Below are positions 1 through 64,000 of a DNA stretch of 64,000 nt, in pieces. The position numbers were made by a program, and so were the translations under genes. The stretch lies in contig CAYYSI010000002.1 in NCBI GenBank assembly GCA_964474435.1, positions 163,604 through 227,603 of the forward strand, written 5' to 3'. The notes beneath the pieces are model-generated. The model was not told where the DNA came from. It saw only the letters and a program-made list of their open reading frames with translations, and made no database searches. Numbering within the stretch: the first letter of the stretch is position 1; the number at the start of each line of letters is the position of its first letter. This stretch comes from an uncultured Candidatus Saccharibacteria bacterium. Lineage in GTDB: Bacteria > Patescibacteriota > Minisyncoccia > Phycocordibacterales > UBA9973.

Positions 1-228
1 TGCTTGTATGGGCGAATCAGTATTCATTTGTATAGACTCTGGTTGGGGAGTAGTGCGGGTAATTGGTGCAGTATTGATGATAGGAGGATCGATGACTTCA
101 CGGCTACGCTCATAGTACCAAAATGCGCCAAAGGCAACCAGAACAAAAAGAATAATGAAAAAAGCCCATGGCTTTTGTGCGTGTCGAGAAGGAAGTTGTT
201 GAAATACTGTTTCTCCTTCGTGTCTCAT
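1..228 (-). CDS. Partial hypothetical membrane-anchored protein. Only the N-terminal ~76 aa lie in the window; the gene runs off the window start.
   Basis: ATG at 226-228 on the minus strand begins MRHEGETVFQQLPSRHAQKPWAFFIILFVLVAFGAFWYY..., read by hand. It sits directly downstream of the 234-749 minus-strand gene. No stop lies within the window. Confidence 0.3.
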   Translation of the reverse strand, partial: MRHEGETVFQQLPSRHAQKPWAFFIILFVLVAFGAFWYYERSREVIDPPIINTAPITRTTPQPESIQMNTDSPIQA

Positions 229-233
229 ACGAC

Positions 234-749
234 TTATTGTACCTGTGCGTCGATGGTTGTTGCAACTGCAGCCTTGAGCTCAGTGAGGGAGTTGATGAGA
301 TGGGTACGAGCGTCCTTGAGGTTGTCCTCGACAGTTTTTAGCGCTGCCTTGAGCTCGGTTGTGTCAGTCATATCGTCGGTGACAGTAACCTTTGCAAGGA
401 GATCAAGGTTCGTCTTGGTGAGGCCAAGGGATGTATTGGTAAGGGCGAGTTCGGCTTGGGCCTTGGTAGTATCAACCTTTTTGAGGGTGAGGCGGTCGAT
501 CGCTGCTTGCGTTCGAGTTGCAAAGAGCGAAAACTGCGCTTGGATTGCCTTGAGGTTCTTTTCTGCGGCAACCTTCTTTTCACTGATGGTTTCTGGAGCA
601 ACCGGAGTTGCCTCTGTGGCTACGACCGGTTTTGCGGGTGCAGCAACAGTCACCTGTCCAGCGACGGCTGTGGTCTCGGCTTGGGCCACTGTGTAGGGGA
701 GTGCAAGTGCGAGGATGGCAAATAGTGTTAGATTAAGGCCTTTTTTCAT
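234..749 (-). CDS. Secreted hypothetical protein, Ala/Thr/Lys-rich and probably coiled-coil, with an N-terminal signal peptide.
   Basis: 171-aa ORF. MKKGLNLTLFAILALALPYTVAQA is a typical Sec signal. The rest is low-complexity alpha-helical sequence. The overlapping plus-strand ORF 4-696 is a low-complexity antisense artefact. Confidence 0.5.
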   Translation of the reverse strand: MKKGLNLTLFAILALALPYTVAQAETTAVAGQVTVAAPAKPVVATEATPVAPETISEKKVAAEKNLKAIQAQFSLFATRTQAAIDRLTLKKVDTTKAQAELALTNTSLGLTKTNLDLLAKVTVTDDMTDTTELKAALKTVEDNLKDARTHLINSLTELKAAVATTIDAQVQ

Positions 750-894
750 AAATTACTCTTATAGGTATACCATACAGACGACTGATTGGATAGGGGATTA
801 CATTGGGACACCTCTCTAAAAGCGGGTATACTGTAAGAGTAGCAGGTTCGCGTCGTCGATAGAATCTGTAGTATTACCAGTATTCAATCTATAT

Positions 895-1362
895 ATGAAA
901 GCATCAACAACCATTCTCATTATCCTCGCACTCCTTATTATCGGCTTTGTTGTATGGCCTCGCACCAAGGCTGACCCTATGACACCAGGGACGACCGTGA
1001 CACAAAGTGACTCAATCGAAGGCTGCTATATCGCAACTATTGCCAAGGACGTGTACACACTTGAAATCAAGTCTCAAAATGAACAAGAAGTAACAGGTAC
1101 GCTCGCGTACAAGAACTTCGAAAAAGATAGTTCATCAGGCCCATTTGTGGGGACGTACAGCAGCAGCATGCTCGTCGGTGACTATAGCTTTTCCTCAGAA
1201 GGCATGAACTCTGTCCGCCAAGTTGCATTCAAAAAGGTCGCCAACGGCTTTGTCCAAGGATTTGGCCCAACCAAAACCGAAGGCAATGCCGAGACATTGG
1301 ATATGGCCAACCTGTCATACGACAACTCTCCAGTGTTTGTAAAAACTGCGTGTAAGTCGTAA
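895..1362 (+). CDS. Hypothetical protein with an N-terminal membrane anchor.
   Basis: 155-aa ORF. An N-terminal hydrophobic helix (ILIILALLIIGFVVW) is followed by a soluble domain. No family recognised. Confidence 0.45.
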   Translation: MKASTTILIILALLIIGFVVWPRTKADPMTPGTTVTQSDSIEGCYIATIAKDVYTLEIKSQNEQEVTGTLAYKNFEKDSSSGPFVGTYSSSMLVGDYSFSSEGMNSVRQVAFKKVANGFVQGFGPTKTEGNAETLDMANLSYDNSPVFVKTACKS

Positions 1363-1424
1363 ATCAGGAATTTAAAAGTATCCCTCGAAAGAGGGTACTT
1401 TTTATTTATGGTACGATTCTCCAT

Positions 1425-1847
1425 ATGGAAATACTTGAATATGTAAAAAATGATGAACTGAATCTAGAATCCTTCAACGCAAAAGTTTGGCCGGCAGCAG
1501 ATGCAGAACACTATGGGGACAAACAACCAGATTTTAATAAAAAAGAATTCACATTGATCGCAAAAGAACATGATGAGATTATTGGATACATATCGATGAT
1601 CATCGATAGTGGTGTTGCGCAGATCGAACCACTCATGGTACATCCTCGCGGAAAGGGAATTGGAAGCGCACTTATCACTGCCGCAGAAGAAAAGGCAAAA
1701 AGTATGGGAGTGCACAAGGTGTGGCTTGAAACGGGAAGTACTTGGGAAGCCAAGAAATTTTATGAAAAGCATGGATACACTGTGCGAACAATTTTGCCAA
1801 ATCATACCGGTGGACATGAGTTTGTATTGATGGATAAGATGCTATAG
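1425..1847 (+). CDS. GNAT family N-acetyltransferase.
   Basis: 140 aa. Acetyl-CoA binding-like motif HPRGKGIGSALITAAEEKAKSMGVHKVWLET and overall GNAT-like layout. Confidence 0.65.
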   Translation: MEILEYVKNDELNLESFNAKVWPAADAEHYGDKQPDFNKKEFTLIAKEHDEIIGYISMIIDSGVAQIEPLMVHPRGKGIGSALITAAEEKAKSMGVHKVWLETGSTWEAKKFYEKHGYTVRTILPNHTGGHEFVLMDKML

Positions 1848-1854
1848 TTGCTGT

Positions 1855-2256
1855 ATGGAAACAATGCCAAATATTCAAAGAATGCCAGATATAAGCGAGG
1901 GAGGGCACAATATGGAGTCAAAAGAAAAGCACGAGTTTAGCCTAGAAGAAATCAAAAAGGTGCTTATGCAGATTGACGGGAAAGAGCGTCCAAATCTTGA
2001 TATTAAAGAACGCAAAGAAAATATCAAAGGCGAACTTATGTTTATAGAATTTTCAGATGGTGAAAAGGAGATAATAGGTGATGAAGAGCATGATGTTACC
2101 TACCTGTTGACTGTTGCAGGACAGCGATACAAAGCAGATGGAAGTGAGGGGGCATTGCTTACAAAAACATTTCTCACGAAAAATTATGATGATGGAATGT
2201 TTGATAGCAAAGAATTAGGCGATTATATCGACGGAGCTTGGAGTCATTCTGTTTAG
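1855..2256 (+). CDS. Hypothetical acidic protein.
   Basis: 133-aa ORF with no recognisable motif. The true start may be the internal Met (MESKEKHEF...). Confidence 0.3.
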   Translation: METMPNIQRMPDISEGGHNMESKEKHEFSLEEIKKVLMQIDGKERPNLDIKERKENIKGELMFIEFSDGEKEIIGDEEHDVTYLLTVAGQRYKADGSEGALLTKTFLTKNYDDGMFDSKELGDYIDGAWSHSV

Positions 2257-2337
2257 GGTCTTGTACTTTCCTCTAGTCCTCCACACAAAATCCGCGTATA
2301 CTTATTCTATTATTTCTAAATAGATCAGAGTCGTTGT

Positions 2338-3480
2338 ATGAGAAAAGTTGCATGGGCAGGATTGGTAGTAGTGTTGGTGATAGGGGCGGTGGCATTTCGT
2401 GCGCACCTCGTCGAATTTTATAACACGGTTGCACAACGTGACTTGCTCAAGGTTGAAATAGCGGATTTGCATTTGGAGCTTGCAGCACTCTCGATCGGTG
2501 CGCGTCCTGATCCGAGCGGACCAGAGAGTATCGTCGTACTCGGTGGTAGAACCCAAATGACGAGCAAGAACGATGTGTTCGCAAGTAACAACCTACTCTC
2601 ATGGAATCTCATTTCTCCAAACGCGGCTGCAACGACGAAATGGTCTGCACGAATGAATCCCAACACGGTGTATTTCCGCAATCAATACTGGGTTGTCGGC
2701 ACGAGTCACTGGAATAGTCCATCGAATAACATAACGAGTCCCAACGATGTGTGGTATTCACCTGATGGTATCAACTGGAAACTGACGACCGCACGTCCTC
2801 CGTTTGATAACTACTACGCACCATTTACGTCAGACTTTGCCGGATACTATGAATACCGCGCAACGACATTGGGAAATAAAATGTACGTTGTCGGCGGCAA
2901 GCCGGGCAACGGCAACAAGGCAGTGGTGTGGTCATCCCTTGATGGCACCAACTGGAATGTCGAAACAGCAGCAGCTCCATTTGAAAGTCGCACACTCTTT
3001 TCATTGGTCACCCACAGCGGCAAGATGTATGTCATCGGTGGTCGCTACGGCATGAACTCATATGGCAACAGTGGGGTATGGTCATCATCGGACGGTGCAA
3101 CCTGGACACAAGTCACGGCGACTCCTGCGTTTGGTACGTCACTTGCCAATGCAAAGGCGATCAGCTACAACGATCGACTATATCTCCTCGGAGGGGTTAC
3201 ACAAACTGCAACAAGTGGGGCGCAGTCACCCAAGGTATGGGCATCATATGATGGTGCGACATGGACACTCGTGAGTTCAACACTTCCTGATCCAAGTCAT
3301 ACGGGCTTTGATGTACGAGATGCAGTTGTCTCTGATGGCAAGATCTGGCTTGGCGATGCAGCCTATGATGGCGCAAGCAACAGACTGTGGTCAACAACTG
3401 ACGGTATCACCTGGACCCAAAATACCAAGACACCTGAGTGGTCTCCACGGTTCTCATACAGATTCTTGGGCAAAAGATAA
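2338..3480 (+). CDS. Membrane-anchored beta-propeller protein carrying Asp-box (BNR, S-x-D-x-G-x-T-W) repeats and Kelch-like GG motifs.
   Basis: 380 aa. N-terminal TM helix. Repeated motifs YSPDGINWKL, WSSLDGTNWNV, WSSSDGATWTQV, WASYDGATWTLV and WSTTDGITWTQ match the Asp-box consensus. Interleaved MYVVGG / MYVIGG / LYLLGG are Kelch-like. Confidence 0.6.
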   Translation: MRKVAWAGLVVVLVIGAVAFRAHLVEFYNTVAQRDLLKVEIADLHLELAALSIGARPDPSGPESIVVLGGRTQMTSKNDVFASNNLLSWNLISPNAAATTKWSARMNPNTVYFRNQYWVVGTSHWNSPSNNITSPNDVWYSPDGINWKLTTARPPFDNYYAPFTSDFAGYYEYRATTLGNKMYVVGGKPGNGNKAVVWSSLDGTNWNVETAAAPFESRTLFSLVTHSGKMYVIGGRYGMNSYGNSGVWSSSDGATWTQVTATPAFGTSLANAKAISYNDRLYLLGGVTQTATSGAQSPKVWASYDGATWTLVSSTLPDPSHTGFDVRDAVVSDGKIWLGDAAYDGASNRLWSTTDGITWTQNTKTPEWSPRFSYRFLGKR

Positions 3481-3487
3481 AAGGGGA

Positions 3488-3811
3488 ATGTCTACCAAAC
3501 CAGAAACCATCGATTTCATTCTCGCCAAGCTCGGCGACTACGAGCGGTTCACGACGCGCAAGATGTTTGGGGAATATGCGCTCTATGCAGATGGGAAAGT
3601 TGTCGCGCTCGTCTGTGATGATCAGTTCTATATAAAGATCATGCCCGAGAGCGCAGCACTTGCTGATATCTGCGAACAAGACTCGCCGTATCCTGGTGCA
3701 AAACCACACTACCTCGTCGAAGAACATCAGCTCTCGACGATCAAAGAATTACCAGACATATTAATTGCGATCGGGAAGGCGTTACCGAAGAAGCGAATTG
3801 TTAAAAAATAG
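3488..3811 (+). CDS. TfoX/Sxy N-terminal domain protein (competence-regulator-like).
   Basis: The start was re-chosen at ATG 3488 within ORF 3308-3811, preceded by AAGGGGAA. TRKMFGEYALYADGKVVALVCDDQFYIKI matches the TfoX_N pattern RKMFGGYGLY.DGK.FALI.D..LYLK. Confidence 0.55.
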   Translation: MSTKPETIDFILAKLGDYERFTTRKMFGEYALYADGKVVALVCDDQFYIKIMPESAALADICEQDSPYPGAKPHYLVEEHQLSTIKELPDILIAIGKALPKKRIVKK

Positions 3812-3832
3812 TAATTAATATAGTATCTCGAT

Positions 3833-4459
3833 ATGTTTGCAATTATTGGAATGAGTCCAGGAAATGGCTACTTCAAACAAGAAGTAGTAAATCAACTCTT
3901 AGATAAAGCAATAAAAGAGTATTCAGAAATTGGTATTTTTATACCTGACGTTCCAGCAATATCTACATATGTTGCCCTAGGGTATGATCAGACACGAGCA
4001 AGAAGAGATAAGGCGATTCCTCAAGGTAATGCACTAAAAAATAAAGTAGTTCGCGCACTCAAGGAAAAAGAAATTGATCAATCAAAGGTGAGAATATTTG
4101 ATTGGTCTGGAGAAAACATACAAGAAAATCAATCGTATAGAGATAGTTTTTTGTATATTACAAATCTCTACCATTCAAATGGAGATTTCAAAAAAGAAGT
4201 GGATGATACAACATCAGCAGTACTTGTCGATAATGCATTTCGTAAAATACCAATAACACAAAAAGAAATTGAAATTGGTGCACACTATCTTCTTTCAGAG
4301 CTCACGTTTATGATATTTGTTGGAGAATATATAAATAAACAAGATGTTGGATACATATACCACAATCCGTGGCCGATTTTTCAAAATTTTATTGCAGGGA
4401 AATTTGATGGAATAAAGAAAGATCATATCCATTTTATTCTTTTTCCAAAGTTTTCATAA
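3833..4459 (+). CDS. Cyclodipeptide synthase (tRNA-dependent CDPS, AlbC-like).
   Basis: 208 aa. N-terminal AIIGMSPGNGYFKQ aligns with the AlbC catalytic-Ser region ALIGISAGNSYFSQ. HYLLSEL aligns with the AlbC Y178/E182 motif NYVLAEA. YIYHNPWP aligns with the Y202 region LCYHIDTP. Length and spacing fit CDPS. Confidence 0.65.
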   Translation: MFAIIGMSPGNGYFKQEVVNQLLDKAIKEYSEIGIFIPDVPAISTYVALGYDQTRARRDKAIPQGNALKNKVVRALKEKEIDQSKVRIFDWSGENIQENQSYRDSFLYITNLYHSNGDFKKEVDDTTSAVLVDNAFRKIPITQKEIEIGAHYLLSELTFMIFVGEYINKQDVGYIYHNPWPIFQNFIAGKFDGIKKDHIHFILFPKFS

Positions 4460-4499
4460 TAAAAACACCCCGACTTGCGGGGCATTTTTATGTTAGAAC

Positions 4500-5030
4500 T
4501 TATTTCTGAAACTTTTCTTTATATAACTCTTGAGATTTGATAACTGCCGCAAGTGCTTCAGCCTTATCCCCGATCGAGTCGATCGAGACAGGTTTCTTTT
4601 GGATCTGTTTGTAGGTCAAGAAGAAGTGTTCGATTTCTTTGATCGTGTGCTTGTTCACATCCTTGAGGTCTTGGATGTCATCAAAGCGTGGATCCTTTTC
4701 AGGAACTGCAATGATTTTGGCATCAGAGTCACCATCGTCGATCATGTTGATGACTGCTACAGGACGAACTTTTACAAGCACGCCTGGGACAAGTGGATAC
4801 GTTGTGAGTACTACCACATCCAATGGATCGCCGTCTTCCCAGTGACTCTGTGGCATGAAGCCATAGTCAAATGGATAGTCTTGGGAGGTGTGCATTGCAC
4901 GATCGAGCATGATGAGACCAGTTTCTTTGTCGAGCTCGTATTTGTTTTTTGAACCTTTTGGGATTTCGATGATGACGTTGATGATGTTTGGGACATCAGC
5001 ACCCGCGGTGATTTCGTGGAGGAGATTCAT
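4500..5030 (-). CDS. ppa: Inorganic pyrophosphatase (family I).
   Basis: The start was re-chosen at MNLLHEITAGAD within ORF 4500-5189. Motifs IEIPKGSKNKYELDKE, DPLDVVVL and DDGDSDAKIIAVP are typical of family I PPases. Confidence 0.85.
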   Translation of the reverse strand: MNLLHEITAGADVPNIINVIIEIPKGSKNKYELDKETGLIMLDRAMHTSQDYPFDYGFMPQSHWEDGDPLDVVVLTTYPLVPGVLVKVRPVAVINMIDDGDSDAKIIAVPEKDPRFDDIQDLKDVNKHTIKEIEHFFLTYKQIQKKPVSIDSIGDKAEALAAVIKSQELYKEKFQK

Positions 5031-5031
5031 A

Positions 5032-6378
5032 CTAGTTGTTTTGATTATCCATCTGGGCATCGGCGCCTTCGATTTCATTGGTAATAATTTCACCCGTTGA
5101 GATACCTTCGAGGTCTGACTGGTTGTCAGTTTCGACTGGTACATCAGAAGCAATTTCTTCGAGTGCTTCTTCGTCAGTGATCGGCTCATCAGTTGTTTCT
5201 GCAGTTTCGCCTGCGAAGTTTTTCAATGAGACAAAGTCATCGCCTTCGAGTTTTTCATCAGTTGTTTCTACTTCTGCTTCAGTGCCTTTGATGTCGATCT
5301 TCCAGCCAGTGAGGCGTGCTGCGAGGCGTACATTTTGTCCACCTTTACCGATCGCGAGAGAGAGCTGATCAGGAGTGACTTCGATTGTTGCCTTGTGCTC
5401 TGCGTCATCGAGGTTGAGGTCGAGGACCTTGGCAGGAGAGAGGGATTTCTGGACGAATTCACTTGGGTCTGGTGACCATTCGATGATGTCGATCTTTTCG
5501 CCGCCGAGTTCATTCATAACTGTTGAGACACGCACACCTTTTTGTCCGACACATGATCCGACTGGGTCAATGTTTGCGTCGTCAGTCCAGACAGCGATCT
5601 TTGAACGGCTTCCTGGTTCTCGAGCGATAGCTTTGATTTCGACAATGCCACTTGCAACCTCTGGAGACTCATACCCAAAGAGCTTCTCAAGGAACTTGGG
5701 ATGAGTCCGAGAGATGCGAAGGGTGATACCGCGAGGGGATTCCTCTACGTGATAGAGATATCCACGAATACGTGCACCACGCACGTAGCGCTCACCTGGG
5801 ATTTGTTCGTTGGGAGGGATCACACCAGTTGCACGGTTGAAGTCGACGTACACCATGCCGCGCTCCACCTTTTGGATGTGTCCAGAAATGATATCGCCTT
5901 CCTTGGTACCAAACTCATCGAGGATCGATGTGCGTTCTGCCTCGCGAATGCGTTGCATGATGACCTGCTTTGCAGTTTGTGCAGCAATACGACCAAAGTC
6001 GTCGCGTGGTTCGAGGGAGAATACGATCTCATCACCGATTGCAGCATCAGTTTTCATGATACGTGCGTCATCAAGGAGGATGTGCTTCTCTTCATTATAG
6101 ACTTCTCGTTCATCGTCCTCTGCAACTGCTTCTTCGATACCGTCTTCTGCGACAAATCGAACGAGTGTGTCGTCAACAACAGTCTTTACCTGTTCAAAGT
6201 CGACAGTACCAGCATCGAGACTGATGCGTGCGCGGACTACCTGGCCTTTTTTACCGTATTCTTTCTTGTATGCAGCAGCGAGTGACTGTTCAATCGCATC
6301 AATAAGTTTGTCGCGGCCGATGCGTCGTTCACTTTCGAGTTGTTCAAGTGCGAGTTTGAGTGCTTTTATATCCAACAT
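5032..6378 (-). CDS. nusA: Transcription termination/antitermination factor NusA.
   Basis: 448 aa. N-terminal domain, S1 and two KH motifs (GSRSKIAVW, IGKGGQNVRLAARLTGWKIDI), and an acidic C-terminal tail. Confidence 0.9.
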   Translation of the reverse strand: MLDIKALKLALEQLESERRIGRDKLIDAIEQSLAAAYKKEYGKKGQVVRARISLDAGTVDFEQVKTVVDDTLVRFVAEDGIEEAVAEDDEREVYNEEKHILLDDARIMKTDAAIGDEIVFSLEPRDDFGRIAAQTAKQVIMQRIREAERTSILDEFGTKEGDIISGHIQKVERGMVYVDFNRATGVIPPNEQIPGERYVRGARIRGYLYHVEESPRGITLRISRTHPKFLEKLFGYESPEVASGIVEIKAIAREPGSRSKIAVWTDDANIDPVGSCVGQKGVRVSTVMNELGGEKIDIIEWSPDPSEFVQKSLSPAKVLDLNLDDAEHKATIEVTPDQLSLAIGKGGQNVRLAARLTGWKIDIKGTEAEVETTDEKLEGDDFVSLKNFAGETAETTDEPITDEEALEEIASDVPVETDNQSDLEGISTGEIITNEIEGADAQMDNQNN

Positions 6379-6514
6379 ATATTTTTTTGTTATTTAATTT
6401 TAATAATTTTTTAAAAGCGCGAGTGTTTTGGAGAAAGTTATTAACAGAAATCCCGCTTTTGGCGGGTTCTACACTTGCACATGCATTCTACCATACGTTA
6501 TACTTAGAATCAAC

Positions 6515-7894
6515 ATGACTATATTGCGATCACGAAGCATCAAATCTCTCTTTATCGCTCTTGCAAGTACTGCTCTTGCATTCGCCCTTCTCTCTATCTC
6601 GCCAACTCAGGCACACGCATCGACATCAGACACTATCTATGGCTACGCATGGTCACCAAACATTGGATGGATCAGCATGAACAACTGCACGAGTGCGGGT
6701 GCGTGTACACCTGTCACTTATGGTGTCACGATGCCAACAACCGGTTCAATCCGAAATCTCAGCGGCTACGGATGGTCCTCAAACGTCGGCTGGGTGAGTT
6801 TCAATAGTAAAAATCCAGATGGTACAGCCGGTGCTACAAGCGGTTGTCCAACGTTTCCGGATAATCCAAACTGTCAGGCACAAGTAAACTGGGACTCTGG
6901 AGAGGTTAGTGGATGGGCACGGGCGTGTTCAGTATTTGCAAGTGGTTGTAGTGGTCCCCTCAAGAACGATGGCGTAGGGAATGACATCTATCGTGGCACA
7001 TGGGACGGATTTATCTCGCTTGCGGACACTAACCAGGGCGATCGCGCAGTATTTGGAGTATCTGTAGATGTGGCATCGGGGACACCGGCACGTTTTGCAG
7101 GGTTTGCCTGGGGAGCGGACGTTGTGGGGTGGGTAGACTTCTCTGGGGTGACGTATGATCCACATATATATGAATGTAGTGACACTGTCGACAATCTTGA
7201 CTCAGAGGATCAACTAGCAGATGCAGCTGATCGAGGATGTCACTGGGACTTTGATGTAAATAACCCAGATAGTTATGAACCTATGGATCCTAATGAGTCA
7301 GACTCTATATGTCCAGAGCACACCTATCCTGATGATCCAGTACAACCAAAGAACTGTTATTACTGTCCAAACCTTCCAGGCGGACCATATACCTCACTTC
7401 CAGCAGGGTACCACTACGACACTGATGGTATTTCGTGTATCACTGGGGATCCAACATGTCCACCAGGACAACATGTAGATCCGGTAACTCATCTTTGTGT
7501 AGCTGATCCAGTGTGCCCATCAGGACAGCACGTAGACCCAGTAACCCATCTCTGTGTAGCTGATCCAGTGTGTCCCGCGGGTCAAGTAGTAGACCCTATT
7601 ACCCATCTTTGTGTAAATATCTGTCCTCCCGGCCAAACATGGGACCCTAGAGCAAATGCCTGTATTACTAGTGGCCCAGCCTGTGATCCAAGTACAGCAA
7701 CTTGCCCAGCTGGTGGCCAATGTTCAAACATTCCTGATGATGTTGAGATTGCGCTCGGAGTAGGTGTTCCACCAACTCGACCGTATCGAGCACTTCCTGA
7801 TGGCCGATGTCTCTGTGTGGCAGGATATGTCCTCAATGGCGAATACAAATGTGTGAAGCCGACGTACTGTGAATTAGGAGGTAATTGTAATTAA
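6515..7894 (+). CDS. Secreted cysteine-rich repeat protein.
   Basis: The start was re-chosen at MTILRSRSIKSLFIALASTALAFALLSISPTQAHA, a signal peptide, within ORF 6428-7894. It has two GY(A/G)WS.N(I/V)GW(I/V)S.N repeats. Three tandem 19-aa repeats read DPVCP.GQ.VDP(V/I)THLCV. Many paired Cys. A candidate -35/-10 (TTGCAC / TTATAC) lies at ~6472-6500. Confidence 0.55.
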   Translation: MTILRSRSIKSLFIALASTALAFALLSISPTQAHASTSDTIYGYAWSPNIGWISMNNCTSAGACTPVTYGVTMPTTGSIRNLSGYGWSSNVGWVSFNSKNPDGTAGATSGCPTFPDNPNCQAQVNWDSGEVSGWARACSVFASGCSGPLKNDGVGNDIYRGTWDGFISLADTNQGDRAVFGVSVDVASGTPARFAGFAWGADVVGWVDFSGVTYDPHIYECSDTVDNLDSEDQLADAADRGCHWDFDVNNPDSYEPMDPNESDSICPEHTYPDDPVQPKNCYYCPNLPGGPYTSLPAGYHYDTDGISCITGDPTCPPGQHVDPVTHLCVADPVCPSGQHVDPVTHLCVADPVCPAGQVVDPITHLCVNICPPGQTWDPRANACITSGPACDPSTATCPAGGQCSNIPDDVEIALGVGVPPTRPYRALPDGRCLCVAGYVLNGEYKCVKPTYCELGGNCN

Positions 7895-7900
7895 CATCAT

Positions 7901-8221
7901 ATGGATCAAATGAACAACACAACACAATACGGAGCTCACGACGTGATCATGCCAATGCACCATGACAAGAAACGCACGCTCGTCACAGTCGGGATCATCT
8001 TTGTCGTCATAGCAGCACTTGCGACTGTACTTTATATATACTTCCACAAAAAGGTCTATACGATGGACGAGCTCGAAACAATGCTCGTCAATGTATCGAC
8101 TCCAGTAACTGCAACACCCGAGGAACAAGCCAAGGCAATGAAGGCACTCGAAGCGTCAGCTCCTGCACCGACGGCAACTCTCGAGGAACGCGAAGCAGAG
8201 CTTAACCGATTGAGTCAATAA
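7901..8221 (+). CDS. Small hypothetical membrane protein.
   Basis: 106 aa with a single TM helix (VTVGIIFVVIAALATVLYIYF) and an Ala/Glu-rich C-terminus. Confidence 0.4.
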   Translation: MDQMNNTTQYGAHDVIMPMHHDKKRTLVTVGIIFVVIAALATVLYIYFHKKVYTMDELETMLVNVSTPVTATPEEQAKAMKALEASAPAPTATLEEREAELNRLSQ

Positions 8222-8222
8222 T

Positions 8223-9047
8223 ATGAAACAACAGACCAAACTATTTATCATTACGCTCGCTCTCTGTATTCCTCTCGCCGCAATGACGTACGCGCTCGTG
8301 CCAACAGGAGGATACTTCAATCCAAGTACTGGTCCAACAGGTGACAACAGAGAAGTTGTACCTATCACTATCGGAACCAATCCACAAGCAAAGAATGGTG
8401 GGTTGACGATCCAGTCACCACTCATTGTGCGTGGTGATGCCTTTTTCAAGGCAGAAACATACATCAACGGCTTCATTGCTGGTATCCGACCAGATGCGCA
8501 TGACTCAGTGATCGCATTTGGTGATAGTGGGCACACAGTATCAGTCGAAGCAACAGGGAGTGTCTGGACCAAGAAAGACATGCAGACCAACACGCTCATG
8601 CCAGGAGGCGCAGTCTGTGCCGATGCTGATGGTAAACTTGTGCTCTGTAGTGTTAGTAATACTTGTCCATACGGGTCAACTCCTTCAGGGACAGGTGGCT
8701 GTATTGAGATCCCATGTGTTGTATTTTTGACATTCGAAGGAACCTTTCGTCATGGACGCGTGACCTATGCAGGTTCAACAACAATTCACCCTGCGTTGAC
8801 GATCACTGCAACTCTTGAGGGTTCTGGAAATGCAACGCCGTCGACAGGTAACCCTCGAGATACAACCTTTACAATGCCAGCTGATAGTACGATGAGTTAT
8901 TTCAATGGTGTGGCATGTGGCAATACCATACCGTACAACACTGGTACTGGATGTGGTATCGAAACGACGCCTGGTTTTGATCACGGGTATACCTCACTGG
9001 TATTTCCTGAATACATTCCAGAAGGCAAGATCTGTGTGCAACAATAA
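8223..9047 (+). CDS. Secreted Cys-containing hypothetical protein, paralog 1 of a local three-member family.
   Basis: 274 aa with a signal peptide. Its C-terminal motif GCGIETTPGFDHGYTSLVFPEYIPEGKIC is shared with the 9051-9944 gene (GCEIEGTYGFDHGYTSSVNPPLLPGGRIC). Confidence 0.5.
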   Translation: MKQQTKLFIITLALCIPLAAMTYALVPTGGYFNPSTGPTGDNREVVPITIGTNPQAKNGGLTIQSPLIVRGDAFFKAETYINGFIAGIRPDAHDSVIAFGDSGHTVSVEATGSVWTKKDMQTNTLMPGGAVCADADGKLVLCSVSNTCPYGSTPSGTGGCIEIPCVVFLTFEGTFRHGRVTYAGSTTIHPALTITATLEGSGNATPSTGNPRDTTFTMPADSTMSYFNGVACGNTIPYNTGTGCGIETTPGFDHGYTSLVFPEYIPEGKICVQQ

Positions 9048-9050
9048 TCT

Positions 9051-9944
9051 ATGAACACTATGAAAAAAACAATCCTCAACAACATCAAACTCATCGCCTT
9101 CGGTATCGTCTTTGCGGTTGGTGCAAGTTATGCGTATGCAAGTATTGGTTCACCAAGTATGCCAGCAAGCTTTTCTGCATCAAACAATACCGAGATCCCA
9201 GTCAATATCGGAAATATCCGCCAAGACAAGGGGGGTGCAACTGGAGGAGCGCTCGGGGGCCTCTCGGTGAACAACTTGCTCGCATATCAGACATCGCTTT
9301 TGCAAAAGAAAGCCTATTTCAAGGGTACTGTGCATGGAGGACATCTCGGAGACCTAACATCAATCGTATCCTTTGGAGTCAACTACGTAACTCCTGCTGA
9401 CGACTATCGCGTTGGTATCACGACGACAGGGAGCCTCAATGTAACCAAGGCACTCCAACACCTTCGCTCAAGCAACCTTGTAAACCCGACCATGAAGCAA
9501 GTCTGTGCGACAAGTGATGGTACGCTCACACTGACATGTCCGCCACTTCAGCCGCAATGTCCAGTGAATACTCAGCCAGACGGTGATGGGGGATGTGTCC
9601 CGATCCCGTGTGTTGCCAATGTTAGTTTTAATAAGGGAGGTATTCGATGGGGCTCAGTATCATTTGCAGGGGTAGGAGGAAATACTACCCATCCTGAACT
9701 ATTAATTACTGTTACATTAGTTGGTACGGCCGTACCTTCAGTGACTTCTGGTGGTGAGCGCGATGTCGCATTTATCATTCCTGCAAATGCAACGAATATA
9801 AGCTATAAACCATTGAACCCTTCAGCTAACTGCAATGTCGGTATTGGCTGTGAGATCGAAGGTACATATGGATTTGATCATGGCTATACGAGCTCAGTAA
9901 ATCCGCCACTCCTTCCAGGTGGACGTATCTGTACTGAGGGATAA
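9051..9944 (+). CDS. Secreted Cys-containing hypothetical protein, paralog 2.
   Basis: 297 aa. Signal MKKTILNNIKLIAFGIVFAVGASYAYA is nearly identical to that of the 9953 gene. The C-terminal Cys motif is shared with the 8223 gene. Confidence 0.5.
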   Translation: MNTMKKTILNNIKLIAFGIVFAVGASYAYASIGSPSMPASFSASNNTEIPVNIGNIRQDKGGATGGALGGLSVNNLLAYQTSLLQKKAYFKGTVHGGHLGDLTSIVSFGVNYVTPADDYRVGITTTGSLNVTKALQHLRSSNLVNPTMKQVCATSDGTLTLTCPPLQPQCPVNTQPDGDGGCVPIPCVANVSFNKGGIRWGSVSFAGVGGNTTHPELLITVTLVGTAVPSVTSGGERDVAFIIPANATNISYKPLNPSANCNVGIGCEIEGTYGFDHGYTSSVNPPLLPGGRICTEG

Positions 9945-9952
9945 TATATATA

Positions 9953-10387
9953 ATGAAAACCACTATGAAAAAAACAATCCTCACCAACATCAAACTCATC
10001 GCCTTTGGCATCGTCTTTGCGATTGGGGCAAGTTATGCGTATGGAGCATTCTCTCTCCCAACTGGGGGTGCACCAGGTGCCAACATTGCCATTCCACTTC
10101 ATACCGGTATGAGTCAAAATAGAGCCGGAGCACTCTCTACGGGTACCTTTGTTTCTGAGTCCACCGCAGCCTTTGACCAGAACATCTTTGTCGAAGAGCA
10201 AACTATCTATGGAGGCACACTTGGGGATACCGTATCGACGATCCAGTTTGGTGATACTGACACCGTGTATGTCCAAAGTAATGGAAGTATCAAGGTCAAG
10301 GACTTCATTCGTGCCCAAGACCTTGCCACAGGAGCCATACATCCAGTCTGTGCCGACAATCAAGGCAACATCGTCTTTTGTCCATAA
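9953..10387 (+). CDS. Secreted hypothetical protein, paralog 3 (N-terminal domain only).
   Basis: 144 aa. Signal MKKTILTNIKLIAFGIVFAIGASYAYG. The YGGTLGD region resembles paralogs 1 and 2. It ends ...VCADNQGNIVFCP. Confidence 0.45.
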   Translation: MKTTMKKTILTNIKLIAFGIVFAIGASYAYGAFSLPTGGAPGANIAIPLHTGMSQNRAGALSTGTFVSESTAAFDQNIFVEEQTIYGGTLGDTVSTIQFGDTDTVYVQSNGSIKVKDFIRAQDLATGAIHPVCADNQGNIVFCP

Positions 10388-10451
10388 TAATAGTCTCTCG
10401 TGAAAACACTGCCTGATCCGCAGTGTTTTTTTCATTTCAGAGTGAGTTTTT

Positions 10452-11228
10452 GTGCGTGCTATACTAGATCCAATGAAACTATTGATCGGCAACTGGAAAA
10501 TGGCGCCTGACACCGCAGTACAGGCAGCATCTCTTGCAAAGGCAACTGCAACTATCGCTCGAACATACAAGAAATCTCTCTCTGTCATTGTTGCCGTGCC
10601 ATCTATTCATTTGGCAGCAGTAACAAAGGCTGCAAAAAATCTGCCCCTAGCTGGACAAACGATTGCACCGACAATGGCAGTTGCTTCTACAGGACTCGTC
10701 AGTGCGAGCATGCTCAAGGGTGCAAAGGCAGGGTACTGTATCGTGGGTCACTCAGAGAGTCGCGCACGAGGGGAGACCAATGAGATCGTGCGCGAACAGA
10801 TCGACTGTTTGTTTGAGAAAAAGATCATACCCATCCTCTGTGTTGGAGAAAAGGAGCGTGATGCCCAAGGATGGTATCTCAGCGTGATCAAAGACCAACT
10901 CGAGAGTGCCTTTGCCGACGTACCCAAGGCAACACTCAAGCGTGTCGTTGTCGCCTACGAGCCAGTCTGGGCGATCGGTGCACAGGCAACACGTGAGGCA
11001 ACACCTGCAGAGTGTCAGGAAATGATTATTTTTATACGCAAGATCATCGCAGATCTGTATGACGAAAAAGTCGCCGCAAGTATCAAGGTGCTCTACGGAG
11101 GATCGGTGAGCGAAACAAATGCATACTCATTTGTGACTGACGGTGGAGCAGACGGGCTGCTTGTGGGACGCGTCAGTCTCGAGCCGAAGCGCTTTGCAAA
11201 GCTCGCGCAGAGTATTTCAACAAAATAA
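10452..11228 (+). CDS. tpiA: Triosephosphate isomerase.
   Basis: Motifs IGNWKM, HSESR and AYEPVWAIGAQATREATP are classic TIM signatures. An alternative start at MKLL (10473) is possible. Confidence 0.85.
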   Translation: MRAILDPMKLLIGNWKMAPDTAVQAASLAKATATIARTYKKSLSVIVAVPSIHLAAVTKAAKNLPLAGQTIAPTMAVASTGLVSASMLKGAKAGYCIVGHSESRARGETNEIVREQIDCLFEKKIIPILCVGEKERDAQGWYLSVIKDQLESAFADVPKATLKRVVVAYEPVWAIGAQATREATPAECQEMIIFIRKIIADLYDEKVAASIKVLYGGSVSETNAYSFVTDGGADGLLVGRVSLEPKRFAKLAQSISTK

Positions 11229-11229
11229 T

Positions 11230-12357
11230 ATGCAATCAGTCTCCAAACTCCCATCACTCAAAGGTTCCTCTGTCATCGTTCGCGTTGACTTCAATGTCCC
11301 TCTCAAGGGAACAAAGATTGTTGATACTCGCCGCATCGATGCAAGCTATCAGACCATTGAAACTATTTTGAAAAAAGGCGGCACACCGATACTGCTCGCA
11401 CACCTCGGCAAGGGTGAAGAAAGTCTACGACCAATCGCAACATATCTCTCGAAATCATTTCCGGTTGTCTTTATAACCGCAGACATCACTGATAAAGGAA
11501 CGCATGACATCATTGCGCAAGTCCCAAAGGGGACAGTCATCCTCCTTGAAAATATCCGCCGCTATGAAGGTGAAGAAAAGAATGCCGTTGCCTTTGGAAA
11601 GACACTGGCTTCATATGGTCAGTATTTTGTAAACGACGCATTCTCCGTGTCGCACCGTGCACATGCGTCAGTGGTGGGTGTCGCGAAGTATCTGCCGTCG
11701 TACGCAGGCTACCAGCTAGAGCGAGAGGTCAAAGCACTCACGAGTGCAGTTGAGAACAAAAAGCATCCATTTCTTTTTATCCTTGGCGGTGCAAAATTTG
11801 AAACCAAGATTCCACTCTTGAAACAGTTTAATGAAAAGGCTGACAAGATCGTCATTGCAGGAGCTATTTTAAACAATTTTTATAAAGTCGCAGGGTTTGA
11901 AATAGGTAAGTCAGTCGTCGAAGACGGCTTTGATGCACCGATCAAAAAACTCCTTGCGAGTGAAAAGCTCCTTCTTCCGATCGATGTCATCGTGACACGG
12001 GGCACAAAGAAACTCACGGTGACTCCAGTTGAGATAGAAAAGACGGACGTCATTGTTGACATTGGACCCGAGAGTGTGGCACTTATCGTAAAGGAAATCC
12101 AGAAGGCAAAGCTCGTCGTCTGGAACGGCCCAACTGGCTGGTATGAAAAAGGCTTTACGAAAGGCACAACCGGTCTTGCCGAGGCAATTACCGAGAGCAG
12201 AACAGCCGCAATCATTGGCGGGGGAGACACAGGTGCAGTGATCGAGAAACTTGTCGGCAATGATCAAAGCAAGCGGATCTTTGTCTCAACGGGCGGAGGA
12301 GCAACACTTGATTTCCTTGCAAAGGGGACATTGCCGGGGATCAAGGCGCTCAAGTGA
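11230..12357 (+). CDS. pgk: Phosphoglycerate kinase.
   Basis: The start was re-chosen at MQSVSKLPSLKGSSVIVRVDFNVPL, 2 nt after the tpiA stop, within ORF 11143-12357. Motifs LLENIRRYEGEEKN, GGGDTGA and the overall layout match PGK. Confidence 0.9.
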   Translation: MQSVSKLPSLKGSSVIVRVDFNVPLKGTKIVDTRRIDASYQTIETILKKGGTPILLAHLGKGEESLRPIATYLSKSFPVVFITADITDKGTHDIIAQVPKGTVILLENIRRYEGEEKNAVAFGKTLASYGQYFVNDAFSVSHRAHASVVGVAKYLPSYAGYQLEREVKALTSAVENKKHPFLFILGGAKFETKIPLLKQFNEKADKIVIAGAILNNFYKVAGFEIGKSVVEDGFDAPIKKLLASEKLLLPIDVIVTRGTKKLTVTPVEIEKTDVIVDIGPESVALIVKEIQKAKLVVWNGPTGWYEKGFTKGTTGLAEAITESRTAAIIGGGDTGAVIEKLVGNDQSKRIFVSTGGGATLDFLAKGTLPGIKALK

Positions 12358-12385
12358 TTGACAAGGTCGGAAGGCATGCTATATT
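12357..12385 (+). promoter_or_regulatory. Sigma70-like promoter (TTGACA-16-TATATT) immediately after the pgk stop, driving small-RNA-like unit A.
   Basis: ttgacaaggtcggaaggcatgctatatt, read directly from the sequence. Confidence 0.4.
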
Positions 12386-12391
12386 CAAACT

Positions 12392-12461
12392 AGTTTTCAT
12401 AGGGTACGGATTAAAAACAATGGGCTGGATTTCTATCCTGGCCCATTTTCTTTTGCCTTGC
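12392..12461 (+). ncRNA. Candidate small RNA, unit A (~65 nt), ending in an intrinsic terminator hairpin with loop AUUUCUAU.
   Basis: Sequence AACUAGUUUUCAUAGGGUACGGAUUAAAAACAAUGGGCUGGAUUUCUAUCCUGGCCCAUUUUCUUUU. The stem GGGCUGG / CCUGGCCC is followed by a U-tract. A homologous copy lies at 12646-12706. Confidence 0.35.
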
Positions 12462-12610
12462 TATTTTGTATGAGAGGTATAGACTTAAAGAAATCTAACC
12501 CTGTAAAAATGTCTTGAATGATACAGAGGAGAAAAACCACATATATCACCCAATCCAATCTCCTATAAATCTTCCAAAAAGCCCGGCATATCCCCGGGCT
12601 TTTCTAGTAC

Positions 12611-12639
12611 TTGCGCATTTTTGAGAGCTGTGCTATAGT
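12611..12639 (+). promoter_or_regulatory. Sigma70-like promoter (TTGCGC-17-TATAGT) driving small-RNA-like unit B.
   Basis: ttgcgcatttttgagagctgtgctatagt. A separate GC hairpin plus T-tract (gcccggcatatccccgggcttttct) lies just upstream at ~12580-12606. Confidence 0.35.
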
Positions 12640-12645
12640 AAAGGC

Positions 12646-12706
12646 TGGTTTTTCATAGGATATTGGATTTTAATACGGGACTTGATTTCTATCAGGTCCC
12701 CTTTTT
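12646..12706 (+). ncRNA. Candidate small RNA, unit B (paralog of unit A), ending in a terminator hairpin with the identical loop AUUUCUAU.
   Basis: Sequence GGCUGGUUUUUCAUAGGAUAUUGGAUUUUAAUACGGGACUUGAUUUCUAUCAGGUCCCCUUUUUC. The 5' part is shared with unit A (GGUUUUCAUAGG..GGAUU..AA.AC). The stem is GGGACUUG / CAGGUCCC, with compensatory changes relative to A. Confidence 0.35.
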
Positions 12707-12790
12707 CAAAAACTATGAAAACATATAATTAAATATTGAAAATCAAAATATTGGTATCTTAAGGGGGTTACAGAATCGGGAGATTCTTAA

Positions 12791-12826
12791 TAGGCCGGTG
12801 ATGTTTATCACTGGCCATTTTTATTT
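12791..12826 (+). terminator. Intrinsic terminator hairpin (ggccggtgat-gttt-atcactggcc) followed by ATTTTTATTT.
   Basis: 10-bp stem with one G-U wobble, followed by a T-tract. It abuts the HIT gene stop at 12821, which sits on the opposite strand. Confidence 0.4.
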
Positions 12827-13222
12827 CCCCAATCCACTCCGTATCTTTTCTGCAAACGCTGCCATTTCCCCATCTTTGTATTGAAATATAGGCCAGCCGT
12901 GCAGGTGATCATTGAGTGTTCGTGGCATGAGGTGAATATGAAAATGAGGCACGTCTTTGCCGAGTACTGATATTTGCACATAATCACACCCTAATCCTTT
13001 GATCATTCCCATCATCAACATCTTTGTTTTTGTAAACAAGTAACTCAGAAGCTCATCGGGGACATCTTGCATCCATATATAGTGTTCTTTTGGAATGACA
13101 AGTACATGTCCGTTTGATACAGGATTGATATCCATAAATGCCAAACATCGATCATCCTCATAAACCTTGGTCGCAGGGATTTCTCCTCTAATAATTTTCC
13201 CAAATACCGTGTCATTTTGCAT
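12821..13222 (-). CDS. HIT (histidine triad) family nucleotide hydrolase.
   Basis: 133 aa. The HIT motif HFHIHLMP and N-terminal FGKIIRGEIPA are typical HinT-like features. Confidence 0.8.
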   Translation of the reverse strand: MQNDTVFGKIIRGEIPATKVYEDDRCLAFMDINPVSNGHVLVIPKEHYIWMQDVPDELLSYLFTKTKMLMMGMIKGLGCDYVQISVLGKDVPHFHIHLMPRTLNDHLHGWPIFQYKDGEMAAFAEKIRSGLGK

Positions 13223-13277
13223 ATTCCAAGTATAGCAAAAGGCACCTCGTATGGTGCCTTTTGATTTTGAAACTTAT

Positions 13278-13940
13278 TTAGATCTTGTGGATCGTCTTTA
13301 CGAGATCCTGGAGCGGCATTGTTGCGCCAGAGCCAGTGATGTTGAGTTTGAGGAAGGTGTTCGTTGAGAGAGGGATGATATACGTCAACCATCGCTTCGT
13401 GCCTGCATATACTGGGAGCTTGTCCGCAGTATAGGTTGCGATGCGTGCTGGAGCAGGAGTTGAGAGCTGGTTTGGATCCTTTGTTTCTGAATTATTTACC
13501 TCGAGCCATCGCTGAGTACTCTTTTCATAATAGTAGGTGACGCTGCCAAACTTTGAGTCAGTGTCAGATATCTTGTCACCGAGGACGTACTCGATCGTCA
13601 TACTATCACCCTTGCCTTCGCCTGCAGTGTCAGAAAGGACGATTTTGTTGGAGAGCTGTGCATTGCTTACTGTCCAGTCAGCGCCCTTTGTAAAGGCGAT
13701 GTGCCAGTCAGCATTACTGAGTTCGTTAGCGTTCTTTACTTCTACAACAGTTTTGTTTGGAGACTCAGGGTTTGCAACTGGTTTTGTTGCTGGTCGAGTA
13801 CCTGGCTTAGCGGTAGTGGTTTCTGTCGGAGTCGGAGGGGTAACGACAGGGTCCACCATAGGTGCCTTTTTGTGAGTAGCTAGTAATGCAACGATTATAA
13901 TAATAACGACGATACCTGCGATCCACATTTTTTTATTCAT
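13278..13940 (-). CDS. Membrane-anchored hypothetical protein with a Pro/Thr-rich linker.
   Basis: 220 aa. N-terminal TM helix (IAGIVVIIIIVALLA), then PVVTPPTPTETTTAKPGTRPATKP, then a beta-rich domain. Confidence 0.45.
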   Translation of the reverse strand: MNKKMWIAGIVVIIIIVALLATHKKAPMVDPVVTPPTPTETTTAKPGTRPATKPVANPESPNKTVVEVKNANELSNADWHIAFTKGADWTVSNAQLSNKIVLSDTAGEGKGDSMTIEYVLGDKISDTDSKFGSVTYYYEKSTQRWLEVNNSETKDPNQLSTPAPARIATYTADKLPVYAGTKRWLTYIIPLSTNTFLKLNITGSGATMPLQDLVKTIHKI

Positions 13941-14040
13941 ATATGTATATGGTATACCTCCTGCACGATTTGTCGATAGGGGAAGCTTATGTGATTGACA
14001 ATCTTATCTTTAAGTATTAAGGTTAGCAAAATTTAAAGCA

Positions 14041-14370
14041 ATGGACACTATACAAAAAGTTATGGAGTTTATTAACTCCAAGTATGTTTTTAATGAAGAA
14101 AACTACCCTAATATGAAAGGAATGGATGCGGCGCAGCAGGCAATGTTTGTCTTAAATCATAGCGTGCTGCATATGCAAAAATCTATTGGTAAAATAGCAG
14201 AAGTTTGCGAAAACTACGATCATTCGGGGAAAATAAATGAAACTGATGGAGCAAAGGTTGAAGAAGCAACCGTAAAAATGCTTATAAACACTTTAAAGCT
14301 TGCCCATGAGCTTGGATTAAATGGTGAAGGACTTGCAGAAAGAGTTCCAAAATTTATGAAGAGTAAATAA
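14041..14370 (+). CDS. Hypothetical all-alpha protein, possibly a MazG-like NTP pyrophosphohydrolase.
   Basis: 109 aa. Acidic helices (KVEEATVKMLINTLKLAHELGL) give a weak resemblance to small MazG/YpjD-type proteins. A strong terminator follows. Confidence 0.35.
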   Translation: MDTIQKVMEFINSKYVFNEENYPNMKGMDAAQQAMFVLNHSVLHMQKSIGKIAEVCENYDHSGKINETDGAKVEEATVKMLINTLKLAHELGLNGEGLAERVPKFMKSK

Positions 14371-14391
14371 GTTTAAACACAGTATTTTTTG

Positions 14392-14425
14392 AAGCTGTCC
14401 CAAGGTGGACAGCTTTTTCTTTTAT
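14392..14425 (+). terminator. Intrinsic terminator.
   Basis: agctgtcc-caaggt-ggacagct followed by TTTTTCTTTT. Confidence 0.6.
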
Positions 14426-14444
14426 TCACTATTATTAGATTCCA

Positions 14445-16127
14445 ATGCACCCTCTCGTGTTACAATCATCCTCTATGAACCCCACTCTGCCGACACCTGC
14501 TGAGCTTGAAATCCTCCTCGCAAAGCGTTTGAGGCTCTCGCCTGACGAGCATCAAGCGTTTATTGCGCCCACGTACAAACTCGGAGACCTCTTTGCATTT
14601 ACTGACATGCAGATCGCAGTTGCGCGATTCTACAAGGCTGTGACAGGTGGGGAACACATCGGGATTTATTCAGACTATGACTGTGATGGCATTCCGGGCG
14701 CAGTGGTGTTCATCGATCTGTTCAAGAAACTTGGCATCATGGATCGCGTGCATGTGTACATTCCCGATCGGCATGACGAAGGCTACGGGGTAAGCAAAAT
14801 TGGGATCGATGAACTCGAAAAGCAGGGCGTGACACTTATGCTCACAGTCGATGTTGGGATCACCGCGATTGCAGAAATAGCTGACGCACAGTCACGCGGT
14901 ATCGATGTCATCCTCACCGATCATCACGCACCACTTCCAGAATTCCCAGCTGCATTTGCAGTTGTGCATCCCGCAAAAGGGAACTATGTAAACCAAGATC
15001 CGTGTGGTGCTGCAATGGCCTTTTATGTGGTGTGTGCATTCCTCGAAAAATATCGCGCAGAGTTCGACATACCAGAGGGCTGGGAGAAATGGCTACTCGA
15101 TCTCGTCGGGTTTGCGACTCTTGCCGACATGGTGCCACTGGTCGGAGAGAATCGCATGCTTGTTGCGTATGGACTCCATGTCGTGCGCAAGACTCGCCGC
15201 ATTGGGCTCAAGATGTTGCTTGAGAAAAATGGCATCGCGCTCCCAAATCTGATCGAAACAGACCTCACATTCACTGTCGCACCCCGACTGAACGCCGCGT
15301 CACGCATGGACACACCCATGCTTGCATTTGAGCTCCTCTCAACTGACGACCCAGAGCGTGCTAAAGAGATCGTATCTATCCTCGACTCCATCAACAACGA
15401 TCGCAAGGTACTCGTTGCTCGCATTGTCAAAGCCGCGCACGCAAGCCTCGAACAACGATCAGTTGCAAATGATCTCTCACCGATCGTAGTTATCGGCAAC
15501 CCGGAATGGCGACCCGCAGTCCTCGGTCTTGTGGCAAACAAACTCCAGGAAAAATACAACCGAAGCTTCTTTGTCTGGGGCGAGGCAGGGGACGGCACGA
15601 TCAAGGGTTCATGTCGCATGATCGATGAACACCATGCAGCGCTCCTATTCCAAGCATTGCCCGAAGGCATGGTGCTCCATGCAGGCGGACACCAAGCAGC
15701 GGGTGGATTCTCTGTCTCCAAAGACAACATTCACTTCCTCGAAGAAGCATTGAATGCTGCGATCGCAAGTGTCGACCATACTGGTGCTGACAAAGATACG
15801 CTGGATGTGATCGCGCTCCCGCTCGTGAGCTCGACGACGCGCCATCTCTCTGTGGTGCGCAAGTTTGCACCCTTTGGTGTAGGCAACACCGAGCCACACT
15901 TTATGTTTGAAGGGCTCCTCATCATGTCAGTAAAAATGTTTGGGAAACAAAAGGAGCACATCGAAGTCATGATTCGTGACTCGACTGCAAGTGCGACTGC
16001 ATTTACATTCTTTGCAGACGAGAAACTCATCTCGCAACTCACCGAAGGCAATACTGTGACAATCATTGGCACCATTGAAGCGGGCTGGAGGGGAGGAGTA
16101 CGGATCAGGATACAGGAGGTGAAATAA
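14445..16127 (+). CDS. recJ: Single-stranded-DNA-specific exonuclease RecJ (DHH/DHHA1).
   Basis: 560 aa. Motifs DYDCDGIPGAVV, TDHHAP and the DHHA1 region GGHQAAGG. Confidence 0.85.
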   Translation: MHPLVLQSSSMNPTLPTPAELEILLAKRLRLSPDEHQAFIAPTYKLGDLFAFTDMQIAVARFYKAVTGGEHIGIYSDYDCDGIPGAVVFIDLFKKLGIMDRVHVYIPDRHDEGYGVSKIGIDELEKQGVTLMLTVDVGITAIAEIADAQSRGIDVILTDHHAPLPEFPAAFAVVHPAKGNYVNQDPCGAAMAFYVVCAFLEKYRAEFDIPEGWEKWLLDLVGFATLADMVPLVGENRMLVAYGLHVVRKTRRIGLKMLLEKNGIALPNLIETDLTFTVAPRLNAASRMDTPMLAFELLSTDDPERAKEIVSILDSINNDRKVLVARIVKAAHASLEQRSVANDLSPIVVIGNPEWRPAVLGLVANKLQEKYNRSFFVWGEAGDGTIKGSCRMIDEHHAALLFQALPEGMVLHAGGHQAAGGFSVSKDNIHFLEEALNAAIASVDHTGADKDTLDVIALPLVSSTTRHLSVVRKFAPFGVGNTEPHFMFEGLLIMSVKMFGKQKEHIEVMIRDSTASATAFTFFADEKLISQLTEGNTVTIIGTIEAGWRGGVRIRIQEVK

Positions 16128-16158
16128 AAATACTGCCAGGATTTGGCAGTATTTAATG
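16128..16158. terminator. Bidirectional intrinsic terminator between recJ (+) and the 16163-16405 (-) ORF.
   Basis: aaaaa-tactgcca-ggatt-tggcagta-ttta. Perfect 8-bp stem with A/T tracts on both sides. Confidence 0.5.
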
Positions 16159-16162
16159 AAAG

Positions 16163-16405
16163 CTACTTTTTTAACAGAAATTTTCTCAAACCGTTTTTTA
16201 GGTTATCAATTCTTTCAGGAAGGATAGTTACTGTAAATTCAGTACGTCCCCGGCTCGTTTTGATAGAAGAATGTTCAATTGTCCCATTTGTGTTTAAGAA
16301 AATGAAAGTTTTAAACTCCTCACTTTCAAAAATTTTCTTTGGGAAGTTTTGTACAAAGTAATCTTCAGCAGTTTTTGTCACTTGAATATCTAATATGCGT
16401 GCCAT
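16163..16405 (-). CDS. Hypothetical small protein.
   Basis: 80-aa ORF lying in an AT-rich stretch. No motif recognised. Confidence 0.3.
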   Translation of the reverse strand: MARILDIQVTKTAEDYFVQNFPKKIFESEEFKTFIFLNTNGTIEHSSIKTSRGRTEFTVTILPERIDNLKNGLRKFLLKK

Positions 16406-16545
16406 ATGTAATGTGCGTTTAGTTATTACACACGGTATATGGATTGCTTCGTACTGTCAAATGATTAACTAATGCCATTGACATCTCAGTACTTTATAGT
16501 AGTATTTGTGGAAACAATTTTTAACCTGTTCTAAAACAAACAAAT

Positions 16546-17811
16546 ATGAAAAGAAGAGAAATACCGAAACTTTGCTTCAAAGAGCTCTTGGTATTAGCCA
16601 GAGAACTCATTTTTGTAGAAAAAACACATCTTCCTCAACGTATTACGATGAGAGAATTTTCTCGGAGCATTCAGGTTGAATTCATTAAGAGATTCCGTTG
16701 CTATAAGCAAAATCTTCGTGATGAACTTCATGGCGAATTATCAATTATGATTGCTGATATGAATGGGATCATTCTAGACAAAATAGAGATGCCCAAACGA
16801 GAGATAATCAAGATACCTCTTTCGGATGATATATATAAAAACCTTCCGGATATTGAATTTCTTGAGTTACTAAAATCAGCACTCCATGCTGATGATGGGG
16901 TGTATAGTTCATTTGGTTTTACACCAAAACTTTCGCTTCATCGGGAAACTACCGATAGGTTACAAATGGGTCTCAACTGCTTCGGTATCGCAAGTCTTAT
17001 TGGATCATATTGCACATGGAAAGGAATTTCTGTTGAACTTGGTATTACACCAGATCATCCGTACGCGGTCGTTTCCTTGAAAGAAGGAGTATATCTTGTT
17101 GACCATTTCAATCTCATAAAGTTAGACGGTGAAATCAAACGATATAAGGATTACGGGGTGTATTATCCTACAGAGAAAGAAGAAGGGAAAATCCTCGCTA
17201 TGATCATGGTAGTTCCGTTTGATGATGGCTTGGTCTATGAAATACTTGAGAATACAGAAATGCTTAGATGTGTACTCAATGGTACTCAAAAGGATATGTT
17301 ACCTGGTACAGAATGTAAAGGTAAAATTATTGCAAAGGAAAATGAAACGATTCTCAATCGTTGCAACTGGAAACAATTACAGATGTTGCTATTTCCTGAA
17401 ATTACGGCTGCATTTGCTAAGCATCAGCTTGGATGGCAGCTCAATGTATCTATGATCTATCAACAGCGATATGAATGGTATGCTCAGAAAATTTTTGAAT
17501 ATGCTGCATTTCATGCACAAAAAGCAACACTATTTTCTAGTGAAAAGTTCGATGAAGCACATGAAGTATTGGTCGACGTATTTAAGGATCATTACGAAGA
17601 AATCATGTTGTATTTAGAACATGGAATGGAATTTAGTGAATTTGTACCATTAGATGTTTGTAACTATTTTTGCACTCTAAAAGTTGCAATAAATAAAAAA
17701 GAACAAGAGGATGGTACACTTGTTGCTGAGCATATTTATAAAATGATCAACACTAAGCTTGTTGACATGAATATCCAAAAGAAGTATAAGGAAACAAATC
17801 TCGTCACCTAA
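16546..17811 (+). CDS. Hypothetical protein with a transglutaminase-like (papain-fold Cys-His-Asp) core.
   Basis: 421 aa in an AT-rich region. GLNCFGIASLIGSYCTWKGISVELGITPDHPYAVVSLKEGVYLVDHFN matches the order G-x-C ... GI ... H ... D of transglutaminase-like cysteine peptidases. Confidence 0.45.
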   Translation: MKRREIPKLCFKELLVLARELIFVEKTHLPQRITMREFSRSIQVEFIKRFRCYKQNLRDELHGELSIMIADMNGIILDKIEMPKREIIKIPLSDDIYKNLPDIEFLELLKSALHADDGVYSSFGFTPKLSLHRETTDRLQMGLNCFGIASLIGSYCTWKGISVELGITPDHPYAVVSLKEGVYLVDHFNLIKLDGEIKRYKDYGVYYPTEKEEGKILAMIMVVPFDDGLVYEILENTEMLRCVLNGTQKDMLPGTECKGKIIAKENETILNRCNWKQLQMLLFPEITAAFAKHQLGWQLNVSMIYQQRYEWYAQKIFEYAAFHAQKATLFSSEKFDEAHEVLVDVFKDHYEEIMLYLEHGMEFSEFVPLDVCNYFCTLKVAINKKEQEDGTLVAEHIYKMINTKLVDMNIQKKYKETNLVT

Positions 17812-17822
17812 ATCATCAGGTT

Positions 17823-18029
17823 ATGTTTTTTATTAGTAAAAAGAAGTTTAAAGAAACAGTTAAAAACGCAGTAGATGAGCATCTGAAGAGTACGGGAAAG
17901 GAGGTGATAGTACAAAAGACAGTAGTACAACATCACCACCATTCAAATTCAGGTAGTAGTTCATCTGTTCGTCAGGATGGATCAAATATAAATGGTCCAT
18001 CAGAAGCTCTAAAGAAATCGTGGCTATAA
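17823..18029 (+). CDS. Small hypothetical protein with a His4 and Ser-rich stretch.
   Basis: 68-aa ORF containing HHHHSNSGSSSS. It could be non-coding. Confidence 0.2.
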   Translation: MFFISKKKFKETVKNAVDEHLKSTGKEVIVQKTVVQHHHHSNSGSSSSVRQDGSNINGPSEALKKSWL

Positions 18030-18069
18030 TCTCCACACATTAATCCTTCCATAAAATGGGAGGATTTTT

Positions 18070-18522
18070 TTATTTCTTCTCTTCAAGCATCTTTATAATC
18101 TTGTCGAGTTTGTCTTGTTCAATAGAATCGAGGCGGGACATGAGTTGTTCGATTTCTTCTTTGGCGGCGAGGTTTGTCTCGTAGTCATTTTGTGCCTGTT
18201 CACGATCACGCAGGCTTGCACGGTTTTGGCTCATCATGATGATTGGTGCGGCATACGCAGCTTGTGTTGAAAAGACGAGGTTGAGCAAGATAAATGGAAA
18301 CGGATCCCAGTGATGCACATAGGCCACCATGTTCAATGCCATCCATATGACCACAAATACGGTCTGCGTAATAATGAAGCCCCATGAGCCCATGCCATTT
18401 GCGATCGAGTCTGCCATCCGCTGTCCAAAGGTTCGTTCGCTAAGAAGTTTTTCATTGAGGTTTCGTACCTGGCGAATCTTGCGCTCTGCCTTTGTCCGCA
18501 TGTCTTTCGTTGTTTGTTCCAT
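18070..18522 (-). CDS. DUF1003 family membrane protein.
   Basis: 150 aa. SWGFIITQTVFVVIWMALN ... DPFPFILLNLVFSTQAAYAAPIIMMSQNRASLRDREQAQNDYETNL matches the conserved DUF1003 block (DPYPFILLNL..S..AA..AP.ILMSQNRQ..RD). Confidence 0.6.
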   Translation of the reverse strand: MEQTTKDMRTKAERKIRQVRNLNEKLLSERTFGQRMADSIANGMGSWGFIITQTVFVVIWMALNMVAYVHHWDPFPFILLNLVFSTQAAYAAPIIMMSQNRASLRDREQAQNDYETNLAAKEEIEQLMSRLDSIEQDKLDKIIKMLEEKK

Positions 18523-18547
18523 ATAGGTACTATGATACTGCTATACT

Positions 18548-19279
18548 GTGGGAATGAAAAGCCAAAAAGATCATATAGCGTTGTATACAGATGGGGCTTC
18601 CCGTGGCAATCCAGGCCCAGGCGGTTGGGCAGCGATTGTGATAGGTGATGAAAAGGTGATTGAGCTTGCAGGAGCAAAGAAGCCCGCGACGAACAACCAA
18701 ATGGAACTCCAAGCAGTGATCGCAGGGCTTGCGTATGCGCAGAAACATTTCCCTGATGGGGCAGTTGAGCTCCATGCAGACTCGCGCTATGTGCTTAATG
18801 GTATTGAGAAATGGCTTGATGGATGGGTCCGGAAAGGGTGGATGACAATGGTCAAGAAGCCGGTGGAAAATAGAGATCAATGGGAAGAGCTCCTTGCACT
18901 CCGTGATCACTTTGGCAAAAATCTGAAACTCACCAAAGTCGACGGACACAGTGGACATCTCTACAACGACCGATGTGACGAGCTTGCAGTTACGGCTGCA
19001 CTTGGCAAAAAGGTAGATCTCTTTGAAGGGAGCACAAAGGCATACGACACCTATCTCGCCGACAATCCTCCAACCTCTGAGAAAAAATCTCCCTCAAAAG
19101 CAAAGACAGGACCAGCCTACTCGTACGTGTCACTTGTCGATGGCAAGGTGTACGCCGACAAAGATTGGGCAGCGTGTGAGAAGCGCGTCAAAGGAAAAAA
19201 CGCCAAGTTCAAAAAAGTATTTTCAAAAGCAGAAGAGACTGATTTGATACAGGATTATACATTGGCGAGTTTGATGTAG
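18548..19279 (+). CDS. rnhA: Ribonuclease HI with a C-terminal hybrid-binding (dsRHbd / Cauli_VI-like) domain.
   Basis: 243 aa. The RNase H core has TDGASRGNPGPGGWAA, ...NNQMELQAV... and DGHSGHLYNDRCDELA. The C-terminal ~60 aa, YSYVSLVDGKVYADKDWAACEKRVKGKNAKFKKVFSKAEE, matches the pattern YAV..G...GIY..W.EC...V.G.....YKKF of RNase H1 hybrid-binding domains. Confidence 0.75.
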   Translation: MGMKSQKDHIALYTDGASRGNPGPGGWAAIVIGDEKVIELAGAKKPATNNQMELQAVIAGLAYAQKHFPDGAVELHADSRYVLNGIEKWLDGWVRKGWMTMVKKPVENRDQWEELLALRDHFGKNLKLTKVDGHSGHLYNDRCDELAVTAALGKKVDLFEGSTKAYDTYLADNPPTSEKKSPSKAKTGPAYSYVSLVDGKVYADKDWAACEKRVKGKNAKFKKVFSKAEETDLIQDYTLASLM

Positions 19280-19329
19280 ATTCTTGACTTAGCGCTATTT
19301 CTAAGTAGGATTGTCAAAAACTACAACAT

Positions 19330-19944
19330 ATGAAGCCTGACAATCAAAATGCTGACGCACTTCAGTTTATAGAGGTAATAGCTTCTATAGCTAAAAAGTT
19401 ACCGCCTTCAGAGGTTGCATATTGGGGACGTTCGGAAACTCACTTACTCAATCGGCTGAAGAGAAGGCCAACAGAATTTTTACAAGAACTTGAATCTGAA
19501 AGAGGATGTATTCCACAACAAGGTCAAGCAATAACTGATGAAATTTTGGAATCTGCACCATTTCGTCGAAAAGTTTCTATATCCGATAGAAGTCAATTGA
19601 GGGATATTTATAAAGGAACTGTTCAAACAGAAGTAATGCCATATTTAGCAGTTTGCAGAATGTCCCTTGAAGAAATTTTGGGAATTATTGATGATGATGG
19701 AATGTTTTGTACATTAACTCTTCAGCAAATTCGATACCTGGCGACGAAGCAAAATCAAAGAGGAAGAAAAGGAATACTTTCATTTGAAGGATTTAATTAC
19801 TTCTTGATAAGAACTAATAGAAATCGGATGACCTTAGGATCTTTGTTTTGGATAAAAAATGACGATTTTCCTTATGCAAGAAACAAATGGGACTTTGGTT
19901 TATCAGAGAACGTAATTAGTGGAAGATTATTGTTACCTATCTAA
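19330..19944 (+). CDS. Hypothetical protein.
   Basis: 204-aa ORF in an AT-rich stretch, followed by a strong terminator. No family recognised. Confidence 0.35.
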   Translation: MKPDNQNADALQFIEVIASIAKKLPPSEVAYWGRSETHLLNRLKRRPTEFLQELESERGCIPQQGQAITDEILESAPFRRKVSISDRSQLRDIYKGTVQTEVMPYLAVCRMSLEEILGIIDDDGMFCTLTLQQIRYLATKQNQRGRKGILSFEGFNYFLIRTNRNRMTLGSLFWIKNDDFPYARNKWDFGLSENVISGRLLLPI

Positions 19945-19949
19945 AAGTA

Positions 19950-19985
19950 TTAATACCGACATTGGTCGGTATTTTTTGTTGTAAA
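19950..19985 (+). terminator. Intrinsic terminator.
   Basis: aataccgac-attg-gtcggtatt followed by TTTTTGTT. Confidence 0.6.
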
Positions 19986-20026
19986 TTGTTTAGAGAAAAT
20001 TTAATCTTCATCAGTATCATATCTGC

Positions 20027-21481
20027 ATGATTGAACTTGTTGCGCTCATGCTGACTATTGGTGCGCTGTTGTATCACAGCTTTCACACAGGGATCGAGAT
20101 GGTGAGCTATATTGGAGTACTTGTTGCGATATGTATCGGTATCTTTTTCCGATCAGGTCGAGGGTTGGCGTTCGGAGTAATACTTAGTGGGACACTGATA
20201 CTCGGAGCACTTGCAGTCTGGCGGATCGATGTACGGACTCCGCCTGACATATTTGGGAACCGTGCATTTGATGCGACAGTGGTGTCAGTTGATCGCAGGC
20301 TTGATAAAACAAACCTGGTTGTGCGCGACTCTGTGTATGATGAGCGGCTGCAGGCAAGTGTGGTGGGGGATATTGAATTGCTGCCCGGAGACCGGATCAC
20401 CGTACGAGGCAGTGTCGAAGCGCCAGAGGACTTTGTGACAAACTCAGGGCGCATCTTTGGATACCAAGCATACCTGTCGAGCAAGGGGATTGTGGGACTT
20501 GTGAAGAATCCGACGGTTGTACTTGTGAAAGAAGGGCACATATCGCTGTCGCGTGTTGCGACGATCATCAGGTACAAAGTTGCTGATATTTTTGCGGAGC
20601 ATATCTCATTTCCGGTGGACGGCGTGATCGGTGGCATGGTTGTTGGGTACCAAGGTGGACTCCCGCAATCAATCCAAGATCTCTTTCGTGACACCGGCGT
20701 GCTCCATGTCCTCGTGCTCTCCGGCTACAACATCACGCTCCTGGCGGGATTCCTCGCGCTCATATTGAAGTCTCTGCCGTTTCGTCTCCGCACTGCCATC
20801 ACTGCAATCGCCATCATCATGATCGTGCTCGTCAGTGGGGCCGGCGTTGCATCGGTGCGAGCAGGAATCATGGGATCGATAGCCCTTGTTGCAGGGCTGT
20901 CGATCAGGACGTATCAGCCCATGCGGGCATTGTTTGTGTCGTACATAGTATTCTTTTTCATTTCGCCGCACACGATATTTGCTGATCCTGGATTTCATCT
21001 GTCATTTCTCGCAACGCTGTTTATGATTGCCGTGCTGCCCAAAGTTGAACAACTGTTTCACTTCATTCCACAAACCAAACACGTCGATCTGCGCGAGCTC
21101 ATCATGCTTGCAGTATCGGCCCCGATATTTATGTTGCCGTACACGATGTATTTCTCGGGCAACTTTCCACTCGCGTCCCCGTTTGCCAACATGCTGCTCG
21201 CCATCGTCACACCGATCATTATGATTGCGGGGATTATTGTCATTGCACTATCATGGATCACACCACTTGCCGCATTGTTCGGAATGATTATTTCAGTTGC
21301 AGGAAAGGCGGTGCTCTGGTGTCTCGTGCAGTTTGCCAAGCTCCCCATATGGAACACACCACCAATTGCGTGGTGGTGTGTAGTTGGTATCTATGGAGTG
21401 ATTCTTGTCGCGTTATTTAAAAACAATATCGTTACTTATTTTTCGCATCGTCATAGAGTGCTTCGACGGCGGACCAGTTGA
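20027..21481 (+). CDS. comEC: ComEC/Rec2 DNA-uptake channel (DUF4131 plus Competence domain). It lacks the C-terminal metallo-beta-lactamase domain.
   Basis: 484 aa and polytopic. GVLHVLVLSGYNITLLAGF matches the ComEC competence-domain signature (..LLVISGLHI..). An N-terminal OB-like region is present. Confidence 0.7.
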   Translation: MIELVALMLTIGALLYHSFHTGIEMVSYIGVLVAICIGIFFRSGRGLAFGVILSGTLILGALAVWRIDVRTPPDIFGNRAFDATVVSVDRRLDKTNLVVRDSVYDERLQASVVGDIELLPGDRITVRGSVEAPEDFVTNSGRIFGYQAYLSSKGIVGLVKNPTVVLVKEGHISLSRVATIIRYKVADIFAEHISFPVDGVIGGMVVGYQGGLPQSIQDLFRDTGVLHVLVLSGYNITLLAGFLALILKSLPFRLRTAITAIAIIMIVLVSGAGVASVRAGIMGSIALVAGLSIRTYQPMRALFVSYIVFFFISPHTIFADPGFHLSFLATLFMIAVLPKVEQLFHFIPQTKHVDLRELIMLAVSAPIFMLPYTMYFSGNFPLASPFANMLLAIVTPIIMIAGIIVIALSWITPLAALFGMIISVAGKAVLWCLVQFAKLPIWNTPPIAWWCVVGIYGVILVALFKNNIVTYFSHRHRVLRRRTS

Positions 21482-22034
21482 TAGATGCAAAGAAATCCTC
21501 GACGTACTGTTTCTTGCCGCTTGGCTGATAGTCGGCGACGTATGCGTGCTCCCACATATCAAGCGCGATGATGATACTGCAGTCCGCAAGCTGCCCGAGG
21601 TGTTGCTCGTCTATCCATGCAGGGAGGAGCATGTCAGACTTCTTGTCATAGCAGAGCATTGCCCAGCCGATGCCGCGGGTCATGGCAGTCATTTTCATGC
21701 GAGTGACAAAGATGTCGATTGTGTCCCATTGCTTGATGATTTTTTTATATAAATCAGACTCAGGATTGGGAGCAGTCGCGCCATCTGCAAGGAGTGCAAA
21801 GTACACTTCGTGGTTGCGCATGCCACCCCATTCAAATGAAAATCTGCGCTGCAGCTCACCGAGCTCATAGGTGTATTTCTCAATATTCTCGGCGTCTTTA
21901 GTGAATTCTCGTGCGTGATCAGCAATAAGGTTTGCGTGCTTCACATATCCCACATAGAGCTTCTTGTGTTCGTCATGCGTCGTTTGGGTAATTTTGCCAA
22001 AAGGTTGGGGTGAAAGGGTTTGTTCTGTAAACAT
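21432..22034 (-). CDS. Fe/Mn superoxide dismutase.
   Basis: The start was re-chosen at MFTEQTL within ORF 21432-22154. Motifs HDEHKKLYVGYV, WGGMRNHEVYF, GIGWAMLCYD and LDMWEHAYVADYQ are classic Fe/Mn-SOD ligand and signature regions. Confidence 0.8.
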   Translation of the reverse strand: MFTEQTLSPQPFGKITQTTHDEHKKLYVGYVKHANLIADHAREFTKDAENIEKYTYELGELQRRFSFEWGGMRNHEVYFALLADGATAPNPESDLYKKIIKQWDTIDIFVTRMKMTAMTRGIGWAMLCYDKKSDMLLPAWIDEQHLGQLADCSIIIALDMWEHAYVADYQPSGKKQYVEDFFASINWSAVEALYDDAKNK

Positions 22035-22122
22035 ATAGGGAGTATATAGGAATTGGGGAGGGTTGGGTATATGCAGTTTGACTTTCTGATGGAAATAAGG
22101 AGAATGGGTAAAAACTATTAAT

Positions 22123-22434
22123 ATGAAAAATAATGACAATGAACCCTTTTTCATTGACGAAAAAGGAAGAATTATTTTTAAAATAACTAAAACAATTAAG
22201 AAAAAGATTACAGTATCTGAAGATGAAATGAAGACACTTTTGATACAGCGTCACATTATCAGCAATAGCAGAGACCCTCTTTTTTCTAAAAGAATAAAAA
22301 AATCAGGAGCGAAATCTTTAGCCGAATATGCTAAAAAACTAGAAAGTAGCCCATCTGTTATTGAGTATGCCAAAAAAATGGCAGCAAAAATAAATGCTTT
22401 AAATCTAATTGTTCATCAAAGAGTTGTTATATAG
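22123..22434 (+). CDS. Small Lys-rich hypothetical protein.
   Basis: 103-aa ORF, very AT-rich. No family recognised. Confidence 0.25.
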   Translation: MKNNDNEPFFIDEKGRIIFKITKTIKKKITVSEDEMKTLLIQRHIISNSRDPLFSKRIKKSGAKSLAEYAKKLESSPSVIEYAKKMAAKINALNLIVHQRVVI

Positions 22435-22515
22435 ACAACTTTTTTTATTTGTCCAATATAATAATATTCAAAACAACTTTAAATAATATTTAACCATCCA
22501 CGCTACAATACCTCC

Positions 22516-23376
22516 ATGAACAGAAAAACCGCAACGCTTGCGATCATGCTGACAATCATCCTCGTGCTTGGTATTGCGGCGGCGGTGCTTCAGCCGAGTG
22601 CTGTGGTGGGCAAGGGAAGTGTTGCGATGCTCGATATTGGCCAGGGTGATAGCTTCCTCATTCAGTCAGCGAGTGGCACGCAGCTCCTCATTGATGGTGG
22701 CAAAGATTCAAAGGTGTTGAGCGAGCTCAGCAAGGCAATGCCGACCGGCGACCATACGATTGATGTTGTTATTGCCACGCACCCAGATGCAGATCACATT
22801 GGAGGACTACCATTGGTCCTTGAGCGATATAGTGTCGGACTCTTCCTCACCTCAGAGGTTACGAGTGACAGTCAGGTATTCCGAGATCTCAATGGATTGA
22901 TTCATGAAAAAAATATTCCTGCATATTATGCGCGAGGTGGCATGACACTTGCACTTGATGATGAGACTTCGTTCAAAGTCCTCTTTCCCGATCGTGACAC
23001 CACTGGCTGGGAAACCAACACTGCATCGGTTGTGGGACGACTCGATATGAGCGGTCGCAGCATGTTGCTCAATGGAGACTCACCGATATCTATCGAACAA
23101 TACCTCGTACAACACGCGCCGCGCGACATCGATGTCGATATTTTGAAACTAGGGCATCATGGTTCCAAGACTTCGAGTAGTGCTGAATTCCTCAAGGCAA
23201 CAAGTCCAGCACTCGCGCTGATCTCTGCGGGTGTGAACAATCGTTACGGCCATCCTGCACCCATTGTCCTCGATCGCCTCAAGGAGCTCCATATCCCTTG
23301 GGTCTCGACGCAGCAACACGGACTGGTGACATTCACGACCGATGGTACCAAGTGGGTGGAGAAGGATGAGAAATAG
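22516..23376 (+). CDS. Membrane-anchored metallo-beta-lactamase-fold protein, equivalent to the ComEC C-terminal nuclease domain but encoded as a separate gene.
   Basis: 286 aa with an N-terminal TM helix. Motifs AMLDIGQGDSFLIQ, IATHPDADHIGG and KLGHHGSKTSS fit the MBL HxHxDH pattern as found in ComEC. Confidence 0.7.
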   Translation: MNRKTATLAIMLTIILVLGIAAAVLQPSAVVGKGSVAMLDIGQGDSFLIQSASGTQLLIDGGKDSKVLSELSKAMPTGDHTIDVVIATHPDADHIGGLPLVLERYSVGLFLTSEVTSDSQVFRDLNGLIHEKNIPAYYARGGMTLALDDETSFKVLFPDRDTTGWETNTASVVGRLDMSGRSMLLNGDSPISIEQYLVQHAPRDIDVDILKLGHHGSKTSSSAEFLKATSPALALISAGVNNRYGHPAPIVLDRLKELHIPWVSTQQHGLVTFTTDGTKWVEKDEK

Positions 23377-23391
23377 GATATACTCATATAT

Positions 23392-23949
23392 ATGAAATCT
23401 CTCTACACGCTCGCACTTGCATGTTTGGTTGTTGGGGGAGGGTTGTTTGGGGTAGCAATCGCGCACGAGACGGTCAAAGGGGGAACGGCGACGATGTTTG
23501 TCCATATCGATCCAACAGAGCCTGCAGTTGTTGGAATACCTGCAACACTTTTTATAAATCTGACCAATACTGAAAAAGGATTTTTGATTGGAAATTGTAA
23601 CTGCACACTCACGATCAAACACGACAAAAAGATTCTTCTCGCAGTACCGCTTGTTGCTTCCGTTGATCCCGACACATTTGGCATCGAAGGGGTGCCTGTG
23701 ACGTTTATGACAAGTGGCGACTATGACATTACGGTGCATGGTGAACCAGCAACCCCAGGGCTCTTTGCACCATTTGATGTCGACTACGATACAGATGTTT
23801 TGGCAGTAGGGATGAGCGGCACTTCGAGTGAGCACACACATCACAGCCCACTCCTTCATGATCTTCATCTCCTCGTCCTCTTTGGCGGCATCGGCGCATC
23901 AACTGTTGTCATTTATCGAGAGCGAAAGGAATTGTTTGGGAAGAAATAA
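23392..23949 (+). CDS. Hypothetical secreted protein with a C-terminal membrane anchor.
   Basis: 185 aa. A signal-like N-terminus, a beta-rich middle region and a C-terminal hydrophobic helix (LLVLFGGIGASTVVIY). Confidence 0.4.
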   Translation: MKSLYTLALACLVVGGGLFGVAIAHETVKGGTATMFVHIDPTEPAVVGIPATLFINLTNTEKGFLIGNCNCTLTIKHDKKILLAVPLVASVDPDTFGIEGVPVTFMTSGDYDITVHGEPATPGLFAPFDVDYDTDVLAVGMSGTSSEHTHHSPLLHDLHLLVLFGGIGASTVVIYRERKELFGKK

Positions 23950-24069
23950 AAAAGCCGCCCTCAAACCAAAAACAAAAGGACGGCTTTACCTGCATCTATG
24001 AGTAATAAAAAGTGGAATTAAAGGTGCTGTATTACAGTGTAGTATATGCCGCCTATAATCTCTGTCAAA

Positions 24070-24092
24070 CAAAAAAGCCCCCGAAGGGGATT
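24070..24092 (-). terminator. Intrinsic terminator for rpmB (bidirectional hairpin).
   Basis: On the minus strand it reads ATCCCCTTCGGGGGCTTTTTT. Confidence 0.5.
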
Positions 24093-24097
24093 TTGTA

Positions 24098-24346
24098 TTA
24101 TTTCAAAACACCAGCTTTCTTGAGTGATGCGTAGGCACCGTTTTTGGTGATTGTGCGGAGACCTTTGGCTGAAACAGTGATGATGACGTTTTTGCCGATT
24201 TCAGGGACGTAGATGCGCTTCTTTTGGAGGTTGGCATACTTGCGAGAAGGGGTGATAGGGTTGAATTTGGTCGCACGAACCTTGGTCGAGTATCCACCCG
24301 CCATCTGTGAGGTCTTTTTAGTTATTGCGCATTCTTTTGCCATAGT
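24098..24346 (-). CDS. rpmB: 50S ribosomal protein L28.
   Basis: The start was re-chosen at MAKECAITKKTSQMAGGYS. ...ITVSAKGLRTITKNG matches the L28 pattern (LRVSAKGMRVIDKKG). Confidence 0.8.
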   Translation of the reverse strand, partial: TMAKECAITKKTSQMAGGYSTKVRATKFNPITPSRKYANLQKKRIYVPEIGKNVIITVSAKGLRTITKNGAYASLKKAGVLK

Positions 24347-24376
24347 GATTGCCATGGTACCATAGAGGGTATTGCT

Positions 24377-25000
24377 ATGCAAGGACCGATTTCTATTTTT
24401 TATTTCCTCATATTAATGATTTCTATCATTGTGCACGAGGTTGCACACGGGCTCATGGCAGAGAGAGAAGGCGACCCAACGGCCCGCATGCTCGGACGCA
24501 TCACACTTAACCCACTCAAGCACATCGACTGGCTCGGGTCAGTCATTTTGCCACTGACACTCATACTCTCTAATGCTGGATTTGTCGTCGGCTGGGCAAA
24601 GCCAGTGCCGTACAATCCCGAAAATCTGAAAAATGGCAACAAATCGGTCGCCAAGGTCTCGATCGCAGGGATCGTCGTGAACCTCTGCATTGCCGTCGTG
24701 TTTGGGATAATGATCCGCATTTCCATCCTCACGGGCCTTATTTCTACGGCATTTATTGATATCGCAAGTATTATTGTGCTCGTAAATATTGTACTCGCAC
24801 TCTTCAATGCCATTCCACTCGCACCACTTGACGGCTTCCGCTTCCTCAATGCAGTGCTCCCAGCGAGATTTACTCCAGCAATGCGAGCAATCGAGCAATA
24901 TAGCCTGCCACTCCTCCTTGTCTTCATCGTCTTTGGCTGGAAATTCGTCGCTCCATTTGCCTTTACGCTCTTTAGTTTGATTACGGGGATTTCTATATAA
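24377..25000 (+). CDS. Site-2 protease family (M50-like) intramembrane zinc metalloprotease.
   Basis: 207 aa and polytopic. HEVAHGLMA (HExxH) and NPLKHIDWLGS with LAPLDG are typical of small M50B/SpoIVFB-like proteases. Confidence 0.6.
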   Translation: MQGPISIFYFLILMISIIVHEVAHGLMAEREGDPTARMLGRITLNPLKHIDWLGSVILPLTLILSNAGFVVGWAKPVPYNPENLKNGNKSVAKVSIAGIVVNLCIAVVFGIMIRISILTGLISTAFIDIASIIVLVNIVLALFNAIPLAPLDGFRFLNAVLPARFTPAMRAIEQYSLPLLLVFIVFGWKFVAPFAFTLFSLITGISI

Positions 25001-25047
25001 TCGGCCTACTTGATTAATTTTGACCACTATAGTAGGATATGCTCCAC

Positions 25048-25470
25048 ATGGCTACTATTAACCAGCTTATAAAGAAACCTCGCAAGAGTACTGCTCGCAA
25101 ATCAAAGGCGGTCACTCTCTCTCGAGGATTTAATGCGATTCACAATCGTCCTGTTCTCTACGCGTCTCCGTTCAAGCGTGGTGTGTGCGTCAAAGTTTCA
25201 ACAACAACTCCAAAGAAACCTAACTCAGCTATCCGAAAAATCGCTCGTGTTCGCCTTACCAACGGTGATACTGTGACTGCATACATCCCAGGTGAAGGCC
25301 ACAACCTCCAGGAACACTCAGTGGTTATGCTTCGCGGAGGCCGTGTGAAGGACTTGATCGGAGTCCGATACCACATCGTGCGCGGTGTGCTCGATACTCA
25401 GGGTATCGACAAGCGACGCAAGTCTCGCTCTATGTACGGAACCAAGCGCCCTAAGGTAGCTAAGAAATAA
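25048..25470 (+). CDS. rpsL: 30S ribosomal protein S12.
   Basis: [13 protein letters not shown]... [19 protein letters not shown] ... [11 protein letters not shown]. Start chosen at the conserved MATINQL. Confidence 0.9.
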
Positions 25471-25475
25471 ATTTT

Positions 25476-25946
25476 ATGCGAAGAAAAGTAACAAATCGAA
25501 ATATCGTAAAGCCTGACATCAAGTTTGATAGCACAACACTTGAAAAGTTCATTAACTCCATCATGATGGATGGCAAAAAGAACACGGCTCGTACTGTGGT
25601 CTATGGCGCACTCGACATCATCAAGGAAAAAGAAAGCGTTGAAAACCCGCTCGATACCTTTAATGAAGCACTCAAGAATGCAGGACCACTCGTGGAAGTT
25701 CGTTCACGACGTATTGGTGGAGCAAACTACCAGGTGCCACGAGAAGTTCGTGCTGAACGCCGCACTGCGCTCGCAATGCGATGGATCATCGAAGCAACTC
25801 GCGGACGCAAAGGAGTAAAGACCGCTGTTGCACTCGCCGAAGAATTGATGCTCGCAGCAAAGGGAGAAGGAAATGCCGTCAAGAAAAAGAAGGATACGCA
25901 CAAAATGGCAGAATCCAACAAAGCATTTGCCCACTTTGCTTGGTAA
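25476..25946 (+). CDS. rpsG: 30S ribosomal protein S7.
   Basis: 156 aa. KFINSIMMDGKKNTAR ... RRIGGANYQVP. Confidence 0.9.
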   Translation: MRRKVTNRNIVKPDIKFDSTTLEKFINSIMMDGKKNTARTVVYGALDIIKEKESVENPLDTFNEALKNAGPLVEVRSRRIGGANYQVPREVRAERRTALAMRWIIEATRGRKGVKTAVALAEELMLAAKGEGNAVKKKKDTHKMAESNKAFAHFAW

Positions 25947-26094
25947 ACCGACTCATATACAAACACGAAGTTCCCAAGAGGGGATTTTTTGTTGCAAAAA
26001 GGGAGGTTGTGCCGTATAGTTGTGGACACAAGTGTGACCTCGGAAGTCCCTTTTTATTTTAGTATCTAACCCTTTATTACAGAAGAATTATTAT

Positions 26095-28236
26095 ATGCAA
26101 CGAGAGTACCCCCTCAATAAAACACGTAACTTCGGAATCATTGCCCACATTGATGCCGGCAAAACCACGACTTCAGAACGCGTGCTCTACTATACTGGTC
26201 AGAGTCACAAGATCGGAGAAGTGCACGATGGTGAGACCACAACTGACTGGATGGAACAGGAGCGAGAGCGCGGTATCACTATCACTGCAGCTGCGGTGAC
26301 TTGTGCGTGGATCCCAACATATGAAAAAGGGGACAAGAGTAAGAGCTTCCGATTCAACATCATCGATACGCCAGGACACATCGACTTTACGGTGGAAGTG
26401 AAGCGATCACTGCGTGTACTCGACGGAGCAGTAGTGGTGTTCGACGGTGTTGCAGGAGTAGAACCTCAATCAGAAACAAACTGGCGTTACGCTGATGAAG
26501 CGCAAGTACCGCGTATTTGTTTTGTGAATAAACTCGACCGAACTGGTGCATCATTTGAACATTCATACAAGACGATCCAGGAACGACTTTCAAAGAAAGC
26601 TGTGCGATACCAGATCCCAATCGGACTTGAAGAAAATCACGAAGGTGTTGTTGATCTCCTCGAAATGAAGGCCTACTACTTCGAAGGTGAGATGGGGAAC
26701 AAGGTGATCCAAAAGGAGATCCCAGAAAACATGCTCGCCGAAGCCAAGACACTTCATGCAGAACTCGTCGAACGCATTGTCGAAAATGACGAAGCACAAA
26801 TGAATGCATACCTCGAAGGCAACGAACCAAGTCTTGCAGAACTCAAGGCAACCATGCGCAAGGCAGTCATTGCAAATGCAATCTTCCCAGTCTTTGCAGG
26901 TTCTGCATTGAAAAACAAAGGTGTACAGCTCGTCCTCGACGCCGTTGTTGACTACTTGCCAGCACCGATTGATATCAAGGCGATCACTGGTGTTAATCCA
27001 GATACTGACGAAGCGATTGATCGACCAGCAGACGATAGTGCACCGTTTTCAGCGCTCGCATTCAAGCTCATGGCCGATCCATTCGTTGGACAGCTCGTCT
27101 TCTTCCGTGTGTATTCAGGTACGCTCGAAGCAGGGTCATCGATCTACAATCCACGTACTCGCAACAAGGAACGCATCTCTCGTATCGTGCGCATGCAAGC
27201 CGACCAGCGTGAAGAAGTCCAGAAAGTATTCGCAGGAGAAATCGCGGCAGCTGTGGGACTCAAGGATGTGATCACGTCAGACACACTCTGTGATGAAGCA
27301 AATCCGATCGCGCTTGATCGTATCAAGTTCCCAGACCCAGTTATCTCACTCCGTATTGAACCAAAGACCAAAGCTGACCAAGAAAAGATGGGTCTTGCAC
27401 TCAACCGTCTCGCCAAAGAAGACCCAACCTTTGTGGTATCAACTGATCCAGAAACGATGGAAACTATCATCGCAGGTATGGGAGAGCTCCACCTCGAGAT
27501 CATCATCGATCGTATGAAGCGTGAGTTCAACGTTGAAGCAAACGTTGGTAAGCCACAGGTTGCATACCGCGAGACTATCACTGGTACTGCAGAAGTAGAA
27601 GGTAAGTACATCAAGCAGTCTGGAGGTAAGGGTAACTACGGTCACGTGAAAATCAAGATGAAGCCAATGGATCAGTCTATCAAGGCAGAAGACTTGCCAA
27701 AGAACACGACTCGCAAAAATGGTTACGAATTCATCAACAACATCAAAGGAGGAGCTATTCCAAATGAATTCATCCCACCAATCGAAAAAGGATTCCGAGA
27801 AGGTTTGGAACGTGGTGTACTCGCAGGCTTCAAACTCGAAAACGTCTCTGTCGAACTTTACGATGGATCATTCCACGAAGTCGACTCAAACGAAATGGCC
27901 TTCAAGATTGCTGCATCAATGGCAGTGCAGGATGCTGCAAAGATGGCAAAGCCTGTTATTCTTGAACCAATGATGAAAGTCGAAGTCGTCACTCCTGACA
28001 AGTTCATGGGAGATGTGACGGGATCACTCTCAGGCAAGCGAGGTATCATCGAAGGAATGGAGACTCGTGGACTCAACCAGGTCGTCAACGCAGTTGTACC
28101 GCTTTCAGAAATGTTTGGCTACATGACGAACCTTCGCTCTATGACCGAAGGACGCGCCGGATTTACGATGGAATTCCTCCGTTACGACATCGTGCCGACC
28201 AACGTTGCCGAGACGATCATCGCAGCGAGAAAATAA
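26095..28236 (+). CDS. fusA: Elongation factor G.
   Basis: 713 aa. G-domain motifs AHIDAGKTT and DTPGHIDF, with domains II-V present. Confidence 0.95.
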
Positions 28237-28249
28237 TTACTCACAAAAT

Positions 28250-28275
28250 CTCCCCGAAAGGGGAGTTTTTGTTTT
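28250..28275 (+). terminator. Intrinsic terminator after fusA (CTCCCCGAAAGGGGAG plus T-tract).
   Basis: Perfect 6-bp GC stem with GAAA loop and TTTTTGTTTT. It belongs to the recurrent ccccgaaagggg terminator family in this window. Confidence 0.6.
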
Positions 28276-28301
28276 GACAAAAAGTGAAATATAGATATAA
28301 T
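28274..28301 (+). promoter_or_regulatory. Consensus sigma70-like promoter (TTGACA-16-TATAAT).
   Basis: ttgacaaaaagtgaaatatagatataat, directly downstream of the fusA terminator and upstream of the 141-aa ORF. Confidence 0.5.
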
Positions 28302-28326
28302 AAAGAAAAACTTAAAACAATTTCAT

Positions 28327-28752
28327 ATGAACAAAAGCAAAGTCCTCTTGCCAGAGGCTATTTTGATCCTTGGCAAGAAAAAAGGAATCATACGGATTCT
28401 AGGAACCAAAAGGAAATGGAAAATAAATGCAACACAGCGTACTGGCGAAATGCAGGTTGAGGGTACCGGAAGACTTGTAATCCGAGTCCTAAAACATCCT
28501 TGCAGCAGTTCTTTATCTGTTGCATACTCGCCAAACGAACATGAAGAGAAATCTTTATTCACCGTACTAAGCTCTAATGTAGAAGGCCAAACTGAACGGA
28601 TCAGGGTTATACCGACCAATGGTTTTGAAGAGTCTCCCGGTTTAGTTACTATAGTGAAGGGGATATATAATTATTTCAATCAACTCCTTCCCCCTACTAT
28701 GCGGTTACCAGAGTTTGCCACCCAATGTTCATCCGGTGATGTTTGCTATTAA
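28327..28752 (+). CDS. Hypothetical protein inserted between fusA and tuf.
   Basis: 141-aa ORF, AT-rich, flanked by its own promoter and terminator. No family recognised. Coding status is uncertain. Confidence 0.3.
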   Translation: MNKSKVLLPEAILILGKKKGIIRILGTKRKWKINATQRTGEMQVEGTGRLVIRVLKHPCSSSLSVAYSPNEHEEKSLFTVLSSNVEGQTERIRVIPTNGFEESPGLVTIVKGIYNYFNQLLPPTMRLPEFATQCSSGDVCY

Positions 28753-28763
28753 TTTTTTTTGAA

Positions 28764-28792
28764 AGAGCCTTCGCAAGAGGCTCTTTTTCTTT
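28764..28792 (+). terminator. Intrinsic terminator.
   Basis: agagcct-tcgcaag-aggctct followed by TTTTTCTTT. Confidence 0.55.
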
Positions 28793-28818
28793 GACAAAAC
28801 ACCTCCACCTGTTATCAT
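28791..28818 (+). promoter_or_regulatory. Sigma70-like promoter for tuf (TTGACA-16-TATCAT).
   Basis: ttgacaaaacacctccacctgttatcat. The ~80-nt leader contains hairpin gcctcc-tccc-ggaggc. Confidence 0.45.
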
Positions 28819-28899
28819 AGGGGACAACCTATTTTGCGCCTCCTCCCGGAGGCTGGTTGGTTTTGTTTGTACGATTATTAGATATATAACATTTATTAT

Positions 28900-30090
28900 A
28901 TGGCAGAAGCATTTAAGAGAGACAAGCCACACGTAAACGTTGGTACCATCGGTCACGTTGACCATGGCAAGACCACGCTTACCGCGGCAATCCTTCATGT
29001 ATTGAACATGGCAGGAAACACAGTTAAGTTGAAGGGTGTTGGAGACATCGACGGTGCTCCAGAAGAAAAGGCACGTGGTATTACGATCAACATTTCGCAC
29101 AATGAGTACGAAACTGCGACTCGTCACTACGCACACATTGATGCTCCAGGTCACGCCGACTACATCAAGAACATGATTACTGGTGCAGCTCAGATGGACG
29201 GTGCAATCATTGTGGTTGCAGCGACTGATGGTGCTATGCCACAGACTCGTGAACACATCCTCCTTGCAAAGCAAGTTGGTGTGCCAAAGATCATCGTGTT
29301 CCTCAACAAGTGTGACATGGTGGACGATGCCGACATGATCGACCTCGTTGAAGAAGAAATCCGAGAAATCCTCGGCAAGCAAGGCTTTGACAAAGACTGC
29401 CCGGTTATCCGCGGATCAGGTCTCAAGGCACTTGAATCAACTTCTATTGATGACCCATGGGCACAAAAGGTTCTTGAGCTCACAAACGCGCTCGACACCT
29501 ACATCCCAATGCCAGAACGTGAAATCGACAAGCCATTCCTTATGCCGATCGAAGATATCTTTTCTATCGAAGGACGTGGAACGGTGGTTACTGGTCGTAT
29601 CGAACGTGGTCAGGTAAAGGTTGGAGAAGAAATTGAAATCGTTGGTATCAAGGACACTGTGAAAACAACTGTTACTGGTATCGAAATGTTCAACAAACAG
29701 CTCGACACTGGTTTGGCAGGTGACAACGCAGGTATCCTCCTTCGCGGTGCGAAGAAAGATGACCTCACTCGTGGTCAGGTGCTTGCAAAGGTTGGCTCAG
29801 TGAAGCCTCACACAGAATTTGAAGGTGAAGTGTACATCTTGAAGAAGGAAGAAGGCGGACGCCACACTCCATTCATCAACGGATACAAGCCTCAGTTCTA
29901 CGTGCGAACAACTGACGTGACTGGAGAAGTATCACTCCCAGCAGGAACAGAAATGGTCATGCCAGGAGATACTGTAAAGATCACTGTCAAGCTCGTTGTG
30001 CCAGTTGCGCTCGAAGACCAAATGCGTTTTGCTATCCGAGAAGGAGGCCGAACCGTTGGAGCTGGAGTGGTAACAAAGGTTATTGCGTAA
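28900..30090 (+). CDS. tuf: Elongation factor Tu.
   Basis: 396 aa. [10 protein letters not shown] and DAPGHADY, with high identity to canonical EF-Tu throughout. Confidence 0.95.
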
Positions 30091-30174
30091 ATACTAATAA
30101 GGCGTGAGTCGCGGACTCTTTCATGAAAACATAAGCACTCATGATCGATCATCCAACGCTATGCCGAGTTCATT

Positions 30175-30534
30175 ATGACAACAAAAACCCCAGCAAAAAA
30201 AACGAAAGCTACGAAAAAGGACGACGTACAAAGCATGCTTCGCATCCGAGTACGAGCGTACGAAAACAAAATTCTTGATGCGTCAGTGAAGCAGATCGTG
30301 GACACTGCAGTACGGTACGATGCCGTAGTCCGTGGTCCGATCCCATTGCCAACTGAGATCAAGAAGTACACGGTCAACCGTTCTCCGTTCATCTACAAAA
30401 ACGCTCGTGAGCAATTTGAGATGCGCGTACACAAGCGATTGATCGACATCGAAAACCCTTCACCCAAAGTCATTGAGGCGCTTACAAACCTCTCAATGCC
30501 ATCTGGTGTAGATATTGATGTCAAAATGATGTAA
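30175..30534 (+). CDS. rpsJ: 30S ribosomal protein S10, with a Lys-rich N-terminal extension.
   Basis: [24 protein letters not shown] ... RGPIPLPT ... [24 protein letters not shown]. Confidence 0.9.
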
Positions 30535-30595
30535 GGGAACATTTATCCAGCGAAGACGTAGTCTGAGTCGGGTAAAGCAAAAATTACTCAGCAAA

Positions 30596-30624
30596 AAATC
30601 CCCGAAAGGGGATTTTTTGTTTTA
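30596..30624 (+). terminator. Intrinsic terminator (ATCCCCGAAAGGGGAT plus T-tract) after rpsJ.
   Basis: aaaaaatccccgaaaggggattttttgtttt. Identical hairpins recur at 31708 and 32163. Confidence 0.6.
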
Positions 30625-30660
30625 GAAATTCTTTAACTCGTACCTGATACGATTTATATT

Positions 30661-31053
30661 ATGAACAAAAAAGATTATTCAATCTGGCATGATATAAAAA
30701 CTGAAGTTCATAATAAAAAAGAGCGGCCATATTTTCATGAGCGAGAAATATGGTTTTGTATGCTCGGTGCAAATATTGGTTTTGAACAAGATGGAAGAGG
30801 AAAAGAATATCTGCGCCCTGTGGTCGTTATAAGAAAGTTTAATAATGAGGTTTGTCTGGTAATCCCTCTGACCAAGAATCATAAGAAAGGAATTCATTAT
30901 TTTTCTTTCTTATATAAAGATGAGATGGTTAGCACTGCTATTCTTTCACAGGTGAGACTTGTTGATGCAAAACGTTTGGATTACAAATCTGGAACTATAT
31001 CAGAACTTGATTTTCTATCATTAAAACAAAAACTCAAGCGGTTGATTGCCTGA
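30661..31053 (+). CDS. MazF/PemK/Kid-like endoribonuclease toxin-fold protein, apparently solitary.
   Basis: 130 aa. EREIWFCMLGANIGFEQDGRGKEYLRPVVVIRKFNNEVCLVIPLT and VRLVDAKRL align with the MazF/EndoA pattern (GD.Y...L.P..GSEQ.G.RPVLV. ... IRTIDK.RL). No small antitoxin-like ORF lies upstream. Confidence 0.55.
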   Translation: MNKKDYSIWHDIKTEVHNKKERPYFHEREIWFCMLGANIGFEQDGRGKEYLRPVVVIRKFNNEVCLVIPLTKNHKKGIHYFSFLYKDEMVSTAILSQVRLVDAKRLDYKSGTISELDFLSLKQKLKRLIA

Positions 31054-31207
31054 GTTTTTGTACTTTTTACCCCGAAGGGAGGGCCGAAGCCATTTGTACT
31101 ACTAGTATACTTGGCGCTCGTGATAAGTCAATTTTCCCCGAAGGGAACGTGAGTAGCCCAAAATGTATACTAAGTATATCAAACCCTATTTGCTATAATT
31201 ACTCAAT

Positions 31208-31699
31208 ATGAAAAATATACAACAGGGTTTTATCGGCATAGTACTGATTATTGTTGCGGCACTTGCAATCGGAGGAGGTGTATATTACCAACACAAGAAC
31301 AAAGTGGAAGTGAAGCAGCAAGTGGACACTAGTGTTGTTGTAAACGATGAGCAGAAAACTGTTGAGGAACAAAAACCTGCACCAGCAAAGAAACCAGTAG
31401 TACTAAGCTTTGAAGCAAAGGCGCGTGCTGCTGCGAAGGCGGGTGAATGTGGGAAAAAGGGTACGATCGGCGCTGCTACAAATGTACAAGAAGAATATGA
31501 GTACGCACTATTCACTATTGATGGCTCAACTACTGCGAACTATTGTGCTGTCGATTTGTATGCAGGTACTATCACTGCTATCAATTCAAGACCCCTATGT
31601 GATGCAAATGGTGAGAATTGTCATGGAACTGGACTTATGCTGACACCTAAAAAGCTATACGAAAGTATTCCTGTAGCACCTGACCCTTCAACTCTCTAA
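31208..31699 (+). CDS. Membrane-anchored hypothetical protein, Cys-containing extracytoplasmic domain.
   Basis: 163 aa. N-terminal TM helix (FIGIVLIIVAALAIGGGVYY), a Lys/Glu/Pro linker and a C-terminal domain with 4 Cys. Confidence 0.4.
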   Translation: MKNIQQGFIGIVLIIVAALAIGGGVYYQHKNKVEVKQQVDTSVVVNDEQKTVEEQKPAPAKKPVVLSFEAKARAAAKAGECGKKGTIGAATNVQEEYEYALFTIDGSTTANYCAVDLYAGTITAINSRPLCDANGENCHGTGLMLTPKKLYESIPVAPDPSTL

Positions 31700-31707
31700 G
31701 TAAAAAA

Positions 31708-31758
31708 ATCCCCGAAAGGGGATTTTTTGTTTGACCAATTCTTGAAAAAGAGTAGAGT
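31708..31758 (+). promoter_or_regulatory. Terminator plus promoter module (ATCCCCGAAAGGGGAT plus T-tract, then TTGACC-16-TAGAGT).
   Basis: aaaaaatccccgaaaggggattttttgtttgaccaattcttgaaaaagagtagagt. A near-identical module recurs at 32163-32210. Confidence 0.5.
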
Positions 31759-31776
31759 GAAGCAAAACTTACAATT

Positions 31777-32154
31777 ATGAACCTTATATTTAAAAAACTA
31801 TTTTTGGGAGTATTACTCTCCACAGTGTTACTTGTACCCTTTTTAGAAGGTGAGTATGTTAAGAGCCAAATTATCAGGATAGTTCTTGCATGGCTCGGTG
31901 TATGGCTTGCATGGGTACTATTTCTGATGAGTGTTACTCGAATCTTTTCCGTAAAACGTACTGACCTGATAAATATTGCCACAATATTTATTTCGTTTTT
32001 CATATTAGTTCTCTTGGTTGTTCACTCAAAGGTCTTGCCAGATCATTTTCTCCGAACATTCTTTCCAGTGATTACGGCGGTATTGTATTGTGGAGCTTTC
32101 TCTTATGCTCGTGCTTACATCAAAGCTAAAAAAGAAGCAAACATATCCTGCTAA
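31777..32154 (+). CDS. Small polytopic hypothetical membrane protein.
   Basis: 125 aa with 3-4 predicted TM helices. Confidence 0.4.
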   Translation: MNLIFKKLFLGVLLSTVLLVPFLEGEYVKSQIIRIVLAWLGVWLAWVLFLMSVTRIFSVKRTDLINIATIFISFFILVLLVVHSKVLPDHFLRTFFPVITAVLYCGAFSYARAYIKAKKEANISC

Positions 32155-32162
32155 TCCTTCAA

Positions 32163-32210
32163 ATCCCCGAAAGGGGATTTTTTTGACTTATTTTCAAAAA
32201 AGAGTAGGGT
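32163..32210 (+). promoter_or_regulatory. Terminator plus promoter module (ATCCCCGAAAGGGGAT plus T-tract, then TTGACT-16-TAGGGT).
   Basis: aaatccccgaaaggggatttttttgacttattttcaaaaaagagtagggt. It is paralogous to the 31708 module. Confidence 0.5.
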
Positions 32211-32229
32211 ACAAGAAAAATATAATTTT

Positions 32230-32514
32230 ATGAGTAAAATCATCAATCTCCAGGTTTATTGGCAGACTCACTGTGACCAAAAATATCTCGTCATAAAGAA
32301 AGCTGACAAGGAGTATGTTAATCCGCAGGCAACAATTCGTTCTCTTGCTCTTGATATCGAAGACAACTTTCTCCCTAAAGAAAAAGATGCTCTTGTAAAT
32401 ATCAATTGTAGTCCAGATTTTGAGATATCGATTAGATACGGAAAAAACCCTAAACATAACCAGGCACTTTCCGAGGAGGAAGAAGTTCAATTATTCAAAG
32501 AGCTTCATGATTAA
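32230..32514 (+). CDS. Hypothetical small protein.
   Basis: 94-aa ORF. No family recognised. Confidence 0.35.
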   Translation: MSKIINLQVYWQTHCDQKYLVIKKADKEYVNPQATIRSLALDIEDNFLPKEKDALVNINCSPDFEISIRYGKNPKHNQALSEEEEVQLFKELHD

Positions 32515-32534
32515 AAACTTCTGATAGAGATGTA

Positions 32535-32558
32535 AGGCCCTATTTAATAGGGCTTTTT
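32535..32558 (+). terminator. Intrinsic terminator.
   Basis: aggcccta-ttta-atagggct followed by TTTTT. Confidence 0.5.
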
Positions 32559-32566
32559 ATATAAAC

Positions 32567-32594
32567 TTGCGTGATTTTAAAAGCCGTGTATAAT
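32567..32594 (+). promoter_or_regulatory. Sigma70-like promoter for the rplC operon (TTGCGT-16-TATAAT).
   Basis: ttgcgtgattttaaaagccgtgtataat. The ~60-nt leader contains hairpin agaccaa...ttggtct. Confidence 0.5.
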
Positions 32595-32654
32595 CTCCAG
32601 ACCAATTAAAAGGCCGCCTTTGGTCTCAGAAAAATGGTCCAATACCCGCCCTAG

Positions 32655-33290
32655 GTGGCGAGCAAGAACATGAAATTCATCATCGGAACAAAACTCAATA
32701 TGACGCAGCGCTTCGACGAGAAGGGAATCGTTACTCCTGTAACGGCTATTTCTGTTGACGCAAACGTTGTGACAGCCCTCAAGACTGTCGAAAAGGATGG
32801 CTATACTGCAGTCCAGGTTGGATTCGGGACCCAAAAGGAATCTCGTGTAAATCAGGCACAGCTCAAGGCCAATGACGGCAAGGCATTCAAAGGCATGCAG
32901 GAATTCCGCACAGACGGTGCGACAGATGTTGCGGTCGGAGATGCAGTTGCACTCTCTGCATTTGCAGCAGGGGATGATGTCGTTGTGACTGGGACATCCA
33001 AGTCAAAAGGCTTCCAAGGTGTGGTCAAGCGACACGGCTTCCACGGAGGACCTCGCTCTCACGGTCAGAAGCACTCAGAACGTGAACCAGGATCAATTGG
33101 TGGTGGACCAGGACGTGCCGGAGGCCGCGTGGTCAAGGGTATGCGCATGGCAGGACGCACCGGAGGTGATACTGTGACTGTGAAGGGCCTCAAGGTAGTG
33201 GCAGTTGATGAAGCTTCAAACATGATCTTCATCAGTGGCGCAGTGCCAGGTCGTCGAGGAACGCTTGTTCGTATCGTGAGTATGAGTTAA
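32655..33290 (+). CDS. rplC: 50S ribosomal protein L3.
   Basis: The conserved core begins MKFIIGTKLNMTQRF at 32670, which may be the true start. The track ORF opens 5 codons earlier at a GTG. Confidence 0.9.
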   Translation: MASKNMKFIIGTKLNMTQRFDEKGIVTPVTAISVDANVVTALKTVEKDGYTAVQVGFGTQKESRVNQAQLKANDGKAFKGMQEFRTDGATDVAVGDAVALSAFAAGDDVVVTGTSKSKGFQGVVKRHGFHGGPRSHGQKHSEREPGSIGGGPGRAGGRVVKGMRMAGRTGGDTVTVKGLKVVAVDEASNMIFISGAVPGRRGTLVRIVSMS

Positions 33291-33294
33291 TTAT

Positions 33295-34005
33295 ATGGCT
33301 ACAACAAAAACAACAACTAAAAAGGCTCCAACCACAGTATCTCTCGATGCAACTATTTACTCACAGGCTGGAAAGAGTGCTGGAACAGTTACTCTTCCCG
33401 AAAAAGTATTCGGACTCAAGTGGAATGCCGACCTCGTACACGAAGTGGTGACATCAATGATGGCCAACAAGCGCGCAGGCACCGCTCATACCAAGGATCG
33501 CTCAGAGGTTTCTGGTGGTGGTAAAAAGCCATGGAAGCAAAAGGGAACTGGTCAGGCTCGACACGGCTCAACTCGATCTCCTATCTGGAGTGGTGGAGGT
33601 ATCACATTCGGTCCTCGCAACGACAAGGATTATTCTAAAAAGATCAACAAAAAGACTCGCGTCAAAGCACTCTTTACGGTCATCTCTCGCAAGTACGCAC
33701 TTGGTGCAATGCTCTTTGTGGATGCGGTATCACTCTCTGCAATGAAGACAAAGGATGCACAGTCAGTCGTGTCTGCATGGGCAAAGGTTGATGGATTTGA
33801 TAAGATCGACTCAACCAAGAAAACGGGTACACTTATGGTGCTTCCTGAGCATGATGTAAACGTTGAAAAGAGTTTTGCAAACCTCCCTGGTGTCACCACT
33901 GTGTTGCTTGCAGATATCAACCCACTCACGCTCATGAATTTCCGTCACATCGTGATGGTAAATCCCGCAGCTCTCGTACCAGTGTTAGAAGCAAAGATGA
34001 AATAA
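33295..34005 (+). CDS. rplD: 50S ribosomal protein L4.
   Basis: 236 aa. ...GGGKKPWKQKGTGQARHGS... is the canonical L4 motif. Confidence 0.9.
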   Translation: MATTKTTTKKAPTTVSLDATIYSQAGKSAGTVTLPEKVFGLKWNADLVHEVVTSMMANKRAGTAHTKDRSEVSGGGKKPWKQKGTGQARHGSTRSPIWSGGGITFGPRNDKDYSKKINKKTRVKALFTVISRKYALGAMLFVDAVSLSAMKTKDAQSVVSAWAKVDGFDKIDSTKKTGTLMVLPEHDVNVEKSFANLPGVTTVLLADINPLTLMNFRHIVMVNPAALVPVLEAKMK

Positions 34006-34010
34006 ACTAT

Positions 34011-34319
34011 ATGGCTACTACAAAAGACACAACTAAAAAGGTAGAAGTGAAGGCAAGTGTGCTCAAGCGTCCTCGCATTACAGAAAAGGCGGCAAACAAT
34101 GCGAGCCACTCTTGCTACCTCTTTGATATTGCTCCAGGTACGACCAAGAATGAAGTCGCAAAGGCATTCCAGGCGCAGTACAAGCAAAAGCCTATCAAGG
34201 TAAATGTGGTCAATGTGAAGCCAAAGTCATTTTTCCGACGCGGCGTCCTCGGCTTTGCCAAGAAGAGCAAGAAGGCGTATGTCTTTTTAAAGAAAGGCAC
34301 GACGATCGAAATAATGTAA
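34011..34319 (+). CDS. rplW: 50S ribosomal protein L23.
   Basis: 102 aa. VLKRPRITEKAANNASHSCYLFDIAPGTTKNEVAKAF. Confidence 0.9.
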   Translation: MATTKDTTKKVEVKASVLKRPRITEKAANNASHSCYLFDIAPGTTKNEVAKAFQAQYKQKPIKVNVVNVKPKSFFRRGVLGFAKKSKKAYVFLKKGTTIEIM

Positions 34320-34332
34320 AGAGTTATTATTT

Positions 34333-35169
34333 ATGAAATCACGCAAACCAACATCAGCAGGACAGAGACAGACACTTACGATCGACTATCGCAAGCTTTT
34401 GACTCGCACCAAGCCAGAGAAATCTCTCACGGTTGGACAGAAGCGTCACGTAGGCCGCAACAACCTCGGTCGTATCACGACTCGCCACAAAGGAGGAGGT
34501 AACAAACGCAACTACCGTCTCGTAGACTTTACATACAACAAACACGACATTCCGGCTCGCATTGACTCTATCGAATACGATCCAAACCGATCTGCATTTA
34601 TCGGACTTGCCATCTATGCTGACGGCGAGAAGCGATACGTTGTCCTCCCAAAGAACATGAAGGTTGGTGACAAATTCATCGTCTCTGAAACTGCCGCAAT
34701 CGAAACTGGAAACCGCCTCCCATTCAAAAATATCCCTGCAGGTACATTCGTCTACAACATCGAGGTGAAACCTGGGGCGGGGGCAAAGATCGTTCGCTCA
34801 GCAGGTTCATTTGCTCAGATTGTTGCGCAAAACGAAGGTTACACCCAGCTCAAACTTCCATCATCTGAAATCCGCCGTGTCCAAGAAACATGTTGGGCAA
34901 CCATCGGTACGGTATCAAACGATGAGAACAAACTCGTGCGATACGGAAAGGCTGGCCGAAGTCGATGGATGGGTATCCGACCGACTGTCCGTGGTACTGC
35001 CATGAACCCTGTGGATCACCCATACGGTGGAGGTGAAGGCGTACAGGGCCGTGGTACCAAGCGTCCCAAGACTCTCTGGGGTAAGGTTACTGGCGGTCGC
35101 AAGACTCGTACTCCAAAGAAGTACTCAAACCAAAACGTCATCTCGAGACGCAAGGTTGGGAAGAAATAA
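34333..35169 (+). CDS. rplB: 50S ribosomal protein L2.
   Basis: 278 aa. ...MNPVDHPYGGGEG... is the canonical L2 motif. Confidence 0.95.
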   Translation: MKSRKPTSAGQRQTLTIDYRKLLTRTKPEKSLTVGQKRHVGRNNLGRITTRHKGGGNKRNYRLVDFTYNKHDIPARIDSIEYDPNRSAFIGLAIYADGEKRYVVLPKNMKVGDKFIVSETAAIETGNRLPFKNIPAGTFVYNIEVKPGAGAKIVRSAGSFAQIVAQNEGYTQLKLPSSEIRRVQETCWATIGTVSNDENKLVRYGKAGRSRWMGIRPTVRGTAMNPVDHPYGGGEGVQGRGTKRPKTLWGKVTGGRKTRTPKKYSNQNVISRRKVGKK

Positions 35170-35201
35170 TTTCTCCACTATTCTTAAATTTTTTACAAGA
35201 A

Positions 35202-35249
35202 GCCATCCGAAAGGGTGGTTTTTGACTTTTTTAATATATTTGGTATAGT
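35202..35249 (+). promoter_or_regulatory. Terminator (gccatcc-gaaa-gggtggt plus T-tract), then sigma70-like promoter (TTGACT-16-TATAGT), downstream of rplB.
   Basis: agccatccgaaagggtggtttttgacttttttaatatatttggtatagt. Confidence 0.45.
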
Positions 35250-35264
35250 AAATAAAAATCTTTT

Positions 35265-35462
35265 ATGAAAAAGTTCTATATTTGCTGCTTGATAGTATGG
35301 CTCGGTCTGCTGGTTGTACTCATACTGATTGGTTCAAAACCTCAGTATCAAAAACAAAGCGGGGCCATATTTGGACTATTATTCTTTAGTTTCCCCCTGC
35401 TTCTCATTTCAGCCGGCAATATCCTTAATACGTTTTTTAATAAAATCCTATTTCATAAATAG
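35265..35462 (+). CDS. Small hydrophobic hypothetical protein (2 TM helices).
   Basis: 65-aa ORF, MKKFYICCLIVWLGLLVVLILIG...FGLLFFSFPLLLISAG. Its 3' end overlaps the unused upstream portion of ORF 35329-35895. Coding status is uncertain. Confidence 0.3.
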   Translation: MKKFYICCLIVWLGLLVVLILIGSKPQYQKQSGAIFGLLFFSFPLLLISAGNILNTFFNKILFHK

Positions 35463-35487
35463 GATTTTATCTATTATACTTCTTGGA

Positions 35488-35895
35488 ATGGAAGAAAAAC
35501 TCTCAAAGAATATATCAGAAAAGAAACGCTTCTCAATCATTGCTCGCGCGCGAAGTTTTAAGCATGCAGTACGGGGGATTGGTATCATTTTTAAAACACA
35601 GCACAATGCGTGGGTGCATACAATCGCAGGGATTGCTGTAGTGGGACTGGGATTGCATCTCAAGATCAATGAAGCTGAATGGTCTGCCATTATCATAGCC
35701 ATAGCTGCTGTATTGGCCGCAGAAGGCTTCAATACAGCCCTCGAAATCGACATTGATCTTACCAGTCCAGACTACCATCCCTATGCCCGGGACACGAAGG
35801 ATGTGGCCGCAGGGGCAGTACTTTTGACGGTTATCGGAGCAGTTTTGGTCGGATTGATCATATTTATTCCAAAGCTCATACCGCTTTTCTCATAA
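35488..35895 (+). CDS. dgkA: Diacylglycerol kinase / undecaprenol kinase family protein (DgkA-like).
   Basis: The start was re-chosen at MEEKLSKNISEKKRFS within ORF 35329-35895. SFKHAVRGIGIIFKTQHNAWVH ... AEGFNTALEIDIDLTSPDYHPYARDTKDVAAGAVLL matches the DgkA signature (AE..NTAIE..VD......H...K.AKD.GSAAV). Confidence 0.65.
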   Translation: MEEKLSKNISEKKRFSIIARARSFKHAVRGIGIIFKTQHNAWVHTIAGIAVVGLGLHLKINEAEWSAIIIAIAAVLAAEGFNTALEIDIDLTSPDYHPYARDTKDVAAGAVLLTVIGAVLVGLIIFIPKLIPLFS

Positions 35896-35897
35896 AG

Positions 35898-35925
35898 TTT
35901 GACATTGCCTCACAATTTGCTACTA
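35898..35925 (+). promoter_or_regulatory. Sigma70-like promoter (TTGACA-16-TACTAT) upstream of rpsS.
   Basis: ttgacattgcctcacaatttgctactat. Confidence 0.4.
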
Positions 35926-35962
35926 TACTCGGAGCTCAAAACCGGGCTTCTTTTTTTCTCAC

Positions 35963-36310
35963 ATGACACGATCACTCGCAAAAGGACCATATATTGACGA
36001 AAAACTCCTCAAAAAGATTGCAGGCAAACAGCCGCTTTCTGCAGGAGTGATTAAGACATGGTCACGTGCAAGTCAGATCGCACCAGAAATGGTTGGCTTT
36101 ACCTTTGGCGTTCACAATGGCAAGACGCATGTTGAAGTGCTCGTCACTGAGGACATGGTGGGACACCGATTAGGAGAATTCTCATTGACTCGCAAGTTTA
36201 CACGACACGGCGGTAAGATGCAGAAGGAAATCGACCAAAAGAAAAAGGAAGCTGAAATCACTGCTGCAAAGTCTGCAAAGGCTACGACTGCTGATACCAA
36301 GAAGAAATAA
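35963..36310 (+). CDS. rpsS: 30S ribosomal protein S19, with a Lys/Ala-rich C-terminal tail.
   Basis: [18 protein letters not shown] ... GVHNGKTHV ... GHRLGEF..TR. Confidence 0.9.
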
Positions 36311-36328
36311 TCTCATTTTATCAATACC

Positions 36329-36688
36329 ATGAAAGCAACACTTACCAATTATCGACAATCACCTCGCAAGGTTCGCCTTGTGGCTAATGCCGTGAAAGGG
36401 AAGTCACTTGCCGATGCTGATGTGACACTTGCATACATGGTCAAGCGTGGCGCGCTCCCAATGCAGAAATTGATCAAGAGTGCTGCGGCAAATGCAGTGC
36501 AATCAGGCGCTGATGCATCAACACTTATGATCAAGAATGTGGAGGTAAACAAAGGCATCGTGCTCAAGCGTTCAATGCCACGCGCGATGGGTGTTGCAAA
36601 GCCAATCAACAAGCGAAACTCTCACGTCACAGTGACTCTTGCGCAGATTGTCCCAAAGCAAAGTAAGCGTAAGGTAGTTAAGAAATAA
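36329..36688 (+). CDS. rplV: 50S ribosomal protein L22.
   Basis: 119 aa. SPRKVRLVANAVKGKSLADA. Confidence 0.9.
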   Translation: MKATLTNYRQSPRKVRLVANAVKGKSLADADVTLAYMVKRGALPMQKLIKSAAANAVQSGADASTLMIKNVEVNKGIVLKRSMPRAMGVAKPINKRNSHVTVTLAQIVPKQSKRKVVKK

Positions 36689-36695
36689 TAATTAT

Positions 36696-37367
36696 ATGTC
36701 AAAAGTAGTCCATCCATATGCACACCGCCTCGTAATCCTTCGTGATTGGAAATCACGCTGGTTTGCAACTGACAAAAACTATGTGAACAACCTTCACGTC
36801 GATGTTGTCGTGCGCCAATACCTCGAGAAGCGTCTCCGTGTTTCATACCTCTCAAGTGTTGAAATCGAACGCGGTCAAAAGGCACTTCGTATCATTCTCC
36901 GCACCTCACGTCCTGGTATGATCATTGGACGAAGTGGTGAAGGCGCAACCAAGCTCAAAGCTGACCTTGTAAAGGAACTCAAGCGTGCAAAGCTCAATGT
37001 CACTGATGACATCAAGCTTGAAATCGTCGAAGTCACGAGTCCTGATGCTGACGCAAAGATCGTTTCATTTATGATTGCCGAAGGTCTCGAGAAGCGTCTC
37101 CCATACCGACGCGTCATGAAGCAGCTCATCGAAAAGGTGATGGCAGTGCGCGGCGTGCAAGGAGTGAAGTTCTATCTCGGCGGTCGCCTCGGTGGTGCAG
37201 AAATCTCACGTTCAGAAGTCCTCAAGCGTGGTTCAATCCCACTTCAGACATTCCGTGCTGACATCGACTACGCTCGCGAGCGCGCAAACCTCGCCTATGG
37301 TGTGATCGGTATCAAGGTATGGATCTACAAAGGTCAGGTGTTTGGCACTGAGGAAAAGACTAAATAA
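36696..37367 (+). CDS. rpsC: 30S ribosomal protein S3.
   Basis: 223 aa with KH-domain features. RPGMIIGRSGEGATKLK. Confidence 0.9.
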   Translation: MSKVVHPYAHRLVILRDWKSRWFATDKNYVNNLHVDVVVRQYLEKRLRVSYLSSVEIERGQKALRIILRTSRPGMIIGRSGEGATKLKADLVKELKRAKLNVTDDIKLEIVEVTSPDADAKIVSFMIAEGLEKRLPYRRVMKQLIEKVMAVRGVQGVKFYLGGRLGGAEISRSEVLKRGSIPLQTFRADIDYARERANLAYGVIGIKVWIYKGQVFGTEEKTK

Positions 37368-37373
37368 ACTACT

Positions 37374-37790
37374 ATGTTATTCCCGAAAAAAGTAAAATTT
37401 AGAAAGTGGCAGAAAAAGAGAACCAAGATGGATGGTCGTGTTGAAACACGTGGTACTGCGGTGACATTTGGCTCATACGGTCTCAAGACTGAAAGTATGT
37501 CTCGCATCACCTCAAACCAGATCGAAGCAGCCCGCAAGGCAGCATCTCGCCACCTCGGCAAAGTCGGTCGCATGTGGATCCGAGTATTCCCTGATCGACC
37601 AATCACAAGTAAGCCTGCAGAAGTACCGATGGGTGGAGGAAAGGGAGACCTCGACGGATACTGCATGGAAGTATTGCCAGGTCGCATCATCTTTGAAGTA
37701 GATGGCGTTACCGAAGCAGTTGCCCGAGAAGCCCTCCGCAAGGCAGGAACCAAGCTCCCACTCAAGACACGCGTCGTTGAACGAGTCTAA
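37374..37790 (+). CDS. rplP: 50S ribosomal protein L16.
   Basis: 138 aa. MLFPKKVKFRKWQKKR ... GKGDLDGYCMEV. Confidence 0.9.
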   Translation: MLFPKKVKFRKWQKKRTKMDGRVETRGTAVTFGSYGLKTESMSRITSNQIEAARKAASRHLGKVGRMWIRVFPDRPITSKPAEVPMGGGKGDLDGYCMEVLPGRIIFEVDGVTEAVAREALRKAGTKLPLKTRVVERV

Positions 37791-37842
37791 TCTGCCGCAA
37801 ACTCGACAGAACTCAAAAAATAAGTAATATACACTCACTAGC

Positions 37843-38097
37843 ATGCAATCATCCACGAAAAACAACAAAATACTCCGAGGCACCGTTGTCTCAGACAAAA
37901 TGGATAAAACCGTGGTTGTTGCTGTGACGCGTTTCGTCAAGCATGCAAAGTACCAGAAGTTCTTGAAAATCACCAAGAAATTCAAGGCACATGACGAGAA
38001 CAATGAGTCGAAAGTAGGGGACGAAGTTTCATTGCGTCAGACACGCCCACTCTCAAAGGACAAGCGCTTTGAAGTAGTTAAGGAAGCTACGAGTTAA
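37843..38097 (+). CDS. rpsQ: 30S ribosomal protein S17.
   Basis: 84 aa. [27 protein letters not shown]. It directly follows rplP after a 52-nt gap with no rpmC in between. Confidence 0.9.
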
Positions 38098-38101
38098 TTG
38101 T

Positions 38102-38473
38102 ATGTTGCAAGATGGATCAATCGTAAAAATCACAGACAATGCCGGCGGTAAGGTAGGCAAGATCTTCAAGGTACTTGGAGGTAGTAAGCGTCGCTATGCA
38201 GGTATTGGCGATGTTGTTGTCCTTTCGATCAAGGTTGCAGAACCTCGCAAGAACGTAAAGAAAAAGGATGTATGTTATGCAGTCGTTGTTCGTCAGCGCA
38301 ATGCATTTCGCCGCAAGGACGGTTCATACATCCGCTTTGATGACAATGCAGTTGTGATCATCGAAAAGGGCAAGAAAGAACCAAAGGCAGGTCGCATCTT
38401 TGGTCCAATCCCACGCGAGATCGGTGAACTCGGATACCAGAAAATCGTGTCACTCGCACCAGAAGTGCTATAA
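38102..38473 (+). CDS. rplN: 50S ribosomal protein L14.
   Basis: 123 aa. MLQDGSIVKITDNAGGK ... GDVVVLSIK. Confidence 0.9.
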   Translation: MLQDGSIVKITDNAGGKVGKIFKVLGGSKRRYAGIGDVVVLSIKVAEPRKNVKKKDVCYAVVVRQRNAFRRKDGSYIRFDDNAVVIIEKGKKEPKAGRIFGPIPREIGELGYQKIVSLAPEVL

Positions 38474-38481
38474 CCATTTTT

Positions 38482-38691
38482 ATGAAAATCAAGAAAGGAG
38501 ACAATGTAGTAGTTATCGCCGGCAAGCACAAAGGTGCCAAGGGCAAGATCGCGCAGATCGTGGGAGAGCGCGTGGTTGTTGACGGCGTCAACAAAATGAA
38601 ATTTCATGTGAAGGCAAAGAGCAAGACTGAAAAGGGCTCTATTGTTGAGCGCGAAGCACCATTGCATCACTCAAACGTAAAGAAAGTATAA
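38482..38691 (+). CDS. rplX: 50S ribosomal protein L24 (short form).
   Basis: 69 aa. KOW motif KIKKGDNVVVIAGKHKGAKGKI. Confidence 0.85.
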   Translation: MKIKKGDNVVVIAGKHKGAKGKIAQIVGERVVVDGVNKMKFHVKAKSKTEKGSIVEREAPLHHSNVKKV

Positions 38692-38701
38692 TCATTTATA
38701 T

Positions 38702-39250
38702 ATGGAAATCACCAAGCAAAAACAAGATAGCGCATACAAGACCCTCGGCCAGTTTGGCTACAAGGCAAAGCTCGCAGCTCCACGACTTTTGAAAATTGTG
38801 GTGGCAAGTGGCACAGGGTCTGGTATGAAGAAAGACCGTGAGAAAAACAACACGATCATCGATCGTCTCGCGCGTATCACTGGGCAGAAACCAACACTTC
38901 GCATCGCAAAGAAATCTGTTGCGTCATTTAAGGTTCGAGAAGGGGATCCGATCGGTGTCTCAGTGACACTTCGCGGTGCTCGCATGAACCACTTCATGGA
39001 CAAGCTCATCAACATCGCCATCCCTCGTACCAAGGACTTCCGTGGTATCGACCGCAAGGCAGTGGACAACATCGGCAACATGACGCTCGGTATCAAGGAG
39101 CACACGATCTTCCCAGAAACCTCTGACGAAGACCTCCGCGATGTATTCGGCTTTGCGATCACCCTCGTTTCATCTGCAAAGACCAAAGCAGAAGCACTCG
39201 CATTCTTTGAACACCTCGGCATCCCGTTCAAGAAAGAAGAAGCGAAATAA
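38702..39250 (+). CDS. rplE: 50S ribosomal protein L5.
   Basis: 182 aa. ...PRTKDFRGI... LGIKEHTIFPE. Confidence 0.9.
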   Translation: MEITKQKQDSAYKTLGQFGYKAKLAAPRLLKIVVASGTGSGMKKDREKNNTIIDRLARITGQKPTLRIAKKSVASFKVREGDPIGVSVTLRGARMNHFMDKLINIAIPRTKDFRGIDRKAVDNIGNMTLGIKEHTIFPETSDEDLRDVFGFAITLVSSAKTKAEALAFFEHLGIPFKKEEAK

Positions 39251-39331
39251 TTTTTTACTCACAAACACCTCCCGATCGGGAGGTGTTTGACTTTTGTATA
39301 GAGAAGCATAGAGTTAACAAAACTCCCGCTC

Positions 39332-39958
39332 ATGAAAAAGATAATAATAACCCCTACGCTCAAGGAGTACATACTCCTTCCTATTATTCCTCCACTCAGT
39401 ATTTATCTCTGTCTTCAATTTCTCCCACAACTTGCTGATTTTCTTAATGGCACAGTGATTGTTTTTGTTTGTGTATATATTATAGCTGCTATACATATCC
39501 GAAAATGGACATGGAAACAGCTTGGTGTTGAATTTGGCAATATTACATTAGCGAAAATAGGACTTTGTTTTGCTGGTCTCGCAGCAGGTATTGGTTGGCT
39601 ATGGATTCTCGGACATCTTAATCCAGAAAAATGGGATTTTAGTACGCAAAAAAATATCGGTCTTGTTAAATGGGCCGGACTTGGAGTCTTCGGACAAGTT
39701 CTTATTTTTCAGGGATATTTGCCCCAGCTCGGAAATAGTTTAGAGATAAGACCCTGGATCAACTTTAGTTGGAACGCAATTTCTTTTATAGGAATGCATC
39801 TTATTTTCAGTGATCTTGGAAAAGTTATGCCTATTATTATTCCCGCGTCTATCCTTTTTGCAGGACTGTATTGGAAATGCCGTAATAGCCTTTTGGTATC
39901 GATTGTTCATATGCCACTGACCGCTATTACTATTCTGGAACTTATTTTTAAAATCTGA
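39332..39958 (+). CDS. CPBP/Abi-like polytopic membrane protein, inserted between rplE and rpsZ.
   Basis: 208 aa with ~6 TM helices. FIGMH fits motif 2 (F...H) of CPBP intramembrane proteases and SIVHMPLT may be motif 3. The EE..R motif 1 is not evident. AT-rich. Confidence 0.4.
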   Translation: MKKIIITPTLKEYILLPIIPPLSIYLCLQFLPQLADFLNGTVIVFVCVYIIAAIHIRKWTWKQLGVEFGNITLAKIGLCFAGLAAGIGWLWILGHLNPEKWDFSTQKNIGLVKWAGLGVFGQVLIFQGYLPQLGNSLEIRPWINFSWNAISFIGMHLIFSDLGKVMPIIIPASILFAGLYWKCRNSLLVSIVHMPLTAITILELIFKI

Positions 39959-39963
39959 TTAAA

Positions 39964-40020
39964 CAGCAGGCACAATGCCTGCTGTTTTTGTTTGACATTG
40001 TAGGGGCACTCTGGTACGAT
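39964..40020 (+). promoter_or_regulatory. Terminator (cagcaggca-caa-tgcctgctg plus TTTTTG), then sigma70-like promoter (TTGACA-17-TACGAT) upstream of rpsZ.
   Basis: cagcaggcacaatgcctgctgtttttgtttgacattgtaggggcactctggtacgat. A ~95-nt leader follows. Confidence 0.5.
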
Positions 40021-40119
40021 ACCCCAGTTCTTCGGTAATCCACGATTTTCTCTCTGGAGACCCTCTCGGGGGAATCTAGAGAAATAACCGTGTGATATTC
40101 CCCAGAACGATCCCATTCT

Positions 40120-40305
40120 ATGGCAAAAACTTCAACCGTTGCGCGTTCCAAAAAGACGCCAAAATTTAGCACTCGTCAGGTCAACCGCTGCTTCCGCTGC
40201 GGTCGTCGTCACGGCTACATGCGTGACTTCGGACTTTGTCGTATCTGCTTCCGAGAGCTTGCCAACGAAGGAATGATCCCAGGTATCCGCAAGAGTTCAT
40301 GGTAA
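40120..40305 (+). CDS. rpsZ: 30S ribosomal protein S14, type Z (zinc-binding).
   Basis: 61 aa with a C-x2-C ... C-x2-C ribbon ([20 protein letters not shown]). Confidence 0.85.
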
Positions 40306-40316
40306 ACGAGTAATAT

Positions 40317-40712
40317 ATGGTAACCGACCCAATTTCAAACATGATCATCAGTATGAAGAACGGCGCACTCGTTTCAAAGAAAACAGTCGTTGTCCCTTTC
40401 TCAAAGCTCAAGTACGCAATCGCGCAGTGCTTGAAAGAGCAGGGCTACATTACTGAAGCTTCAAAAAAGACTGAAAAGAACAACGTGCCCGTACTCGAAA
40501 TGACACTTGCATACCACGGTGACGCTCCACGCATTCACGATGTGAAGCGAATGTCGAAGCCTTCTCGCCGCACGTACCTTGGTGTCCACGACATCCGTGG
40601 GGTCAAAAATGGTCATGGTATGGTTGTGCTCTCAACTCCGAAAGGAATTTTGACTGACAAGCAGGCTCGCAAGGAAATGGTCGGCGGAGAGGCGTTATTT
40701 ATGATTTGGTAA
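40317..40712 (+). CDS. rpsH: 30S ribosomal protein S8.
   Basis: 131 aa. DPISNMIISMKNG ... STPKGILTDKQARK. Confidence 0.9.
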   Translation: MVTDPISNMIISMKNGALVSKKTVVVPFSKLKYAIAQCLKEQGYITEASKKTEKNNVPVLEMTLAYHGDAPRIHDVKRMSKPSRRTYLGVHDIRGVKNGHGMVVLSTPKGILTDKQARKEMVGGEALFMIW

Positions 40713-40719
40713 TATTTAT

Positions 40720-41253
40720 ATGAGCAGAGTTGGAAAACAACAATTGGTAATCCCAAGCAATACCGAAGTAACGTACGTCGATGGCATCGCGACTGTAAAG
40801 GGGCCACTTGGTACTGTTACAAAAGTCCTTCCTGAAACAGTGACTGTCACGATTGCTGACGGCATGGTAACCTTTGCACAAAAGGGAAATGATCCATTTG
40901 CTCGCGCAATCTGGGGTACCTACGCATCTCACTTCAAGAACATGATTGCTGGAGTAAACACTCCATACAGCAAGAAACTCGTTCTCGACGGAGTTGGATT
41001 TAAAAGTGAAGTAAAGGGTACTGATCTCCACCTCGCACTCGGATTTTCACACCCAGTCGTTGTTGCGATCCCAGCAGGACTCACTGTCACTGCAGAAAAG
41101 AACAACATCACGATCAGTGGTATCGACAAGGAACTTGTGGGACAATGGTCAGCCAAGGTCCGCGCGCTCAAGAAACCAGAACCGTACAAAGGAAAAGGCT
41201 TCCACTATCATGACGAAGTCATCCGACGCAAGGCCGGCAAGAAGACTGCATAA
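40720..41253 (+). CDS. rplF: 50S ribosomal protein L6.
   Basis: 177 aa. MSRVGKQQLVIPSN ... two L6 repeats. Confidence 0.9.
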   Translation: MSRVGKQQLVIPSNTEVTYVDGIATVKGPLGTVTKVLPETVTVTIADGMVTFAQKGNDPFARAIWGTYASHFKNMIAGVNTPYSKKLVLDGVGFKSEVKGTDLHLALGFSHPVVVAIPAGLTVTAEKNNITISGIDKELVGQWSAKVRALKKPEPYKGKGFHYHDEVIRRKAGKKTA

Positions 41254-41265
41254 TAAAAAACATAT

Positions 41266-41613
41266 ATGTCACGATCAACACCACAACAGAAAAGACTCCG
41301 AAACAAACGAAAGATCCGTGCGGTTATTTCTGGTACGGAAACTCGTCCACGTCTTTCAGTCTTTCGTTCAAACAACTTCCTCTACGCGCAGCTTATTGAT
41401 GACACCAAGGGTGTGACGATCGTTGCAGCTACTGACAAGACAAAGAAGAGTGGGACTAAAGTTGAAGGTGCTGTAAGTGCCGGCAAGGCAATTGCAGCAG
41501 CTGCAAAAGGAAAGGGGATCGACGCAGTTGTCTTTGACCGAAATGGATTCCGCTATGCAGGTCGCATCAAGGCATTTGCAGACGCGGCTCGCGAGGGAGG
41601 ATTGAATTTTTAA
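41266..41613 (+). CDS. rplR: 50S ribosomal protein L18.
   Basis: 115 aa. RPRLSVFRSNNFLYAQLIDD ... FDRNGFRYAGRIKAFADAAREGGL. Confidence 0.9.
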   Translation: MSRSTPQQKRLRNKRKIRAVISGTETRPRLSVFRSNNFLYAQLIDDTKGVTIVAATDKTKKSGTKVEGAVSAGKAIAAAAKGKGIDAVVFDRNGFRYAGRIKAFADAAREGGLNF

Positions 41614-41618
41614 TACAT

Positions 41619-42230
41619 ATGACTACACCAACACACACAACTAAACCAGCAGCAGGTGCACCAACAGGTGATCGTGCTCCGTTTGCACGTCGCCCACGTC
41701 GCGATGGTGGCAAGACATTTGGCGATCGCGTCAAAGACGTTGACCAAAAGATTCTCGACATTCGTCGCGTGACTCGCGTGGTTGCTGGAGGACGTCGTAT
41801 GAGTTTTGCAGTATCAATGATCATCGGAGATAAAAATGGTGTTGTTGGTCTCGGAACAGGAAAGGGAAATGACACAGCACTTGCGATCGCAAAGGCGCTC
41901 AAGGACGCAAAGAAAAATGCGATCAAAATCAAGCGCACTGAAAAGCACTCAATCCCGCACGATGTTAATGCAAAGTACAATGCATCACGCGTCATGCTTT
42001 TCCCAAACCATGGTAAGGGTCTCGTTGTTGGAGCAGCGCTTCGCGATATCATCACTATCGCCGGTGTCAAAAATGTATCTGGAAAGGTACTTTCAGGCAG
42101 CAAGAACAAACTCAACACTGCGCGAGCATGTATGAAGGCACTTGCGACGATCAGTACGAAACACATCTTTGGAGGTAAGGTTGAAACTCCAGTTGTCGCA
42201 GATGAAGCAGTAGCAGCTGTTAAGGAATAA
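41619..42230 (+). CDS. rpsE: 30S ribosomal protein S5, with an N-terminal extension.
   Basis: 203 aa. RRVTRVVAGGRRMSFAVSMIIGDKNGVVGLGTGKGNDTALAIAKA. It is followed directly by rplO, with no rpmD between them. Confidence 0.9.
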   Translation: MTTPTHTTKPAAGAPTGDRAPFARRPRRDGGKTFGDRVKDVDQKILDIRRVTRVVAGGRRMSFAVSMIIGDKNGVVGLGTGKGNDTALAIAKALKDAKKNAIKIKRTEKHSIPHDVNAKYNASRVMLFPNHGKGLVVGAALRDIITIAGVKNVSGKVLSGSKNKLNTARACMKALATISTKHIFGGKVETPVVADEAVAAVKE

Positions 42231-42233
42231 TAT

Positions 42234-42668
42234 ATGATGGACCTCAAACGAAAAACAGAAAATAAGAAAGGTAAGCTCGTTGGACGAGGAAGCAAGCGCG
42301 GCAAGACCAGTGGTCGGGGAACCAAAGGGCAGAAGTCTCGTGCAGGTCACAAGATCCGTCCTGAAATCCGAGATCGCATCAAGAAACTTCCAAAACTCCG
42401 TGGTCGCGGCAAGAACATCTTTAGAGCATTTCGCGCAACTCCTGAAACGGTAAACGTCGGCGTCATCGGCAAGGTCTTTGAAAAAGGCGCAGTCATCACT
42501 CCTGCAACACTCTTTGACAAGAACGTCATCCGACGCAAAAAGGGAGTACTTCCTGCAGTCAAAATCCTCGGAGGAGGTGAGATCGCTCACGCAGTTGAAA
42601 TCTATGATTGTCAGGTTACCGATGCTGCAAAAGCAAAGATTGAGGCAGCAGGTGGTATCATTAAGTAA
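42234..42668 (+). CDS. rplO: 50S ribosomal protein L15.
   Basis: 144 aa. GRGSKRGKTSGRGTKGQKSRAGHK. Confidence 0.9.
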   Translation: MMDLKRKTENKKGKLVGRGSKRGKTSGRGTKGQKSRAGHKIRPEIRDRIKKLPKLRGRGKNIFRAFRATPETVNVGVIGKVFEKGAVITPATLFDKNVIRRKKGVLPAVKILGGGEIAHAVEIYDCQVTDAAKAKIEAAGGIIK

Positions 42669-42670
42669 TC

Positions 42671-43942
42671 ATGAACTCATTTTTCAGAAAATTCACAACA
42701 CTCTTTACCGATAAAAGCCTCCGCAACAAAATTTTGTTTGTTGTGGCTGTGTTGTTTATTTTCCGATTCCTTGCAACCATCCCAGTGCCAGGTGTCGATG
42801 TTGCACGACTTAACCAGTTCCTCTCAACGAACCAATTCCTTGGACTCTTCAATGTGCTCTCAGGTGGGGGACTCTCATCATTCTCTATCGTCATGCTTGG
42901 AGTCGGAGGATACATCACTGCATCGATCATCATGCAGGTGCTCTCAATGATGGTGCCATCGCTCAAAGAACTCATGCAAGAAAGTGGGGACGCTGGTCGC
43001 CGCACCTTTAACCAATACGTTCGACTCCTCACTGTGCCGATCTCTGCACTTCAGGCCTTCTCATTCATCAAATACCTTCAGAGTCAGGGTGCGATTGGCG
43101 CACTCTCTGCGGGCGCGCTCGTCACCAACGTCATCATTATTGTTGGAGGATCAATGCTTCTCTTGTGGCTTGCCGAGCTCATCAATGAATTTGGTATCGG
43201 AAACGGCACATCACTCATCATCATGAGTGGTATCTTGGCAGTCATCCCACCAAAGATCTCACAATTTCTCTTTACACTCACGCCAGACCAGCTTCCAGTA
43301 GTACTACTCTACATCGCCATCGGATTCCTTGTGATCGCCGGTGTTGTGTATATCTATGAAGCAGAGCGACCAGTGAAAGTAACCTATGCACGACAGGTGC
43401 GTGGCATCCGTACACTCGGTGGCAACGAAAGTTACCTCCCACTTCGCCTTACCCAAGCAGGTGTGATGCCAATCATCTTTGCATCATCCCTCCTCTTGTT
43501 CCCACAATTCCTTGCAGGACTCTTTGCAACCTCTCAATCACTTCGCCTCCAAGCGATCAGTCACAGCCTCACGTCATTCCTTCAGAGCACCGTGCTTTAT
43601 TCAATCGTCTATTTCGTGCTCGTCGTCTTCTTTACATACTTTTACACTGCAGTAACCTTTGATCCAAAGCAGATTGCAAACAACCTCCAGAAAAATGGCG
43701 CCTTCGTGCCAGGTATCCGACCAGGAGACGCAACCAACAACTACCTTGCAAGTATCGTCACACGCATCACACTCGTCGGTTCGATCTTCCTTGGAGTTGT
43801 CGCAGTGCTCCCACTCATCGTTCGCAGTACGACTGGTATCACTGCATTTGCTATTGGGGGTACGTCACTTCTCATCGTTGTGTCAGTAGTTATCGATCTC
43901 GTTCGCCGTGTTGATGCACAAGTCGCAATGCAGGAATATTAA
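42671..43942 (+). CDS. secY: Preprotein translocase subunit SecY.
   Basis: 423 aa with 10 TM helices. The canonical position is after rplO. Confidence 0.95.
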   Translation: MNSFFRKFTTLFTDKSLRNKILFVVAVLFIFRFLATIPVPGVDVARLNQFLSTNQFLGLFNVLSGGGLSSFSIVMLGVGGYITASIIMQVLSMMVPSLKELMQESGDAGRRTFNQYVRLLTVPISALQAFSFIKYLQSQGAIGALSAGALVTNVIIIVGGSMLLLWLAELINEFGIGNGTSLIIMSGILAVIPPKISQFLFTLTPDQLPVVLLYIAIGFLVIAGVVYIYEAERPVKVTYARQVRGIRTLGGNESYLPLRLTQAGVMPIIFASSLLLFPQFLAGLFATSQSLRLQAISHSLTSFLQSTVLYSIVYFVLVVFFTYFYTAVTFDPKQIANNLQKNGAFVPGIRPGDATNNYLASIVTRITLVGSIFLGVVAVLPLIVRSTTGITAFAIGGTSLLIVVSVVIDLVRRVDAQVAMQEY

Positions 43943-43959
43943 TCTGCTATACTTTCCGT

Positions 43960-44562
43960 ATGGAAACACCTCATTCAAAAGACGCCTATATCTTTATAGG
44001 ACAGTCGGGGGCAGGCAAGGGAACACAGGCCGCACTTCTCGAAGAAAAAGTTCGAGCAGGCTATCCTAACGAATCTATTCTCCATCTCGAGACCGGTACG
44101 ATCTTTCGTTCTTTTATTACGCGGGACTCATACACAGCAAAGATGACAAAGGAAATGATGAATGAAGGCAAACTTCCACCATCATTTATCGGTATTCATG
44201 TCTGGAGCCATGAGCTCATTGAACAATACGTAGGACAGCGATTTGTATTCCTCGATGGTACGCCGCGAATTTCCGAAGAAGTGCCGGTACTCCTCTCTGC
44301 TGCAGCATTTTATAATTGGAATCTCACCGTTGTATATCTAGAAGTAACTGACGCTTGGGCCAATGATCGCCTTGTCGGACGCGGACGAGAGGATGACAAA
44401 GATGAGAGCGATCGCGCAGAGCGTATCGCATGGTTTCATGTCAATGTCATGCCCGCAGTTGAGCTTCTCCGAAATTCTCCTGAAGTGAAAGTTCTCACGA
44501 TCAACGGCGAGCGTCCGATCGAGGAGATCCATGCGGAGATTTGTGGGAAGCTTGGATTGTAG
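43960..44562 (+). CDS. adk: Adenylate kinase.
   Basis: 200 aa. P-loop GQSGAGKGTQA, LID-like region and ...GRGREDD.... Confidence 0.8.
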   Translation: METPHSKDAYIFIGQSGAGKGTQAALLEEKVRAGYPNESILHLETGTIFRSFITRDSYTAKMTKEMMNEGKLPPSFIGIHVWSHELIEQYVGQRFVFLDGTPRISEEVPVLLSAAAFYNWNLTVVYLEVTDAWANDRLVGRGREDDKDESDRAERIAWFHVNVMPAVELLRNSPEVKVLTINGERPIEEIHAEICGKLGL

Positions 44563-44565
44563 TGT

Positions 44566-44797
44566 TCATTCAAAGAAACATACTTCTGCCGTCGCATAAA
44601 TTTCTGCTGAAATTTTGCTCCTGCTCGGGCCAGTCGCCCTGCGCAAGACGGCATAAGCATATTTCTTTTCATTCACACCATACGTAGATCGCGCTGCTAC
44701 GCCGGAAGAACTACCTACTTCCCGAAGCCTGTCTGAGGCACAGCCGAGTTCTGCAGGGGAGTAGGTAGTTCTGGAGAAGTAGCAAAGAATATTTTTT
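44566..44797 (+). promoter_or_regulatory. Highly structured adk-map intergenic region. It holds a nested-hairpin element (~44590-44650) and a 17-bp inverted repeat with a 32-nt spacer (~44713-44780).
   Basis: ugccguc...gacggca encloses aaauuu-cugcug-aaauuu and gggc-caguc-gccc. Later agaactacctacttccc / ggggagtaggtagttct forms a 17-bp stem with one G-U pair. Confidence 0.35.
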
Positions 44798-45559
44798 ATG
44801 ATAATTATAAAAACCGACAGCGAAATACAACGTTTAAAAAAAGGGGGACCAATTCTCGCTCGTATTTTGCGTGAAGTTGCGGCAGCGGTGAAGCCAGGCA
44901 TCACAACCAAGTCACTTGATGATCTTGCATACAAACTCATTATTGCCGCAGAATGCAAACCAGCATTTTTGAACTATCGGCCAGACAGTGCAGACATTCC
45001 ATACCCTGCAACACTCATCACCTCGGTGAACGAAGAAGTCGTGCACGGTATTCCCAATGATCGCGTGCTCAAAGAAGGTGATATTATTTCACTTGATTTG
45101 GGGTTGAACTACGAGGGCGTATTCCTCGATCACGCAATCACTGTCGGAGTTGGCGAAATCAAACCCAAAGACAAGGAGCTGTTGTCGATCACACAGTCTG
45201 CACTTGCAGAGGGTATTGCGGCAATTGCCCCAGGAGGTACTGTAGGAGACATCGGCTATGCGATCGAGCAATATGTGAAGCCGTACAAGCTCGGCATCGT
45301 CCGTGATCTCTCGGGTCATGGTGTCGGCCGCGAGATCCACGAAGACCCCTACGTGCCCAACTATGGCAAGAAGGGCAAGGGCGCCAAGCTCGTCCCGGGT
45401 ATGGTGATCGCCATTGAGCCAATGCTCACGAGAGGCTCAGAGGATGTCGTACTCCTTGCGGACGGCTATACACTCGTCACCCCCGACAAGTCCCGCGCCG
45501 CCCACTTTGAACACACAGTCCTGATCACTGAAGCAGGAGCCGAAATCCTCACAATCTAG
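44798..45559 (+). CDS. map: Methionine aminopeptidase type I.
   Basis: 253 aa. Metal ligands lie in ...DLGLNYEGVFLDHA..., ...HGVGREIHE... and ...AIEPM. Confidence 0.9.
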   Translation: MIIIKTDSEIQRLKKGGPILARILREVAAAVKPGITTKSLDDLAYKLIIAAECKPAFLNYRPDSADIPYPATLITSVNEEVVHGIPNDRVLKEGDIISLDLGLNYEGVFLDHAITVGVGEIKPKDKELLSITQSALAEGIAAIAPGGTVGDIGYAIEQYVKPYKLGIVRDLSGHGVGREIHEDPYVPNYGKKGKGAKLVPGMVIAIEPMLTRGSEDVVLLADGYTLVTPDKSRAAHFEHTVLITEAGAEILTI

Positions 45560-45585
45560 CTCTCAATTTGCTATACTAGTCCCAC

Positions 45586-48500
45586 ATGACCAAGGGAAAG
45601 AAAATCATTCTATCGATAGCACTATTTGTTGCTGCATTCTTCTGTACTACAGTATCTGCCCATGCGGCGGTCTATTATTTCAATAATGCAGTCAATACGT
45701 CCCCGACAACGCTGGGGAACTACTGGACTAATGTCGGCGCAACTACTCCCGCGGGTTCACTCCCTGATACTTCAGTGGACGAAGTCACTATTCTCACCGG
45801 TGCAACGTATGCAGGAGATGCTATCTTTAACGGCACTAGTACCAATGAGGGAACTGTAGATGGTAATGCTACATTTAACGACGATAGTATTAATAATGGA
45901 ACAGTCACAGGAGACGGGCTCTTTAATGGAGATGTGTCTGATACGTATGGGCCTATTATAGGTTCGCACACAAGAAAATATACAGCATCACTTCAAACAT
46001 TTCGTGACTTCGGTACTGATGGTCCTTGGATAGTCATTGCCGATGGAGCTGGTGTGGTGGTTGATGTTTCAGACTCAAATGCAGATGAGACCACTATATT
46101 TACGGCATTAAACGGAGCTTCTTTTATAGGAACAACGTTCGGACAAATTTTTCTATATAGTAATAAAATTTTTTTTAGTGCATCAAAACCTCTTGATCCA
46201 GAATCGATTCCTGACACGAGTGATTTTACTGTCAAGGTAAATGGCAGCCCTGTTTCGATTTCAAGTATTACTTTTGAAAACTCGAATCAGCGTGTAGTTG
46301 TAAATCTCTCTACTTCAGTGACATCTCGAGATACTGTAACCATAGCCTATACCCCCGGAAGCACACCTCTACAAACAGAGTTTGGCCATATTACTTCTCC
46401 TGCAATCTCAGAAACGTCAATCCCTCTTTCTGTTCCCTATGGAGGTGCATTTTATTCTTTTGCGACAGGTGGCAAACTCTATGTTCTTACACACGGATCG
46501 GACCTACTCCATATAATAGATGTTGCAACCAATACATTGATCGAATCAGTCTCAACTGGTGATGGTCCATACAATCTTGGGATTATTGGTAAAAAAATCT
46601 ATGTTGTAAATCAGCAAGCAAATACCGCAACAGTTATCGATACGACCAACAATACTGTTACTGCAACCGTTCCAGTTGCACCTCAAAATCCATACTATGC
46701 GAGCATTATTGGGACAAAAATGTATGCAAACAGTTTTACTGATAATAAACTCTCTATTATTGATACGAATACGGATATCGCATCAGTGATTACTGCCGGT
46801 GCAACACAGACATGGCTCCCTTTTGCTGTTGGAAGAAAAGTGTATATATCGAGTGTTGGCAAGGTTGCTGTTGTTGATGCTATAACAAACAGTGTCATCA
46901 CAACAATAGATACCCCAAATGGAGGTAACCGCTTTTTCGCCCTTGCTGGGACCAAACTATACGTGACGGCCTCTGGCGGCACCTATACATATGTTATTGA
47001 TACGATTACAGATACAGTTTTAGGCACATTGCCGATCGGACAAAGTTCTGAGGGGGCACTTACGATAAATAATAAAGTGTATATAAGTAACGGTGGTGCA
47101 AATACGATCAGTGTTGTAAATCCCTCTGCGAGTACAACAGGAAGCGTAATAGCAACTATCCCAATCAGCGATGGCTCTAGTCATTTATCAGTGTATGGTA
47201 AATATCTATATGTTGGTGGAACCACCCCCAATGTTATTGATACAACGACAGATACAAACCTTGGCGCAATAAGTCCACTTATTTTAAATTCTGTAAATTC
47301 CTTGATAACAAGGAGTGGTTCAACACTATATGTAACAGGTTCGGCAATTGGTAGTAGCTATGTTTTTGATGATGATGTACTTCCTTTCCTTATGCCCAAC
47401 CTCTCCTCCTTCTCAACCCCTTCTCCCTCCGCCTCATACCACACCGGCCAATCCATACCCATAGTTGCGCATTTTGGCCGCACTCTCGCTTCAGGTTCAA
47501 CGATGACCGTCCTTCTCAATAGTGGTGCCAGTATCGTCCTCAACAATGTTTCCGACGATACATTAAGCGGTACGTATATTGTCGGTTCTGGAGACTCATC
47601 CCCAGACCTCGCAGTCAGATCCATAACCTCTGCCTCTGTCTCAGACGGCACCCACTCTCGCACCACATACGACCTCCCATCTTCTCAAGGCGACTACACT
47701 ATCTTCCAAGGCGAAAACTCCTTCATCACCCGCAACCTCGGCGACGCCAAAAACATCAGTATCAACACCGTCCCCACAACGCTCGACACTGGCTCACACC
47801 CATACCAAGTCTCCCAAAGCATTAATGGCTTCATCTATGTTGCCAACCAAGGTGCAGGCACCGTCTCTGTCATCAATGAATCAACCGGTACACTCGCACA
47901 AACAATCACTGTCGGGCTTGAGCCATACGGCCTCGCACTCTCGGGTACTACGCTCTATGTTGCAAACACTGGTTCCGACACTGTTTCTGCAATCGATACG
48001 GCCTCAAAGACTGTTGTCGCGACTATTAGCGTTGGCGTCAAGCCATACTATGTCGCAGTCATTGGTACCAAGGTGTACGTGACTAACGGTGCATCAAACA
48101 CGGTCTCTGTCATCAATGCATTGAACAACACAGTCACCGCAACCATTGCAGTTGGCTCATATCCTCGCGGCATCAAAGCGCATGGCACTGATCTCTATGT
48201 TGCCAACTATGGAGATCCAAACTATTCAGGAGGAAATTATATCTCAGTTATCAACTCACTCAACAACACCGTCACCGATACAATCCTCCTTCCCGCAGAA
48301 AGTGACGGTCCTCGCGGAGTGTTCACTTTAGGTTCCAAGGTGTACGTCACAAACTTCCGTTCAAACAATGTTTCAGTTATCGACACTGCAACGAACTCCA
48401 TCACAGACACCATCAATGTCGGTATGGGTCCACGAGGTATCACCGGACTCGGCACCACACTTTACGTCGAGAACTTTGATGATGGCACGATCAGCATCAT

Positions 48501-49083
48501 CGACACTAACTCAAACACAGTCACTGATACCATTGATGTTGGATCAAGTCCTGCAGGTATGAGTATCTCAGGCACAGACATCTATGTCTCATCATTTCAG
48601 GATGACAAGCTGTATGTACTTGATACGACAACCAATACATTAAAAGGAACGGCAATCACTGTTGAAGAAGAGGAAGAAGAACAACCTCAAACTCACGGCC
48701 CCTCCGGTGGCGGCACCTACACACCCCCAACCCCCACCGACTGTCTCCCCGGCATGCGCTACTCTCCATCTACTGGACAACTATGCCCCATCATTTCTCC
48801 CACAAGTGGTCCCACTGCTCCACTTATACCCACAAAACCTTCATCCCCACCAACCTTCACCCGAACCCTCAAGCTCGGGTCTTCTGGTTCTGACGTCAAA
48901 GCACTCCAACAATACTTAAACTCTCACAACGTTATTGTTTCAACGGTTGGTGCAGGTTCTCCTGGAAAAGAAACAACACTCTTTGGTACCAAGACCAAAC
49001 TTGCAGTTATTAAATTCCAACTCATGAATAAATTGAAAGGGGATGGGATAGTCGGTCCAATGACGCGGAGCTTTCTTAAATAA
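45586..49083 (+). CDS. Giant secreted surface protein with YVTN-family beta-propeller repeats, a Glu6 linker and a C-terminal peptidoglycan-binding domain (PG_binding_1-like).
   Basis: 1165 aa. Signal MTKGKKIILSIALFVAAFFCTTVSAHAA. It has more than 15 approximately 40-aa repeats of the form LYV(A/T)N.GS.TVSVID.....V..TI.VG..P.G(I/L). A EEEEEEQP linker follows. The C-terminal LKLGSSGSDVKALQQYLN ... GDGIVGPMTRSFL resembles PG-binding domains. Confidence 0.7.
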   Translation: MTKGKKIILSIALFVAAFFCTTVSAHAAVYYFNNAVNTSPTTLGNYWTNVGATTPAGSLPDTSVDEVTILTGATYAGDAIFNGTSTNEGTVDGNATFNDDSINNGTVTGDGLFNGDVSDTYGPIIGSHTRKYTASLQTFRDFGTDGPWIVIADGAGVVVDVSDSNADETTIFTALNGASFIGTTFGQIFLYSNKIFFSASKPLDPESIPDTSDFTVKVNGSPVSISSITFENSNQRVVVNLSTSVTSRDTVTIAYTPGSTPLQTEFGHITSPAISETSIPLSVPYGGAFYSFATGGKLYVLTHGSDLLHIIDVATNTLIESVSTGDGPYNLGIIGKKIYVVNQQANTATVIDTTNNTVTATVPVAPQNPYYASIIGTKMYANSFTDNKLSIIDTNTDIASVITAGATQTWLPFAVGRKVYISSVGKVAVVDAITNSVITTIDTPNGGNRFFALAGTKLYVTASGGTYTYVIDTITDTVLGTLPIGQSSEGALTINNKVYISNGGANTISVVNPSASTTGSVIATIPISDGSSHLSVYGKYLYVGGTTPNVIDTTTDTNLGAISPLILNSVNSLITRSGSTLYVTGSAIGSSYVFDDDVLPFLMPNLSSFSTPSPSASYHTGQSIPIVAHFGRTLASGSTMTVLLNSGASIVLNNVSDDTLSGTYIVGSGDSSPDLAVRSITSASVSDGTHSRTTYDLPSSQGDYTIFQGENSFITRNLGDAKNISINTVPTTLDTGSHPYQVSQSINGFIYVANQGAGTVSVINESTGTLAQTITVGLEPYGLALSGTTLYVANTGSDTVSAIDTASKTVVATISVGVKPYYVAVIGTKVYVTNGASNTVSVINALNNTVTATIAVGSYPRGIKAHGTDLYVANYGDPNYSGGNYISVINSLNNTVTDTILLPAESDGPRGVFTLGSKVYVTNFRSNNVSVIDTATNSITDTINVGMGPRGITGLGTTLYVENFDDGTISIIDTNSNTVTDTIDVGSSPAGMSISGTDIYVSSFQDDKLYVLDTTTNTLKGTAITVEEEEEEQPQTHGPSGGGTYTPPTPTDCLPGMRYSPSTGQLCPIISPTSGPTAPLIPTKPSSPPTFTRTLKLGSSGSDVKALQQYLNSHNVIVSTVGAGSPGKETTLFGTKTKLAVIKFQLMNKLKGDGIVGPMTRSFLK

Positions 49084-49092
49084 TAGATTTGA

Positions 49093-49128
49093 ATAAAAAA
49101 TCCCTCTCGAGATGAGAGGGATTTTTTA
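49093..49128. terminator. Bidirectional intrinsic terminator between the giant surface-protein gene (+) and rplT (-).
   Basis: aaaaaatccctctc-gagat-gagagggattttttag. Confidence 0.6.
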
Positions 49129-49139
49129 GTATGGACTCC

Positions 49140-49487
49140 TTATTTGTTTACAGTATCAAACACTCGCTTGAAACTTTCTGGGTTGTTTTGGGCGAGAGAG
49201 GAGAGGATCTTGCGGTCAACGATGATGCCAGCTTTGGTAAGCTTGTCGATGAATGTTGAGTAGGTACCGCCAAGTGCGCGAACGCCTGCATTGATACGAA
49301 CCTGCCAGATACGGCGAGCTTCACCCTTTTTGTCGCGTCGGTGTGCAAAGGCGTATGAACCAGCGTGGAAGATTGCTTCTTTAGCCTGTGCTTCCTTGGT
49401 TGAGCGGCCGAAACGGTACCCCTTTGTCATTGAAAGGACATTCTTTCGACGCTTGTTTGCAATTGTTCCTCTTTTTACGCGTGTCAT
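49140..49487 (-). CDS. rplT: 50S ribosomal protein L20.
   Basis: 115 aa. MTRVKRGTIANKRRKNVL..TKGYRFGRS. Confidence 0.9.
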   Translation of the reverse strand: MTRVKRGTIANKRRKNVLSMTKGYRFGRSTKEAQAKEAIFHAGSYAFAHRRDKKGEARRIWQVRINAGVRALGGTYSTFIDKLTKAGIIVDRKILSSLAQNNPESFKRVFDTVNK

Positions 49488-49509
49488 GGTAGTGGGATAG
49501 TATTAAAAA

Positions 49510-49698
49510 TTATTTGGTGATAAAGCGGCTTTCTGCCTTTGCAGTCATATTGAAAGCAACCATCTTCTTGCCAGCAAGCTGCTTGGTGCGAGACTGCTTT
49601 GCATTGAAGTGGTTAAAGCCTGGCTTGCGGCCGAGGATTTTGCCCGTAGGGGTTACCTTGAGGCGCTTCATGAATGATTTGTTCGTTTTCGTACTCAT
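49510..49698 (-). CDS. rpmI: 50S ribosomal protein L35.
   Basis: 62 aa. MSTKTNKSFMKRLKVTPTGKIL.RK.G..H. Confidence 0.85.
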   Translation of the reverse strand: MSTKTNKSFMKRLKVTPTGKILGRKPGFNHFNAKQSRTKQLAGKKMVAFNMTAKAESRFITK

Positions 49699-49702
49699 AG
49701 AT

Positions 49703-50266
49703 TTATGCTGCGTTTGGCTGTTCCACGGGTTTTGGGGCTTCTTTGGACACTTCCTTGGTACCCTTGTCTCGTTCGATAACGACTGCGAGACCCTTGGGAG
49801 AGCGCTTATGTGGCTCAGCTATCTTATAGTGTTCTGTCACAAAATGCAAGACCCGGTCAAGGCGCTCCCGGAGGAAGGCGTCATCCATACCCTTGGAGCG
49901 GCCTCGGAGGTAGAGCTCCACTTTGATGCGGTGGCCGTCCTTGAGCCAGCCCGAAGCCTGACGAGCTTTCATCTCGAGATCGTGGTCACCAGTCCCTACT
50001 TTGATCTGGATAGACTTGGTTTCGGTGGCTTTTGCACCAGATTTTGCCTTTTGGGCCTTTTTCTTGAGTTCGTACTGGTATTTGCCAAACTCCATGAGCT
50101 TGCAGATTGGCGGTTTTGCAGCAGGACTGATCTCGATCAAGTCGACACCACGGTCTTCGGCCATTTTGAGCGCATCAGCAAATGGAAAGACTCCAAGGTT
50201 TGTTCCCTCATCGTCGATCACACGAACTTCGGCCGCACGTATTTGTTTGTTGATTCGTTCCTTCAA
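49703..50266 (-). CDS. infC: Translation initiation factor IF-3.
   Basis: 187 aa. INKQIRAAEVRVIDDEGTNLGV ... KVELYLRGR and a basic C-terminal tail. Canonical infC-rpmI-rplT order. Confidence 0.85.
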   Translation of the reverse strand: MKERINKQIRAAEVRVIDDEGTNLGVFPFADALKMAEDRGVDLIEISPAAKPPICKLMEFGKYQYELKKKAQKAKSGAKATETKSIQIKVGTGDHDLEMKARQASGWLKDGHRIKVELYLRGRSKGMDDAFLRERLDRVLHFVTEHYKIAEPHKRSPKGLAVVIERDKGTKEVSKEAPKPVEQPNAA

Positions 50267-50285
50267 GAAAGCTATAGTTGGGTTA

Positions 50286-51056
50286 ATGTCTCAATATCAT
50301 ACTAACAAAACGCCCCAAAGTCAATCATTTTCTGGCATATTTCCTATACAGAAATACCGAGGGGAGACCCTCGCAGTACTCCTTGCGCGTTTTCGTCATG
50401 AGCACGGCCTCGATATTGAAACCAAACTCACCTATGCAGGACGCCTCGATCCCATGGCCCAAGGTATGGTGCTCATACTTGCAGGGGTTGCCCGGTTTGA
50501 AAAGGATGCACTCCTTGGTCTCACGAAAATATATGACGTCGACATCTTGCTCGGTGTAGCGACAGATACCCAAGACCCGCTCGGACTCATTACTGGTACA
50601 CACTCTGTAGGCCTCGAAGCGGATGTAATACAAAAAGCCGTATCAGACATGACCTCGATCACGACATTGCCGTACCCAATGTACTCATCGGTGCCCGTCG
50701 ACGGCCAGCCACTCTTTGTGCATGCACGAGAAGGAAATGAGGTACTCGTTCCACAAAAAAAGGTGACTATATATAGTGCAGAATTACTCAGTATTGAAAA
50801 AATATCTCTCAGGACACTGGCAACAAGCGCGATCAGTGACATACAAAAAGTGGTAGGGGACTTCCGACAAGCAGATATCATCACGTGTTGGCAACAATTG
50901 GCAACAGAACATACTGAAATACAACTCGTGAAAGTTCGCATCACTGCTTCCTCTGGTACCTATATGAGATCACTCGCTGCCTGGTTGGGAGAGCGGCTTG
51001 GTGTACCAGCGCTTGCATACACCATCATTAGAAAAAGTATTGGAGAGTACACCTAA
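50286..51056 (+). CDS. truB: tRNA pseudouridine(55) synthase TruB-like, without a PUA domain.
   Basis: The start was re-chosen at MSQYHTNK within ORF 50001-51056, whose 5' part is antisense to infC. AGRLDPMAQGMVLILAG holds the catalytic Asp. LGLTKIYDVDILLGVATDTQDPLG matches the TruB pattern K.Y.....LG..TDT.D..G. SSGTYMRSLAAWLGERLG matches the TruB GTYIRT region. Confidence 0.75.
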   Translation: MSQYHTNKTPQSQSFSGIFPIQKYRGETLAVLLARFRHEHGLDIETKLTYAGRLDPMAQGMVLILAGVARFEKDALLGLTKIYDVDILLGVATDTQDPLGLITGTHSVGLEADVIQKAVSDMTSITTLPYPMYSSVPVDGQPLFVHAREGNEVLVPQKKVTIYSAELLSIEKISLRTLATSAISDIQKVVGDFRQADIITCWQQLATEHTEIQLVKVRITASSGTYMRSLAAWLGERLGVPALAYTIIRKSIGEYT

Positions 51057-51114
51057 AAAATAAAACATTTTATTTTTTCTTTAGAACAAGTGCGCTATAC
51101 TTGTTCTAATTCGT

Positions 51115-53316
51115 ATGAATCGTCGCATCCACATTTTTTTTATTCCTGCAGTCGTGTGTATTGGTGCACTCGGTATCACGTATTTATTGTGGATGTTTAC
51201 CAAAGCCAGTCTCGCATCTCAAGCAACGGCACAATTTCAATCGCGCAGTACTGAAATCAAATCATTGATTTCAAAAAAGATGGAGGTGTATACCGGACTC
51301 CTTTCTGGGGCACAAGGACTCTTTGCTGCGTCAGACACCGTTGAGGCTGATGAGTGGAGTTCGTATGTCGCCAAACTTGATTTAGCACATCAGTACAAAG
51401 GAGCCGCAGGAATGTCGTTCATCAAGCGCGTACCTAAAGCTGAGGTTGCCTCATTTCCATATACTATTTATCCTTCCACCAAAAAAGAGGTGTATTATCC
51501 ATTTGCGTATGTGAGTTCTATAACTGACACCGCCAAGAAAACACTTGGCTTTGATGCAAGCTCAGAATCAAAACGCTTTGATGCACTCATGACTGCCGCA
51601 AAGACTGATACACCAACGGCATCTGCAGTCGTGCTCAGTGTCAGTGCACAGCTCCCATCTTTTTCTATCTATGCACCGATTTATACAAATGGCGCACGTC
51701 ACACGACGCAATCTGAACGCATGAATGCACTCAAGGGATTTGTGATTATCGGATTTCGCGTCGAGGAGTTGTTTGCTGATATTGCCGCAGACCCAACCTT
51801 TGACAAAAACATCGATCTCGAGATTTATGATGCAACGTCCGAGGGGCAGGCAACTGCCGAGACACTGATTTATGATACGGACAAACAGGCACACGCACTG
51901 GAACGCACTGCATCTCGCGTGACGACTGTGCAGACGATCAAGGTTGCAGGTCGCACGTGGACACTCTACTTTTCTGCGGATGAAGGCTATCAGTTCAATA
52001 ATATTGAATCATACGCACCACTCGTTGTGCTCTTTGGGGGGATACTGGTCAGTATTATTTTGACATGGCTCATGTATATCTATGCTGCATCGCGCAACCG
52101 CGCTATTGCACTGGCGAACAAAATCACCAAAGATCTTGCAGCGCAAACGGTGGAGCTCAAACGAGAGACCAAGGCGCTCGCTGAAATAAAGGCGAAAGAT
52201 GAGGCAATCCTCAGTTCAATCGGGGATGGTGTTGCGGTTGCAGATACGACGGGCAAACTCATTTATTGGAATACGGCAGCAGAAGAAATTGTGGGAATAA
52301 AATTTGGCGAAACACAGTCAGACGATTGGGAAAAAACGTACGGCGTATTTTATCCTGATGAAAAAACGCCGATGCCCGGAGAGGAGCAAGCGCTCGCACT
52401 TGCCGTCAAAGGCCAAACGATTGATGCAATGCCGGAGTTCATCAGAAATGCTGGCGTACCAGAAGGCCGCCACATCGCAGTCAGTGCCAAGCCAGTGAAG
52501 CTTGCCGACGGCACCGTGCTTGGTGCAGTTGCGATATTTCGCGATGTAACCAAGGAATTCGAAGTCGACAAGGCAAAGACTGAGTTTGTCTCGCTCGCAT
52601 CTCATCAACTGCGCACACCACTGACTGCGATCAACTGGTATTCCGAAATGTTGGGAACGACGGGCAAGCTTACCAAAGATCAACAATCATTTGCAGCAGA
52701 AATCAACACTGCATCGACGCGTATGTCGGACCTCGTGAACTCACTCCTCAACGTCTCTCGGCTTGAGCTCGGCACATTTGCAATCGAACCAGAGCCTGCA
52801 GATATTGTCGCAATTGCAGAAGCGGCGATCCATGAACAAGAGATAACATTCAAGACAAAGAAGCAGACATTTACCTTTACGCATGATGATGCACTTCCAA
52901 CACTTGCGCTCGACAAACGACTTATTCACATCACAATCCAAAACCTGCTTTCAAATGCATCAAAGTATACGCCTGATGGCGGTGAAGTAACGCTTGCAAT
53001 TACCAAGAAAGGTAAGGGTATTCGTATCACATGTATAGACAACGGCTACGGCATTCCAAAGGCACAGCAAAAAGACATGTTCAAGAAACTCTTCCGTGCA
53101 GACAATGTCAAAAAACTTGCGATCGAAGGCACTGGGCTTGGTCTCTACATTATCAAAAGCATCATTGAAGCAGCTGGATCCACCATTTCTTTCAAATCAA
53201 CCGAAGGAAAAGGAACGACATTTACCATTGATATTCCCGCGGGTGGTATGAAATCAAAAATAGGTGATCGTACACTCTCGCAGAGTGTGGGGGATTCTGC
53301 TATACTCAAGAAATAA
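51115..53316 (+). CDS. Sensor histidine kinase with an extracytoplasmic CHASE-like domain, PAS, HisKA and HATPase_c.
   Basis: 733 aa with two TM helices flanking a ~270-aa periplasmic domain. H-box SHQLRTPLTAI. N/G boxes NLLSNASKYTPDGG ... DNGYGIP ... GTGLGLYIIK. Confidence 0.8.
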   Translation: MNRRIHIFFIPAVVCIGALGITYLLWMFTKASLASQATAQFQSRSTEIKSLISKKMEVYTGLLSGAQGLFAASDTVEADEWSSYVAKLDLAHQYKGAAGMSFIKRVPKAEVASFPYTIYPSTKKEVYYPFAYVSSITDTAKKTLGFDASSESKRFDALMTAAKTDTPTASAVVLSVSAQLPSFSIYAPIYTNGARHTTQSERMNALKGFVIIGFRVEELFADIAADPTFDKNIDLEIYDATSEGQATAETLIYDTDKQAHALERTASRVTTVQTIKVAGRTWTLYFSADEGYQFNNIESYAPLVVLFGGILVSIILTWLMYIYAASRNRAIALANKITKDLAAQTVELKRETKALAEIKAKDEAILSSIGDGVAVADTTGKLIYWNTAAEEIVGIKFGETQSDDWEKTYGVFYPDEKTPMPGEEQALALAVKGQTIDAMPEFIRNAGVPEGRHIAVSAKPVKLADGTVLGAVAIFRDVTKEFEVDKAKTEFVSLASHQLRTPLTAINWYSEMLGTTGKLTKDQQSFAAEINTASTRMSDLVNSLLNVSRLELGTFAIEPEPADIVAIAEAAIHEQEITFKTKKQTFTFTHDDALPTLALDKRLIHITIQNLLSNASKYTPDGGEVTLAITKKGKGIRITCIDNGYGIPKAQQKDMFKKLFRADNVKKLAIEGTGLGLYIIKSIIEAAGSTISFKSTEGKGTTFTIDIPAGGMKSKIGDRTLSQSVGDSAILKK

Positions 53317-53687
53317 TGAACACTGGAAAACACATTCTTATTGCCGAAGATGAGAAGCCGCTTTCTCGAGCACTTGAACTAAAACTCGCAAGCGAGGGAT
53401 TTGTCATTGATACTGCATTTGATGGTGAGACGGTCAAAGAAAAGATTGCTGCAAACACGTACGACATTATTCTCATGGACCTCATGATGCCCAACCATGA
53501 TGGCTTTGCAGTGATCGAGGATCTCAAGTCTCGCGGCATCACGACTCCAGTTGTCATCATGTCCAACCTCAGCCAAGACTCTGATCGCAACCGTGCCGCG
53601 ATCGCTGGTGCAAGTCACTACTTCGTCAAGGCAGATGTGAAGCTCGCCGATATTGTTAGCTATATCAAAGAAACACTTAGTCATTAA
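53316..53687 (+). CDS. Single-domain response regulator (CheY-like receiver).
   Basis: 123 aa. ILIAEDE...DIILMDLMMP(N)HDG ... VVIMSN are the canonical receiver motifs. Translationally coupled to the kinase (overlapping stop/start). Confidence 0.8.
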   Translation: MNTGKHILIAEDEKPLSRALELKLASEGFVIDTAFDGETVKEKIAANTYDIILMDLMMPNHDGFAVIEDLKSRGITTPVVIMSNLSQDSDRNRAAIAGASHYFVKADVKLADIVSYIKETLSH

Positions 53688-53694
53688 AATCACC

Positions 53695-55362
53695 ATGTTT
53701 GACCAGGCTCTTTATCAAAACATTCTCCTCGATCAAAACTACATTAGTCCCGCTGATGCGGCAGCTGCCAGTGCATACGAGGCAGCAGGACGGGGGACAT
53801 TTATCGAATACCTTCTCCAAAACGATATTCTCAATGAGTCGACCCTTGGCCTTGCGATTGCCGAGCACTACAACACGACGTTTGCAGACCTTGGTACTCG
53901 ACCACCATCTGATGTCGACATGGCTCGCATTCCCGAAGATATTTCCAAGAAATACCGCATCGTATTTATCGATGGTACCGAGACCGCAGTCCGAGTTGCA
54001 AGTGATACGCCTGATAATGCAGAGCTTCCAGGCGTCCTTGCGACTCTCTTTCCGAACATACCGGTGACGATATCGTTTGCATTTACGACTGCGATCGACA
54101 CCGTGCTCAGCCATTACCAAAAGGCGCTCAATACCCGATTTTCTGATATTATCAAAGGCGACAAACGCGTTGCCCCAGAAATCTTTGATGAGATCATCAA
54201 AGACGCGATTTCATTTCGTGCATCCGACATTCACTTTGAGCCCGCACTGACCAAGGCGATCGTCAGATTCCGTGTTGACGGCATGCTGAGGTTGGCAGGC
54301 GAGATCCCACGTGAGTATTACGAAAATGTATTGAACCGCATCAAGATCCAATCAAATCTCCGTACTGACGAGCACTTTGCACCACAGGATGGCGCGATCC
54401 GATTTGTTTCGGCAGCTACCACAGTCGATCTCCGTGTGTCCATTGTTCCGACCCTTGATGGCGAAAAGGTCGTGATCCGCGTGCTTGCAGAATACGTCAA
54501 AGGGCTCACCTTTGCAGATCTCGGATTTTCTGATCGCAACATCGCACTCCTTGAAGCGGCAGCGCGCAAGCCGTTTGGGATGATCATCGTCTCTGGACCG
54601 ACTGGATCTGGAAAGACGACGACATTGTATTCACTCATCAAGAAACTCAATACGCCCGAAGTCAACATCACAAGTATTGAAGACCCGGTTGAGTACCGTA
54701 TGATTGGTGCAAACCAGATCCAGGTTAACCCCAAGACCGATCTCACCTTTGCCAAAGGGTTGCGCGCCATCGTTCGTCAGGACCCCAACATTATTTTGGT
54801 CGGAGAAATCCGTGATACGGAGACTGCAGAGACCGCAGTGAATGCCGCATTGACTGGCCACCTGCTCCTTTCTACATTCCATGCAAATGATGCAGCAACA
54901 ACGATCCCGAGACTTTTGGAAATGTCGATCGAGCCATTCCTTCTTGCATCGACCGTAGAGCTCATCATCGCACAGCGACTCGTGCGCACTATCTGTGAAT
55001 CCTGTAAGCAAAGTTACAAGACAACACCTGCCAAACTCACAGAGCTCTTTCCGCAAGCAAAAAATTATTTCTCAGGCGCATCACTCACGCTCTACAAAGG
55101 CAACGGCTGTACTGCATGCAACAACACAGGATACCTCGGACGCACGTCTATCATCGAGATCATTTCAGTCGACAAGTCACTTCGCGAGCTCATTGTGACT
55201 CGGCCATCGGCAGGCGAGATTTGGGATGCGGCCAAGCGTGCAGGAGCACAGTCACTCTTTGATGATGGTATCAGCAAGGTCAAAGTTGGTGTCACCACGG
55301 TCGAAGAAATCCTGCGTGTCGCTTCTCCTGATCAGACTATTCAAATCCCCAAGAAGGTATGA
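53695..55362 (+). CDS. pilB: Type IV pilus / type II secretion assembly ATPase (PilB/GspE family).
   Basis: The start was re-chosen at MFDQALYQ within ORF 53653-55362. N-terminal GSPII_E_N domain. Walker A GPTGSGKTTTL. GEIRD...A..AA.TGH and the tetracysteine motif CESCK...C.AC. Confidence 0.85.
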   Translation: MFDQALYQNILLDQNYISPADAAAASAYEAAGRGTFIEYLLQNDILNESTLGLAIAEHYNTTFADLGTRPPSDVDMARIPEDISKKYRIVFIDGTETAVRVASDTPDNAELPGVLATLFPNIPVTISFAFTTAIDTVLSHYQKALNTRFSDIIKGDKRVAPEIFDEIIKDAISFRASDIHFEPALTKAIVRFRVDGMLRLAGEIPREYYENVLNRIKIQSNLRTDEHFAPQDGAIRFVSAATTVDLRVSIVPTLDGEKVVIRVLAEYVKGLTFADLGFSDRNIALLEAAARKPFGMIIVSGPTGSGKTTTLYSLIKKLNTPEVNITSIEDPVEYRMIGANQIQVNPKTDLTFAKGLRAIVRQDPNIILVGEIRDTETAETAVNAALTGHLLLSTFHANDAATTIPRLLEMSIEPFLLASTVELIIAQRLVRTICESCKQSYKTTPAKLTELFPQAKNYFSGASLTLYKGNGCTACNNTGYLGRTSIIEIISVDKSLRELIVTRPSAGEIWDAAKRAGAQSLFDDGISKVKVGVTTVEEILRVASPDQTIQIPKKV

Positions 55363-56468
55363 GCACCTCTCCCCGCACAGGATGGACGCGTCTGAAGCAC
55401 GATCTGTTTCTCAAGTCGCGCGCCTTTGGGCTCCACAATCAGTCAAACTTTTTTATTCAAAACCTCGCCGTGCTCATCGGGGCAGGGATGTCGATCTCTA
55501 CCGCACTCTCGTCAGTCTATGATGAAGTTCGGTCACGTCGCATGCGCTCTGCGATTCGCGATATCATCACAGATGTTGATAATGGTCTGCCACTCTCCAA
55601 AGCCATTGCTCGTGCAGAGATCGTCTCGCCCCACACACTCTCGCTCATCGAGCTCGGAGAACTCTCGGGTCGACTCTCTCAAAATCTCCAAGTTGCCGCA
55701 CTTCAAAATGAAAAGGAAGCAGTCTTTCGTTCTCGTGTGCGCTCCGCGCTTGCGTACTCCTCATTCGTCTTCGTCGTGGCACTTGTCGTCGGGATTGGAG
55801 TCGCATGGTATGTTCTGCCCAAGATCGCCGTCTTTTTCACTGAGCTTGATGCATCACTTCCGCCATTAACGCGGACCATCATTAGTATTGGCACCTTTCT
55901 TCAAAATTATGGATACATCTTTGTCCCTGCGTTTTTTATCATCTGCGCGATTTTATTTTACTTCCTCTTTTCATTTCCCAAGACCAAGTTTATCGGGCAT
56001 ACCATCCTCTTTCATATTCCTATTATCAAACGACTGATACTTGAGACAGAGGTTGCACGATTTGGATTCCTTGCGGGTAGCATGGTCAAAGCCGGCGTGC
56101 CGATCTACACCGTCTTTCAGCTCCTGCCGAGTACGACGACCTTTGGCAACTATCGCGCGTTTTATACATTCATTTCTGAACGTATCATGGAAGGTTCGTC
56201 ATTTCAGCGCGCATTCAACGACTACGAGCGTATCGGTGCTATCATGCCGCTCTCTGTGCGCCAGATGATCATTGCTGCCGAACAGTCCGGGACACTTTCG
56301 GATACGCTTACCAAAGTGGGGGATATGTACGAAGCCAAGGTCGAAACAACGTCGCGCAATATTCCTGCATTTCTTGAGCCGGCACTTCTCCTTATCATCG
56401 GTACCATGGTTGGCATTCTTGCACTCGGTATTATCATGCCGGTCTATCAGATTGGTAATAGCTTCTAA
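55359..56468 (+). CDS. pilC: Type IV pilus / T2SS inner-membrane platform protein (PilC/GspF family).
   Basis: 369 aa with two T2SSF repeats (...LIELGELSGRLSQ... / ...IAAEQSGTLSDTL...) and 3 TM helices. Confidence 0.85.
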   Translation: MSTSPRTGWTRLKHDLFLKSRAFGLHNQSNFFIQNLAVLIGAGMSISTALSSVYDEVRSRRMRSAIRDIITDVDNGLPLSKAIARAEIVSPHTLSLIELGELSGRLSQNLQVAALQNEKEAVFRSRVRSALAYSSFVFVVALVVGIGVAWYVLPKIAVFFTELDASLPPLTRTIISIGTFLQNYGYIFVPAFFIICAILFYFLFSFPKTKFIGHTILFHIPIIKRLILETEVARFGFLAGSMVKAGVPIYTVFQLLPSTTTFGNYRAFYTFISERIMEGSSFQRAFNDYERIGAIMPLSVRQMIIAAEQSGTLSDTLTKVGDMYEAKVETTSRNIPAFLEPALLLIIGTMVGILALGIIMPVYQIGNSF

Positions 56469-56899
56469 TGAGTATGCAGCGAGGATTCTCTATCATCGAA
56501 GTACTCGTCACGATCTCGATCACTGCAGTACTTCTTGCAGTGTCAGTGAATGCGTATGCAAGTGTCAGGCAAACCCGTGACCCACTTCGCGTGAGCTATA
56601 TCTATAGCGACGCACTCAAACAAGCCATAGTGAAGGCGCGCGCGATGGACAATGACCTCTCGTGGGGAGTGCGCATCAACAGCGGTGCGATCGTCGTCTT
56701 TTCGGGGACTTCATACGCCACACGTGCAACCTCTCTCGACAAGACCTATTCATTCCCAACGACGGTCACTGCAACCGGTATTACCGAGGTCGTCTTCAAC
56801 AAATTTTCTGGACGAACAGTGACATCGGGCACCACGACCTTTAGCAATAGTTTCAGTTCGAAATCGGTCACCCTCACGAGCGGGGGAGCAATACAATGA
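56468..56899 (+). CDS. Pseudopilin or minor pilin with a class III (prepilin-type) signal.
   Basis: 143 aa. MSMQRG|FSIIEVLVTISITAVLL, with G at -1 and E at +5. Confidence 0.7.
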   Translation: MSMQRGFSIIEVLVTISITAVLLAVSVNAYASVRQTRDPLRVSYIYSDALKQAIVKARAMDNDLSWGVRINSGAIVVFSGTSYATRATSLDKTYSFPTTVTATGITEVVFNKFSGRTVTSGTTTFSNSFSSKSVTLTSGGAIQ

Positions 56900-57711
56900 G
56901 AAAATATTTTACACAATCAGGGATGACTGTTGTCGAAGCTGTCGTTGCGATCGGCGTGTTTTCGCTCATTGTTGGTATTGGATATCAACTCTATATCACA
57001 TCCAACAGACTTATCGTGCGTGCCGATACCAAGGCCCAGGCACTTGCGCTGGCCGAAGAAGGACTCGAAGCCGCTCGATCGATCCGGGATACTTCATACG
57101 CATCTTTGACACTGGGGACATCAGGGATTGCACAAAGTGGCAACAAATGGAATCTCTCGGGCTCATCTGATACGACGGGGATCTTTACGCGCACGCTCTT
57201 GATCGGGCTCGTCAGTGCCGATGAAAAATCAGTGCGGTCGACGGTGTCATGGAACGAACGAGGTACTGCATTATCAGTCGTTCTCAATACGAGTCTTACC
57301 AACTGGCGCAAGATCTCCTCCTCGATGTCCGCGGGGCTTACGGTTATTAGTAGTACTGCCAACCTCTCACTTTTGAGCAGTCTTCGATTACTTACAGGGA
57401 TCGGACTCTCGTCTACTGGTACGCCGTCCACGATCACGATTACGAGCATCCAAACGAGTTGGACAAAAAGTTCTCGTACTTTGCAGCAGATTCGCAGTCC
57501 CAACGGCACTGCCATTATGACCGGGTCATATGCATCAGGCACAAATGTCACGCTCACAACCCCGATCACGATGACTGGGGTAGGGACCCGTGGCCTCGAG
57601 TTCTACTTTAATGCGTCGATGAATGGCAATAATACTATTACAGTTATACTCACGTTCAGTGATGGTACAACCCAGACCTTTACTATTACCAATCCGCCAA
57701 CAGGGGTATAA
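56896..57711 (+). CDS. Pseudopilin or minor pilin with a class III signal.
   Basis: 271 aa. MRKYFTQSG|MTVVEAVVAIGVFSLIV. Confidence 0.65.
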   Translation: MRKYFTQSGMTVVEAVVAIGVFSLIVGIGYQLYITSNRLIVRADTKAQALALAEEGLEAARSIRDTSYASLTLGTSGIAQSGNKWNLSGSSDTTGIFTRTLLIGLVSADEKSVRSTVSWNERGTALSVVLNTSLTNWRKISSSMSAGLTVISSTANLSLLSSLRLLTGIGLSSTGTPSTITITSIQTSWTKSSRTLQQIRSPNGTAIMTGSYASGTNVTLTTPITMTGVGTRGLEFYFNASMNGNNTITVILTFSDGTTQTFTITNPPTGV

Positions 57712-57713
57712 GT

Positions 57714-58229
57714 ATGAAAAAATATTCATCACAACACGGTATGACGCTCATGGAGACCATCATTGCAATCGCGATCATGGCAATGCTCGTGCTTGCTGCA
57801 GCATCTCTGATATCCACATTCATGAAAAGCGAGCGCAGAAATCGTGCGATCTCTGAAACGGAATGGCAGGCGACGTCTCTGATCGAGCAGATCGAGCAAA
57901 GTGCGCGAAACGCAACCAGTATCACCACTCCCGCAACTGCGGGTAGTAGTGGGAGTACGCTTACACTTGCACTCACTGGTGTGACCGCAGAAAATCCAAC
58001 AACGTACTCGCTTTCATCGGGTGCACTCTTTGTGATAAAGGGGTTAGAGCCATCTACCCAGATTTCTTCGTCTCTCGTGACAGTGACATCATTCACCGTA
58101 ACAAATCTCACTGCAACTGGCACCAATGGTACGGTACGCATAGCACTCACACTTTCGTATAAAAATCCTTCCAATCAACCCGAGCTTGCATATACCACCA
58201 CGCGGTATACTACTGTTACCATACGATGA
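57714..58229 (+). CDS. Pseudopilin or minor pilin with a class III signal.
   Basis: 171 aa. MKKYSSQHG|MTLMETIIAIAIMAMLV. Confidence 0.65.
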   Translation: MKKYSSQHGMTLMETIIAIAIMAMLVLAAASLISTFMKSERRNRAISETEWQATSLIEQIEQSARNATSITTPATAGSSGSTLTLALTGVTAENPTTYSLSSGALFVIKGLEPSTQISSSLVTVTSFTVTNLTATGTNGTVRIALTLSYKNPSNQPELAYTTTRYTTVTIR

Positions 58230-58615
58230 TGACCCATCCACAACAACAAGGATTTGTCCTTCTCTATATTGTCCTCGTTATCTCCAGTATCACGGTTGCG
58301 ACTGCACTTGGCCTGGCACAACATGCGACCTTTACCGGAGATCGCATGAAGACGTATAATTCTATCGTCCAATTGCGCACGATCGAAATGTATTGTGCAG
58401 AAAACTTGATGATGCAAGTCCGCAATACAGCGACCCTCCTGAGCTCAGGGACCCTGACGTACAATGGGGGATCATGTACCTATACCGTTGCAGGTACACA
58501 ACCAGTCAAGACAATCAATATTGTTGCGACCTACGGCACGATGTACAAACGCCTCAATATCACGACCTCACAACTTTTCCCCGTGATTGTATCGAGCTGG
58601 GTTGAGACGCCGTAG
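58226..58615 (+). CDS. Minor pilin-like protein lacking Glu+5 (GspK/PilX-like).
   Basis: 129 aa. MMTHPQQQG|FVLLYIVLVISSI has G at -1 but Tyr at +5. Confidence 0.45.
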   Translation: MMTHPQQQGFVLLYIVLVISSITVATALGLAQHATFTGDRMKTYNSIVQLRTIEMYCAENLMMQVRNTATLLSSGTLTYNGGSCTYTVAGTQPVKTINIVATYGTMYKRLNITTSQLFPVIVSSWVETP

Positions 58616-58683
58616 GATTTTGATCCGTGTATAAAAATAAATAAGGCCTACCATCTTTTGATAGTAGGCCTATTTTTTAGTGT

Positions 58684-59103
58684 TTACGCAGTCAGGTATC
58701 GTGGGTTCACGATATAGTACCCTTCGGGAAGCGGTTGCGAAATGTCTGGGTGGTTGTCCGGTATGTTTTGTAAGTCCGGGTTTTCTTTTTTAAGACTTTC
58801 TAAATGCACGATCGATCGTACGACTGCTCCCATTTGCGATGCTGTGGTTACAGTCGCATAGATGATACCTTTTTCTTTCATGAGATTGGAAATCTCTTTT
58901 TCCATCTCATAGGCATAGTTTTTGCGTGAATGAGGGAGGTCATTGTCGAGATCTACAGGTTTTTTTTCTTTGAGAAATGAAAAAGGGCTTGCGGAGGCCG
59001 TGAGAGATAAAGTCTGTGCAATAGTTGCGGAAATGCTCTTACGCATAAATAAACAGTTTTTGGATTGTGAAGAAAGTGGGTTATTTCCATTATTATTACA
59101 CAC
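58684..59103 (-). CDS. Hypothetical protein.
   Basis: 139-aa ORF. The true start may be the internal MRKSISATIAQTLSLTASA, which is signal-like. No family recognised. Confidence 0.3.
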   Translation of the reverse strand: MCNNNGNNPLSSQSKNCLFMRKSISATIAQTLSLTASASPFSFLKEKKPVDLDNDLPHSRKNYAYEMEKEISNLMKEKGIIYATVTTASQMGAVVRSIVHLESLKKENPDLQNIPDNHPDISQPLPEGYYIVNPRYLTA

Positions 59104-59134
59104 TTCATAAATAAAGCAAGTATTTCACACAAGC

Positions 59135-59165
59135 AAAAAGCCGCCCTGGAGGGGCGGCTTTTTGT
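59135..59165. terminator. Strong bidirectional intrinsic terminator downstream of csp.
   Basis: aaaaagccgcccc-tgga-ggggcggcttttt. Confidence 0.65.
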
Positions 59166-59178
59166 GGATAGAGTGTGA

Positions 59179-59376
59179 TTACGCGCGCTGCACGTTTACC
59201 GCACTCATTCCTTTTTGAGAATCTTCTGTTTCGAAAGAAACAGCATCGCCTTCGCGAAGTTCGTCAAAGGTTACACCAACGAGAGAGTTAGCATGAAAGA
59301 AAAGATCTTTTGCTAGGCTTTCTGAAGCGATGAAACCAAATCCTTTGTCAGTCAGTTTTTTGATTGAACCAGTCAT
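59179..59376 (-). CDS. csp: Cold-shock protein (CspA family).
   Basis: 65 aa. KGFGFI (RNP1) and DLFFH (RNP2-like). A promoter-like TTGACT-17-TACTAT lies at ~59461-59492 on the minus strand, which would give a ~90-nt 5'UTR. Confidence 0.85.
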   Translation of the reverse strand: MTGSIKKLTDKGFGFIASESLAKDLFFHANSLVGVTFDELREGDAVSFETEDSQKGMSAVNVQRA

Positions 59377-59505
59377 TGAATTGAATTGTTTACGAATAAT
59401 TACAAAATGAACTGTCTCTAGAAAACGACTCCTTCCTCAACCTCGCTCTTTTGTACTTTTATAGTATCACCCTTTGATTAAAAAGTCAAGGTGATATTTT
59501 AATTG

Positions 59506-59892
59506 TGGAACTGGGGGGAATCGAACCCCCGTGCAAAAATGCAGAATATACAGGTCTACATGTGTAGCAAGGTTTGATGTTTAGAACGTGATCTTGAAAC
59601 AATGCAAAACAATCACATTCGAGTCTCGTCATTTTGGCGCACTACTGAGACGAGTAGTACTGCCTATCCCGATGAATGTTGCCGCGACCTATCTATCGGA
59701 AGTCGATAGAAGCGACACCAGCTTGGCCTAAGTTAGGCGAAGATTGGAATGGCTCCGGCCATACTAAAGTATGGTGAAGCCACCTTAGCGGAGTTCTTTG
59801 CAGATATCCTGTTGGACGACGTTTTGCGAGGGTACGTCCATGCTCGACATGCGTATATATTCGAAACAGTTTTGTCGAAACCAAACAGCCCC
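59506..59892 (-). ncRNA. ssrA: tmRNA (ssrA).
   Basis: The minus strand reads 5'-GGGGCUGUUUGGUUUCGAC..., against E. coli GGGGCUGAUUCUGGAUUCGAC. It ends ...GGGGGUUCGAUUCCCCCCAGUUCCA, a T-arm plus acceptor 3' strand that pairs with the 5' GGGGCUG. The in-frame tag ORF ends ...AGAIPIFA-UAA, and the stop sits inside hairpin GCCUAACUUAGGC. Genomic CAA replaces CCA at the 3' end. The gene lies immediately downstream of smpB. Confidence 0.7.
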
Positions 59893-60057
59893 GATTTTTG
59901 AACCCCACACCTCTTTACAGGGCGGGGGTGAAAAAATCGTCCAGGGCCGTACGCAGAGCGTGCGGCATCGGGCGAATTTTCTTTGTTTACTTCGTACAAA
60001 ACTTCGCGCCAGGAGATTTTTTGTAGTAAGCAAAAAATTCGTGGTGCTAATTTTCTT

Positions 60058-60498
60058 CTATTCACCACGCCGCACCTCACGATCAAGATCGCGAGATTTC
60101 AGTGTGGCTCTCTTGTCAAAGGTCTTCTTTCCTCGGGCAACGGCAAGCTGAAGCTTGATCTGCCTCCCTTTACCATACAGTGAGACGGGGATGATCGTCA
60201 AACCTTTCACCTTGAGTTCTTTGGCCAGATACAAGAGCTCCTTTTTGTGTACGAGGAGGTTGCGTGTGCGATAGGGGTCAAAGCCAGGCTCGGCATTCTT
60301 TTCTTGCCATGCAGGAATGTGTGCACCCAGGAGCACCAGGGAGCCGTCTACTATAGATACATATGCAGCCGAAAGAGAACCATGATGCGCCTTCACAGAT
60401 TTGACCTCAGTACCCAGGAGTTCAACTCCAGCCTCGATTGTTTCCTCGAGGTGATAGTCAAACGTCGCCTTTTTGTTACGCAGATATTCCATAGCCAA
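60058..60498 (-). CDS. smpB: SsrA-binding protein SmpB.
   Basis: 146 aa. ...NKKA.FDY.LEE..EAGV.L.GTEVKS ... LLGAHI..W ... LLVHKKEL, canonical SmpB. Confidence 0.9.
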   Translation of the reverse strand: MAMEYLRNKKATFDYHLEETIEAGVELLGTEVKSVKAHHGSLSAAYVSIVDGSLVLLGAHIPAWQEKNAEPGFDPYRTRNLLVHKKELLYLAKELKVKGLTIIPVSLYGKGRQIKLQLAVARGKKTFDKRATLKSRDLDREVRRGE

Positions 60499-60532
60499 AT
60501 GGTAACATATTCCTTTATAAGGAACGGCAAAA

Positions 60533-62452
60533 ATGTCATTTTTGTGTATAATGCTTGGAATGGAAAAGACACCAAAGGCGCAAGCGCCAAAACCTACTCA
60601 GAAACCCAAGCGACCACTGACGTCGTATATTTTTTCGACACTCCTTATATTTGCGATCCTCACCGCGCTGTACTCAATGGTCGCTGACATGGGTGGCAAA
60701 AAGGTAGAAACAGTGGGACTCTCAGAGGTTGCACGCATGGTGACTGCCGGGGAAGTGAAGTCGATCAGTATTGATGGACAAAGCCTCACCGTTATAAAAA
60801 ATGATGACACGACTGTGAAGTCTAAAAAAGAACCTGATGCAGCGCTTACTGAAACATTAGTGTCATATGGTGTCGAACCAGTGAAACTTGCGGCAGTTGA
60901 TGTGAACGTTGTTGCGCAATCTGGATTTGGATTTTTCTTGCTGAATATTTTGCCAATACTATTGCCAGTAGTACTTGTCGTATTTTTCTTTTGGATGCTG
61001 TCTCGTCAGGCAAAGGCAGGTGGGATGCAGGCATTTAGTTTCGGCCAGTCCAAGGCGCGTGTGACTGATCCGTCGGACACCAACAACCGTGTCACATTCA
61101 AAGACGTCGCAGGTGCTCGTGAAGCAAAAGAAGAACTCAAAGAGATTGTCGACTTCTTGAAAAATCCAAAGAAATTCTTGGATATTGGTGCACGCATCCC
61201 TAAAGGTGTACTCCTGACAGGAAGCCCGGGAACAGGGAAGACATTGCTTGCCCGAGCTGTTGCAGGCGAAGCTGGTGTGCCATTCTTTCACCTCTCTGGT
61301 TCAGAATTTGTAGAAATGTTTGTTGGAGTTGGTGCATCACGTGTACGAGACTTATTCAAAATGGCAAAGCGCGCATCCCCATCTATCATGTTCATCGATG
61401 AGATTGATGCAGTGGGACGTGTCCGAGGTGGAGGCTATGGCGGGGGAAATGACGAGCGTGAGCAGACACTCAACCAGATCCTTGTTGAGATGGATGGTTT
61501 CGAACCAAATGATAAAGTCATCGTTATGGCTGCAACCAACCGTTCAGATGTCCTTGATCCGGCATTGCTTCGTCCAGGTCGCTTTGATCGACGTGTGACT
61601 CTCGACTTGCCAGATCGTCGTGATCGTGAAGAAATCCTCACAGTACACTCAACCAAGAAACCATTTGGAGAAGATGTAAATCTCAAAACGATCGCAGAGC
61701 GAACACCAGGATTCTCGGGTGCAGATCTTTTCTCGCTCATGAACGAAGGAGCGATCCTTGCCGCACGCGAAAATAGAAAGAAGATTTCACAATTTGATCT
61801 CGTCCGCAGTATCGAAAAAGTGATGATGGGTCCAGAGCGCAAGAGTCATCTCATGACCAAACATGAAAAGGATATTGTGGCGTACCACGAGGCAGGGCAC
61901 GCACTTGTCGCATCGGTGCTTCCTGATGCAGATCCAGTACACAAAGTGTCGATCGTTGCACGTGGACGAGCAGGAGGATTTACGATGAAGATCGAACTCG
62001 AAGAAAAGAAATTGCATTCGAGCAAGGAATACTTCGATGACATCGCGATGTCGCTTGGTGGCTATGCTGCAGAGCAGATAATATTTGGCGATGTGACAAC
62101 TGGTCCATCCAACGACCTTCAGGTGGCAAGTAACCTCGCACGCGCAATGGTAACGAGATGGGGTATGAGTCAGGTCATCGGACCTCGCGCCCTTGAAAAT
62201 GATGGTGGTACTCCGATGTTTGGTCACGGTGTCGAAAAGGAATATTCAGAAAAGATGTCTGCAGTCATCGACGCGGAGGTAGAGCGCATTATGAAAGAAG
62301 GGCTTGAGCGCGCAACTGCTGTGCTCACCGAACATCGCAAGGTCCTCGACATCATCGCCAAGAAATTGATCGAAGTAGAAACGCTTGAACAAGCTGAGTA
62401 CGAAACAATCCTCACTGCCCATGGCATCCCTCTCAAGAAAATTGAAAGTTAG
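60533..62452 (+). CDS. ftsH: ATP-dependent zinc metalloprotease FtsH.
   Basis: 639 aa. Two TM helices. AAA motifs [17 protein letters not shown] and DEIDAV. SRH. Zn site HEAGHAL. Confidence 0.9.
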
Positions 62453-63446
62453 TATTGTTGTCGCGGTACTCGCGATAGGTGTGTTTGTTGGTGTTGCAAT
62501 TGCGCCATCTCGGCATGTGCAGGTTGTGGAAAAGAAAGAAGTTAGTAAACCCATCACACTGACATTGGCTGGGGACATCATGATGGATCGCGGAGTACGT
62601 CGCAGTATCGAAAAGAATTTTGCGAATGACTATAACGCACTGTTTATAAACACTCCATATCTCGCAGATGCAGATATCGCATTTGCAAATCTCGAGGGAA
62701 CTGCGACCACTGACATCAGTCCACGAACGGGAAGTCGGTTTTCATTTCGTATGAATCCTGACTCACTTGGTGCGATAAAAAATAGTGGGATTGATATTGT
62801 ATCGTTTGCAAACAATCATGTGGGGGATTATTCGACTAAAGGATTCTTGGGAACAATTGAAAATTTGAAATCAAATAACCTACTCTATGCAGGAGCAGGG
62901 GAGAATTATGTTGATGCAACAACACCGACCACCATCGCAGTACGTGGAATGAAGATAGGATTTCTTGCAGCAACTGATGTTGGACCAGACTGGCTGGCAG
63001 CGACAGATACCAAACCAGGAATTTTGCTTGCAAGTGACCCAAAGCTTGCAGATGTCGTTGTGAATGCAAAAGCACAAGTCGATATACTCGTTTTGTCTCT
63101 GCACTGGGGTAATGAATATTCTCCGGCAAATACCAAACAAGAAAAAATCGCGCATGCTGTCATCGATGCAGGTGTAGACATTGTCGCCGGACATCATCCA
63201 CATGTGATGGAGCGAGTGGAGGAGTACAACGGCAAACCTATTTTTTATAGCCTTGGCAACTTTATCTTTGATCAATATTTCTCAGAGCACACCATGCGCG
63301 GCATGGTCGCGACAGTATCGATCGATCCAGAAACAAAAGCTATTGCTCACACAGAACACGTGAGTACACTTTCCAAACAATATATTCCGCAAGCTCTTGT
63401 TCCGTTGACTGAGGATCTATTGATTACGAAATCATTTACGCCGTAG
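62442..63446 (+). CDS. capA: CapA/PgsA-like metallophosphatase (poly-gamma-glutamate capsule biosynthesis family), membrane-anchored.
   Basis: Track ORF 62385-63446. The probable start is TTG 62442 or an upstream ATG, overlapping the ftsH stop. LTLAGDIMMDRG ... ANLEG ... SFANNHVGDY ... LSLHWGNEY ... GHHPHV fit the PGA_cap family. Confidence 0.65.
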   Translation: MKVSIVVAVLAIGVFVGVAIAPSRHVQVVEKKEVSKPITLTLAGDIMMDRGVRRSIEKNFANDYNALFINTPYLADADIAFANLEGTATTDISPRTGSRFSFRMNPDSLGAIKNSGIDIVSFANNHVGDYSTKGFLGTIENLKSNNLLYAGAGENYVDATTPTTIAVRGMKIGFLAATDVGPDWLAATDTKPGILLASDPKLADVVVNAKAQVDILVLSLHWGNEYSPANTKQEKIAHAVIDAGVDIVAGHHPHVMERVEEYNGKPIFYSLGNFIFDQYFSEHTMRGMVATVSIDPETKAIAHTEHVSTLSKQYIPQALVPLTEDLLITKSFTP

Positions 63447-63939
63447 CTTTATCAGCCCCTTTTGATCCAAGTTCGCTTTCTGCCATTTCGAGGAGTTCGT
63501 AGTGCCAGTCCACGCCTTCTGATGCAAGTACGGTGAGTGCTGCATGATCGAGTGCTTCTGCAGCACCACGAACAAGTGCCCAATGCACAACTGCAGCTCC
63601 CTCAAAAAATCCACTCCATTCCAAAAGTTCAGTTGCATTGTCCCACTGGTCTCCGACATAGAGATCGCGCATCGCACGAAGCTTTTCCGAAGTCTTGTCA
63701 GCTTTTGCAAAAGTGGTCTCATTCACGCCTGCATCAGTTGCGATCTTGGTAATAGTTTCGCCGTGCATTTTATTGTGCTCTTCCATATCAAGGATTCTTT
63801 CTTCACCGAGGACTGCCACAAGTGCCGCGCGCCCTTTCTCGAGTGTCTCAGTTCCTACCCGATTAAATGCCAATACTTCACCCAACTTTTTTGCAACAAA
63901 TTCATTTATCATACCTATAGTGTACACCCCTTTTTGCAC
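63436..63939 (-). CDS. Hypothetical ferritin-like four-helix-bundle protein (DUF892/YciF-like).
   Basis: 167 aa. It is helical, with paired E/H-containing segments (EEHNKMHGE ... HWALVRGAAEALDHAAL). The family assignment is weak. Confidence 0.35.
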   Translation of the reverse strand: MQKGVYTIGMINEFVAKKLGEVLAFNRVGTETLEKGRAALVAVLGEERILDMEEHNKMHGETITKIATDAGVNETTFAKADKTSEKLRAMRDLYVGDQWDNATELLEWSGFFEGAAVVHWALVRGAAEALDHAALTVLASEGVDWHYELLEMAESELGSKGADKATA

Positions 63940-63977
63940 AAATAGGGTAATGCATATAGAATCAAGGGGTAATTTCC

Positions 63978-64000
63978 GCCTGTAGCTCAGTTGGTAGAGC
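63978..64000 (+). tRNA. 5' portion of a tRNA gene, truncated by the window end.
   Basis: GCCTGTA GCTCAGTTGGTAGAGC is an acceptor 5' strand followed by a canonical D-arm. The anticodon is not within the window. Confidence 0.55.

What the first reader, a model, noticed from the sequence alone, without database searches (positions are those of the whole stretch)
20027..23376. Split ComEC: competence-channel gene and its metallo-beta-lactamase nuclease domain are encoded as separate genes ~1 kb apart, with a superoxide dismutase gene on the opposite strand between them
ComEC normally fuses DUF4131, the Competence domain and a C-terminal MBL nuclease domain. Here 20027-21481 encodes the first two. 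The MBL domain (HxHxDH motif ATHPDADHIGG) is a separate N-terminally anchored protein at 22516-23376. An Fe/Mn-SOD gene (21432-22034, opposite strand) and a 103-aa ORF sit between them. The window also holds a TfoX-N gene and a pilB-pilC-pseudopilin operon, so it carries most of a DNA-uptake toolkit. This supports natural transformation in a reduced genome, with an unusual split nuclease.
Basis: partly seen in the sequence, partly recalled or inferred. Interest (0 to 1): 0.5.

Follow-up and report, generated by a model that had tools for sequence, protein, structure and literature searches.

The report
Two-gene ComEC DNA-uptake channel
In this ultra-small (Patescibacteria) bacterium the DNA-import protein ComEC is encoded as two genes, a channel and a separately membrane-anchored nuclease, with a superoxide dismutase gene wedged between them; the layout is real and shared by dozens of related genomes, so it is typical of the lineage and not an oddity of this genome.

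Summary
Window 20027-21481 (+) encodes the OB-fold plus channel part of ComEC. Window 22516-23376 (+) encodes one N-terminal transmembrane helix plus a ComEC-type metallo-beta-lactamase nuclease domain. An Fe/Mn-SOD gene (21432-22034, -) and an orphan 103-aa ORF lie between them.

The split is not an artefact. It recurs in four independent assemblies and in 61 related Patescibacteria loci. The channel gene is always upstream on the same strand, and the two genes are never fused.

The two proteins align colinearly, without overlap, to residues 11-486 and 513-792 of a solved 801-residue ComEC. This places the break in the cytoplasmic TM10-TM11 loop. In other CPR classes the two genes are adjacent and overlap as ATGA, so the split predates the SOD gene.

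The opposite-strand SOD gene sits between the halves in 44 of the 61 loci. It belongs to a larger conserved block: recJ, RNase H, comEC-N, SOD, MBL, L28, M50, rpsL.

Best explanation: a two-subunit ComEC whose nuclease docks in trans. Rival: a free-standing scavenging nuclease. I found no paper that describes the separate nuclease gene. Méheust 2019 noted only that the fusion is absent in CPR. Verdict: a lineage-wide variant of a known system, of moderate interest.

The parts
20027..21481 (+). comEC-N: three N-terminal TM helices, OB fold (DUF4131) and the Competence channel domain (equivalent to TM1-TM10), ending in a basic cytoplasmic tail (HRHRVLRRRTS)
   Evidence: Pfam PF03772 E 1.3e-38. 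Profile A2 aligns positions 7-460 to residues 11-486 of full-length ComEC PDB 30bt, E 1.6e-24. About 120 listed homologues of about 485 aa.
21432..21481 (.). 50-nt tail-to-tail overlap of the comEC-N and SOD coding regions
   Evidence: Coordinates. The 3' ends overlap by 4-62 nt in 16 of 45 loci, counting the window; the median is a 13-nt gap.
21432..22034 (-). Fe/Mn superoxide dismutase gene (200 aa) on the opposite strand between the two ComEC genes
   Evidence: Sod_Fe_C E 9.8e-20 and Sod_Fe_N 23.6 bits, below its cut-off. PDB SODs E 2.5e-18. A homologue sits at the same place and on the same strand in 44 of 61 related loci. The N-H, D and W-E-H ligand motifs and one helix-1 His are at least 95% conserved.
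22035..22515 (.). AT-rich spacer between the divergent SOD and MBL genes; likely promoter region
   Evidence: Sequence read. No strong + strand terminator lies between the genes. That this is a promoter region is inferred.
22123..22434 (+). Orphan lysine-rich 103-aa ORF; doubtful gene, or specific to this lineage
   Evidence: No Pfam or NCBIfam family. No homologue in 80 related loci. It is called as a gene in the public assemblies of the same organism.
22516..23376 (+). comEC-C: stand-alone ComEC nuclease subunit, made of an N-in transmembrane helix (TM11 equivalent) and a beta-lactamase-like nuclease domain
   Evidence: TIGR00361 positions 421-663, E 8.9e-37. Profile A1 positions 12-283 align to 30bt residues 513-792, E 1.4e-42. 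AF2 pLDDT 92 and pTM 0.87. Foldseek top hit 9ic4.
22522..22587 (+). N-terminal membrane anchor of the nuclease (residues 3-24), preceded by R3 and K4
   Evidence: AF2 helix 3-24. It aligns with the hydrophobic segment 513-535 of full-length ComEC that directly precedes the nuclease domain.
22780..22797 (+). Catalytic motif H89-P-D91-A-D93-H94 (HxDxDH)
   Evidence: Invariant in 34 homologues, together with D45, D188, H214, H215 and H246. Same motif type as H598-x-D600-x-D602-H603 of the solved ComEC domain (PMC12455585).
23392..23949 (+). 185-aa membrane/secreted ORF 16 nt downstream of the nuclease gene; probably co-transcribed; function unknown
   Evidence: No family. Conserved at this position only in the two closest relatives, L005 and L006.
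14445..19279 (+). Upstream part of the conserved block: recJ (14445-16127) and RNase H (18548-19279), here separated by a low-GC insertion
   Evidence: Pfam. recJ is found upstream of the nuclease gene in 45 related loci and RNase H in 49.
24098..28236 (.). Downstream part of the conserved block: L28 (-), M50 peptidase, rpsL, rpsG, fusA
   Evidence: Gene calls and Pfam families, Pfam. Found downstream in 38-66 related loci.
3494..3811 (+). TfoX_N-domain gene (context: competence regulator family)
   Evidence: PF04993 E 1.4e-11 on ORF 3308-3811. The start at the internal ATG is inferred from the peptide found.
53653..58229 (+). Type IV pilus genes: pilB, pilC and two N-methyl pseudopilins (context)
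   Evidence: T2SSE E 6e-119, T2SSF E 1e-41, N_methyl motifs.

Best explanation
The locus encodes a two-subunit ComEC. Subunit 1 (comEC-N) is the membrane channel with its extracytoplasmic OB-fold DNA-binding domain, equivalent to TM1-TM10 of canonical ComEC. Subunit 2 (comEC-C) starts exactly where canonical ComEC enters its last transmembrane helix (TM11). That helix anchors the protein N-in/C-out and places a catalytically intact beta-lactamase-like nuclease on the outer face of the membrane. There it docks next to the OB fold over the channel mouth. It degrades the non-translocated DNA strand while the other strand is imported. Shown here: the domain content, the colinear complementary mapping onto a solved full-length ComEC, the invariance of the catalytic residues, the near-obligate linkage and fixed order of the two genes, and translational coupling (ATGA overlaps) in lineages where they are adjacent. 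Inferred: physical assembly in trans, nuclease activity, and a role in DNA uptake. The split predates the class Paceibacteria. A SOD gene later became lodged between the halves on the opposite strand and has stayed there as part of a strongly syntenic block, so in this genome the nuclease gene is probably transcribed from its own promoter in the SOD-MBL spacer.
For: Domain assignment.

Colinearity: the N profile maps to residues 11-486 and the C profile to residues 513-792 of the 801-residue ComEC 30bt. The published cryo-EM description places a short cytoplasmic helix between TM10 and TM11. It calls TM10/TM11 peripheral and reports TM11 missing in one protomer (PMC13539106), which makes this a structurally tolerant place to cut.

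Topology: the N protein ends in a basic tail. The C protein begins MNRK followed by 20 hydrophobic residues, modelled as helix 3-24.

Catalytic residues D45, H89, D91, D93, H94, D188, H214, H215 and H246 are invariant in 34 homologues.

Linkage: 49 of 51 Patescibacteria loci with at least 4.5 kb upstream of the nuclease gene carry comEC-N upstream on the same strand. Eleven loci have the genes adjacent; eight of these overlap, five as ATGA and three by 8-26 nt.

Family size: about 145 of the top 150 50%-identity clusters are nuclease-only proteins of roughly 270-330 aa.

Biochemical precedent: the isolated ComEC nuclease domain is a weak enzyme that is enhanced by the OB fold (PMC12455585). 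This argues that the nuclease works next to subunit 1.
Against: No direct evidence of interaction.

In SOD-containing genomes the two genes are no longer one simple operon. Two loci (L035, L062) keep the nuclease gene without an adjacent comEC-N.

ComEC-type MBL domains also occur as free extracellular proteins fused to lamin-tail or S-layer-homology domains in Firmicutes, so this domain can work without a channel.

The one CPR organism with demonstrated comEC-dependent transformation, S. epibionticum, has a DC-type ComEC. Its gene tables list no ComEC-type MBL, so the nuclease subunit may not be needed for transformation.
Confidence: 0.7

Rival explanations
1. The MBL protein is an autonomous membrane-anchored extracellular DNase used to scavenge nucleotides. 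These organisms cannot make nucleotides de novo. It descends from a ComEC domain and stays near comEC-N only because gene order in this region is frozen.
For: The whole region from recJ to fusA is syntenic, including opposite-strand genes with no obvious functional link (SOD, L28), so proximity alone is weak evidence. L035 and L062 retain the nuclease gene without an adjacent comEC-N. ComEC-like MBL domains exist as free extracellular proteins with LTD or SLH domains. DC-type ComEC alone is associated with transformation in S. epibionticum.
Against: Adjacent genes overlap as ATGA in several classes. Order and strand are fixed in 61 of 61 loci that hold both genes. The protein keeps the TM11-equivalent helix and no extra DNA-binding or wall-binding domain. 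The isolated ComEC nuclease domain binds DNA poorly without the OB fold (PMC12455585).
Confidence: 0.2
2. The two-gene state is ancestral (pre-fusion), not a fission. Canonical three-domain ComEC arose by fusing neighbouring genes like these.
For: Pimentel & Zhang 2018 reconstructed a Competence-only ancestor with repeated gains of Lactamase_B. The adjacent, translationally coupled gene pairs are what a pre-fusion intermediate would look like.
Against: The nuclease subunit already carries the helix that is TM11 of the fused protein. Fused DCL proteins are spread over many phyla. My NJ tree has one fused outgroup and cannot polarise the event. This rival concerns history only. It is compatible with the two-subunit mechanism, so its confidence is not exclusive with that of the best explanation.
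Confidence: 0.25
3. The split is an assembly error, a frameshift or a decaying pseudogene.
For: None found.
Against: Identical architecture in four independent assemblies. 61 related loci with intact ORFs of both halves. Invariant catalytic and channel residues. An entire intact gene lies between the halves.
Confidence: 0.01

Closest known systems
Canonical three-domain ComEC/Rec2 (Bacillus subtilis ComEC; Neomoorella carbonis ComEC, PDB 30bt; TIGR00361)
   Same: Same three modules in the same order: OB fold, Competence channel, beta-lactamase-like nuclease with HxDxDH. Together the two proteins cover residues 11-792 of the 801-residue structure.
   Different: Two polypeptides from two genes, cut in the TM10-TM11 cytoplasmic loop. 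Here the genes are about 1 kb apart with an opposite-strand gene between them. Neither half reaches the TIGR00361 cut-off of 190 bits.
DC-type ComEC (DUF4131 + Competence, no nuclease domain), e.g. Saccharibacteria S. epibionticum SEML1_0777, required for transformation (PMC10633639)
   Same: comEC-N has this architecture and size (484 vs 482 aa).
   Different: Here a ComEC-type nuclease gene accompanies it. In S. epibionticum the gene tables list none. The only nearby MBL there is a 211-aa PF13483-type hydrolase.
Streptococcus pneumoniae EndA working with ComEC
   Same: A separately encoded, membrane-bound nuclease degrades the non-transforming strand at the outer face of the membrane beside ComEC (as described in PMC8579336).
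   Different: As described in PMC8579336, EndA is a separate membrane-bound endonuclease, not a detached ComEC domain; that it has a non-MBL fold is from my own knowledge and was not tested here. Here the trans nuclease is the ComEC domain itself.
Free ComEC-like MBL proteins of Firmicutes (Lysinibacillus MBL + lamin-tail domain; Bacillus plasmid MBL + S-layer-homology proteins)
   Same: Stand-alone ComEC-type MBL domain with an N-terminal hydrophobic segment, 35-38% identical to the window protein.
   Different: They carry extra LTD/SLH domains, lie in unrelated gene contexts and have no comEC-N within 10 kb.

Membership tests
ComEC/Rec2 (DNA internalisation channel) | Competence transmembrane domain (PF03772) | tested here: met
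   133.4 bits, E 1.3e-38, in 20027-21481.
ComEC/Rec2 (DNA internalisation channel) | N-terminal OB fold (DUF4131, PF13567) after three TM helices | tested here: met
   The window protein scores 21.2 bits, below the 31.6 cut-off. Many close homologues carry a precomputed PF13567 hit. The family profile aligns through the OB region of 30bt, residues 11-486.
ComEC/Rec2 (DNA internalisation channel) | C-terminal beta-lactamase-like nuclease domain with HxDxDH and the other metal ligands | tested here: met
   Present in 22516-23376. Catalytic residues are invariant. E 1.4e-42 to ComEC structures. Foldseek top hit 9ic4.
ComEC/Rec2 (DNA internalisation channel) | All three modules on one polypeptide (TIGR00361 equivalog, cut-off 190 bits) | tested here: not met
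   Two genes. The halves score 59.7 and 126.6 bits. No fused form in 61 related loci or in the top 150 cluster representatives.
ComEC/Rec2 (DNA internalisation channel) | Metal-dependent nuclease activity and a requirement for DNA uptake/transformation | not testable with these tools
   Needs biochemistry or genetics. The only CPR genetics available are for a Saccharibacterium with DC-type ComEC.
Fe/Mn superoxide dismutase | Sod_Fe_C and Sod_Fe_N domains with the His, His, Asp, His metal ligands | tested here: inconclusive
   Sod_Fe_C scores 70.9 bits. Sod_Fe_N scores 23.6 bits, below the 27 cut-off. The helix-2 His and the D-x-W-E-H ligands are conserved. A conserved helix-1 His is present but offset by one position in the alignment to 1p7g.
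Free extracellular ComEC-like MBL nucleases (LTD/SLH-linked) | Extra lamin-tail or S-layer-homology domain and a gene context independent of comEC | tested here: not met
   The window protein is TM helix plus MBL only. It is linked to comEC-N in 49 of 51 informative loci.

The most novel reading that the evidence does not exclude
Encoding the nuclease as a separate subunit, in most Paceibacteria with its own promoter divergent from a superoxide dismutase gene, lets these nucleotide-auxotrophic cells regulate channel and nuclease independently. They could then switch ComEC between a DNA-as-food mode and a genetic-transformation mode, possibly tied to oxidative or metal status through the shared SOD-nuclease control region. 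More broadly, some of the roughly half of bacterial ComECs scored as lacking a nuclease domain may have it encoded in trans.
Probability: 0.12. Interest if true: 0.7.

Novelty: new variant of a known kind. Interest (0 to 1): 0.45.

Why it matters
Specialists still ask how the non-transforming strand is degraded in the roughly half of bacteria whose ComEC lacks the nuclease domain (Silale 2021). Méheust 2019 reported only that the ComEC-MBL fusion is essentially absent from CPR. This locus and its relatives show that, for a large part of Patescibacteria, the domain is not missing but encoded separately, beginning precisely at TM11. Three things follow.

1. Domain-profile surveys undercount nuclease-equipped ComEC systems.
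2. Nature has already run the domain-separation experiment at a site the cryo-EM structure shows to be peripheral and flexible. This gives a tractable system to test whether nuclease and channel must be covalently linked.
3. Annotation pipelines that label both genes ComEC will double-count the gene in CPR metabolic reconstructions.

The conserved opposite-strand SOD gene between the halves is a useful synteny marker for Paceibacteria, but there is no evidence that it is functionally linked.

Tried and rejected
- phmmer of the single comEC-N sequence against PDB found nothing. The family profile was needed.
- An AF2 model of the two window proteins joined head-to-tail without an alignment was uninformative (pLDDT 41, pTM 0.27).
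- A mixed alignment of the fused query with separate N and C homologues (A4) was misaligned by MAFFT and abandoned. No test of subunit docking was therefore possible.
- I looked for homologues of the 103-aa, 204-aa and 421-aa ORFs in related loci and found none. The 185-aa ORF occurs only in L005 and L006.
- I considered that insertion of the SOD gene caused the split. This is rejected because Moran-, Levyi- and other lineages have the split with directly overlapping genes and no SOD.
- I considered that Lysinibacillus might have a trans-encoded ComEC nuclease. This is rejected because that protein carries a lamin-tail domain and sits in an unrelated context.
- The literature searches and the papers read from them turned up no description of a separately encoded ComEC nuclease in CPR. 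Absence from the held library is not proof of absence.
- I did not map the loop-2 "pin" residues (R688/F689/F691 of L. pneumophila ComEC), because I lacked that sequence.
- Many record titles read "uncultured Candidatus Saccharibacteria", yet those loci group with Paceibacteria in the tree. I did not rely on those labels.
Full report
**1. What is there**

- **ORF 20027-21481 (+, 484 aa).** It carries the Pfam Competence domain (PF03772, E 1.3e-38) and a sub-threshold DUF4131/OB-fold match.
- **ORF 22516-23376 (+, 286 aa).** It is a metallo-beta-lactamase-fold protein. Its best curated-family match is the C-terminal third of TIGR00361 ComEC_Rec2 (model positions 421-663 of 663, E 8.9e-37), followed by the E. 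coli ComEC model (positions 484-728 of 758).
- **ORF 21432-22034 (-).** This is an Fe/Mn superoxide dismutase. Its last 50 nt overlap the last 50 nt of the channel gene.
- **ORF 22123-22434 (103 aa).** It lies in an AT-rich spacer. It has no family and no homologue elsewhere.

The wider claims also hold:
- a TfoX_N gene in ORF 3308-3811;
- pilB, pilC and two pseudopilin genes at 53.6-58.2 kb.

**2. Not an artefact, and not peculiar to this genome**

The exact comEC-N protein is found on contigs from four independent sequencing runs, with the same order: comEC-N, SOD (-), 103-aa ORF, MBL.

Protein searches returned hundreds of channel-only proteins of about 485 aa and nuclease-only proteins of about 285 aa. 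Named sources were Paceibacteria, Minisyncoccia and Patescibacteria, and many hits share contigs.

A scan of one genome per species with a nuclease alignment gave 80 loci. Of these, 77 are from Patescibacteria (Nomura-, Zambryski-, Kaiser-, Campbell-, Yonath-, Taylor-, Moran-, Uhr-, Gracili- and Levyibacteria among others) and 3 from Lysinibacillus.

I searched all six-frame ORFs of these loci with HMMs of the two halves:
- 61 related loci contain both genes.
- In every one, comEC-N is upstream of the nuclease gene on the same strand.
- In none are the two fused.
- Of 51 Patescibacteria loci with at least 4.5 kb of sequence upstream of the nuclease gene, 49 contain comEC-N.

An exhaustive profile search of 1.84 billion cluster representatives gave 14,804 proteins at E <= 1e-30. 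About 145 of the best 150 are nuclease-only proteins of roughly 270-330 aa. The longer exceptions I checked have no Competence domain.

**3. Where the protein is cut**

The two family profiles were compared with PDB sequences.
- The comEC-N profile (positions 7-460) aligns to residues 11-486 of an 801-residue full-length ComEC (entry 30bt, E 1.6e-24).
- The nuclease profile (positions 12-283) aligns to residues 513-792 of the same chain (E 1.4e-42). This includes the hydrophobic segment 513-535 that immediately precedes the nuclease domain.

The two gene products are therefore colinear and non-overlapping. Together they account for essentially the whole protein.

The published cryo-EM description of full-length ComEC (PMC13539106) reports:
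- 11 TM helices;
- a short cytoplasmic helix between TM10 and TM11;
- TM10 and TM11 peripheral to the channel;
- TM11 invisible in one protomer.

By inference from the alignment coordinates, the break lies in the cytoplasmic TM10-TM11 loop, and the nuclease subunit begins with the TM11 equivalent. That 30bt is the structure described in that paper is also my inference.

The sequence agrees with this topology. comEC-N ends in HRHRVLRRRTS. The nuclease starts MNRK followed by 20 hydrophobic residues.

AlphaFold2 with 34 homologues models helix 3-24 plus a confident MBL domain (pLDDT 92, pTM 0.87). The best structural match is the ComEC nuclease-domain crystal structure 9ic4 (E 1.8e-27, TM 0.84), followed by Pce. 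The ComEC authors reported the same ranking for their own domain.

The putative metal ligands and catalytic residues are invariant in 34 homologues: D45, H89, D91, D93, H94, D188, H214, H215 and H246.

**4. History of the arrangement**

In 11 loci the two genes are adjacent (gap -29 to +62 nt). Eight of them overlap: five by the classic ATGA stop/start and three by 8-26 nt. The other three are separated by a few to about 60 nt. The overlaps are the signature of translationally coupled operon partners. These loci include Moranbacteria and Levyibacteria (Microgenomates), where Pfam confirms Competence(+DUF4131) and Lactamase_B on separate ORFs.

In 44 of the 61 related loci, the space between the genes holds a homologue of the window's SOD gene. 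It is always on the opposite strand (E 1e-37 to 1e-84). Counting the window (45 loci), its 3' end abuts or overlaps the 3' end of comEC-N: 16 of 45 overlap, and the median is a 13-nt gap.

A rough neighbour-joining tree of the nuclease domains puts the SOD-free arrangements (Moran, Uhr, Levyi, Gracili) basal. The SOD-containing ones form one large Paceibacteria group with scattered SOD-free members.

The simplest reading is this: the split is older than Paceibacteria, the SOD gene was inserted once early in that class, and it was occasionally lost. The tree is crude (NJ, one fused outgroup). It cannot say whether the two-gene state is a fission or a pre-fusion relic.

The SOD gene is not uniquely tied to ComEC. 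The whole neighbourhood is conserved: recJ, RNase H, comEC-N, SOD(-), MBL, L28(-), M50 peptidase, rpsL, rpsG, fusA. Its persistence may simply reflect frozen gene order.

**5. How it most likely works**

The best-supported model is a two-subunit ComEC, with confidence about 0.7. The channel/OB-fold subunit and the TM-anchored nuclease subunit would assemble in the membrane, so that the nuclease sits beside the OB fold at the channel entrance. There it would degrade one strand while the other is imported.

Support:
- the exact complementarity to the fused protein;
- the retained anchor helix, with no added DNA-binding or wall-binding domain;
- the near-obligate linkage and fixed order of the two genes;
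- translational coupling where they are adjacent;
- published biochemistry showing the isolated nuclease domain is weak and is stimulated by the OB fold.

Not shown: physical association, nuclease activity, and competence itself.

I could not run a docking prediction. The fused single-sequence model was uninformative. A mixed alignment was misaligned.

The main rival (about 0.2) is that the protein is an autonomous membrane-bound DNase for nucleotide scavenging. The evidence for it:
- ComEC-type MBL domains do occur as free extracellular proteins with lamin-tail or S-layer-homology domains in Firmicutes.
- Two loci keep the nuclease gene without an adjacent channel gene.
- The transformable Saccharibacterium S. 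epibionticum has a DC-type ComEC, and its gene tables list no ComEC-type MBL.

**6. Comparison with the literature**

- Pimentel & Zhang 2018 scored ComEC architectures only within the Competence-containing polypeptide.
- Méheust et al. [quoted passage not shown] They did not mention a separate nuclease gene.
- Silale et al. 2021 called strand degradation in CTD-less ComECs "an open and interesting question".
- A CPR-wide survey of MBL-fold genes does not mention ComEC or competence.
- Public annotations already name the nuclease-only protein "competence protein ComEC", "ComEC/Rec2 family" or "MBL fold metallo-hydrolase".

The homology is thus implicit in the databases. The papers from my searches that I read or term-searched do not describe the two-gene architecture, its cut site or the conserved SOD insertion.

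**7. Verdict**

The feature is a lineage-wide variant of a known system, not an oddity of one reduced genome. Interest is moderate, for three reasons:
- it partly answers an open question for a very large bacterial group;
- it offers a natural split-protein system;
- it has practical consequences for annotation.

The mechanism is still inferred, and the component families are well known.

Noticed in passing
window 3833-4459 (+): A 208-aa ORF matches cyclodipeptide synthase (CDPS, PF16715, E 1.5e-28), next to the TfoX_N gene. It is a tRNA-dependent peptide-forming enzyme in a genome expected to have minimal biosynthesis.
   Followed up: no
window 30661-32154 (+): A MazF/PemK-like toxin gene (30661-31053, E 7.8e-10) and two unassigned ORFs lie in a low-GC stretch (0.40). 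The stretch falls between rpsJ (30175-30534) and the next run of long + strand ORFs, which I did not identify. It looks like an insertion.
   Followed up: no
window 16128-18547: A low-GC (0.355) segment between recJ and RNase H holds a 421-aa orphan ORF (16546-17811), a 68-aa ORF and a DUF1003 gene on the minus strand. In most related loci recJ and RNase H are close together, and only L006 has the DUF1003 gene. Probably a lineage-specific insertion into the conserved block.
   Followed up: partly
L062 8035-11707; L035 7525-11898: Two Patescibacteria loci keep the nuclease gene at its usual place before L28/M50 but have no comEC-N nearby. L062 retains recJ, RNase H, SOD and MBL. L035 has unidentified ORFs upstream instead. 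Whether comEC-N is elsewhere in those genomes is unknown.
   Followed up: partly
S. epibionticum ML1 genes SEML1_0132/0133 (supplement of PMC10633639): In this cultivated Saccharibacterium a different, 211-aa PF13483-type MBL hydrolase sits immediately before an opposite-strand L28 gene. That is the position the ComEC-type nuclease occupies in the window. Its ComEC (SEML1_0777) is a 482-aa DC-type protein elsewhere in the genome.
   Followed up: no
L079 9989-11230; P0245: ComEC-like MBL domains fused to a lamin-tail domain occur in Lysinibacillus (413 aa). A tandem double-MBL plus LTD form also exists (721 aa). Both are in contexts unrelated to comEC. Bacillus plasmids carry versions annotated as S-layer-homology proteins.
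   Followed up: partly
window 21432-22034 (-) and 44 related loci: This SOD subfamily has a divergent first helix. Sod_Fe_N scores below its Pfam cut-off. The one strongly conserved helix-1 histidine is offset by one position from the canonical ligand His in the alignment to PDB 1p7g. The longest ORF extends 40 codons upstream (to 22154), but that extension is not conserved.
   Followed up: partly
window 51115-53316 (+): A CHASE-PAS-HisKA-HATPase sensor histidine kinase lies directly upstream of the pilB-pilC-pseudopilin genes. It may be a regulator of the pilus operon.
   Followed up: no
window 3308-3811 vs 2338-3480 (+): The longest ORF holding the TfoX_N domain starts at a TTG inside the preceding Kelch-repeat gene. 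The domain begins at residue 75, so the true start is probably the ATG near 3494.
   Followed up: partly
window 59503-59892 (-): tmRNA gene with tag peptide AKNSAKVASPYFSMAGAIPIFA.
   Followed up: no

Follow-up and report, generated by a model that had tools for sequence, protein, structure and literature searches.

The ribosomal protein gene cluster of an uncultured Parcubacteria (CPR) bacterium, analysed here in a 64-kb window, carries extra genes at four junctions: fusA–tuf, rpsJ–rplC, rplB–rpsS and rplE–rpsZ. Because the junctions and their promoters are shared with related species and the genes within them are hypervariable, the break points are ancient borders between operons, with accessory cargo. 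The reading we favour, at a probability of roughly 0.7, is that the supercluster consists of separate units meeting at ancient borders, with conserved promoters and with accessory cassettes that come and go.

Anatomy of the interrupted cluster

The inserted features listed in a preliminary description of this DNA were all found where, or close to where, it had placed them, and the anatomy supports its picture of a cluster split by self-contained genes with predicted flanking terminator/promoter pairs (Table 1). At almost all boundaries a hairpin and T-tract merges into the TTGAC of a −35 box. Promoters and terminators were scanned for by simple consensus matching, which gave five plus-strand promoter matches of at least 10/12 between 24.6 and 44.5 kb, each inside a junction. 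A terminator followed by a sigma70-like promoter had been described for every break; this holds at almost every boundary, but at dgkA–rpsS the order is reversed, the promoter preceding a hairpin and T-tract that belong to the rpsS leader, while at mazF–orf163 only degenerate hairpins occur and the promoters of mazF and orf94 are weak. About 12–13 transcription units are now predicted from rpsL to map, in place of the original count of at least six.

At fusA–tuf, the consensus promoter and the terminator ascribed to orf141 were both located by sequence; the scan rule missed the terminator because its T-tract is taken up by the stem. The orf141 product has no Pfam match and, in a database search, no homolog among 5.8e9 proteins. 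The rpsJ–rplC insert comprises a MazF-like gene, with no adjoining antitoxin ORF, and three ORFs (orf163, orf125 and orf94). Between rplB and rpsS, the 65-aa hydrophobic ORF and the DgkA-like kinase are both present, with a corrected dgkA start that is most likely the ATG at 35488 (135 aa) and not a site within orf65. The gene described as encoding a CPBP/Abi-like membrane protein at rplE–rpsZ is also present, but its own product falls under the Pfam threshold (16.9 bits versus a cut-off of 22.4), whereas homologs in relatives do match PF02517.

Table 1 Positions of genes and predicted signals in the window
Feature	Position	Strand	Remarks
fusA	26095–28236	+	
fusA terminator	28250–28275	+	CTCCCCGAAAGGGGAG, then T-tract reaching into next −35 box
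orf141 promoter	28274–28301	+	TTGACA-16-TATAAT
orf141	28327–28752	+	ORFan cassette
orf141 terminator	28761–28787	+	GAAAGAGCCTTCGCAAGAGGCTCTTTT
tuf promoter	28791–28818	+	TTGACA-16-TG-TATCAT
tuf leader hairpin with U-rich tract	28838–28868	+	
tuf	28900–30090	+	
rpsJ	30175–30534	+	
rpsJ terminator	30593–30620	+	palindrome AAAAAATCCCCGAAAGGGGATTTTTTG, copy 1
MazF/PemK-like gene	30661–31053	+	PF02452
Degenerate hairpin	31133–31150	+	TTTTCCCCGAAGGGAACG; left edge of orf163 indel
orf163 cassette	31208–31699	+	hydrophobic segment at N-terminus
Palindrome copy 2	31703–31758	+	terminator; right indel edge; fused to promoter TTGACC-16-TAGAGT
orf125	31777–32154	+	hydrophobic; no family match
Palindrome copy 3	32158–32188	+	terminator; merges into TTGACT
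orf94	32230–32514	+	no family match
rplC promoter and leader	32567–32654	+	TTGCGT-17-TATAAT
rplC to rplB run	to 35169	+	
rplB terminator overlapping orf65 promoter	35198–35249	+	TTGACT-16-TG-TATAGT
orf65	35265–35462	+	small hydrophobic ORFan
dgkA	35488–35895	+	PF01219, E=3.7e-30
rpsS promoter	35899–35926	+	TTGACA-16-TG-TACTAT
rpsS hairpin and U7	35931–35957	+	4 nt past −10 box, expected transcript 5' end
rpsS to rplE run	35963–39250	+	
rplE terminator overlapping CPBP-like gene promoter	39262–39314	+	12-bp stem; TTGACT-16-TAGAGT
CPBP/Rce1-like membrane protein gene	39332–39958	+	208 aa
CPBP-like gene terminator	39961–39987	+	
rpsZ promoter	39992–40020	+	TTGACA-17-TG-TACGAT
Structured leader RNA of rpsZ–rpsH unit	40026–40108	+	core similar to 16S rRNA helix 21 S8 site
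rpsZ	from 40120	+	
Promoter matches of at least 10/12	28274; 28791; 35222, 35899, 39992	+	12/12; 11/12; 10/12 each
Strong hairpin and T-tract sites	28250, 30593, 31703, 32161, 35198, 39262, 39961	+	

Borders and leaders in related species

The breaks, first read as four separate insertions, are not particular to this genome: their positions are common to most of 80 related species. In this survey of the species-level relatives nearest by L2 similarity, which is not a balanced sample, gaps of more than 400 nt occurred at fusA–tuf in 84%, at rplB–rpsS in 77%, at rplE–rpsZ in 57%, at rpsG–fusA in 50% and at rpsJ–rplC in 22% of relatives, and at all other ribosomal protein gene junctions in 0–1%. 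All genomes are MAGs from many different studies, and locus L001 corresponds to a contig with the same sequence as the window. Although out of the ordinary next to model bacteria, the architecture is normal in this clade, and the synteny comparison comes close to the shared placement that had been named as evidence for fixed arrangements, with cargo that differs.

Promoter matches within 200 nt upstream were found at frequencies of 0.71 for tuf, 0.89 for rpsS and 0.70 for rpsZ, versus 0.04–0.15 for internal genes, and the conserved promoters have extended −10 TG motifs. Terminator-like sites followed fusA, rplB and rplE at 0.26–0.34 and rpsG and rpsJ at 0.17–0.20; the values were 0–0.07 after most internal genes and 0.11 after rpsZ. 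Promoter and leader are already present in cargo-free gaps (84–160 nt at rplB–rpsS and 140–270 nt at rplE–rpsZ), which marks the break points as old operon borders of the lineage. Genes are contiguous at rplB–rpsS, with no promoter match, in a few loci, including the most distant ones (L075, L078 and L081) and closer ones such as L046 and L030, so not all CPR share the trait.

A hairpin with a U-tract follows the −10 box, with its onset 4–9 nt past it, in 78% of rpsS, 49% of tuf and 35% of rpsZ promoters versus 7% of others, and would open these three transcripts at the expected start site. Certain stem-loops at the 5' terminus stabilise mRNAs, as in the ompA leader and the stabilisers against Bacillus RNase J. 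The hairpins described here likewise start where the tuf, rpsS and rpsZ transcripts are predicted to begin but, unlike those stabilisers, are followed by a U-tract and so also resemble a terminator for upstream transcription.

The rpsZ leader forms 26 pairs that are 88.5% paired versus 65.9±1.7% in shuffles, with compensatory changes at 22 pairs; slid controls do not exceed 53%. Its covariance model identified one copy per locus in 19 loci, always immediately 5' of rpsZ. The core, 5'-AAUC...GAUAUU-3', parallels 5'-AAGUC...GAUACU-3' of E. coli helix 21, and the leader resembles the S8-binding site of 16S rRNA. In E. coli, S8 autoregulates the spc operon via an mRNA mimic of helix 21 (PMC4176348); the E. 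coli RNA structures have a narrow distribution (PMC3616713). As at positions 596–599/639–644 of helix 21 (PMC4176348), the mRNA element described here carries C-G and U-A pairs, next a bulged U-A and then two further pairs; the S8 gene also lies within the spc-type unit that carries the element. By contrast, it stands 5' of rpsZ as a leader and not at the rplE start, the 597–643 equivalent is A-U in 13/14 sequences and not G-C, position 595 has no conserved A, there is one additional bulged base, and the leader has no Rfam match.

The start-site hairpins also bear on whether a single transcript reads through the cluster, with hairpins serving as weak pauses or RNA-stability elements and promoters topping up distal expression, in which case the fragmentation would be spatial and not transcriptional. 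We consider this unlikely. The leader hairpins and U-tracts of rpsS, tuf and rpsZ, being downstream of their promoters, must be read through, and several junction hairpins have short stems of 6–8 bp; however, 12-bp GC-rich stems with T-tracts behind them follow rplE and the CPBP-like gene, the minus-strand cargo (in ~30% of relatives' gaps) would be transcribed antisense, and the promoters with their TG motifs are strongly conserved. Judged from sequence, the predicted terminators may let some transcription pass and the promoters may be supplementary.

Cargo turnover and residence

The 356 gap ORFs fell into 305 clusters, with 280 ORFs being singletons without a homolog in any other gap, and their Pfam families range from housekeeping genes to IS200-like transposases. 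The inserts are accessory, as first proposed: orf141 and orf65 are ORFans, and neither they nor orf125 and orf94 have a homolog in any of the 80 related loci; orf163 varies in presence among strains of 96–98% identity; and the rpsJ–rplC island differs among close relatives. By contrast, dgkA and the CPBP-like gene have long been in place and did not arrive recently. The former occupies rplB–rpsS in nine genomes (the window, 6/80 loci and L091) and the latter rplE–rpsZ in four (the window, L091, L092 and L093), with 26–35% identity versus 85–100% (most about 90%) for the flanking ribosomal proteins. The CPBP-like gene is a fast-evolving resident of this junction; L002 has no gene there, and in L094 a family member is located elsewhere.

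Strain L082 lacks orf163, and both edges of this indel fall in CCCCGAA(A)GGGG hairpins, which fits the earlier idea of integration at terminator hairpins; it is a single strain-level case of gain or loss. Homologs of orf163 occupy rpsJ–rplC in L096 and L099, where the rplC leader is kept. The L096 island is different, its orf163 homolog having 63% identity, while the last 59 residues of rpsJ (all on the contig) are identical to the window's. Three palindrome copies share 20–26 identical nt; together with a related fourth one they fall within 4 kb, and nowhere else in the window does the 14-nt core occur. In three other species CCCCGAAAGGGG hairpins are also present, once each, so identical hairpins can arise by convergence.

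It is improbable, in our view, that a dedicated system exchanges these cassettes, with terminator hairpins as recombination sites, like attC or IS200/IS605 targets, and some recombinase moving promoter–ORF–terminator units. The indel edges and the clustered palindrome would fit, as would the 12 of 25 multi-member clusters that span two junction types (the same families at different junctions in different species), the IS200-like Y1 transposases at rplB–rpsS in four species, and the GIY-YIG gene 3' of dgkA, adjoining rpsS, in L091. Serial single-gene cassettes, short hairpin-forming palindromes between them and strain-level presence/absence likewise recall integron arrays. However, no integrase or transposase is among the best 25 of the 44 Pfam families of the window, each cassette brings its own promoter and terminator, the palindromes are intrinsic terminators of the usual kind, and several separate sites are used in place of one attI. 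Hairpin sequences differ between junctions (rplB, rplE, CPBP-like gene), and L005 and L006 differ by a 3.3-kb indel that is adjacent to terminators, not within them. Microhomology deletion, or natural transformation (homologs of ComEC and type IV pilus genes are present) with homologous recombination, fits the data equally well.

Equally doubtful is that the inserts are kept next to ribosomal protein units so that their expression is coupled to growth rate, or for a role tied to translation; the candidates are DgkA and the CPBP-like protein in envelope synthesis and MazF-like proteins as RNases on ribosomal transcripts. The residence of dgkA and the CPBP-like gene, solitary MazF-like genes inside the cluster in four species and the ~70% of cargo co-oriented with it are in line with such a role; the predominance of singletons, the cargo's own promoters and terminators, the ORFs without homologs, the rapid evolution of the CPBP-like gene, its absence in L002 and the family member elsewhere in L094 argue against it. 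An artefact of assembly or binning, or spurious ORFs, can be given next to no weight despite the MAG origin of all genomes and the ORFan status of orf141 and orf65, as four independent sequencing runs gave contigs 100% identical to the window, the same junctions are seen in 80 MAGs drawn from many studies and the NCBI record calls all eight insert ORFs as genes.

A probable supercluster of separate units

As in the known translation-supercluster case, a few unrelated genes lie between neighbouring operons and ribosomal protein gene order is kept. Here, however, the borders (fusA–tuf, rplB–rpsS and rplE–rpsN/Z) fall inside what E. coli and Bacilli have as the str, S10 and spc operons, and they are common to most of a large clade, with hypervariable cargo. 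In horizontal-transfer hotspots, a few intergenic positions between core genes take most variable genes. The few core-flanked junctions of the cluster do the same but, unlike general hotspots, lie within the most conserved bacterial gene array, and it is conserved internal promoters and leaders that define them.

Under the favoured reading of ancient borders with transient cargo, the str-S10-spc supercluster of this lineage (Parcubacteria/Paceibacteria) would be a row of transcription units and not one long polycistron: rpsL-rpsG, fusA, tuf-rpsJ, rplC-rplB, rpsS to rplE, and rpsZ to secY-adk-map. At the head of each would stand a conserved promoter of the sigma70 type with a leader of its own, where transcription would initiate after terminating upstream, and binding of S8 to its site-like leader would give the rpsZ unit its own feedback control. 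The borders would gather self-contained cassettes (promoter, ORF and terminator) over time, gained or lost at the short GC hairpins of terminators, with dgkA and CPBP-like cassettes staying long and most others turning over fast. A gene with a terminator before it and the next promoter after it would leave ribosomal protein expression undisturbed, and these few borders would therefore tolerate insertions.

Gene order and transcription signals of the interrupted cluster

The ribosomal-protein (r-protein) cluster of the window is interrupted by extra genes, as the preliminary description had held, and this was borne out by the ORF listing, Pfam, promoter and hairpin scans and identical contigs. 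According to the ORF listing and Pfam, the + strand carries, in order, rpsL, rpsG, fusA, orf141, tuf, rpsJ, a MazF-like gene, orf163, orf125, orf94, rplC, rplD, rplW, rplB, orf65, dgkA, rpsS through rplE, the gene for a 208-aa membrane protein (CPBP-like), rpsZ, rpsH through secY, adk and map, where insert ORFs are named by their length in amino acids. The contiguous str, S10 and spc layout of the E. coli/Bacillus type, with fusA-tuf, rplB-rpsS and rplE-rpsN adjacent, was not found; these gaps measure 666, 796 and 872 nt and contain ORFs with predicted signals of their own. Four independent sequencing runs yielded short contigs that match the window at 100% identity, so assembly error is not an issue.

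A consensus scan of 24.6-44.5 kb returned five + strand promoter matches of at least 10/12, every one of them inside a junction, and the best sites for a hairpin followed by T residues likewise fell inside junctions. Promoters at the junctions are of the sigma70 type (-35 TTGACA and -10 TATAAT, 16-18 nt apart, position kept; 10-12/12 matches) and mark predicted starts. Intrinsic terminators, predicted as a GC-rich hairpin followed by a T-tract, are listed in the table; that of orf141 was missed by the scan because its stem reaches into the T-tract. A recurring design, in which the T-tract of the hairpin passes directly into the TTGAC of the following predicted promoter, was seen at fusA/orf141, orf141/tuf, orf163/orf125, orf125/orf94, rplB/orf65, rplE/CPBP and CPBP/rpsZ. 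The earlier statement that every break carries a terminator followed by a promoter applies to most junctions, and does not extend to dgkA/rpsS, where the hairpin comes after the promoter, or to mazF/orf163, which holds degenerate hairpins only.

The rplC promoter and leader (GTGTATAATC...ACCAATT...AAAAATGGTCCAATACC) are kept in two close relatives (locus L096, at ~1440-1520, and locus L099, at ~720-813), and possibly represent the leader of an rplC-rplB unit. When the promoter/leader pattern GTGTATAATCYCYNNACCAATT was used in a metagenome scan, four loci were returned, none encoding a cluster protein, and these were dismissed as chance matches.

Several further features of the cluster and its surroundings were observed. 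The gene rpmC (L29) is missing between rplP and rpsQ, where the gap is 55 nt versus ~226 nt in most relatives, and no L29-like ORF was found anywhere in the 64-kb window; rpmC is also missing at this position in nine related loci (L002, L019, L023, L024, L034, L056, L077, L091 and L092). L24 (rplX) is just 69 aa long, compared with 98-102 aa in L091 and L093 and 76 aa in L092, and its C-terminus appears truncated in the subclade of the window. The near-identical 5' ends of rplD and rplW and the similar N-terminus of rpsE give the three proteins a common N-terminal extension. Upstream of rpsL, ComEC, an MBL-fold protein and an M50 peptidase stand in place of rpoBC, and the position directly 3' of map is taken by a long repeat protein, with the alpha operon not there. 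An SmpB-family match was present among the other ORFs of the window, which also carries a tmRNA gene.

Positions of features in the window
Feature	Position	Strand	Remark
ORF with three tandem 57-nt repeats	6428-7894		repeats at 7448-7618
Common 83-nt 5' end of two neighbouring ORFs	9056-9138, 9961-10043		94% identical
Predicted intrinsic terminators	28250, 28761, 30593, 31703, 32158, 35198, 39262, 39961		orf141 terminator, 28761-28787
Start-site hairpins	28838-28868, 35931-35957
MazF-like gene	30661-31053	+
orf163 indel	31110-31710
rplC promoter and leader	32567-32654
5' ends of rplD and rplW	33289-33325, 34005-34041	+	37 nt, near-identical; MATTK-TTKK...
dgkA	35488 (probable start)	+
rplP-rpsQ interval	37790-37843
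rplX	38482-38691	+
CPBP-like gene	39332-39958	+
rpsZ leader	40026-40108
5' end of rpsE	41613-41649	+	Thr-rich N-terminus
Repeat protein, peptidoglycan-binding domain	45586-49083		1165 aa
tmRNA gene	59503-59892	-	128.7 bits

Recurrence of the junctions and turnover of their cargo

Synteny was checked in 80 species-level loci around rplB, nearest by L2 similarity, with cluster genes placed by tblastn; the L2 (rplB) matches behind this sample came from MAGs labelled Nomurabacteria, Paceibacterota, Kaiserbacteria, Minisyncoccia and Parcubacteria (58-86% identity), which places the window in a CPR/Patescibacteria bacterium. Gaps recurred at the same junctions and are not specific to this genome. 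The fraction of loci with a gap of >400 nt was 0.84 at fusA/tuf (median gap 1188 nt), 0.77 at rplB/rpsS (956 nt), 0.57 at rplE/rpsZ (629 nt), 0.50 at rpsG/fusA and 0.22 at rpsJ/rplC, versus 0-0.01 at the remaining r-protein junctions. Promoter-like matches lay within 200 nt upstream of tuf, rpsS and rpsZ in 71%, 89% and 70% of relatives, compared with 4-15% for internal genes, and terminator-like sites were enriched downstream of fusA, rplB, rplE, rpsJ and rpsG. Gaps free of cargo (84-160 nt at rplB/rpsS and 140-270 nt at rplE/rpsZ) already hold TTGACw-16/17-(TG)TAnTAT and a leader. The few loci with contiguous genes and no promoter match include the most distant ones (L075, L078 and L081), together with L046 and L030. 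Since promoters are present even without cargo, the borders are an old property of the lineage, independent of insertions. These sequence comparisons indicate that the cluster breaks at ancient operon borders, defined by promoters and shared by a large Parcubacteria clade, and that the variable part is the cargo. Read as four independent insertions peculiar to this genome, the arrangement is only partly upheld: the inserted genes do vary, but their positions are old.

In Gammaproteobacteria and Bacilli, the translation supercluster is known to evolve by taking up a few genes between its operons (PMC8046335), whereas the borders described here fall within the str, S10 and spc operons of the classical scheme. 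Their position within these operons, their clade-wide recurrence, the cassette-like turnover and the associated leader elements are new here; no published description of these break points, or of r-protein leaders in CPR, was found in the literature searched.

Across the 80 loci, 356 gap ORFs collapsed into 305 blastp clusters, 280 of them singletons, and in 12 of the 25 multi-member clusters the junction occupied by the family differed between species. Of the cargo ORFs with 100 aa or more, about 70% were co-oriented with the cluster. Their Pfam content is mixed, comprising DUF3298, DgkA, IS200-like Y1 transposases, MazF, mechanosensitive channels, pyrD, pyrF, purC, purE, L10/L12, Mur ligase, response regulators, pilin-like proteins and one reverse transcriptase. 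Some junctions hold genes of mobile-element type, with IS200-like Y1 transposases at rplB/rpsS in four species and, in rplE/rpsZ gaps of relatives, a DUF559 endonuclease as well as the reverse transcriptase. Turnover was also evident close to the window: L091, with r-proteins about 90% identical to those of the window, carries dgkA, then a GIY-YIG nuclease gene (5354-5626), also of mobile-element type, then rpsS; L096, whose rpsJ product equals that of the window over all 59 residues held, has an island of two other small ORFs and an orf163 homolog (63% identity); and L099 has an orf163 homolog (55%) immediately 5' of rplC. For orf141, a word-index database search returned zero homologs, and homologs of orf65 were absent among the 80 related loci. 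When Pfam, NCBIfam and PADLOC were applied to the insert ORFs, only MazF, DgkA and a weak CPBP were matched, with nothing for orf141, orf163, orf125, orf94 or orf65.

The DgkA-like kinase between rplB and rpsS was upheld by PF01219, prokaryotic diacylglycerol (undecaprenol) kinase (104.2 bits versus a cut-off of 22.3; profile positions 1-102 of 102), with its start corrected, probably to that in the table. The MazF-like protein passes PF02452 (39.4 bits versus 23.1). No antitoxin was found beside it, in that no ORF of at least 40 aa occurs in 31054-31207 on the + strand, or between the rpsJ terminator and mazF. Solitary MazF/PemK-like genes without room for an antitoxin recur at varied junctions in the r-protein cluster of several Parcubacteria, among them L061, L064 and L071, where they follow rplB; in L061 and L071 the gap from rplB to mazF is just 112-133 nt.

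The gene at rplE/rpsZ, previously called CPBP/Abi-like, does encode a membrane protein, but the product falls below the PF02517 threshold (16.9 bits versus 22.4, E=0.008), while its homologs P0013 and P0016 do match this family. CPBP/Rce1 proteases carry the catalytic motifs EExxxR, FxxxH and HxxxN/D. In the window protein, motif 1 reads GQVLIFQG, with Glu-Glu absent, FIGMH is present, and the third motif reads HMPLT, with N/D absent, such that the catalytic set is incomplete; the corresponding motifs in L091 are QD, FIGMH and HIILS. Counterparts at rplE/rpsZ are 26% (L091; 9204-9839, 211 aa), 35% (L092; 3365-3991) and 27% (L093; 3001-3651) identical to the window protein, versus about 90% for the flanking r-proteins of these carriers, and L002 lacks the gene at this junction; one family member, in L094, is located elsewhere. 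The low identity and lost motif-1 glutamates suggest either very rapid evolution or a loss of protease activity. Among 1.84e9 representatives, a full HMMER scan gave only 18 relatives, all weak, the word-index homolog search gave nothing, and a family HMM run against the gap ORFs of the 80 loci matched only the window's own protein.

Leader RNAs at the borders

A structured leader of 80-100 nt precedes the short Zn-type rpsZ in a subset of genomes that includes the window. The model of 26 base pairs was 88.5% paired, versus 65.9±1.7% for shuffled sequences and at most 53% for slid controls, with compensatory changes at 22 pairs. In 1.34 Mb searched, a covariance model found exactly one copy per locus in 19 loci, each just 5' of rpsZ (window, L002, L004, L009-L011, L014, L015, L019, L020, L023, L024, L027, L037, L042, L046 and L091-L093). 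Rfam (4227 models) gave no credible match at E≤5 to junction or leader regions in 24-45 kb, and only the tmRNA reached the gathering score.

The invariant core of this leader, 5'-AAUC...GAUAUU-3', comprises C-G and U-A pairs, a bulged UA and two covarying pairs, and runs parallel to the S8 site in helix 21 of E. coli 16S rRNA, 5'-AAGUC...GAUACU-3' (checked against the E. coli sequence). The S8 site is characterised by the C599-G639 and U598-A640 pairs, bulged U641, invariant A642 and the 597-643 and 596-644 pairs, with a purine at position 595 in a base triple and 597/643/641 isosteric with (G-C)-U (PMC4176348). Among 14 aligned leaders, the C-G and U-A pairs were present in all 14 and the UA bulge was invariant, in agreement with the pairing of the S8 site. 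The equivalent of 597-643 was AU in 13 and GC in one, that of 596-644 AU in eight and GC in six. The position-595 equivalent varies (U, A or none), and in most sequences an (A-U)-U triple would result. S8 itself is encoded by the second gene of the rpsZ unit, at 40317-40712. From this likeness, the odds lean slightly towards an S8 feedback leader. The element, a candidate for a new r-protein autoregulatory RNA in CPR, would be analogous to the spc control of E. coli, with its position shifted downstream by one gene to the start of a new operon.

A second element, a GC hairpin with a U-tract, lies downstream of the kept promoters of tuf (49% of relatives), rpsS (78%) and rpsZ (35%), versus 7% of other strong promoter matches. 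It begins 4-9 nt past the -10 box, at the expected 5' end of the transcript, and none was found at the cargo promoters of the window. This start-site hairpin may serve to stabilise the 5' end, to insulate by termination, or both. In addition, a long hairpin with the conserved loop (GG)UUCUCGUR lies 5' of tuf in 13 related loci (L003-L006, L008-L010, L014, L020, L042, L058, L059 and L077) and is possibly a second leader motif. The tuf leader of the window does not align with this UCUCGUR-loop motif of the relatives and does not clearly contain it, and the consensus fold of the motif is weak.

Terminator hairpins, a conjectured cassette exchange and consequences for the marker block

L082, a near-identical strain (96-98% identical to the window), lacks orf163. 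The left edge of this indel is a degenerate hairpin, TTTTCCCCGAAGGGAACG, and the right edge is the terminator AAAAAATCCCCGAAAGGGGATTTTTTG; at the same site, L082 has one hybrid hairpin followed by the same promoter as the window. The 64-kb window has four copies of the sequence TCCCCGAAAGGGGA, all in 28.2-32.2 kb, and three of them have 20-26 identical bases in common. Recombination between terminator hairpins is favoured by this local excess and by the indel edges. One could suppose that the junctions are true cassette-exchange sites, where recombination inside terminator hairpins would cut out and re-insert cassettes made of promoter, ORF and terminator, with borders enabled by lineage-specific leaders (the rpsZ S8-site mimic and the 5'-end hairpins). 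We regard this as improbable. The orf163 indel was the only hairpin-edged one found; among close pairs of the 80 loci, the 3.3-kb indel at rpsG/fusA between L005 and L006 has a terminator on one side and the fusA promoter on the other, and lies outside any hairpin. No recombinase family was seen among the top 25 Pfam families listed for window ORFs, which differs from an integron, where an intI tyrosine recombinase lies beside the cassette array. Homologs of ComEC and of type IV pilus proteins are encoded in the window. If cassette exchange did operate, the junctions would be a recombinase-independent (or unknown-recombinase) integron analogue in the part of the genome that is most conserved and most heavily transcribed. 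The idea that the palindromic terminators are a mobile repeat family was weakened, as 3 of the 80 other loci each contain a single copy of the 12-mer CCCCGAAAGGGG, and terminators in these other loci most often have GAAA as their tetraloop; a convergent origin of the hairpin repeats is possible.

The standard marker used to place uncultured bacteria, CPR included, is a block of ~16 syntenic r-protein genes, usually taken as a single uninterrupted operon array. Most Paceibacteria-like genomes break this block at the same three to five positions and carry variable genes there, which affects binning, chimera checks and genomic-island callers. One study counted r-protein genes and tuf with the predominant translation genes that are 'horizontally acquired' in Patescibacteria (PMC12455944), and mosaic clusters like that of the window could contribute to such calls.

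Taken together, the borders that we consider ancient and promoter-defined depict a re-partitioned cluster, in which new internal promoters and leader RNAs arise and the new borders become tolerated landing sites. They also provide a covariation-supported candidate S8-responsive leader in a phylum without known r-protein regulators, and, in the kept start-site hairpin motif, a second testable element.

Follow-up and report, generated by a model that had tools for sequence, protein, structure and literature searches.

MazF/PemK proteins, sequence-specific endoribonucleases that inhibit growth, are the textbook type II toxins, a class defined by its protein antitoxins. In the type II modules MazEF and PemIK (Kid-Kis, EndoA-EndoAI), the gene for this antitoxin lies adjacent to that of the toxin, in most cases upstream and within one operon. 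The protein encoded by ORF1 in the DNA described here (a stretch of 64 kb, referred to below as the window) resembles these toxins in its Pfam family (PF02452), its predicted fold, and the positions of the catalytic Arg and Thr residues. Contrary to them, it has no adjacent protein antitoxin, carries an N-terminal segment of 28 residues, and has an RNA gene as its only conserved partner.

Among type I systems, the closest ones are those with convergent genes that overlap at their 3' ends, such as par (Fst-RNA II) of pAD1, and TxpA-RatA and BsrG-SR4 of Bacillus subtilis. As at the locus described here, an sRNA with its own promoter runs toward the toxin gene and reaches into its 3' end. A bidirectional terminator common to both RNAs is a feature of par and is also predicted for the sRNA and the PemK gene of the window. 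A cis-encoded RNA complementary to the toxin mRNA, as expected of type I, appears to be present in the form of a predicted promoter, sRNA, and terminator. However, known type I toxins are almost all small hydrophobic membrane peptides (less than about 60 aa), with SymE and RalR as exceptions, whereas the candidate toxin of this locus is a soluble RNase of 130 aa that has a MazF fold and belongs to a type II family. In addition, the sRNA of the window has, beyond the overlap, a structured 5' half that is strongly conserved, and no second pairing with the translation start was found.

Type III systems (ToxIN, CptIN, and TenpIN) also combine an endoribonuclease toxin with a structured RNA, their ToxN toxins have a MazF/Kid-like fold, and the extra RNA units occasionally observed here are reminiscent of them. 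In type III, the RNA binds and inhibits the toxin, which in turn processes it. Nevertheless, type III antitoxins are tandem repeat arrays encoded on the toxin strand, upstream of the toxin gene and with a terminator between array and toxin, while the locus in the window shows a single unit and one partial unit, downstream of the toxin and on the opposite strand. The pemK RNA motif of Firmicutes (Rfam) is another structured RNA associated with pemK genes, but it is found on the sense strand in the 5' UTR, and no Rfam 15 family matches the element of the window. Antisense RNAs have also been described at loci of type II-family toxins, as is the case of aMEF of mazEF (PMC8749433), and of the asRNA of a RelBE module (PMC9325379). 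In both cases the protein antitoxin is kept and the asRNA tunes expression, in contrast to the present locus, where there is none and the RNA is a conserved structured gene. Finally, toxin homologues without an adjacent cognate antitoxin gene are represented by MazF-mx of Myxococcus xanthus (with MrpC) and by the single-chain EzeT (PMC4803016); their neutralizer is an unlinked transcription factor or a fused domain, unlike the linked RNA gene that is the conserved partner in the window.

ORF1 is the first of four genes of the plus strand that lie between rpsJ, which follows tuf, and rplC (Table 1). The GC content of the insert (0.34-0.40) is lower than that of its flanks (about 0.46-0.50). Its left edge is located at ~30620, just past the rpsJ terminator, which is orthologous to the one found after rpsJ at the empty site of a relative (L010; compared with L010, L013, and L014). 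At its right end, GATGTAAGG stands before the terminator and repeats the final 9 nt of rpsJ together with the stop codon (repeat D6). The promoter and leader of rplC are kept in L004, L010, L011, L013-L016, L018, and L019, whether cargo is present or not. In this Paceibacteria clade, rpsJ is closed by a terminator and rplC is preceded by a conserved promoter, so that the junction separates two transcription units, and cargo has settled there repeatedly. Inserts at this position appear in 14 of 76 relatives and in six of the nine closest ones, with HicAB, a DUF4258/DUF2283 pair, and a DGR among their cargo, while in the closest species-level relatives the junction is either empty (149-233 nt) or occupied by other cargo. 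The gap between both genes tolerates insertions and has turned into a site of variable cargo.

Table 1. Coordinates of the features of the rpsJ-rplC cargo site, as positions of the window.
Feature	Position	Strand	Details
tuf	28900-30090		Upstream of rpsJ
rpsJ (ribosomal protein S10)	30175..30534	+	Left flank of the cargo site; Pfam Ribosomal_S10, E 1.5e-32
rpsJ terminator	30592..30619	+	A6-ATCCCCGAAAGGGGAT-T6G
ORF1	30661..31053	+	130-aa endoribonuclease-type protein, MazF/PemK family; Pfam PF02452
Convergent small RNA (A-type), predicted	31019..31100	-	About 80 nt
sRNA 5' ACAAAUGG	starts 31097	-
sRNA P1	31091-31082	-	GGC-UUCG-GCC
sRNA P2	31079-31070	-	CCC-UUCG-GGG, followed by an A-rich linker
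sRNA P3, terminator hairpin	31061-31048 and 31039-31026 (arms)	-	14 bp; holds the antisense of the PemK stop and last codons
sRNA U tract	31025-31019	-
sRNA promoter, predicted	31104..31131	-	-35 TTGACT (31131-31126), 16-nt spacer, -10 TATACT (31109-31104)
Partial B-type sRNA unit	31132..31181	-	Repeat D7; TG-extended -10 TGATATACT (31181-31173), then ACAUUUUGGG-CUA-CUC, then CCC-UUCG-GGG (31145-31136)
ORF2	31208..31699	+	163 aa; N-terminal membrane anchor and Cys-containing extracytoplasmic part
Terminator-promoter module 1	31703..31758	+	A7-ATCCCCGAAAGGGGAT-T6G, then TTGACC-16-TAGAGT (ORF3 promoter)
ORF3	31777..32154	+	125-aa polytopic membrane protein, orphan
Terminator-promoter module 2	32158..32210	+	ATCCCCGAAAGGGGAT-T7, overlapping TTGACT-16-TAGGGT (ORF4 promoter)
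ORF4	32230..32514	+	94-aa protein, orphan
Right-end terminator of the island	32527..32548	+	GCCCTA-TTTAA-TAGGGC-T5
rplC promoter and 5' leader	32567..32669	+	Right flank of the cargo site; TTGCGT-16-TGTGTATAAT; conserved leader motif TGGTCCAAT
rplC	listed GTG start 32655; likely ATG 32670

The three genes that follow the ORF1 cassette are near-orphan small membrane or secreted genes. ORF2 matched no Pfam or NCBIfam family, and a search of 5.8 billion proteins retrieved only four relatives, one of which is encoded immediately upstream of rplC in a different genome. The sole match of ORF3 among 1.84 billion representatives is a strain variant, and ORF4 recovered only itself among 5.8 billion proteins. 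In comparison with the near-identical sister strain L001, ORF3 shows 11 synonymous and four non-synonymous codon differences, while ORF4 shows two, both synonymous. Each of these cassettes would have its own promoter and terminator. The hairpin ATCCCCGAAAGGGGAT occurs exactly three times (30598, 31708, and 32163; ~0.01 expected by chance), 3' of rpsJ, ORF2, and ORF3, and a variant with two mismatches is located after fusA (28250). Strain L001 lacks the ORF2 cassette, by a deletion that joins the hairpin at 31136-31146 to that at 31708-31723, and the divergence between strains is lower in the PemK cassette than in its flanks. The repeated terminator hairpins may act as recombination points for the gain and loss of cassettes.

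Several statements of a preliminary description of this DNA can be judged from these data. The presence of four low-GC genes between rpsJ and rplC is borne out by the ORF positions and the GC contrast, and the insert appears to be an accessory, variable island, as it had been suggested, since comparison of the junction in relatives reveals empty sites, other cargo, and a strain without the ORF2 cassette. The near-identical TTGAC(C/T)-16-TAG(A/G)GT promoters are real and belong to a hairpin-promoter module duplicated before ORF3 and ORF4. The claim that the same terminator bounds each gene is accurate for rpsJ, ORF2, and ORF3, but not for ORF1 and ORF4, which are followed by different elements (31019-31181 and 32527-32548, respectively). 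In contrast, the premise that the island interrupts the S10 operon does not apply to this lineage, in which the rpsJ terminator and the conserved rplC promoter are found at that point.

The assignment of ORF1 to the MazF/PemK family relies on several lines of evidence. The protein matches the Pfam PemK_toxin family with 39.4 bits (cut-off 23.1; E 7.8e-10) over residues 29-128, and the profile of the PemK family matches PDB chains of MazF, PemK, and EndoA. In its AF2 model (mean pLDDT 72.8; core above 80), the top 50 PDB matches obtained with Foldseek are all MazF, PemK, EndoA, or MoxT (probability 1.0; TM 0.53-0.64). R52 and P53 do not vary among 50 homologues, T71 is conserved in at least 90% of them, and R52 and T71 align to the catalytic R25 and T48 of B. 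subtilis MazF. According to the Pfam score, the predicted fold, and the conserved Arg and Thr, ORF1 is a genuine member of the family with a modelled SH3-like barrel of the MazF/Kid type, which agrees with the fold proposed in the preliminary description. More than 737 homologues of 128-130 aa have been found, with identities of 50-85% across many lineages and a mean column identity of 62%. The N-terminal segment, predicted to form a helix followed by a low-confidence linker, is conserved in several hundred of these homologues, with K4, W9, and K13 invariant. Consequently, the extension originally described as 25 residues long does exist, but it is not peculiar to ORF1 and, judging from the alignments, is a conserved hallmark of a large PemK subfamily of Patescibacteria, whose members are candidate toxins. 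It could also be that this segment itself restrains the PemK enzyme.

The absence of an antitoxin ORF upstream of ORF1 had already been pointed out, and it holds both for the window, where no ORF is found within the preceding 126 nt, and for the family, which has no conserved protein partner. Neither the window nor 57 other loci, each with 400 nt or more of sequence on either side, have a MazE/PemI-type antitoxin gene adjacent to PemK, and the 114 neighbouring proteins of those 57 loci cluster in groups of no more than four members. PemK genes occur in variable contexts (rpsJ-rplC, TGT-UvrB, and others) with no synteny across loci, and some loci (L009, L127, and L164) hold two copies. A downstream protein, one of the non-canonical antitoxins that had been considered, is unlikely, as ORF2-4 are absent or different in every other toxin-bearing locus. 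The suggested role in abortive infection does not find support either: none of the four ORFs matched PADLOC 2.0 at E values up to 0.1, and the PemK family is nearly absent from viral contigs.

What had been described as a solitary toxin does have a constant partner. Immediately 3' of the PemK stop codon, practically all of the 92 loci examined have an element that corresponds to a predicted convergent sRNA gene, conserved on the opposite strand at about 80 independent loci. No other partner of PemK is constant, which strongly supports the option of an RNA among the non-canonical antitoxins envisaged. CM R1, built from 28 other loci with the window copy left out, recognizes this copy with 57.6 bits (E 1.9e-17) as the sole strong match in 64 kb. 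Across 81 PemK loci, the same model yields 79 matches that score 38 bits or more, every one of them on the strand opposite PemK, compared with a best match of 30 bits in 926 kb of control loci. Covariation analysis shows 97% of cells paired and compensatory changes in 20 of 24 pairs, counts that come from an alignment fitted to the model and are somewhat inflated for this reason, against 29-58% of paired cells in slid controls; none of 500 shuffles reached the observed values. An independent MAFFT/RNAalifold run gives support for P3 only (12 of 14 pairs). P1 is nearly invariant and offers little covariation information.

The strand of the RNA is fixed by its tetraloops, as the types found (UUCG in the P1 loop of 76 out of 79 copies, and GNRA or UUCG in the P2 loop of 71 out of 79) occur on the minus strand only. 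In addition, G-U pairs outnumber A-C (99 vs 10), and the minus strand (-27.3 kcal/mol, z -3.6) folds better than the plus strand. The predicted promoter (10/12 in the promoter scan) is of the sigma-70 type with an extended -10, which ends 6 nt before ACAAAUGG. Of the 76 aligned loci, 63 have TTGACA or TTGACT as the -35 (its TTG being invariant), 64 have the TG at -15/-14, all have a spacer of 16-18 nt, and 71 show a distance of 6 nt between the -10 and ACAAAUGG. The conservation of promoter and terminator suggests that the sRNA is transcribed. Searches of Rfam 15 retrieved no family at 31019-31100 (E up to 10) or over 20 kb (E up to 1), indicating that this RNA is a previously uncatalogued one.

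The window also holds a partial unit of a second type (B-type), which lacks its own terminator and toxin and is also present in L004. It is related to a complete three-hairpin sRNA of L015. This diverged B-type sRNA, with the same architecture as the A-type, follows a PemK that is 35% identical. The unit in the window may be an orphan remnant, or its transcription may continue into the A-type unit. Additional units, tandem or orphan, are found in the window (unit 2), L166, and L144.

According to the proposed mechanism, the first cassette would be a two-component toxin/RNA module, consisting of a MazF/PemK-family endoribonuclease that retains the catalytic Arg and Thr, and an sRNA of about 80 nt encoded on the opposite strand. 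Both transcripts would be complementary over the shared bidirectional terminator (about 40 nt), and the sRNA, acting as an antitoxin or repressor, would pair with the 3' end of the PemK mRNA to lower its stability or output. This is how the antitoxin RNA acts in the type I systems with 3' overlap (par/Fst-RNAII, TxpA-RatA, and BsrG-SR4); in type I, the duplex of the two RNAs either prevents translation of the toxin mRNA or leads to its degradation. The invariant 5' ACAAAUGG-GGCUUCGGCC part may have a stabilizing effect on the RNA or make an additional contact with the protein. Between the 5' half of the sRNA and the translation start of PemK, no cognate-specific pairing was detected (p = 0.36). 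The most likely function of the sRNA, somewhat more probable than all other roles taken together, is that of the ORF1 antitoxin, so that a MazF-family toxin would be under the control of a cis-antisense sRNA, combining a type I geometry with a type II toxin. Two observations speak against this reading: P3, palindromic in function, might be nothing more than a terminator common to both genes, and a mechanism based only on antisense pairing leaves the strong conservation of the non-overlapping 5' half unexplained.

It has also been considered that the sRNA binds PemK directly, as in type III systems and maybe as a pseudo-substrate through its conserved 5' UACAAAU, with no RNA-RNA pairing and an incidental convergent position. 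In favor of this type of binding, the non-overlapping 5' part (ACAAAUGG and P1) is the most conserved segment, though the proteins are only about 50% identical, no pairing with the toxin translation start was found, and there are extra tandem or orphan units. Moreover, both A-type and B-type RNAs begin with ACA; ACA and UACAU are the cleavage motifs of characterized MazFs, and the type III toxin ToxN has a MazF/Kid-like fold. Direct binding as the whole mechanism is nonetheless unlikely, given that the RNA is usually a single, downstream, antisense unit, that the toxin matches PF02452 with no ToxN-family match in Pfam, and that the conserved overlap with the 3' end of the toxin and the shared terminator are features of the type I geometry. 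More doubtful still is that PemK works as a solitary toxin, restrained either in cis by its N-terminal segment, in the manner of the tethered inhibitor of EzeT, or by a protein encoded elsewhere, following the proposal made for MazF-mx and MrpC, and that the downstream element is a 3' stabilizer, a bidirectional terminator, or an unrelated sRNA. The conserved segment with its invariant residues would suit such a function, and there are precedents for non-canonical antitoxins (PMC4803016), but a passive terminator needs neither a conserved sigma-70 promoter at a fixed spacing nor two strand-specific tetraloop hairpins, and the element accompanies the gene in about 80 contexts that are unrelated to each other and was not found elsewhere.

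The high conservation of the subfamily for a toxin, the location of the genes among housekeeping genes, and the near absence of the family from viral contigs and PADLOC could alternatively reflect a domesticated housekeeping RNase that is not a toxin, with the sRNA as its substrate, cofactor, or co-regulated product. This is improbable, because the position of the gene is variable and without synteny, two copies exist in some loci, close relatives differ in whether they have it at the rpsJ-rplC junction, strains diverge less in the cassette than in its flanks, and other TA modules are found at the same site, all of which fits a mobile selfish module. Occurrence in many contexts, hairpins at the indel breakpoints of the island, and short duplications of the 3' end of the upstream gene flanking the insert (GATGTAAGG in the window, and copies of the TGT 3' end in L006) would also be expected from a recombination site acting at the DNA level (attC-like or a transposon end) to mobilize the PemK cassette. 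Nevertheless, the excess of G-U over A-C, the RNA tetraloops, the extended -10 promoter, and the terminator with its U tract are features of an RNA gene, and the Pfam, NCBIfam, and PADLOC scans detected no recombinase or transposase family in the genes from fusA to rplO, which makes this explanation extremely improbable.

Returning to the control of PemK by the convergent sRNA, a broader reading, for and against which the case is evenly balanced, is that it represents a new class of toxin-antitoxin module, widespread in Patescibacteria, in which a MazF/PemK protein without a protein antitoxin would be neutralized by a dedicated structured convergent sRNA that has its terminator in common with the toxin gene. 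Such a module would be a hybrid between type I, in its geometry, and type II, in its toxin, possibly with type III-like binding through the invariant 5' ACAAAUGG-GGCUUCGGCC part. As a component of this same reading, these modules, along with HicAB, DUF4258/DUF2283 pairs, and DGRs, would be the occupants of a cargo site inside the ribosomal-protein cluster that is specific to the lineage.

The universally conserved S10 cluster is split in this clade by a terminator and a promoter, and mobile cargo accumulates between the two units, which matters for the binning and phylogenomics of these organisms when they are based on ribosomal-protein synteny. If the proposed module is confirmed, a large PemK subfamily with an antisense sRNA as its only partner would blur the boundaries between types I, II, and III, and would mean that RNA-based control can also take over this toxin fold. 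Metagenomic PemK genes annotated as "orphan", which number in the hundreds, could then be reinterpreted as two-component modules, and Patescibacteria, with very small genomes and almost no characterized sRNAs, would gain a new RNA family and a testable regulatory circuit.

ORF1 (PemK), the first of the four genes of the low-GC island between rpsJ and rplC, is a real member of the MazF/PemK family. It matches the Pfam family PemK_toxin with 39.4 bits (cut-off 23.1), a profile of 50 of its homologues matches the solved structures of MazF, PemK, and EndoA, and the catalytic residues of B. subtilis MazF, R25 and T48, align to its invariant R52 and conserved T71. The top 50 PDB matches of its AlphaFold model (mean pLDDT 72.8, core >80) belong only to the MazF family, in line with the fold assigned in the preliminary description. 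The family comprises more than 737 clusters, almost all of 128-130 aa, and its named members come from Patescibacteria. The N-terminal segment described earlier as an extension is indeed present, modelled as a helix and a low-confidence linker, but it is not an add-on, since its 28 residues are kept throughout the family, with K4, W9, and K13 invariant. A Shine-Dalgarno-like motif is found in the 60 nt upstream of only 2 of 82 PemK genes (window 30601-30660 included), and a -10-like hexamer lies 4-10 nt before the ATG in 34% of them, against 10% at random positions. Judging from sequence, some members of the family may have leaderless transcripts.

A protein antitoxin next to PemK has been ruled out, as the window holds no upstream ORF that could encode one, which had already been pointed out, and clustering of the neighbouring proteins of 57 PemK loci revealed no conserved family. 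The downstream proteins, previously put forward as a non-canonical antitoxin, have also been discarded: ORF3 and ORF4 are orphans, ORF2 has four relatives, and none of the three is found at any other PemK locus. The evidence likewise goes against a link of the module to defence or phages, including the abortive-infection role suggested earlier, because a PADLOC search for defence systems returned no matches and 2.9 million viral contigs contained only two weak relatives of PemK.

Contrary to what had been assumed, the toxin is not solitary; it is accompanied by a conserved convergent predicted sRNA. After the PemK stop codon, the window and the relatives L004, L006, and L009 (two genomic contexts) have in common the block GTTTT..TTACCCC-loop-GGGGAGGGCCGAAGCC(A/G)TTTGTA..AGTATA..N16-17..GTCAA. 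Scanning metagenome contigs with a PemK alignment added 80 loci (49-75% protein identity), none of them at rpsJ-rplC, and the block is present in essentially all of them. On the opposite strand, it shows a putative promoter with a -35 element with an invariant TTG, which reads TTGACA or TTGACT in 63/76 loci, a spacer of 16-18 nt, TG at -15/-14 in 64/76, and a -10 element of the TAnnnT type, located exactly 6 nt from ACAAAUGG in 71/76. This last motif is followed by a first hairpin, P1 (GGC-UUCG-GCC), a second one of variable length (P2), an A-rich linker, a 14-bp third hairpin (P3), and a U tract. P3 includes the complement of the last PemK codons and of the stop codon, and is therefore predicted to be a bidirectional terminator that the sRNA shares with the PemK mRNA. 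A small peptide encoded by the sRNA was rejected on inspection, since a sizeable minority of loci have ACG in place of the AUG of ACAAAUGG, and the frames differ. The distant PemK of L015 has downstream a diverged (B-type) RNA with the same plan of promoter, P1, P2, and P3-terminator. An orphan copy of the A-type sRNA, the type described above, lies directly upstream of the PemK gene of L144 (2883-2974, minus strand), and the P2-P1 part is tandemly duplicated in L166 (about 3420-3470) without a toxin of its own. The element matched no Rfam 15 family in scans of 20 kb (E ≤ 1) and 2.2 kb (E ≤ 10).

A covariance model built from the 28 loci of the long-P2 class only found the element 79 times in 81 PemK loci, with 38-107 bits and always antisense to PemK. 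The copy of the window (57.6 bits, E 1.9e-17) is the sole strong match in the 64 kb, and in 926 kb of control r-protein loci, which lack this PemK, the best match reaches 30 bits. In the alignment, 97% of the cells are paired and 20 of the 24 pairs exhibit compensatory changes (350 cells), values attained in 0/500 shuffles (slid controls show 29-58% pairing), although these figures lean in favour of the model because the alignment was fitted to it. An independent MAFFT/RNAalifold run supported 12 of the 14 pairs of P3, the only hairpin recovered, since the variable-length P2 is misaligned in a plain MAFFT alignment, a problem solved by the model of the long-P2 class. The strand is fixed by the excess of G-U over A-C pairs on the minus strand (99 vs 10), by tetraloops that appear on that strand only (UUCG in P1 of 76/79 loci, GNRA or UUCG in P2 of 71/79), and by its better folding (-27.3 kcal/mol, z -3.6, vs -22.5, z -2.0, for the plus strand). 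A structure of a plus-strand 3' UTR, whose loops would be non-canonical, is rejected on the same grounds.

This arrangement combines the geometry of type I modules (3' overlap and a common terminator) with an archetypal type II toxin, and for this reason the sRNA has been proposed as an antitoxin or repressor of PemK, which would act on the 3' end of the PemK mRNA. Leaderless PemK mRNAs would favour such control from the 3' end. We infer that the sRNA is transcribed, that PemK is toxic, and that this toxicity is neutralised. The most conserved part of the sRNA is its 5' half, which does not overlap PemK. A second pairing site of this half with the PemK translation start is unsupported, as the values for cognate (-14.06 kcal/mol) and non-cognate (-13.94 kcal/mol) combinations reveal no cognate-specific complementarity (p = 0.36). 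Because the 5' half is conserved outside the overlap and yet lacks cognate pairing with the start region, the sRNA may bind the protein directly, in a type III-like manner, or play a role in RNA stability.

The genomic setting of the module was studied by comparing the rpsJ-rplC junction in 80 species-level relatives, retrieved via rpsJ. In most of them the two genes are 0-150 nt apart, and inserts of at least 450 nt occur in 14 of the 76 that have both genes in order. The nine closest relatives, whose rplC is 66-77% identical, divide into six with inserts and three in which the site is empty (149-233 nt); measured against the unoccupied site of L010, the island of the window extends from ~30620 to ~32557. 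In the close relatives examined, a terminator hairpin lies directly 3' of rpsJ, and upstream of rplC the promoter TTGCRC-16/17-TGTGTATAAT is conserved, together with a leader that includes TGGTCCAAT. As rpsJ has its own terminator and rplC its own promoter, the S10 operon is split here, and the junction is a transcription-unit boundary and an insertion hot spot in this lineage. This split is the reason why cargo is tolerated at a position previously regarded as an operon interior almost never occupied. The accessory island is real and variable, with empty sites and different cargo in close relatives, but owing to the split it is less surprising than was thought. In a relative with an 80%-identical PemK, the insert opens in the same way, with PemK after rpsJ, and continues with different genes, and a relative of ORF2 is found directly 5' of rplC in a further genome.

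Features of the window (window coordinates) and other cargo found at rpsJ-rplC in relatives (coordinates of the locus named)
Feature	Position	Strand	Remarks
fusA	26095-28236		left of tuf
tuf	28900-30090		
rpsJ	30175-30534		left flank of island
ORF1 (PemK)	30661-31053	+	
predicted sRNA	31019-31100	-	
partial B-type unit	31181-31132		extended -10, P1, P2, without P3; also in L004
ORF2	31208-31699	+	
ORF3	31777-32154	+	
ORF4	32230-32514	+	
rplC	listed start 32655; likely ATG 32670		right flank; then rplD, rplW, rplB
diacylglycerol kinase gene	35329-35895		between rplB and rpsS
208-aa ORF	39332-39958		between rplE and rpsH (spc region)
DUF4258/DUF2283 pair			other cargo
HicB/HicA + pilin-like protein			other cargo
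another PemK			other cargo; only 35% identical
reverse transcriptase + bAvd (DGR-like)	L079, about 1700-4520		other cargo; more distant relative
four paralogous secreted proteins, about 360-400 aa	L051, about 5970-11100		other cargo; more distant relative

The insert is AT-rich, as described (GC 0.34-0.40 vs about 0.46-0.50 in the flanks). The palindrome ATCCCCGAAAGGGGAT appears in exactly three copies (30598, 31708, and 32163; chance expectation ~0.01 matches), located after rpsJ, ORF2, and ORF3. The claim of one common terminator bounding each gene holds only in part, since no copy follows ORF1 or ORF4; a variant with two mismatches is found 3' of fusA. This hairpin and the promoter-like TTGAC(C/T)-16-TAG(A/G)GT constitute one module, duplicated ahead of ORF3 and ORF4. 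The last 9 nt of rpsJ with the stop codon (GATGTAAGG, 30528-30536) appear a second time at the island's right end (32529-32537), directly ahead of its terminator, and the PemK cassette of L006 has copies of the TGT gene's 3' end on both sides. It looks as if the end of the upstream gene had been duplicated during insertion; alternatively, the copies could be left over from recombination with the rpsJ end of another strain.

ORF2 belongs to a stretch of 601 nt that is missing from the nearly identical strain L001; the breakpoints fall within two hairpins resembling each other, at 31136-31146 and 31708-31723. The absence is most simply explained by a hairpin-to-hairpin deletion, because the more distant L004 retains the left-hand element. 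Strain differences in the island ORFs are mostly synonymous, consistent with coding ORFs. Over 29801-33365, divergence from L001 is lower in the PemK cassette and in parts of the island (PemK 1/393 nt, ORF4 2/285, the intergenic regions after ORF3 0/230) than in the flanking core genes (rpsJ 10/360, rplC 36/621), which suggests that the island has been recently exchanged between strains.

Other regions of the window also deserve mention. The rplC leader (32595-32669) holds a conserved TGGTCCA(A/C)T, a variable GC-rich segment, and GAACA before the start codon; it has homologues in L004, L010, L011, L013-L015, L018, and L019 and is a possible ribosomal-protein autoregulatory leader, with no Rfam match and no structure established from only 10 sequences. 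A low-GC diacylglycerol kinase gene (Pfam DAGK_prokar, E 3.7e-30) looks like an older, fixed insertion, since many relatives in the clade have homologues 3' of rplC. The non-ribosomal 208-aa ORF of the spc region, located in a low-GC patch, has a sole, sub-threshold match (Rce1/CAAX-protease-like, E 0.008). The fusA-tuf gap (28250-28900) contains the variant hairpin CTCCCCGAAAGGGGAG, a promoter that matches the consensus perfectly (TTGACA-16-TATAAT, 28274-28301) and, at 28791-28818, a second site resembling a promoter. Its 141-aa ORF matches no family and lacks homologues in all loci compared; at this position L004 has an unrelated ORF of 163 aa. The gap could be a further cargo site or encode a non-coding RNA. 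Low-GC patches at 4001-5000, 16001-18000, 19001-20000, and 22001-23000 (0.35-0.40 vs ~0.47) may be other accessory insertions.

The proposed module shares its toxin family with MazEF/PemIK, but their protein antitoxin is missing here, and it shares its geometry with par/Fst-RNAII, TxpA-RatA, and BsrG-SR4, whose toxins are instead peptides. ToxIN also pairs an RNase with an RNA, although its RNA is a repeat array that lies ahead of the toxin gene and on the strand of that gene. Antisense RNAs such as aMEF fine-tune modules that, in contrast to this one, retain a protein antitoxin (PMC8749433), and MazF-mx/MrpC and EzeT represent other non-canonical solutions (PMC4803016). In the part of the literature covered, no paper was found that describes an RNA antitoxin for a PemK/MazF or such a module in CPR/Patescibacteria. 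The pairing of PemK with the predicted sRNA is more interesting than the preliminary description could see.
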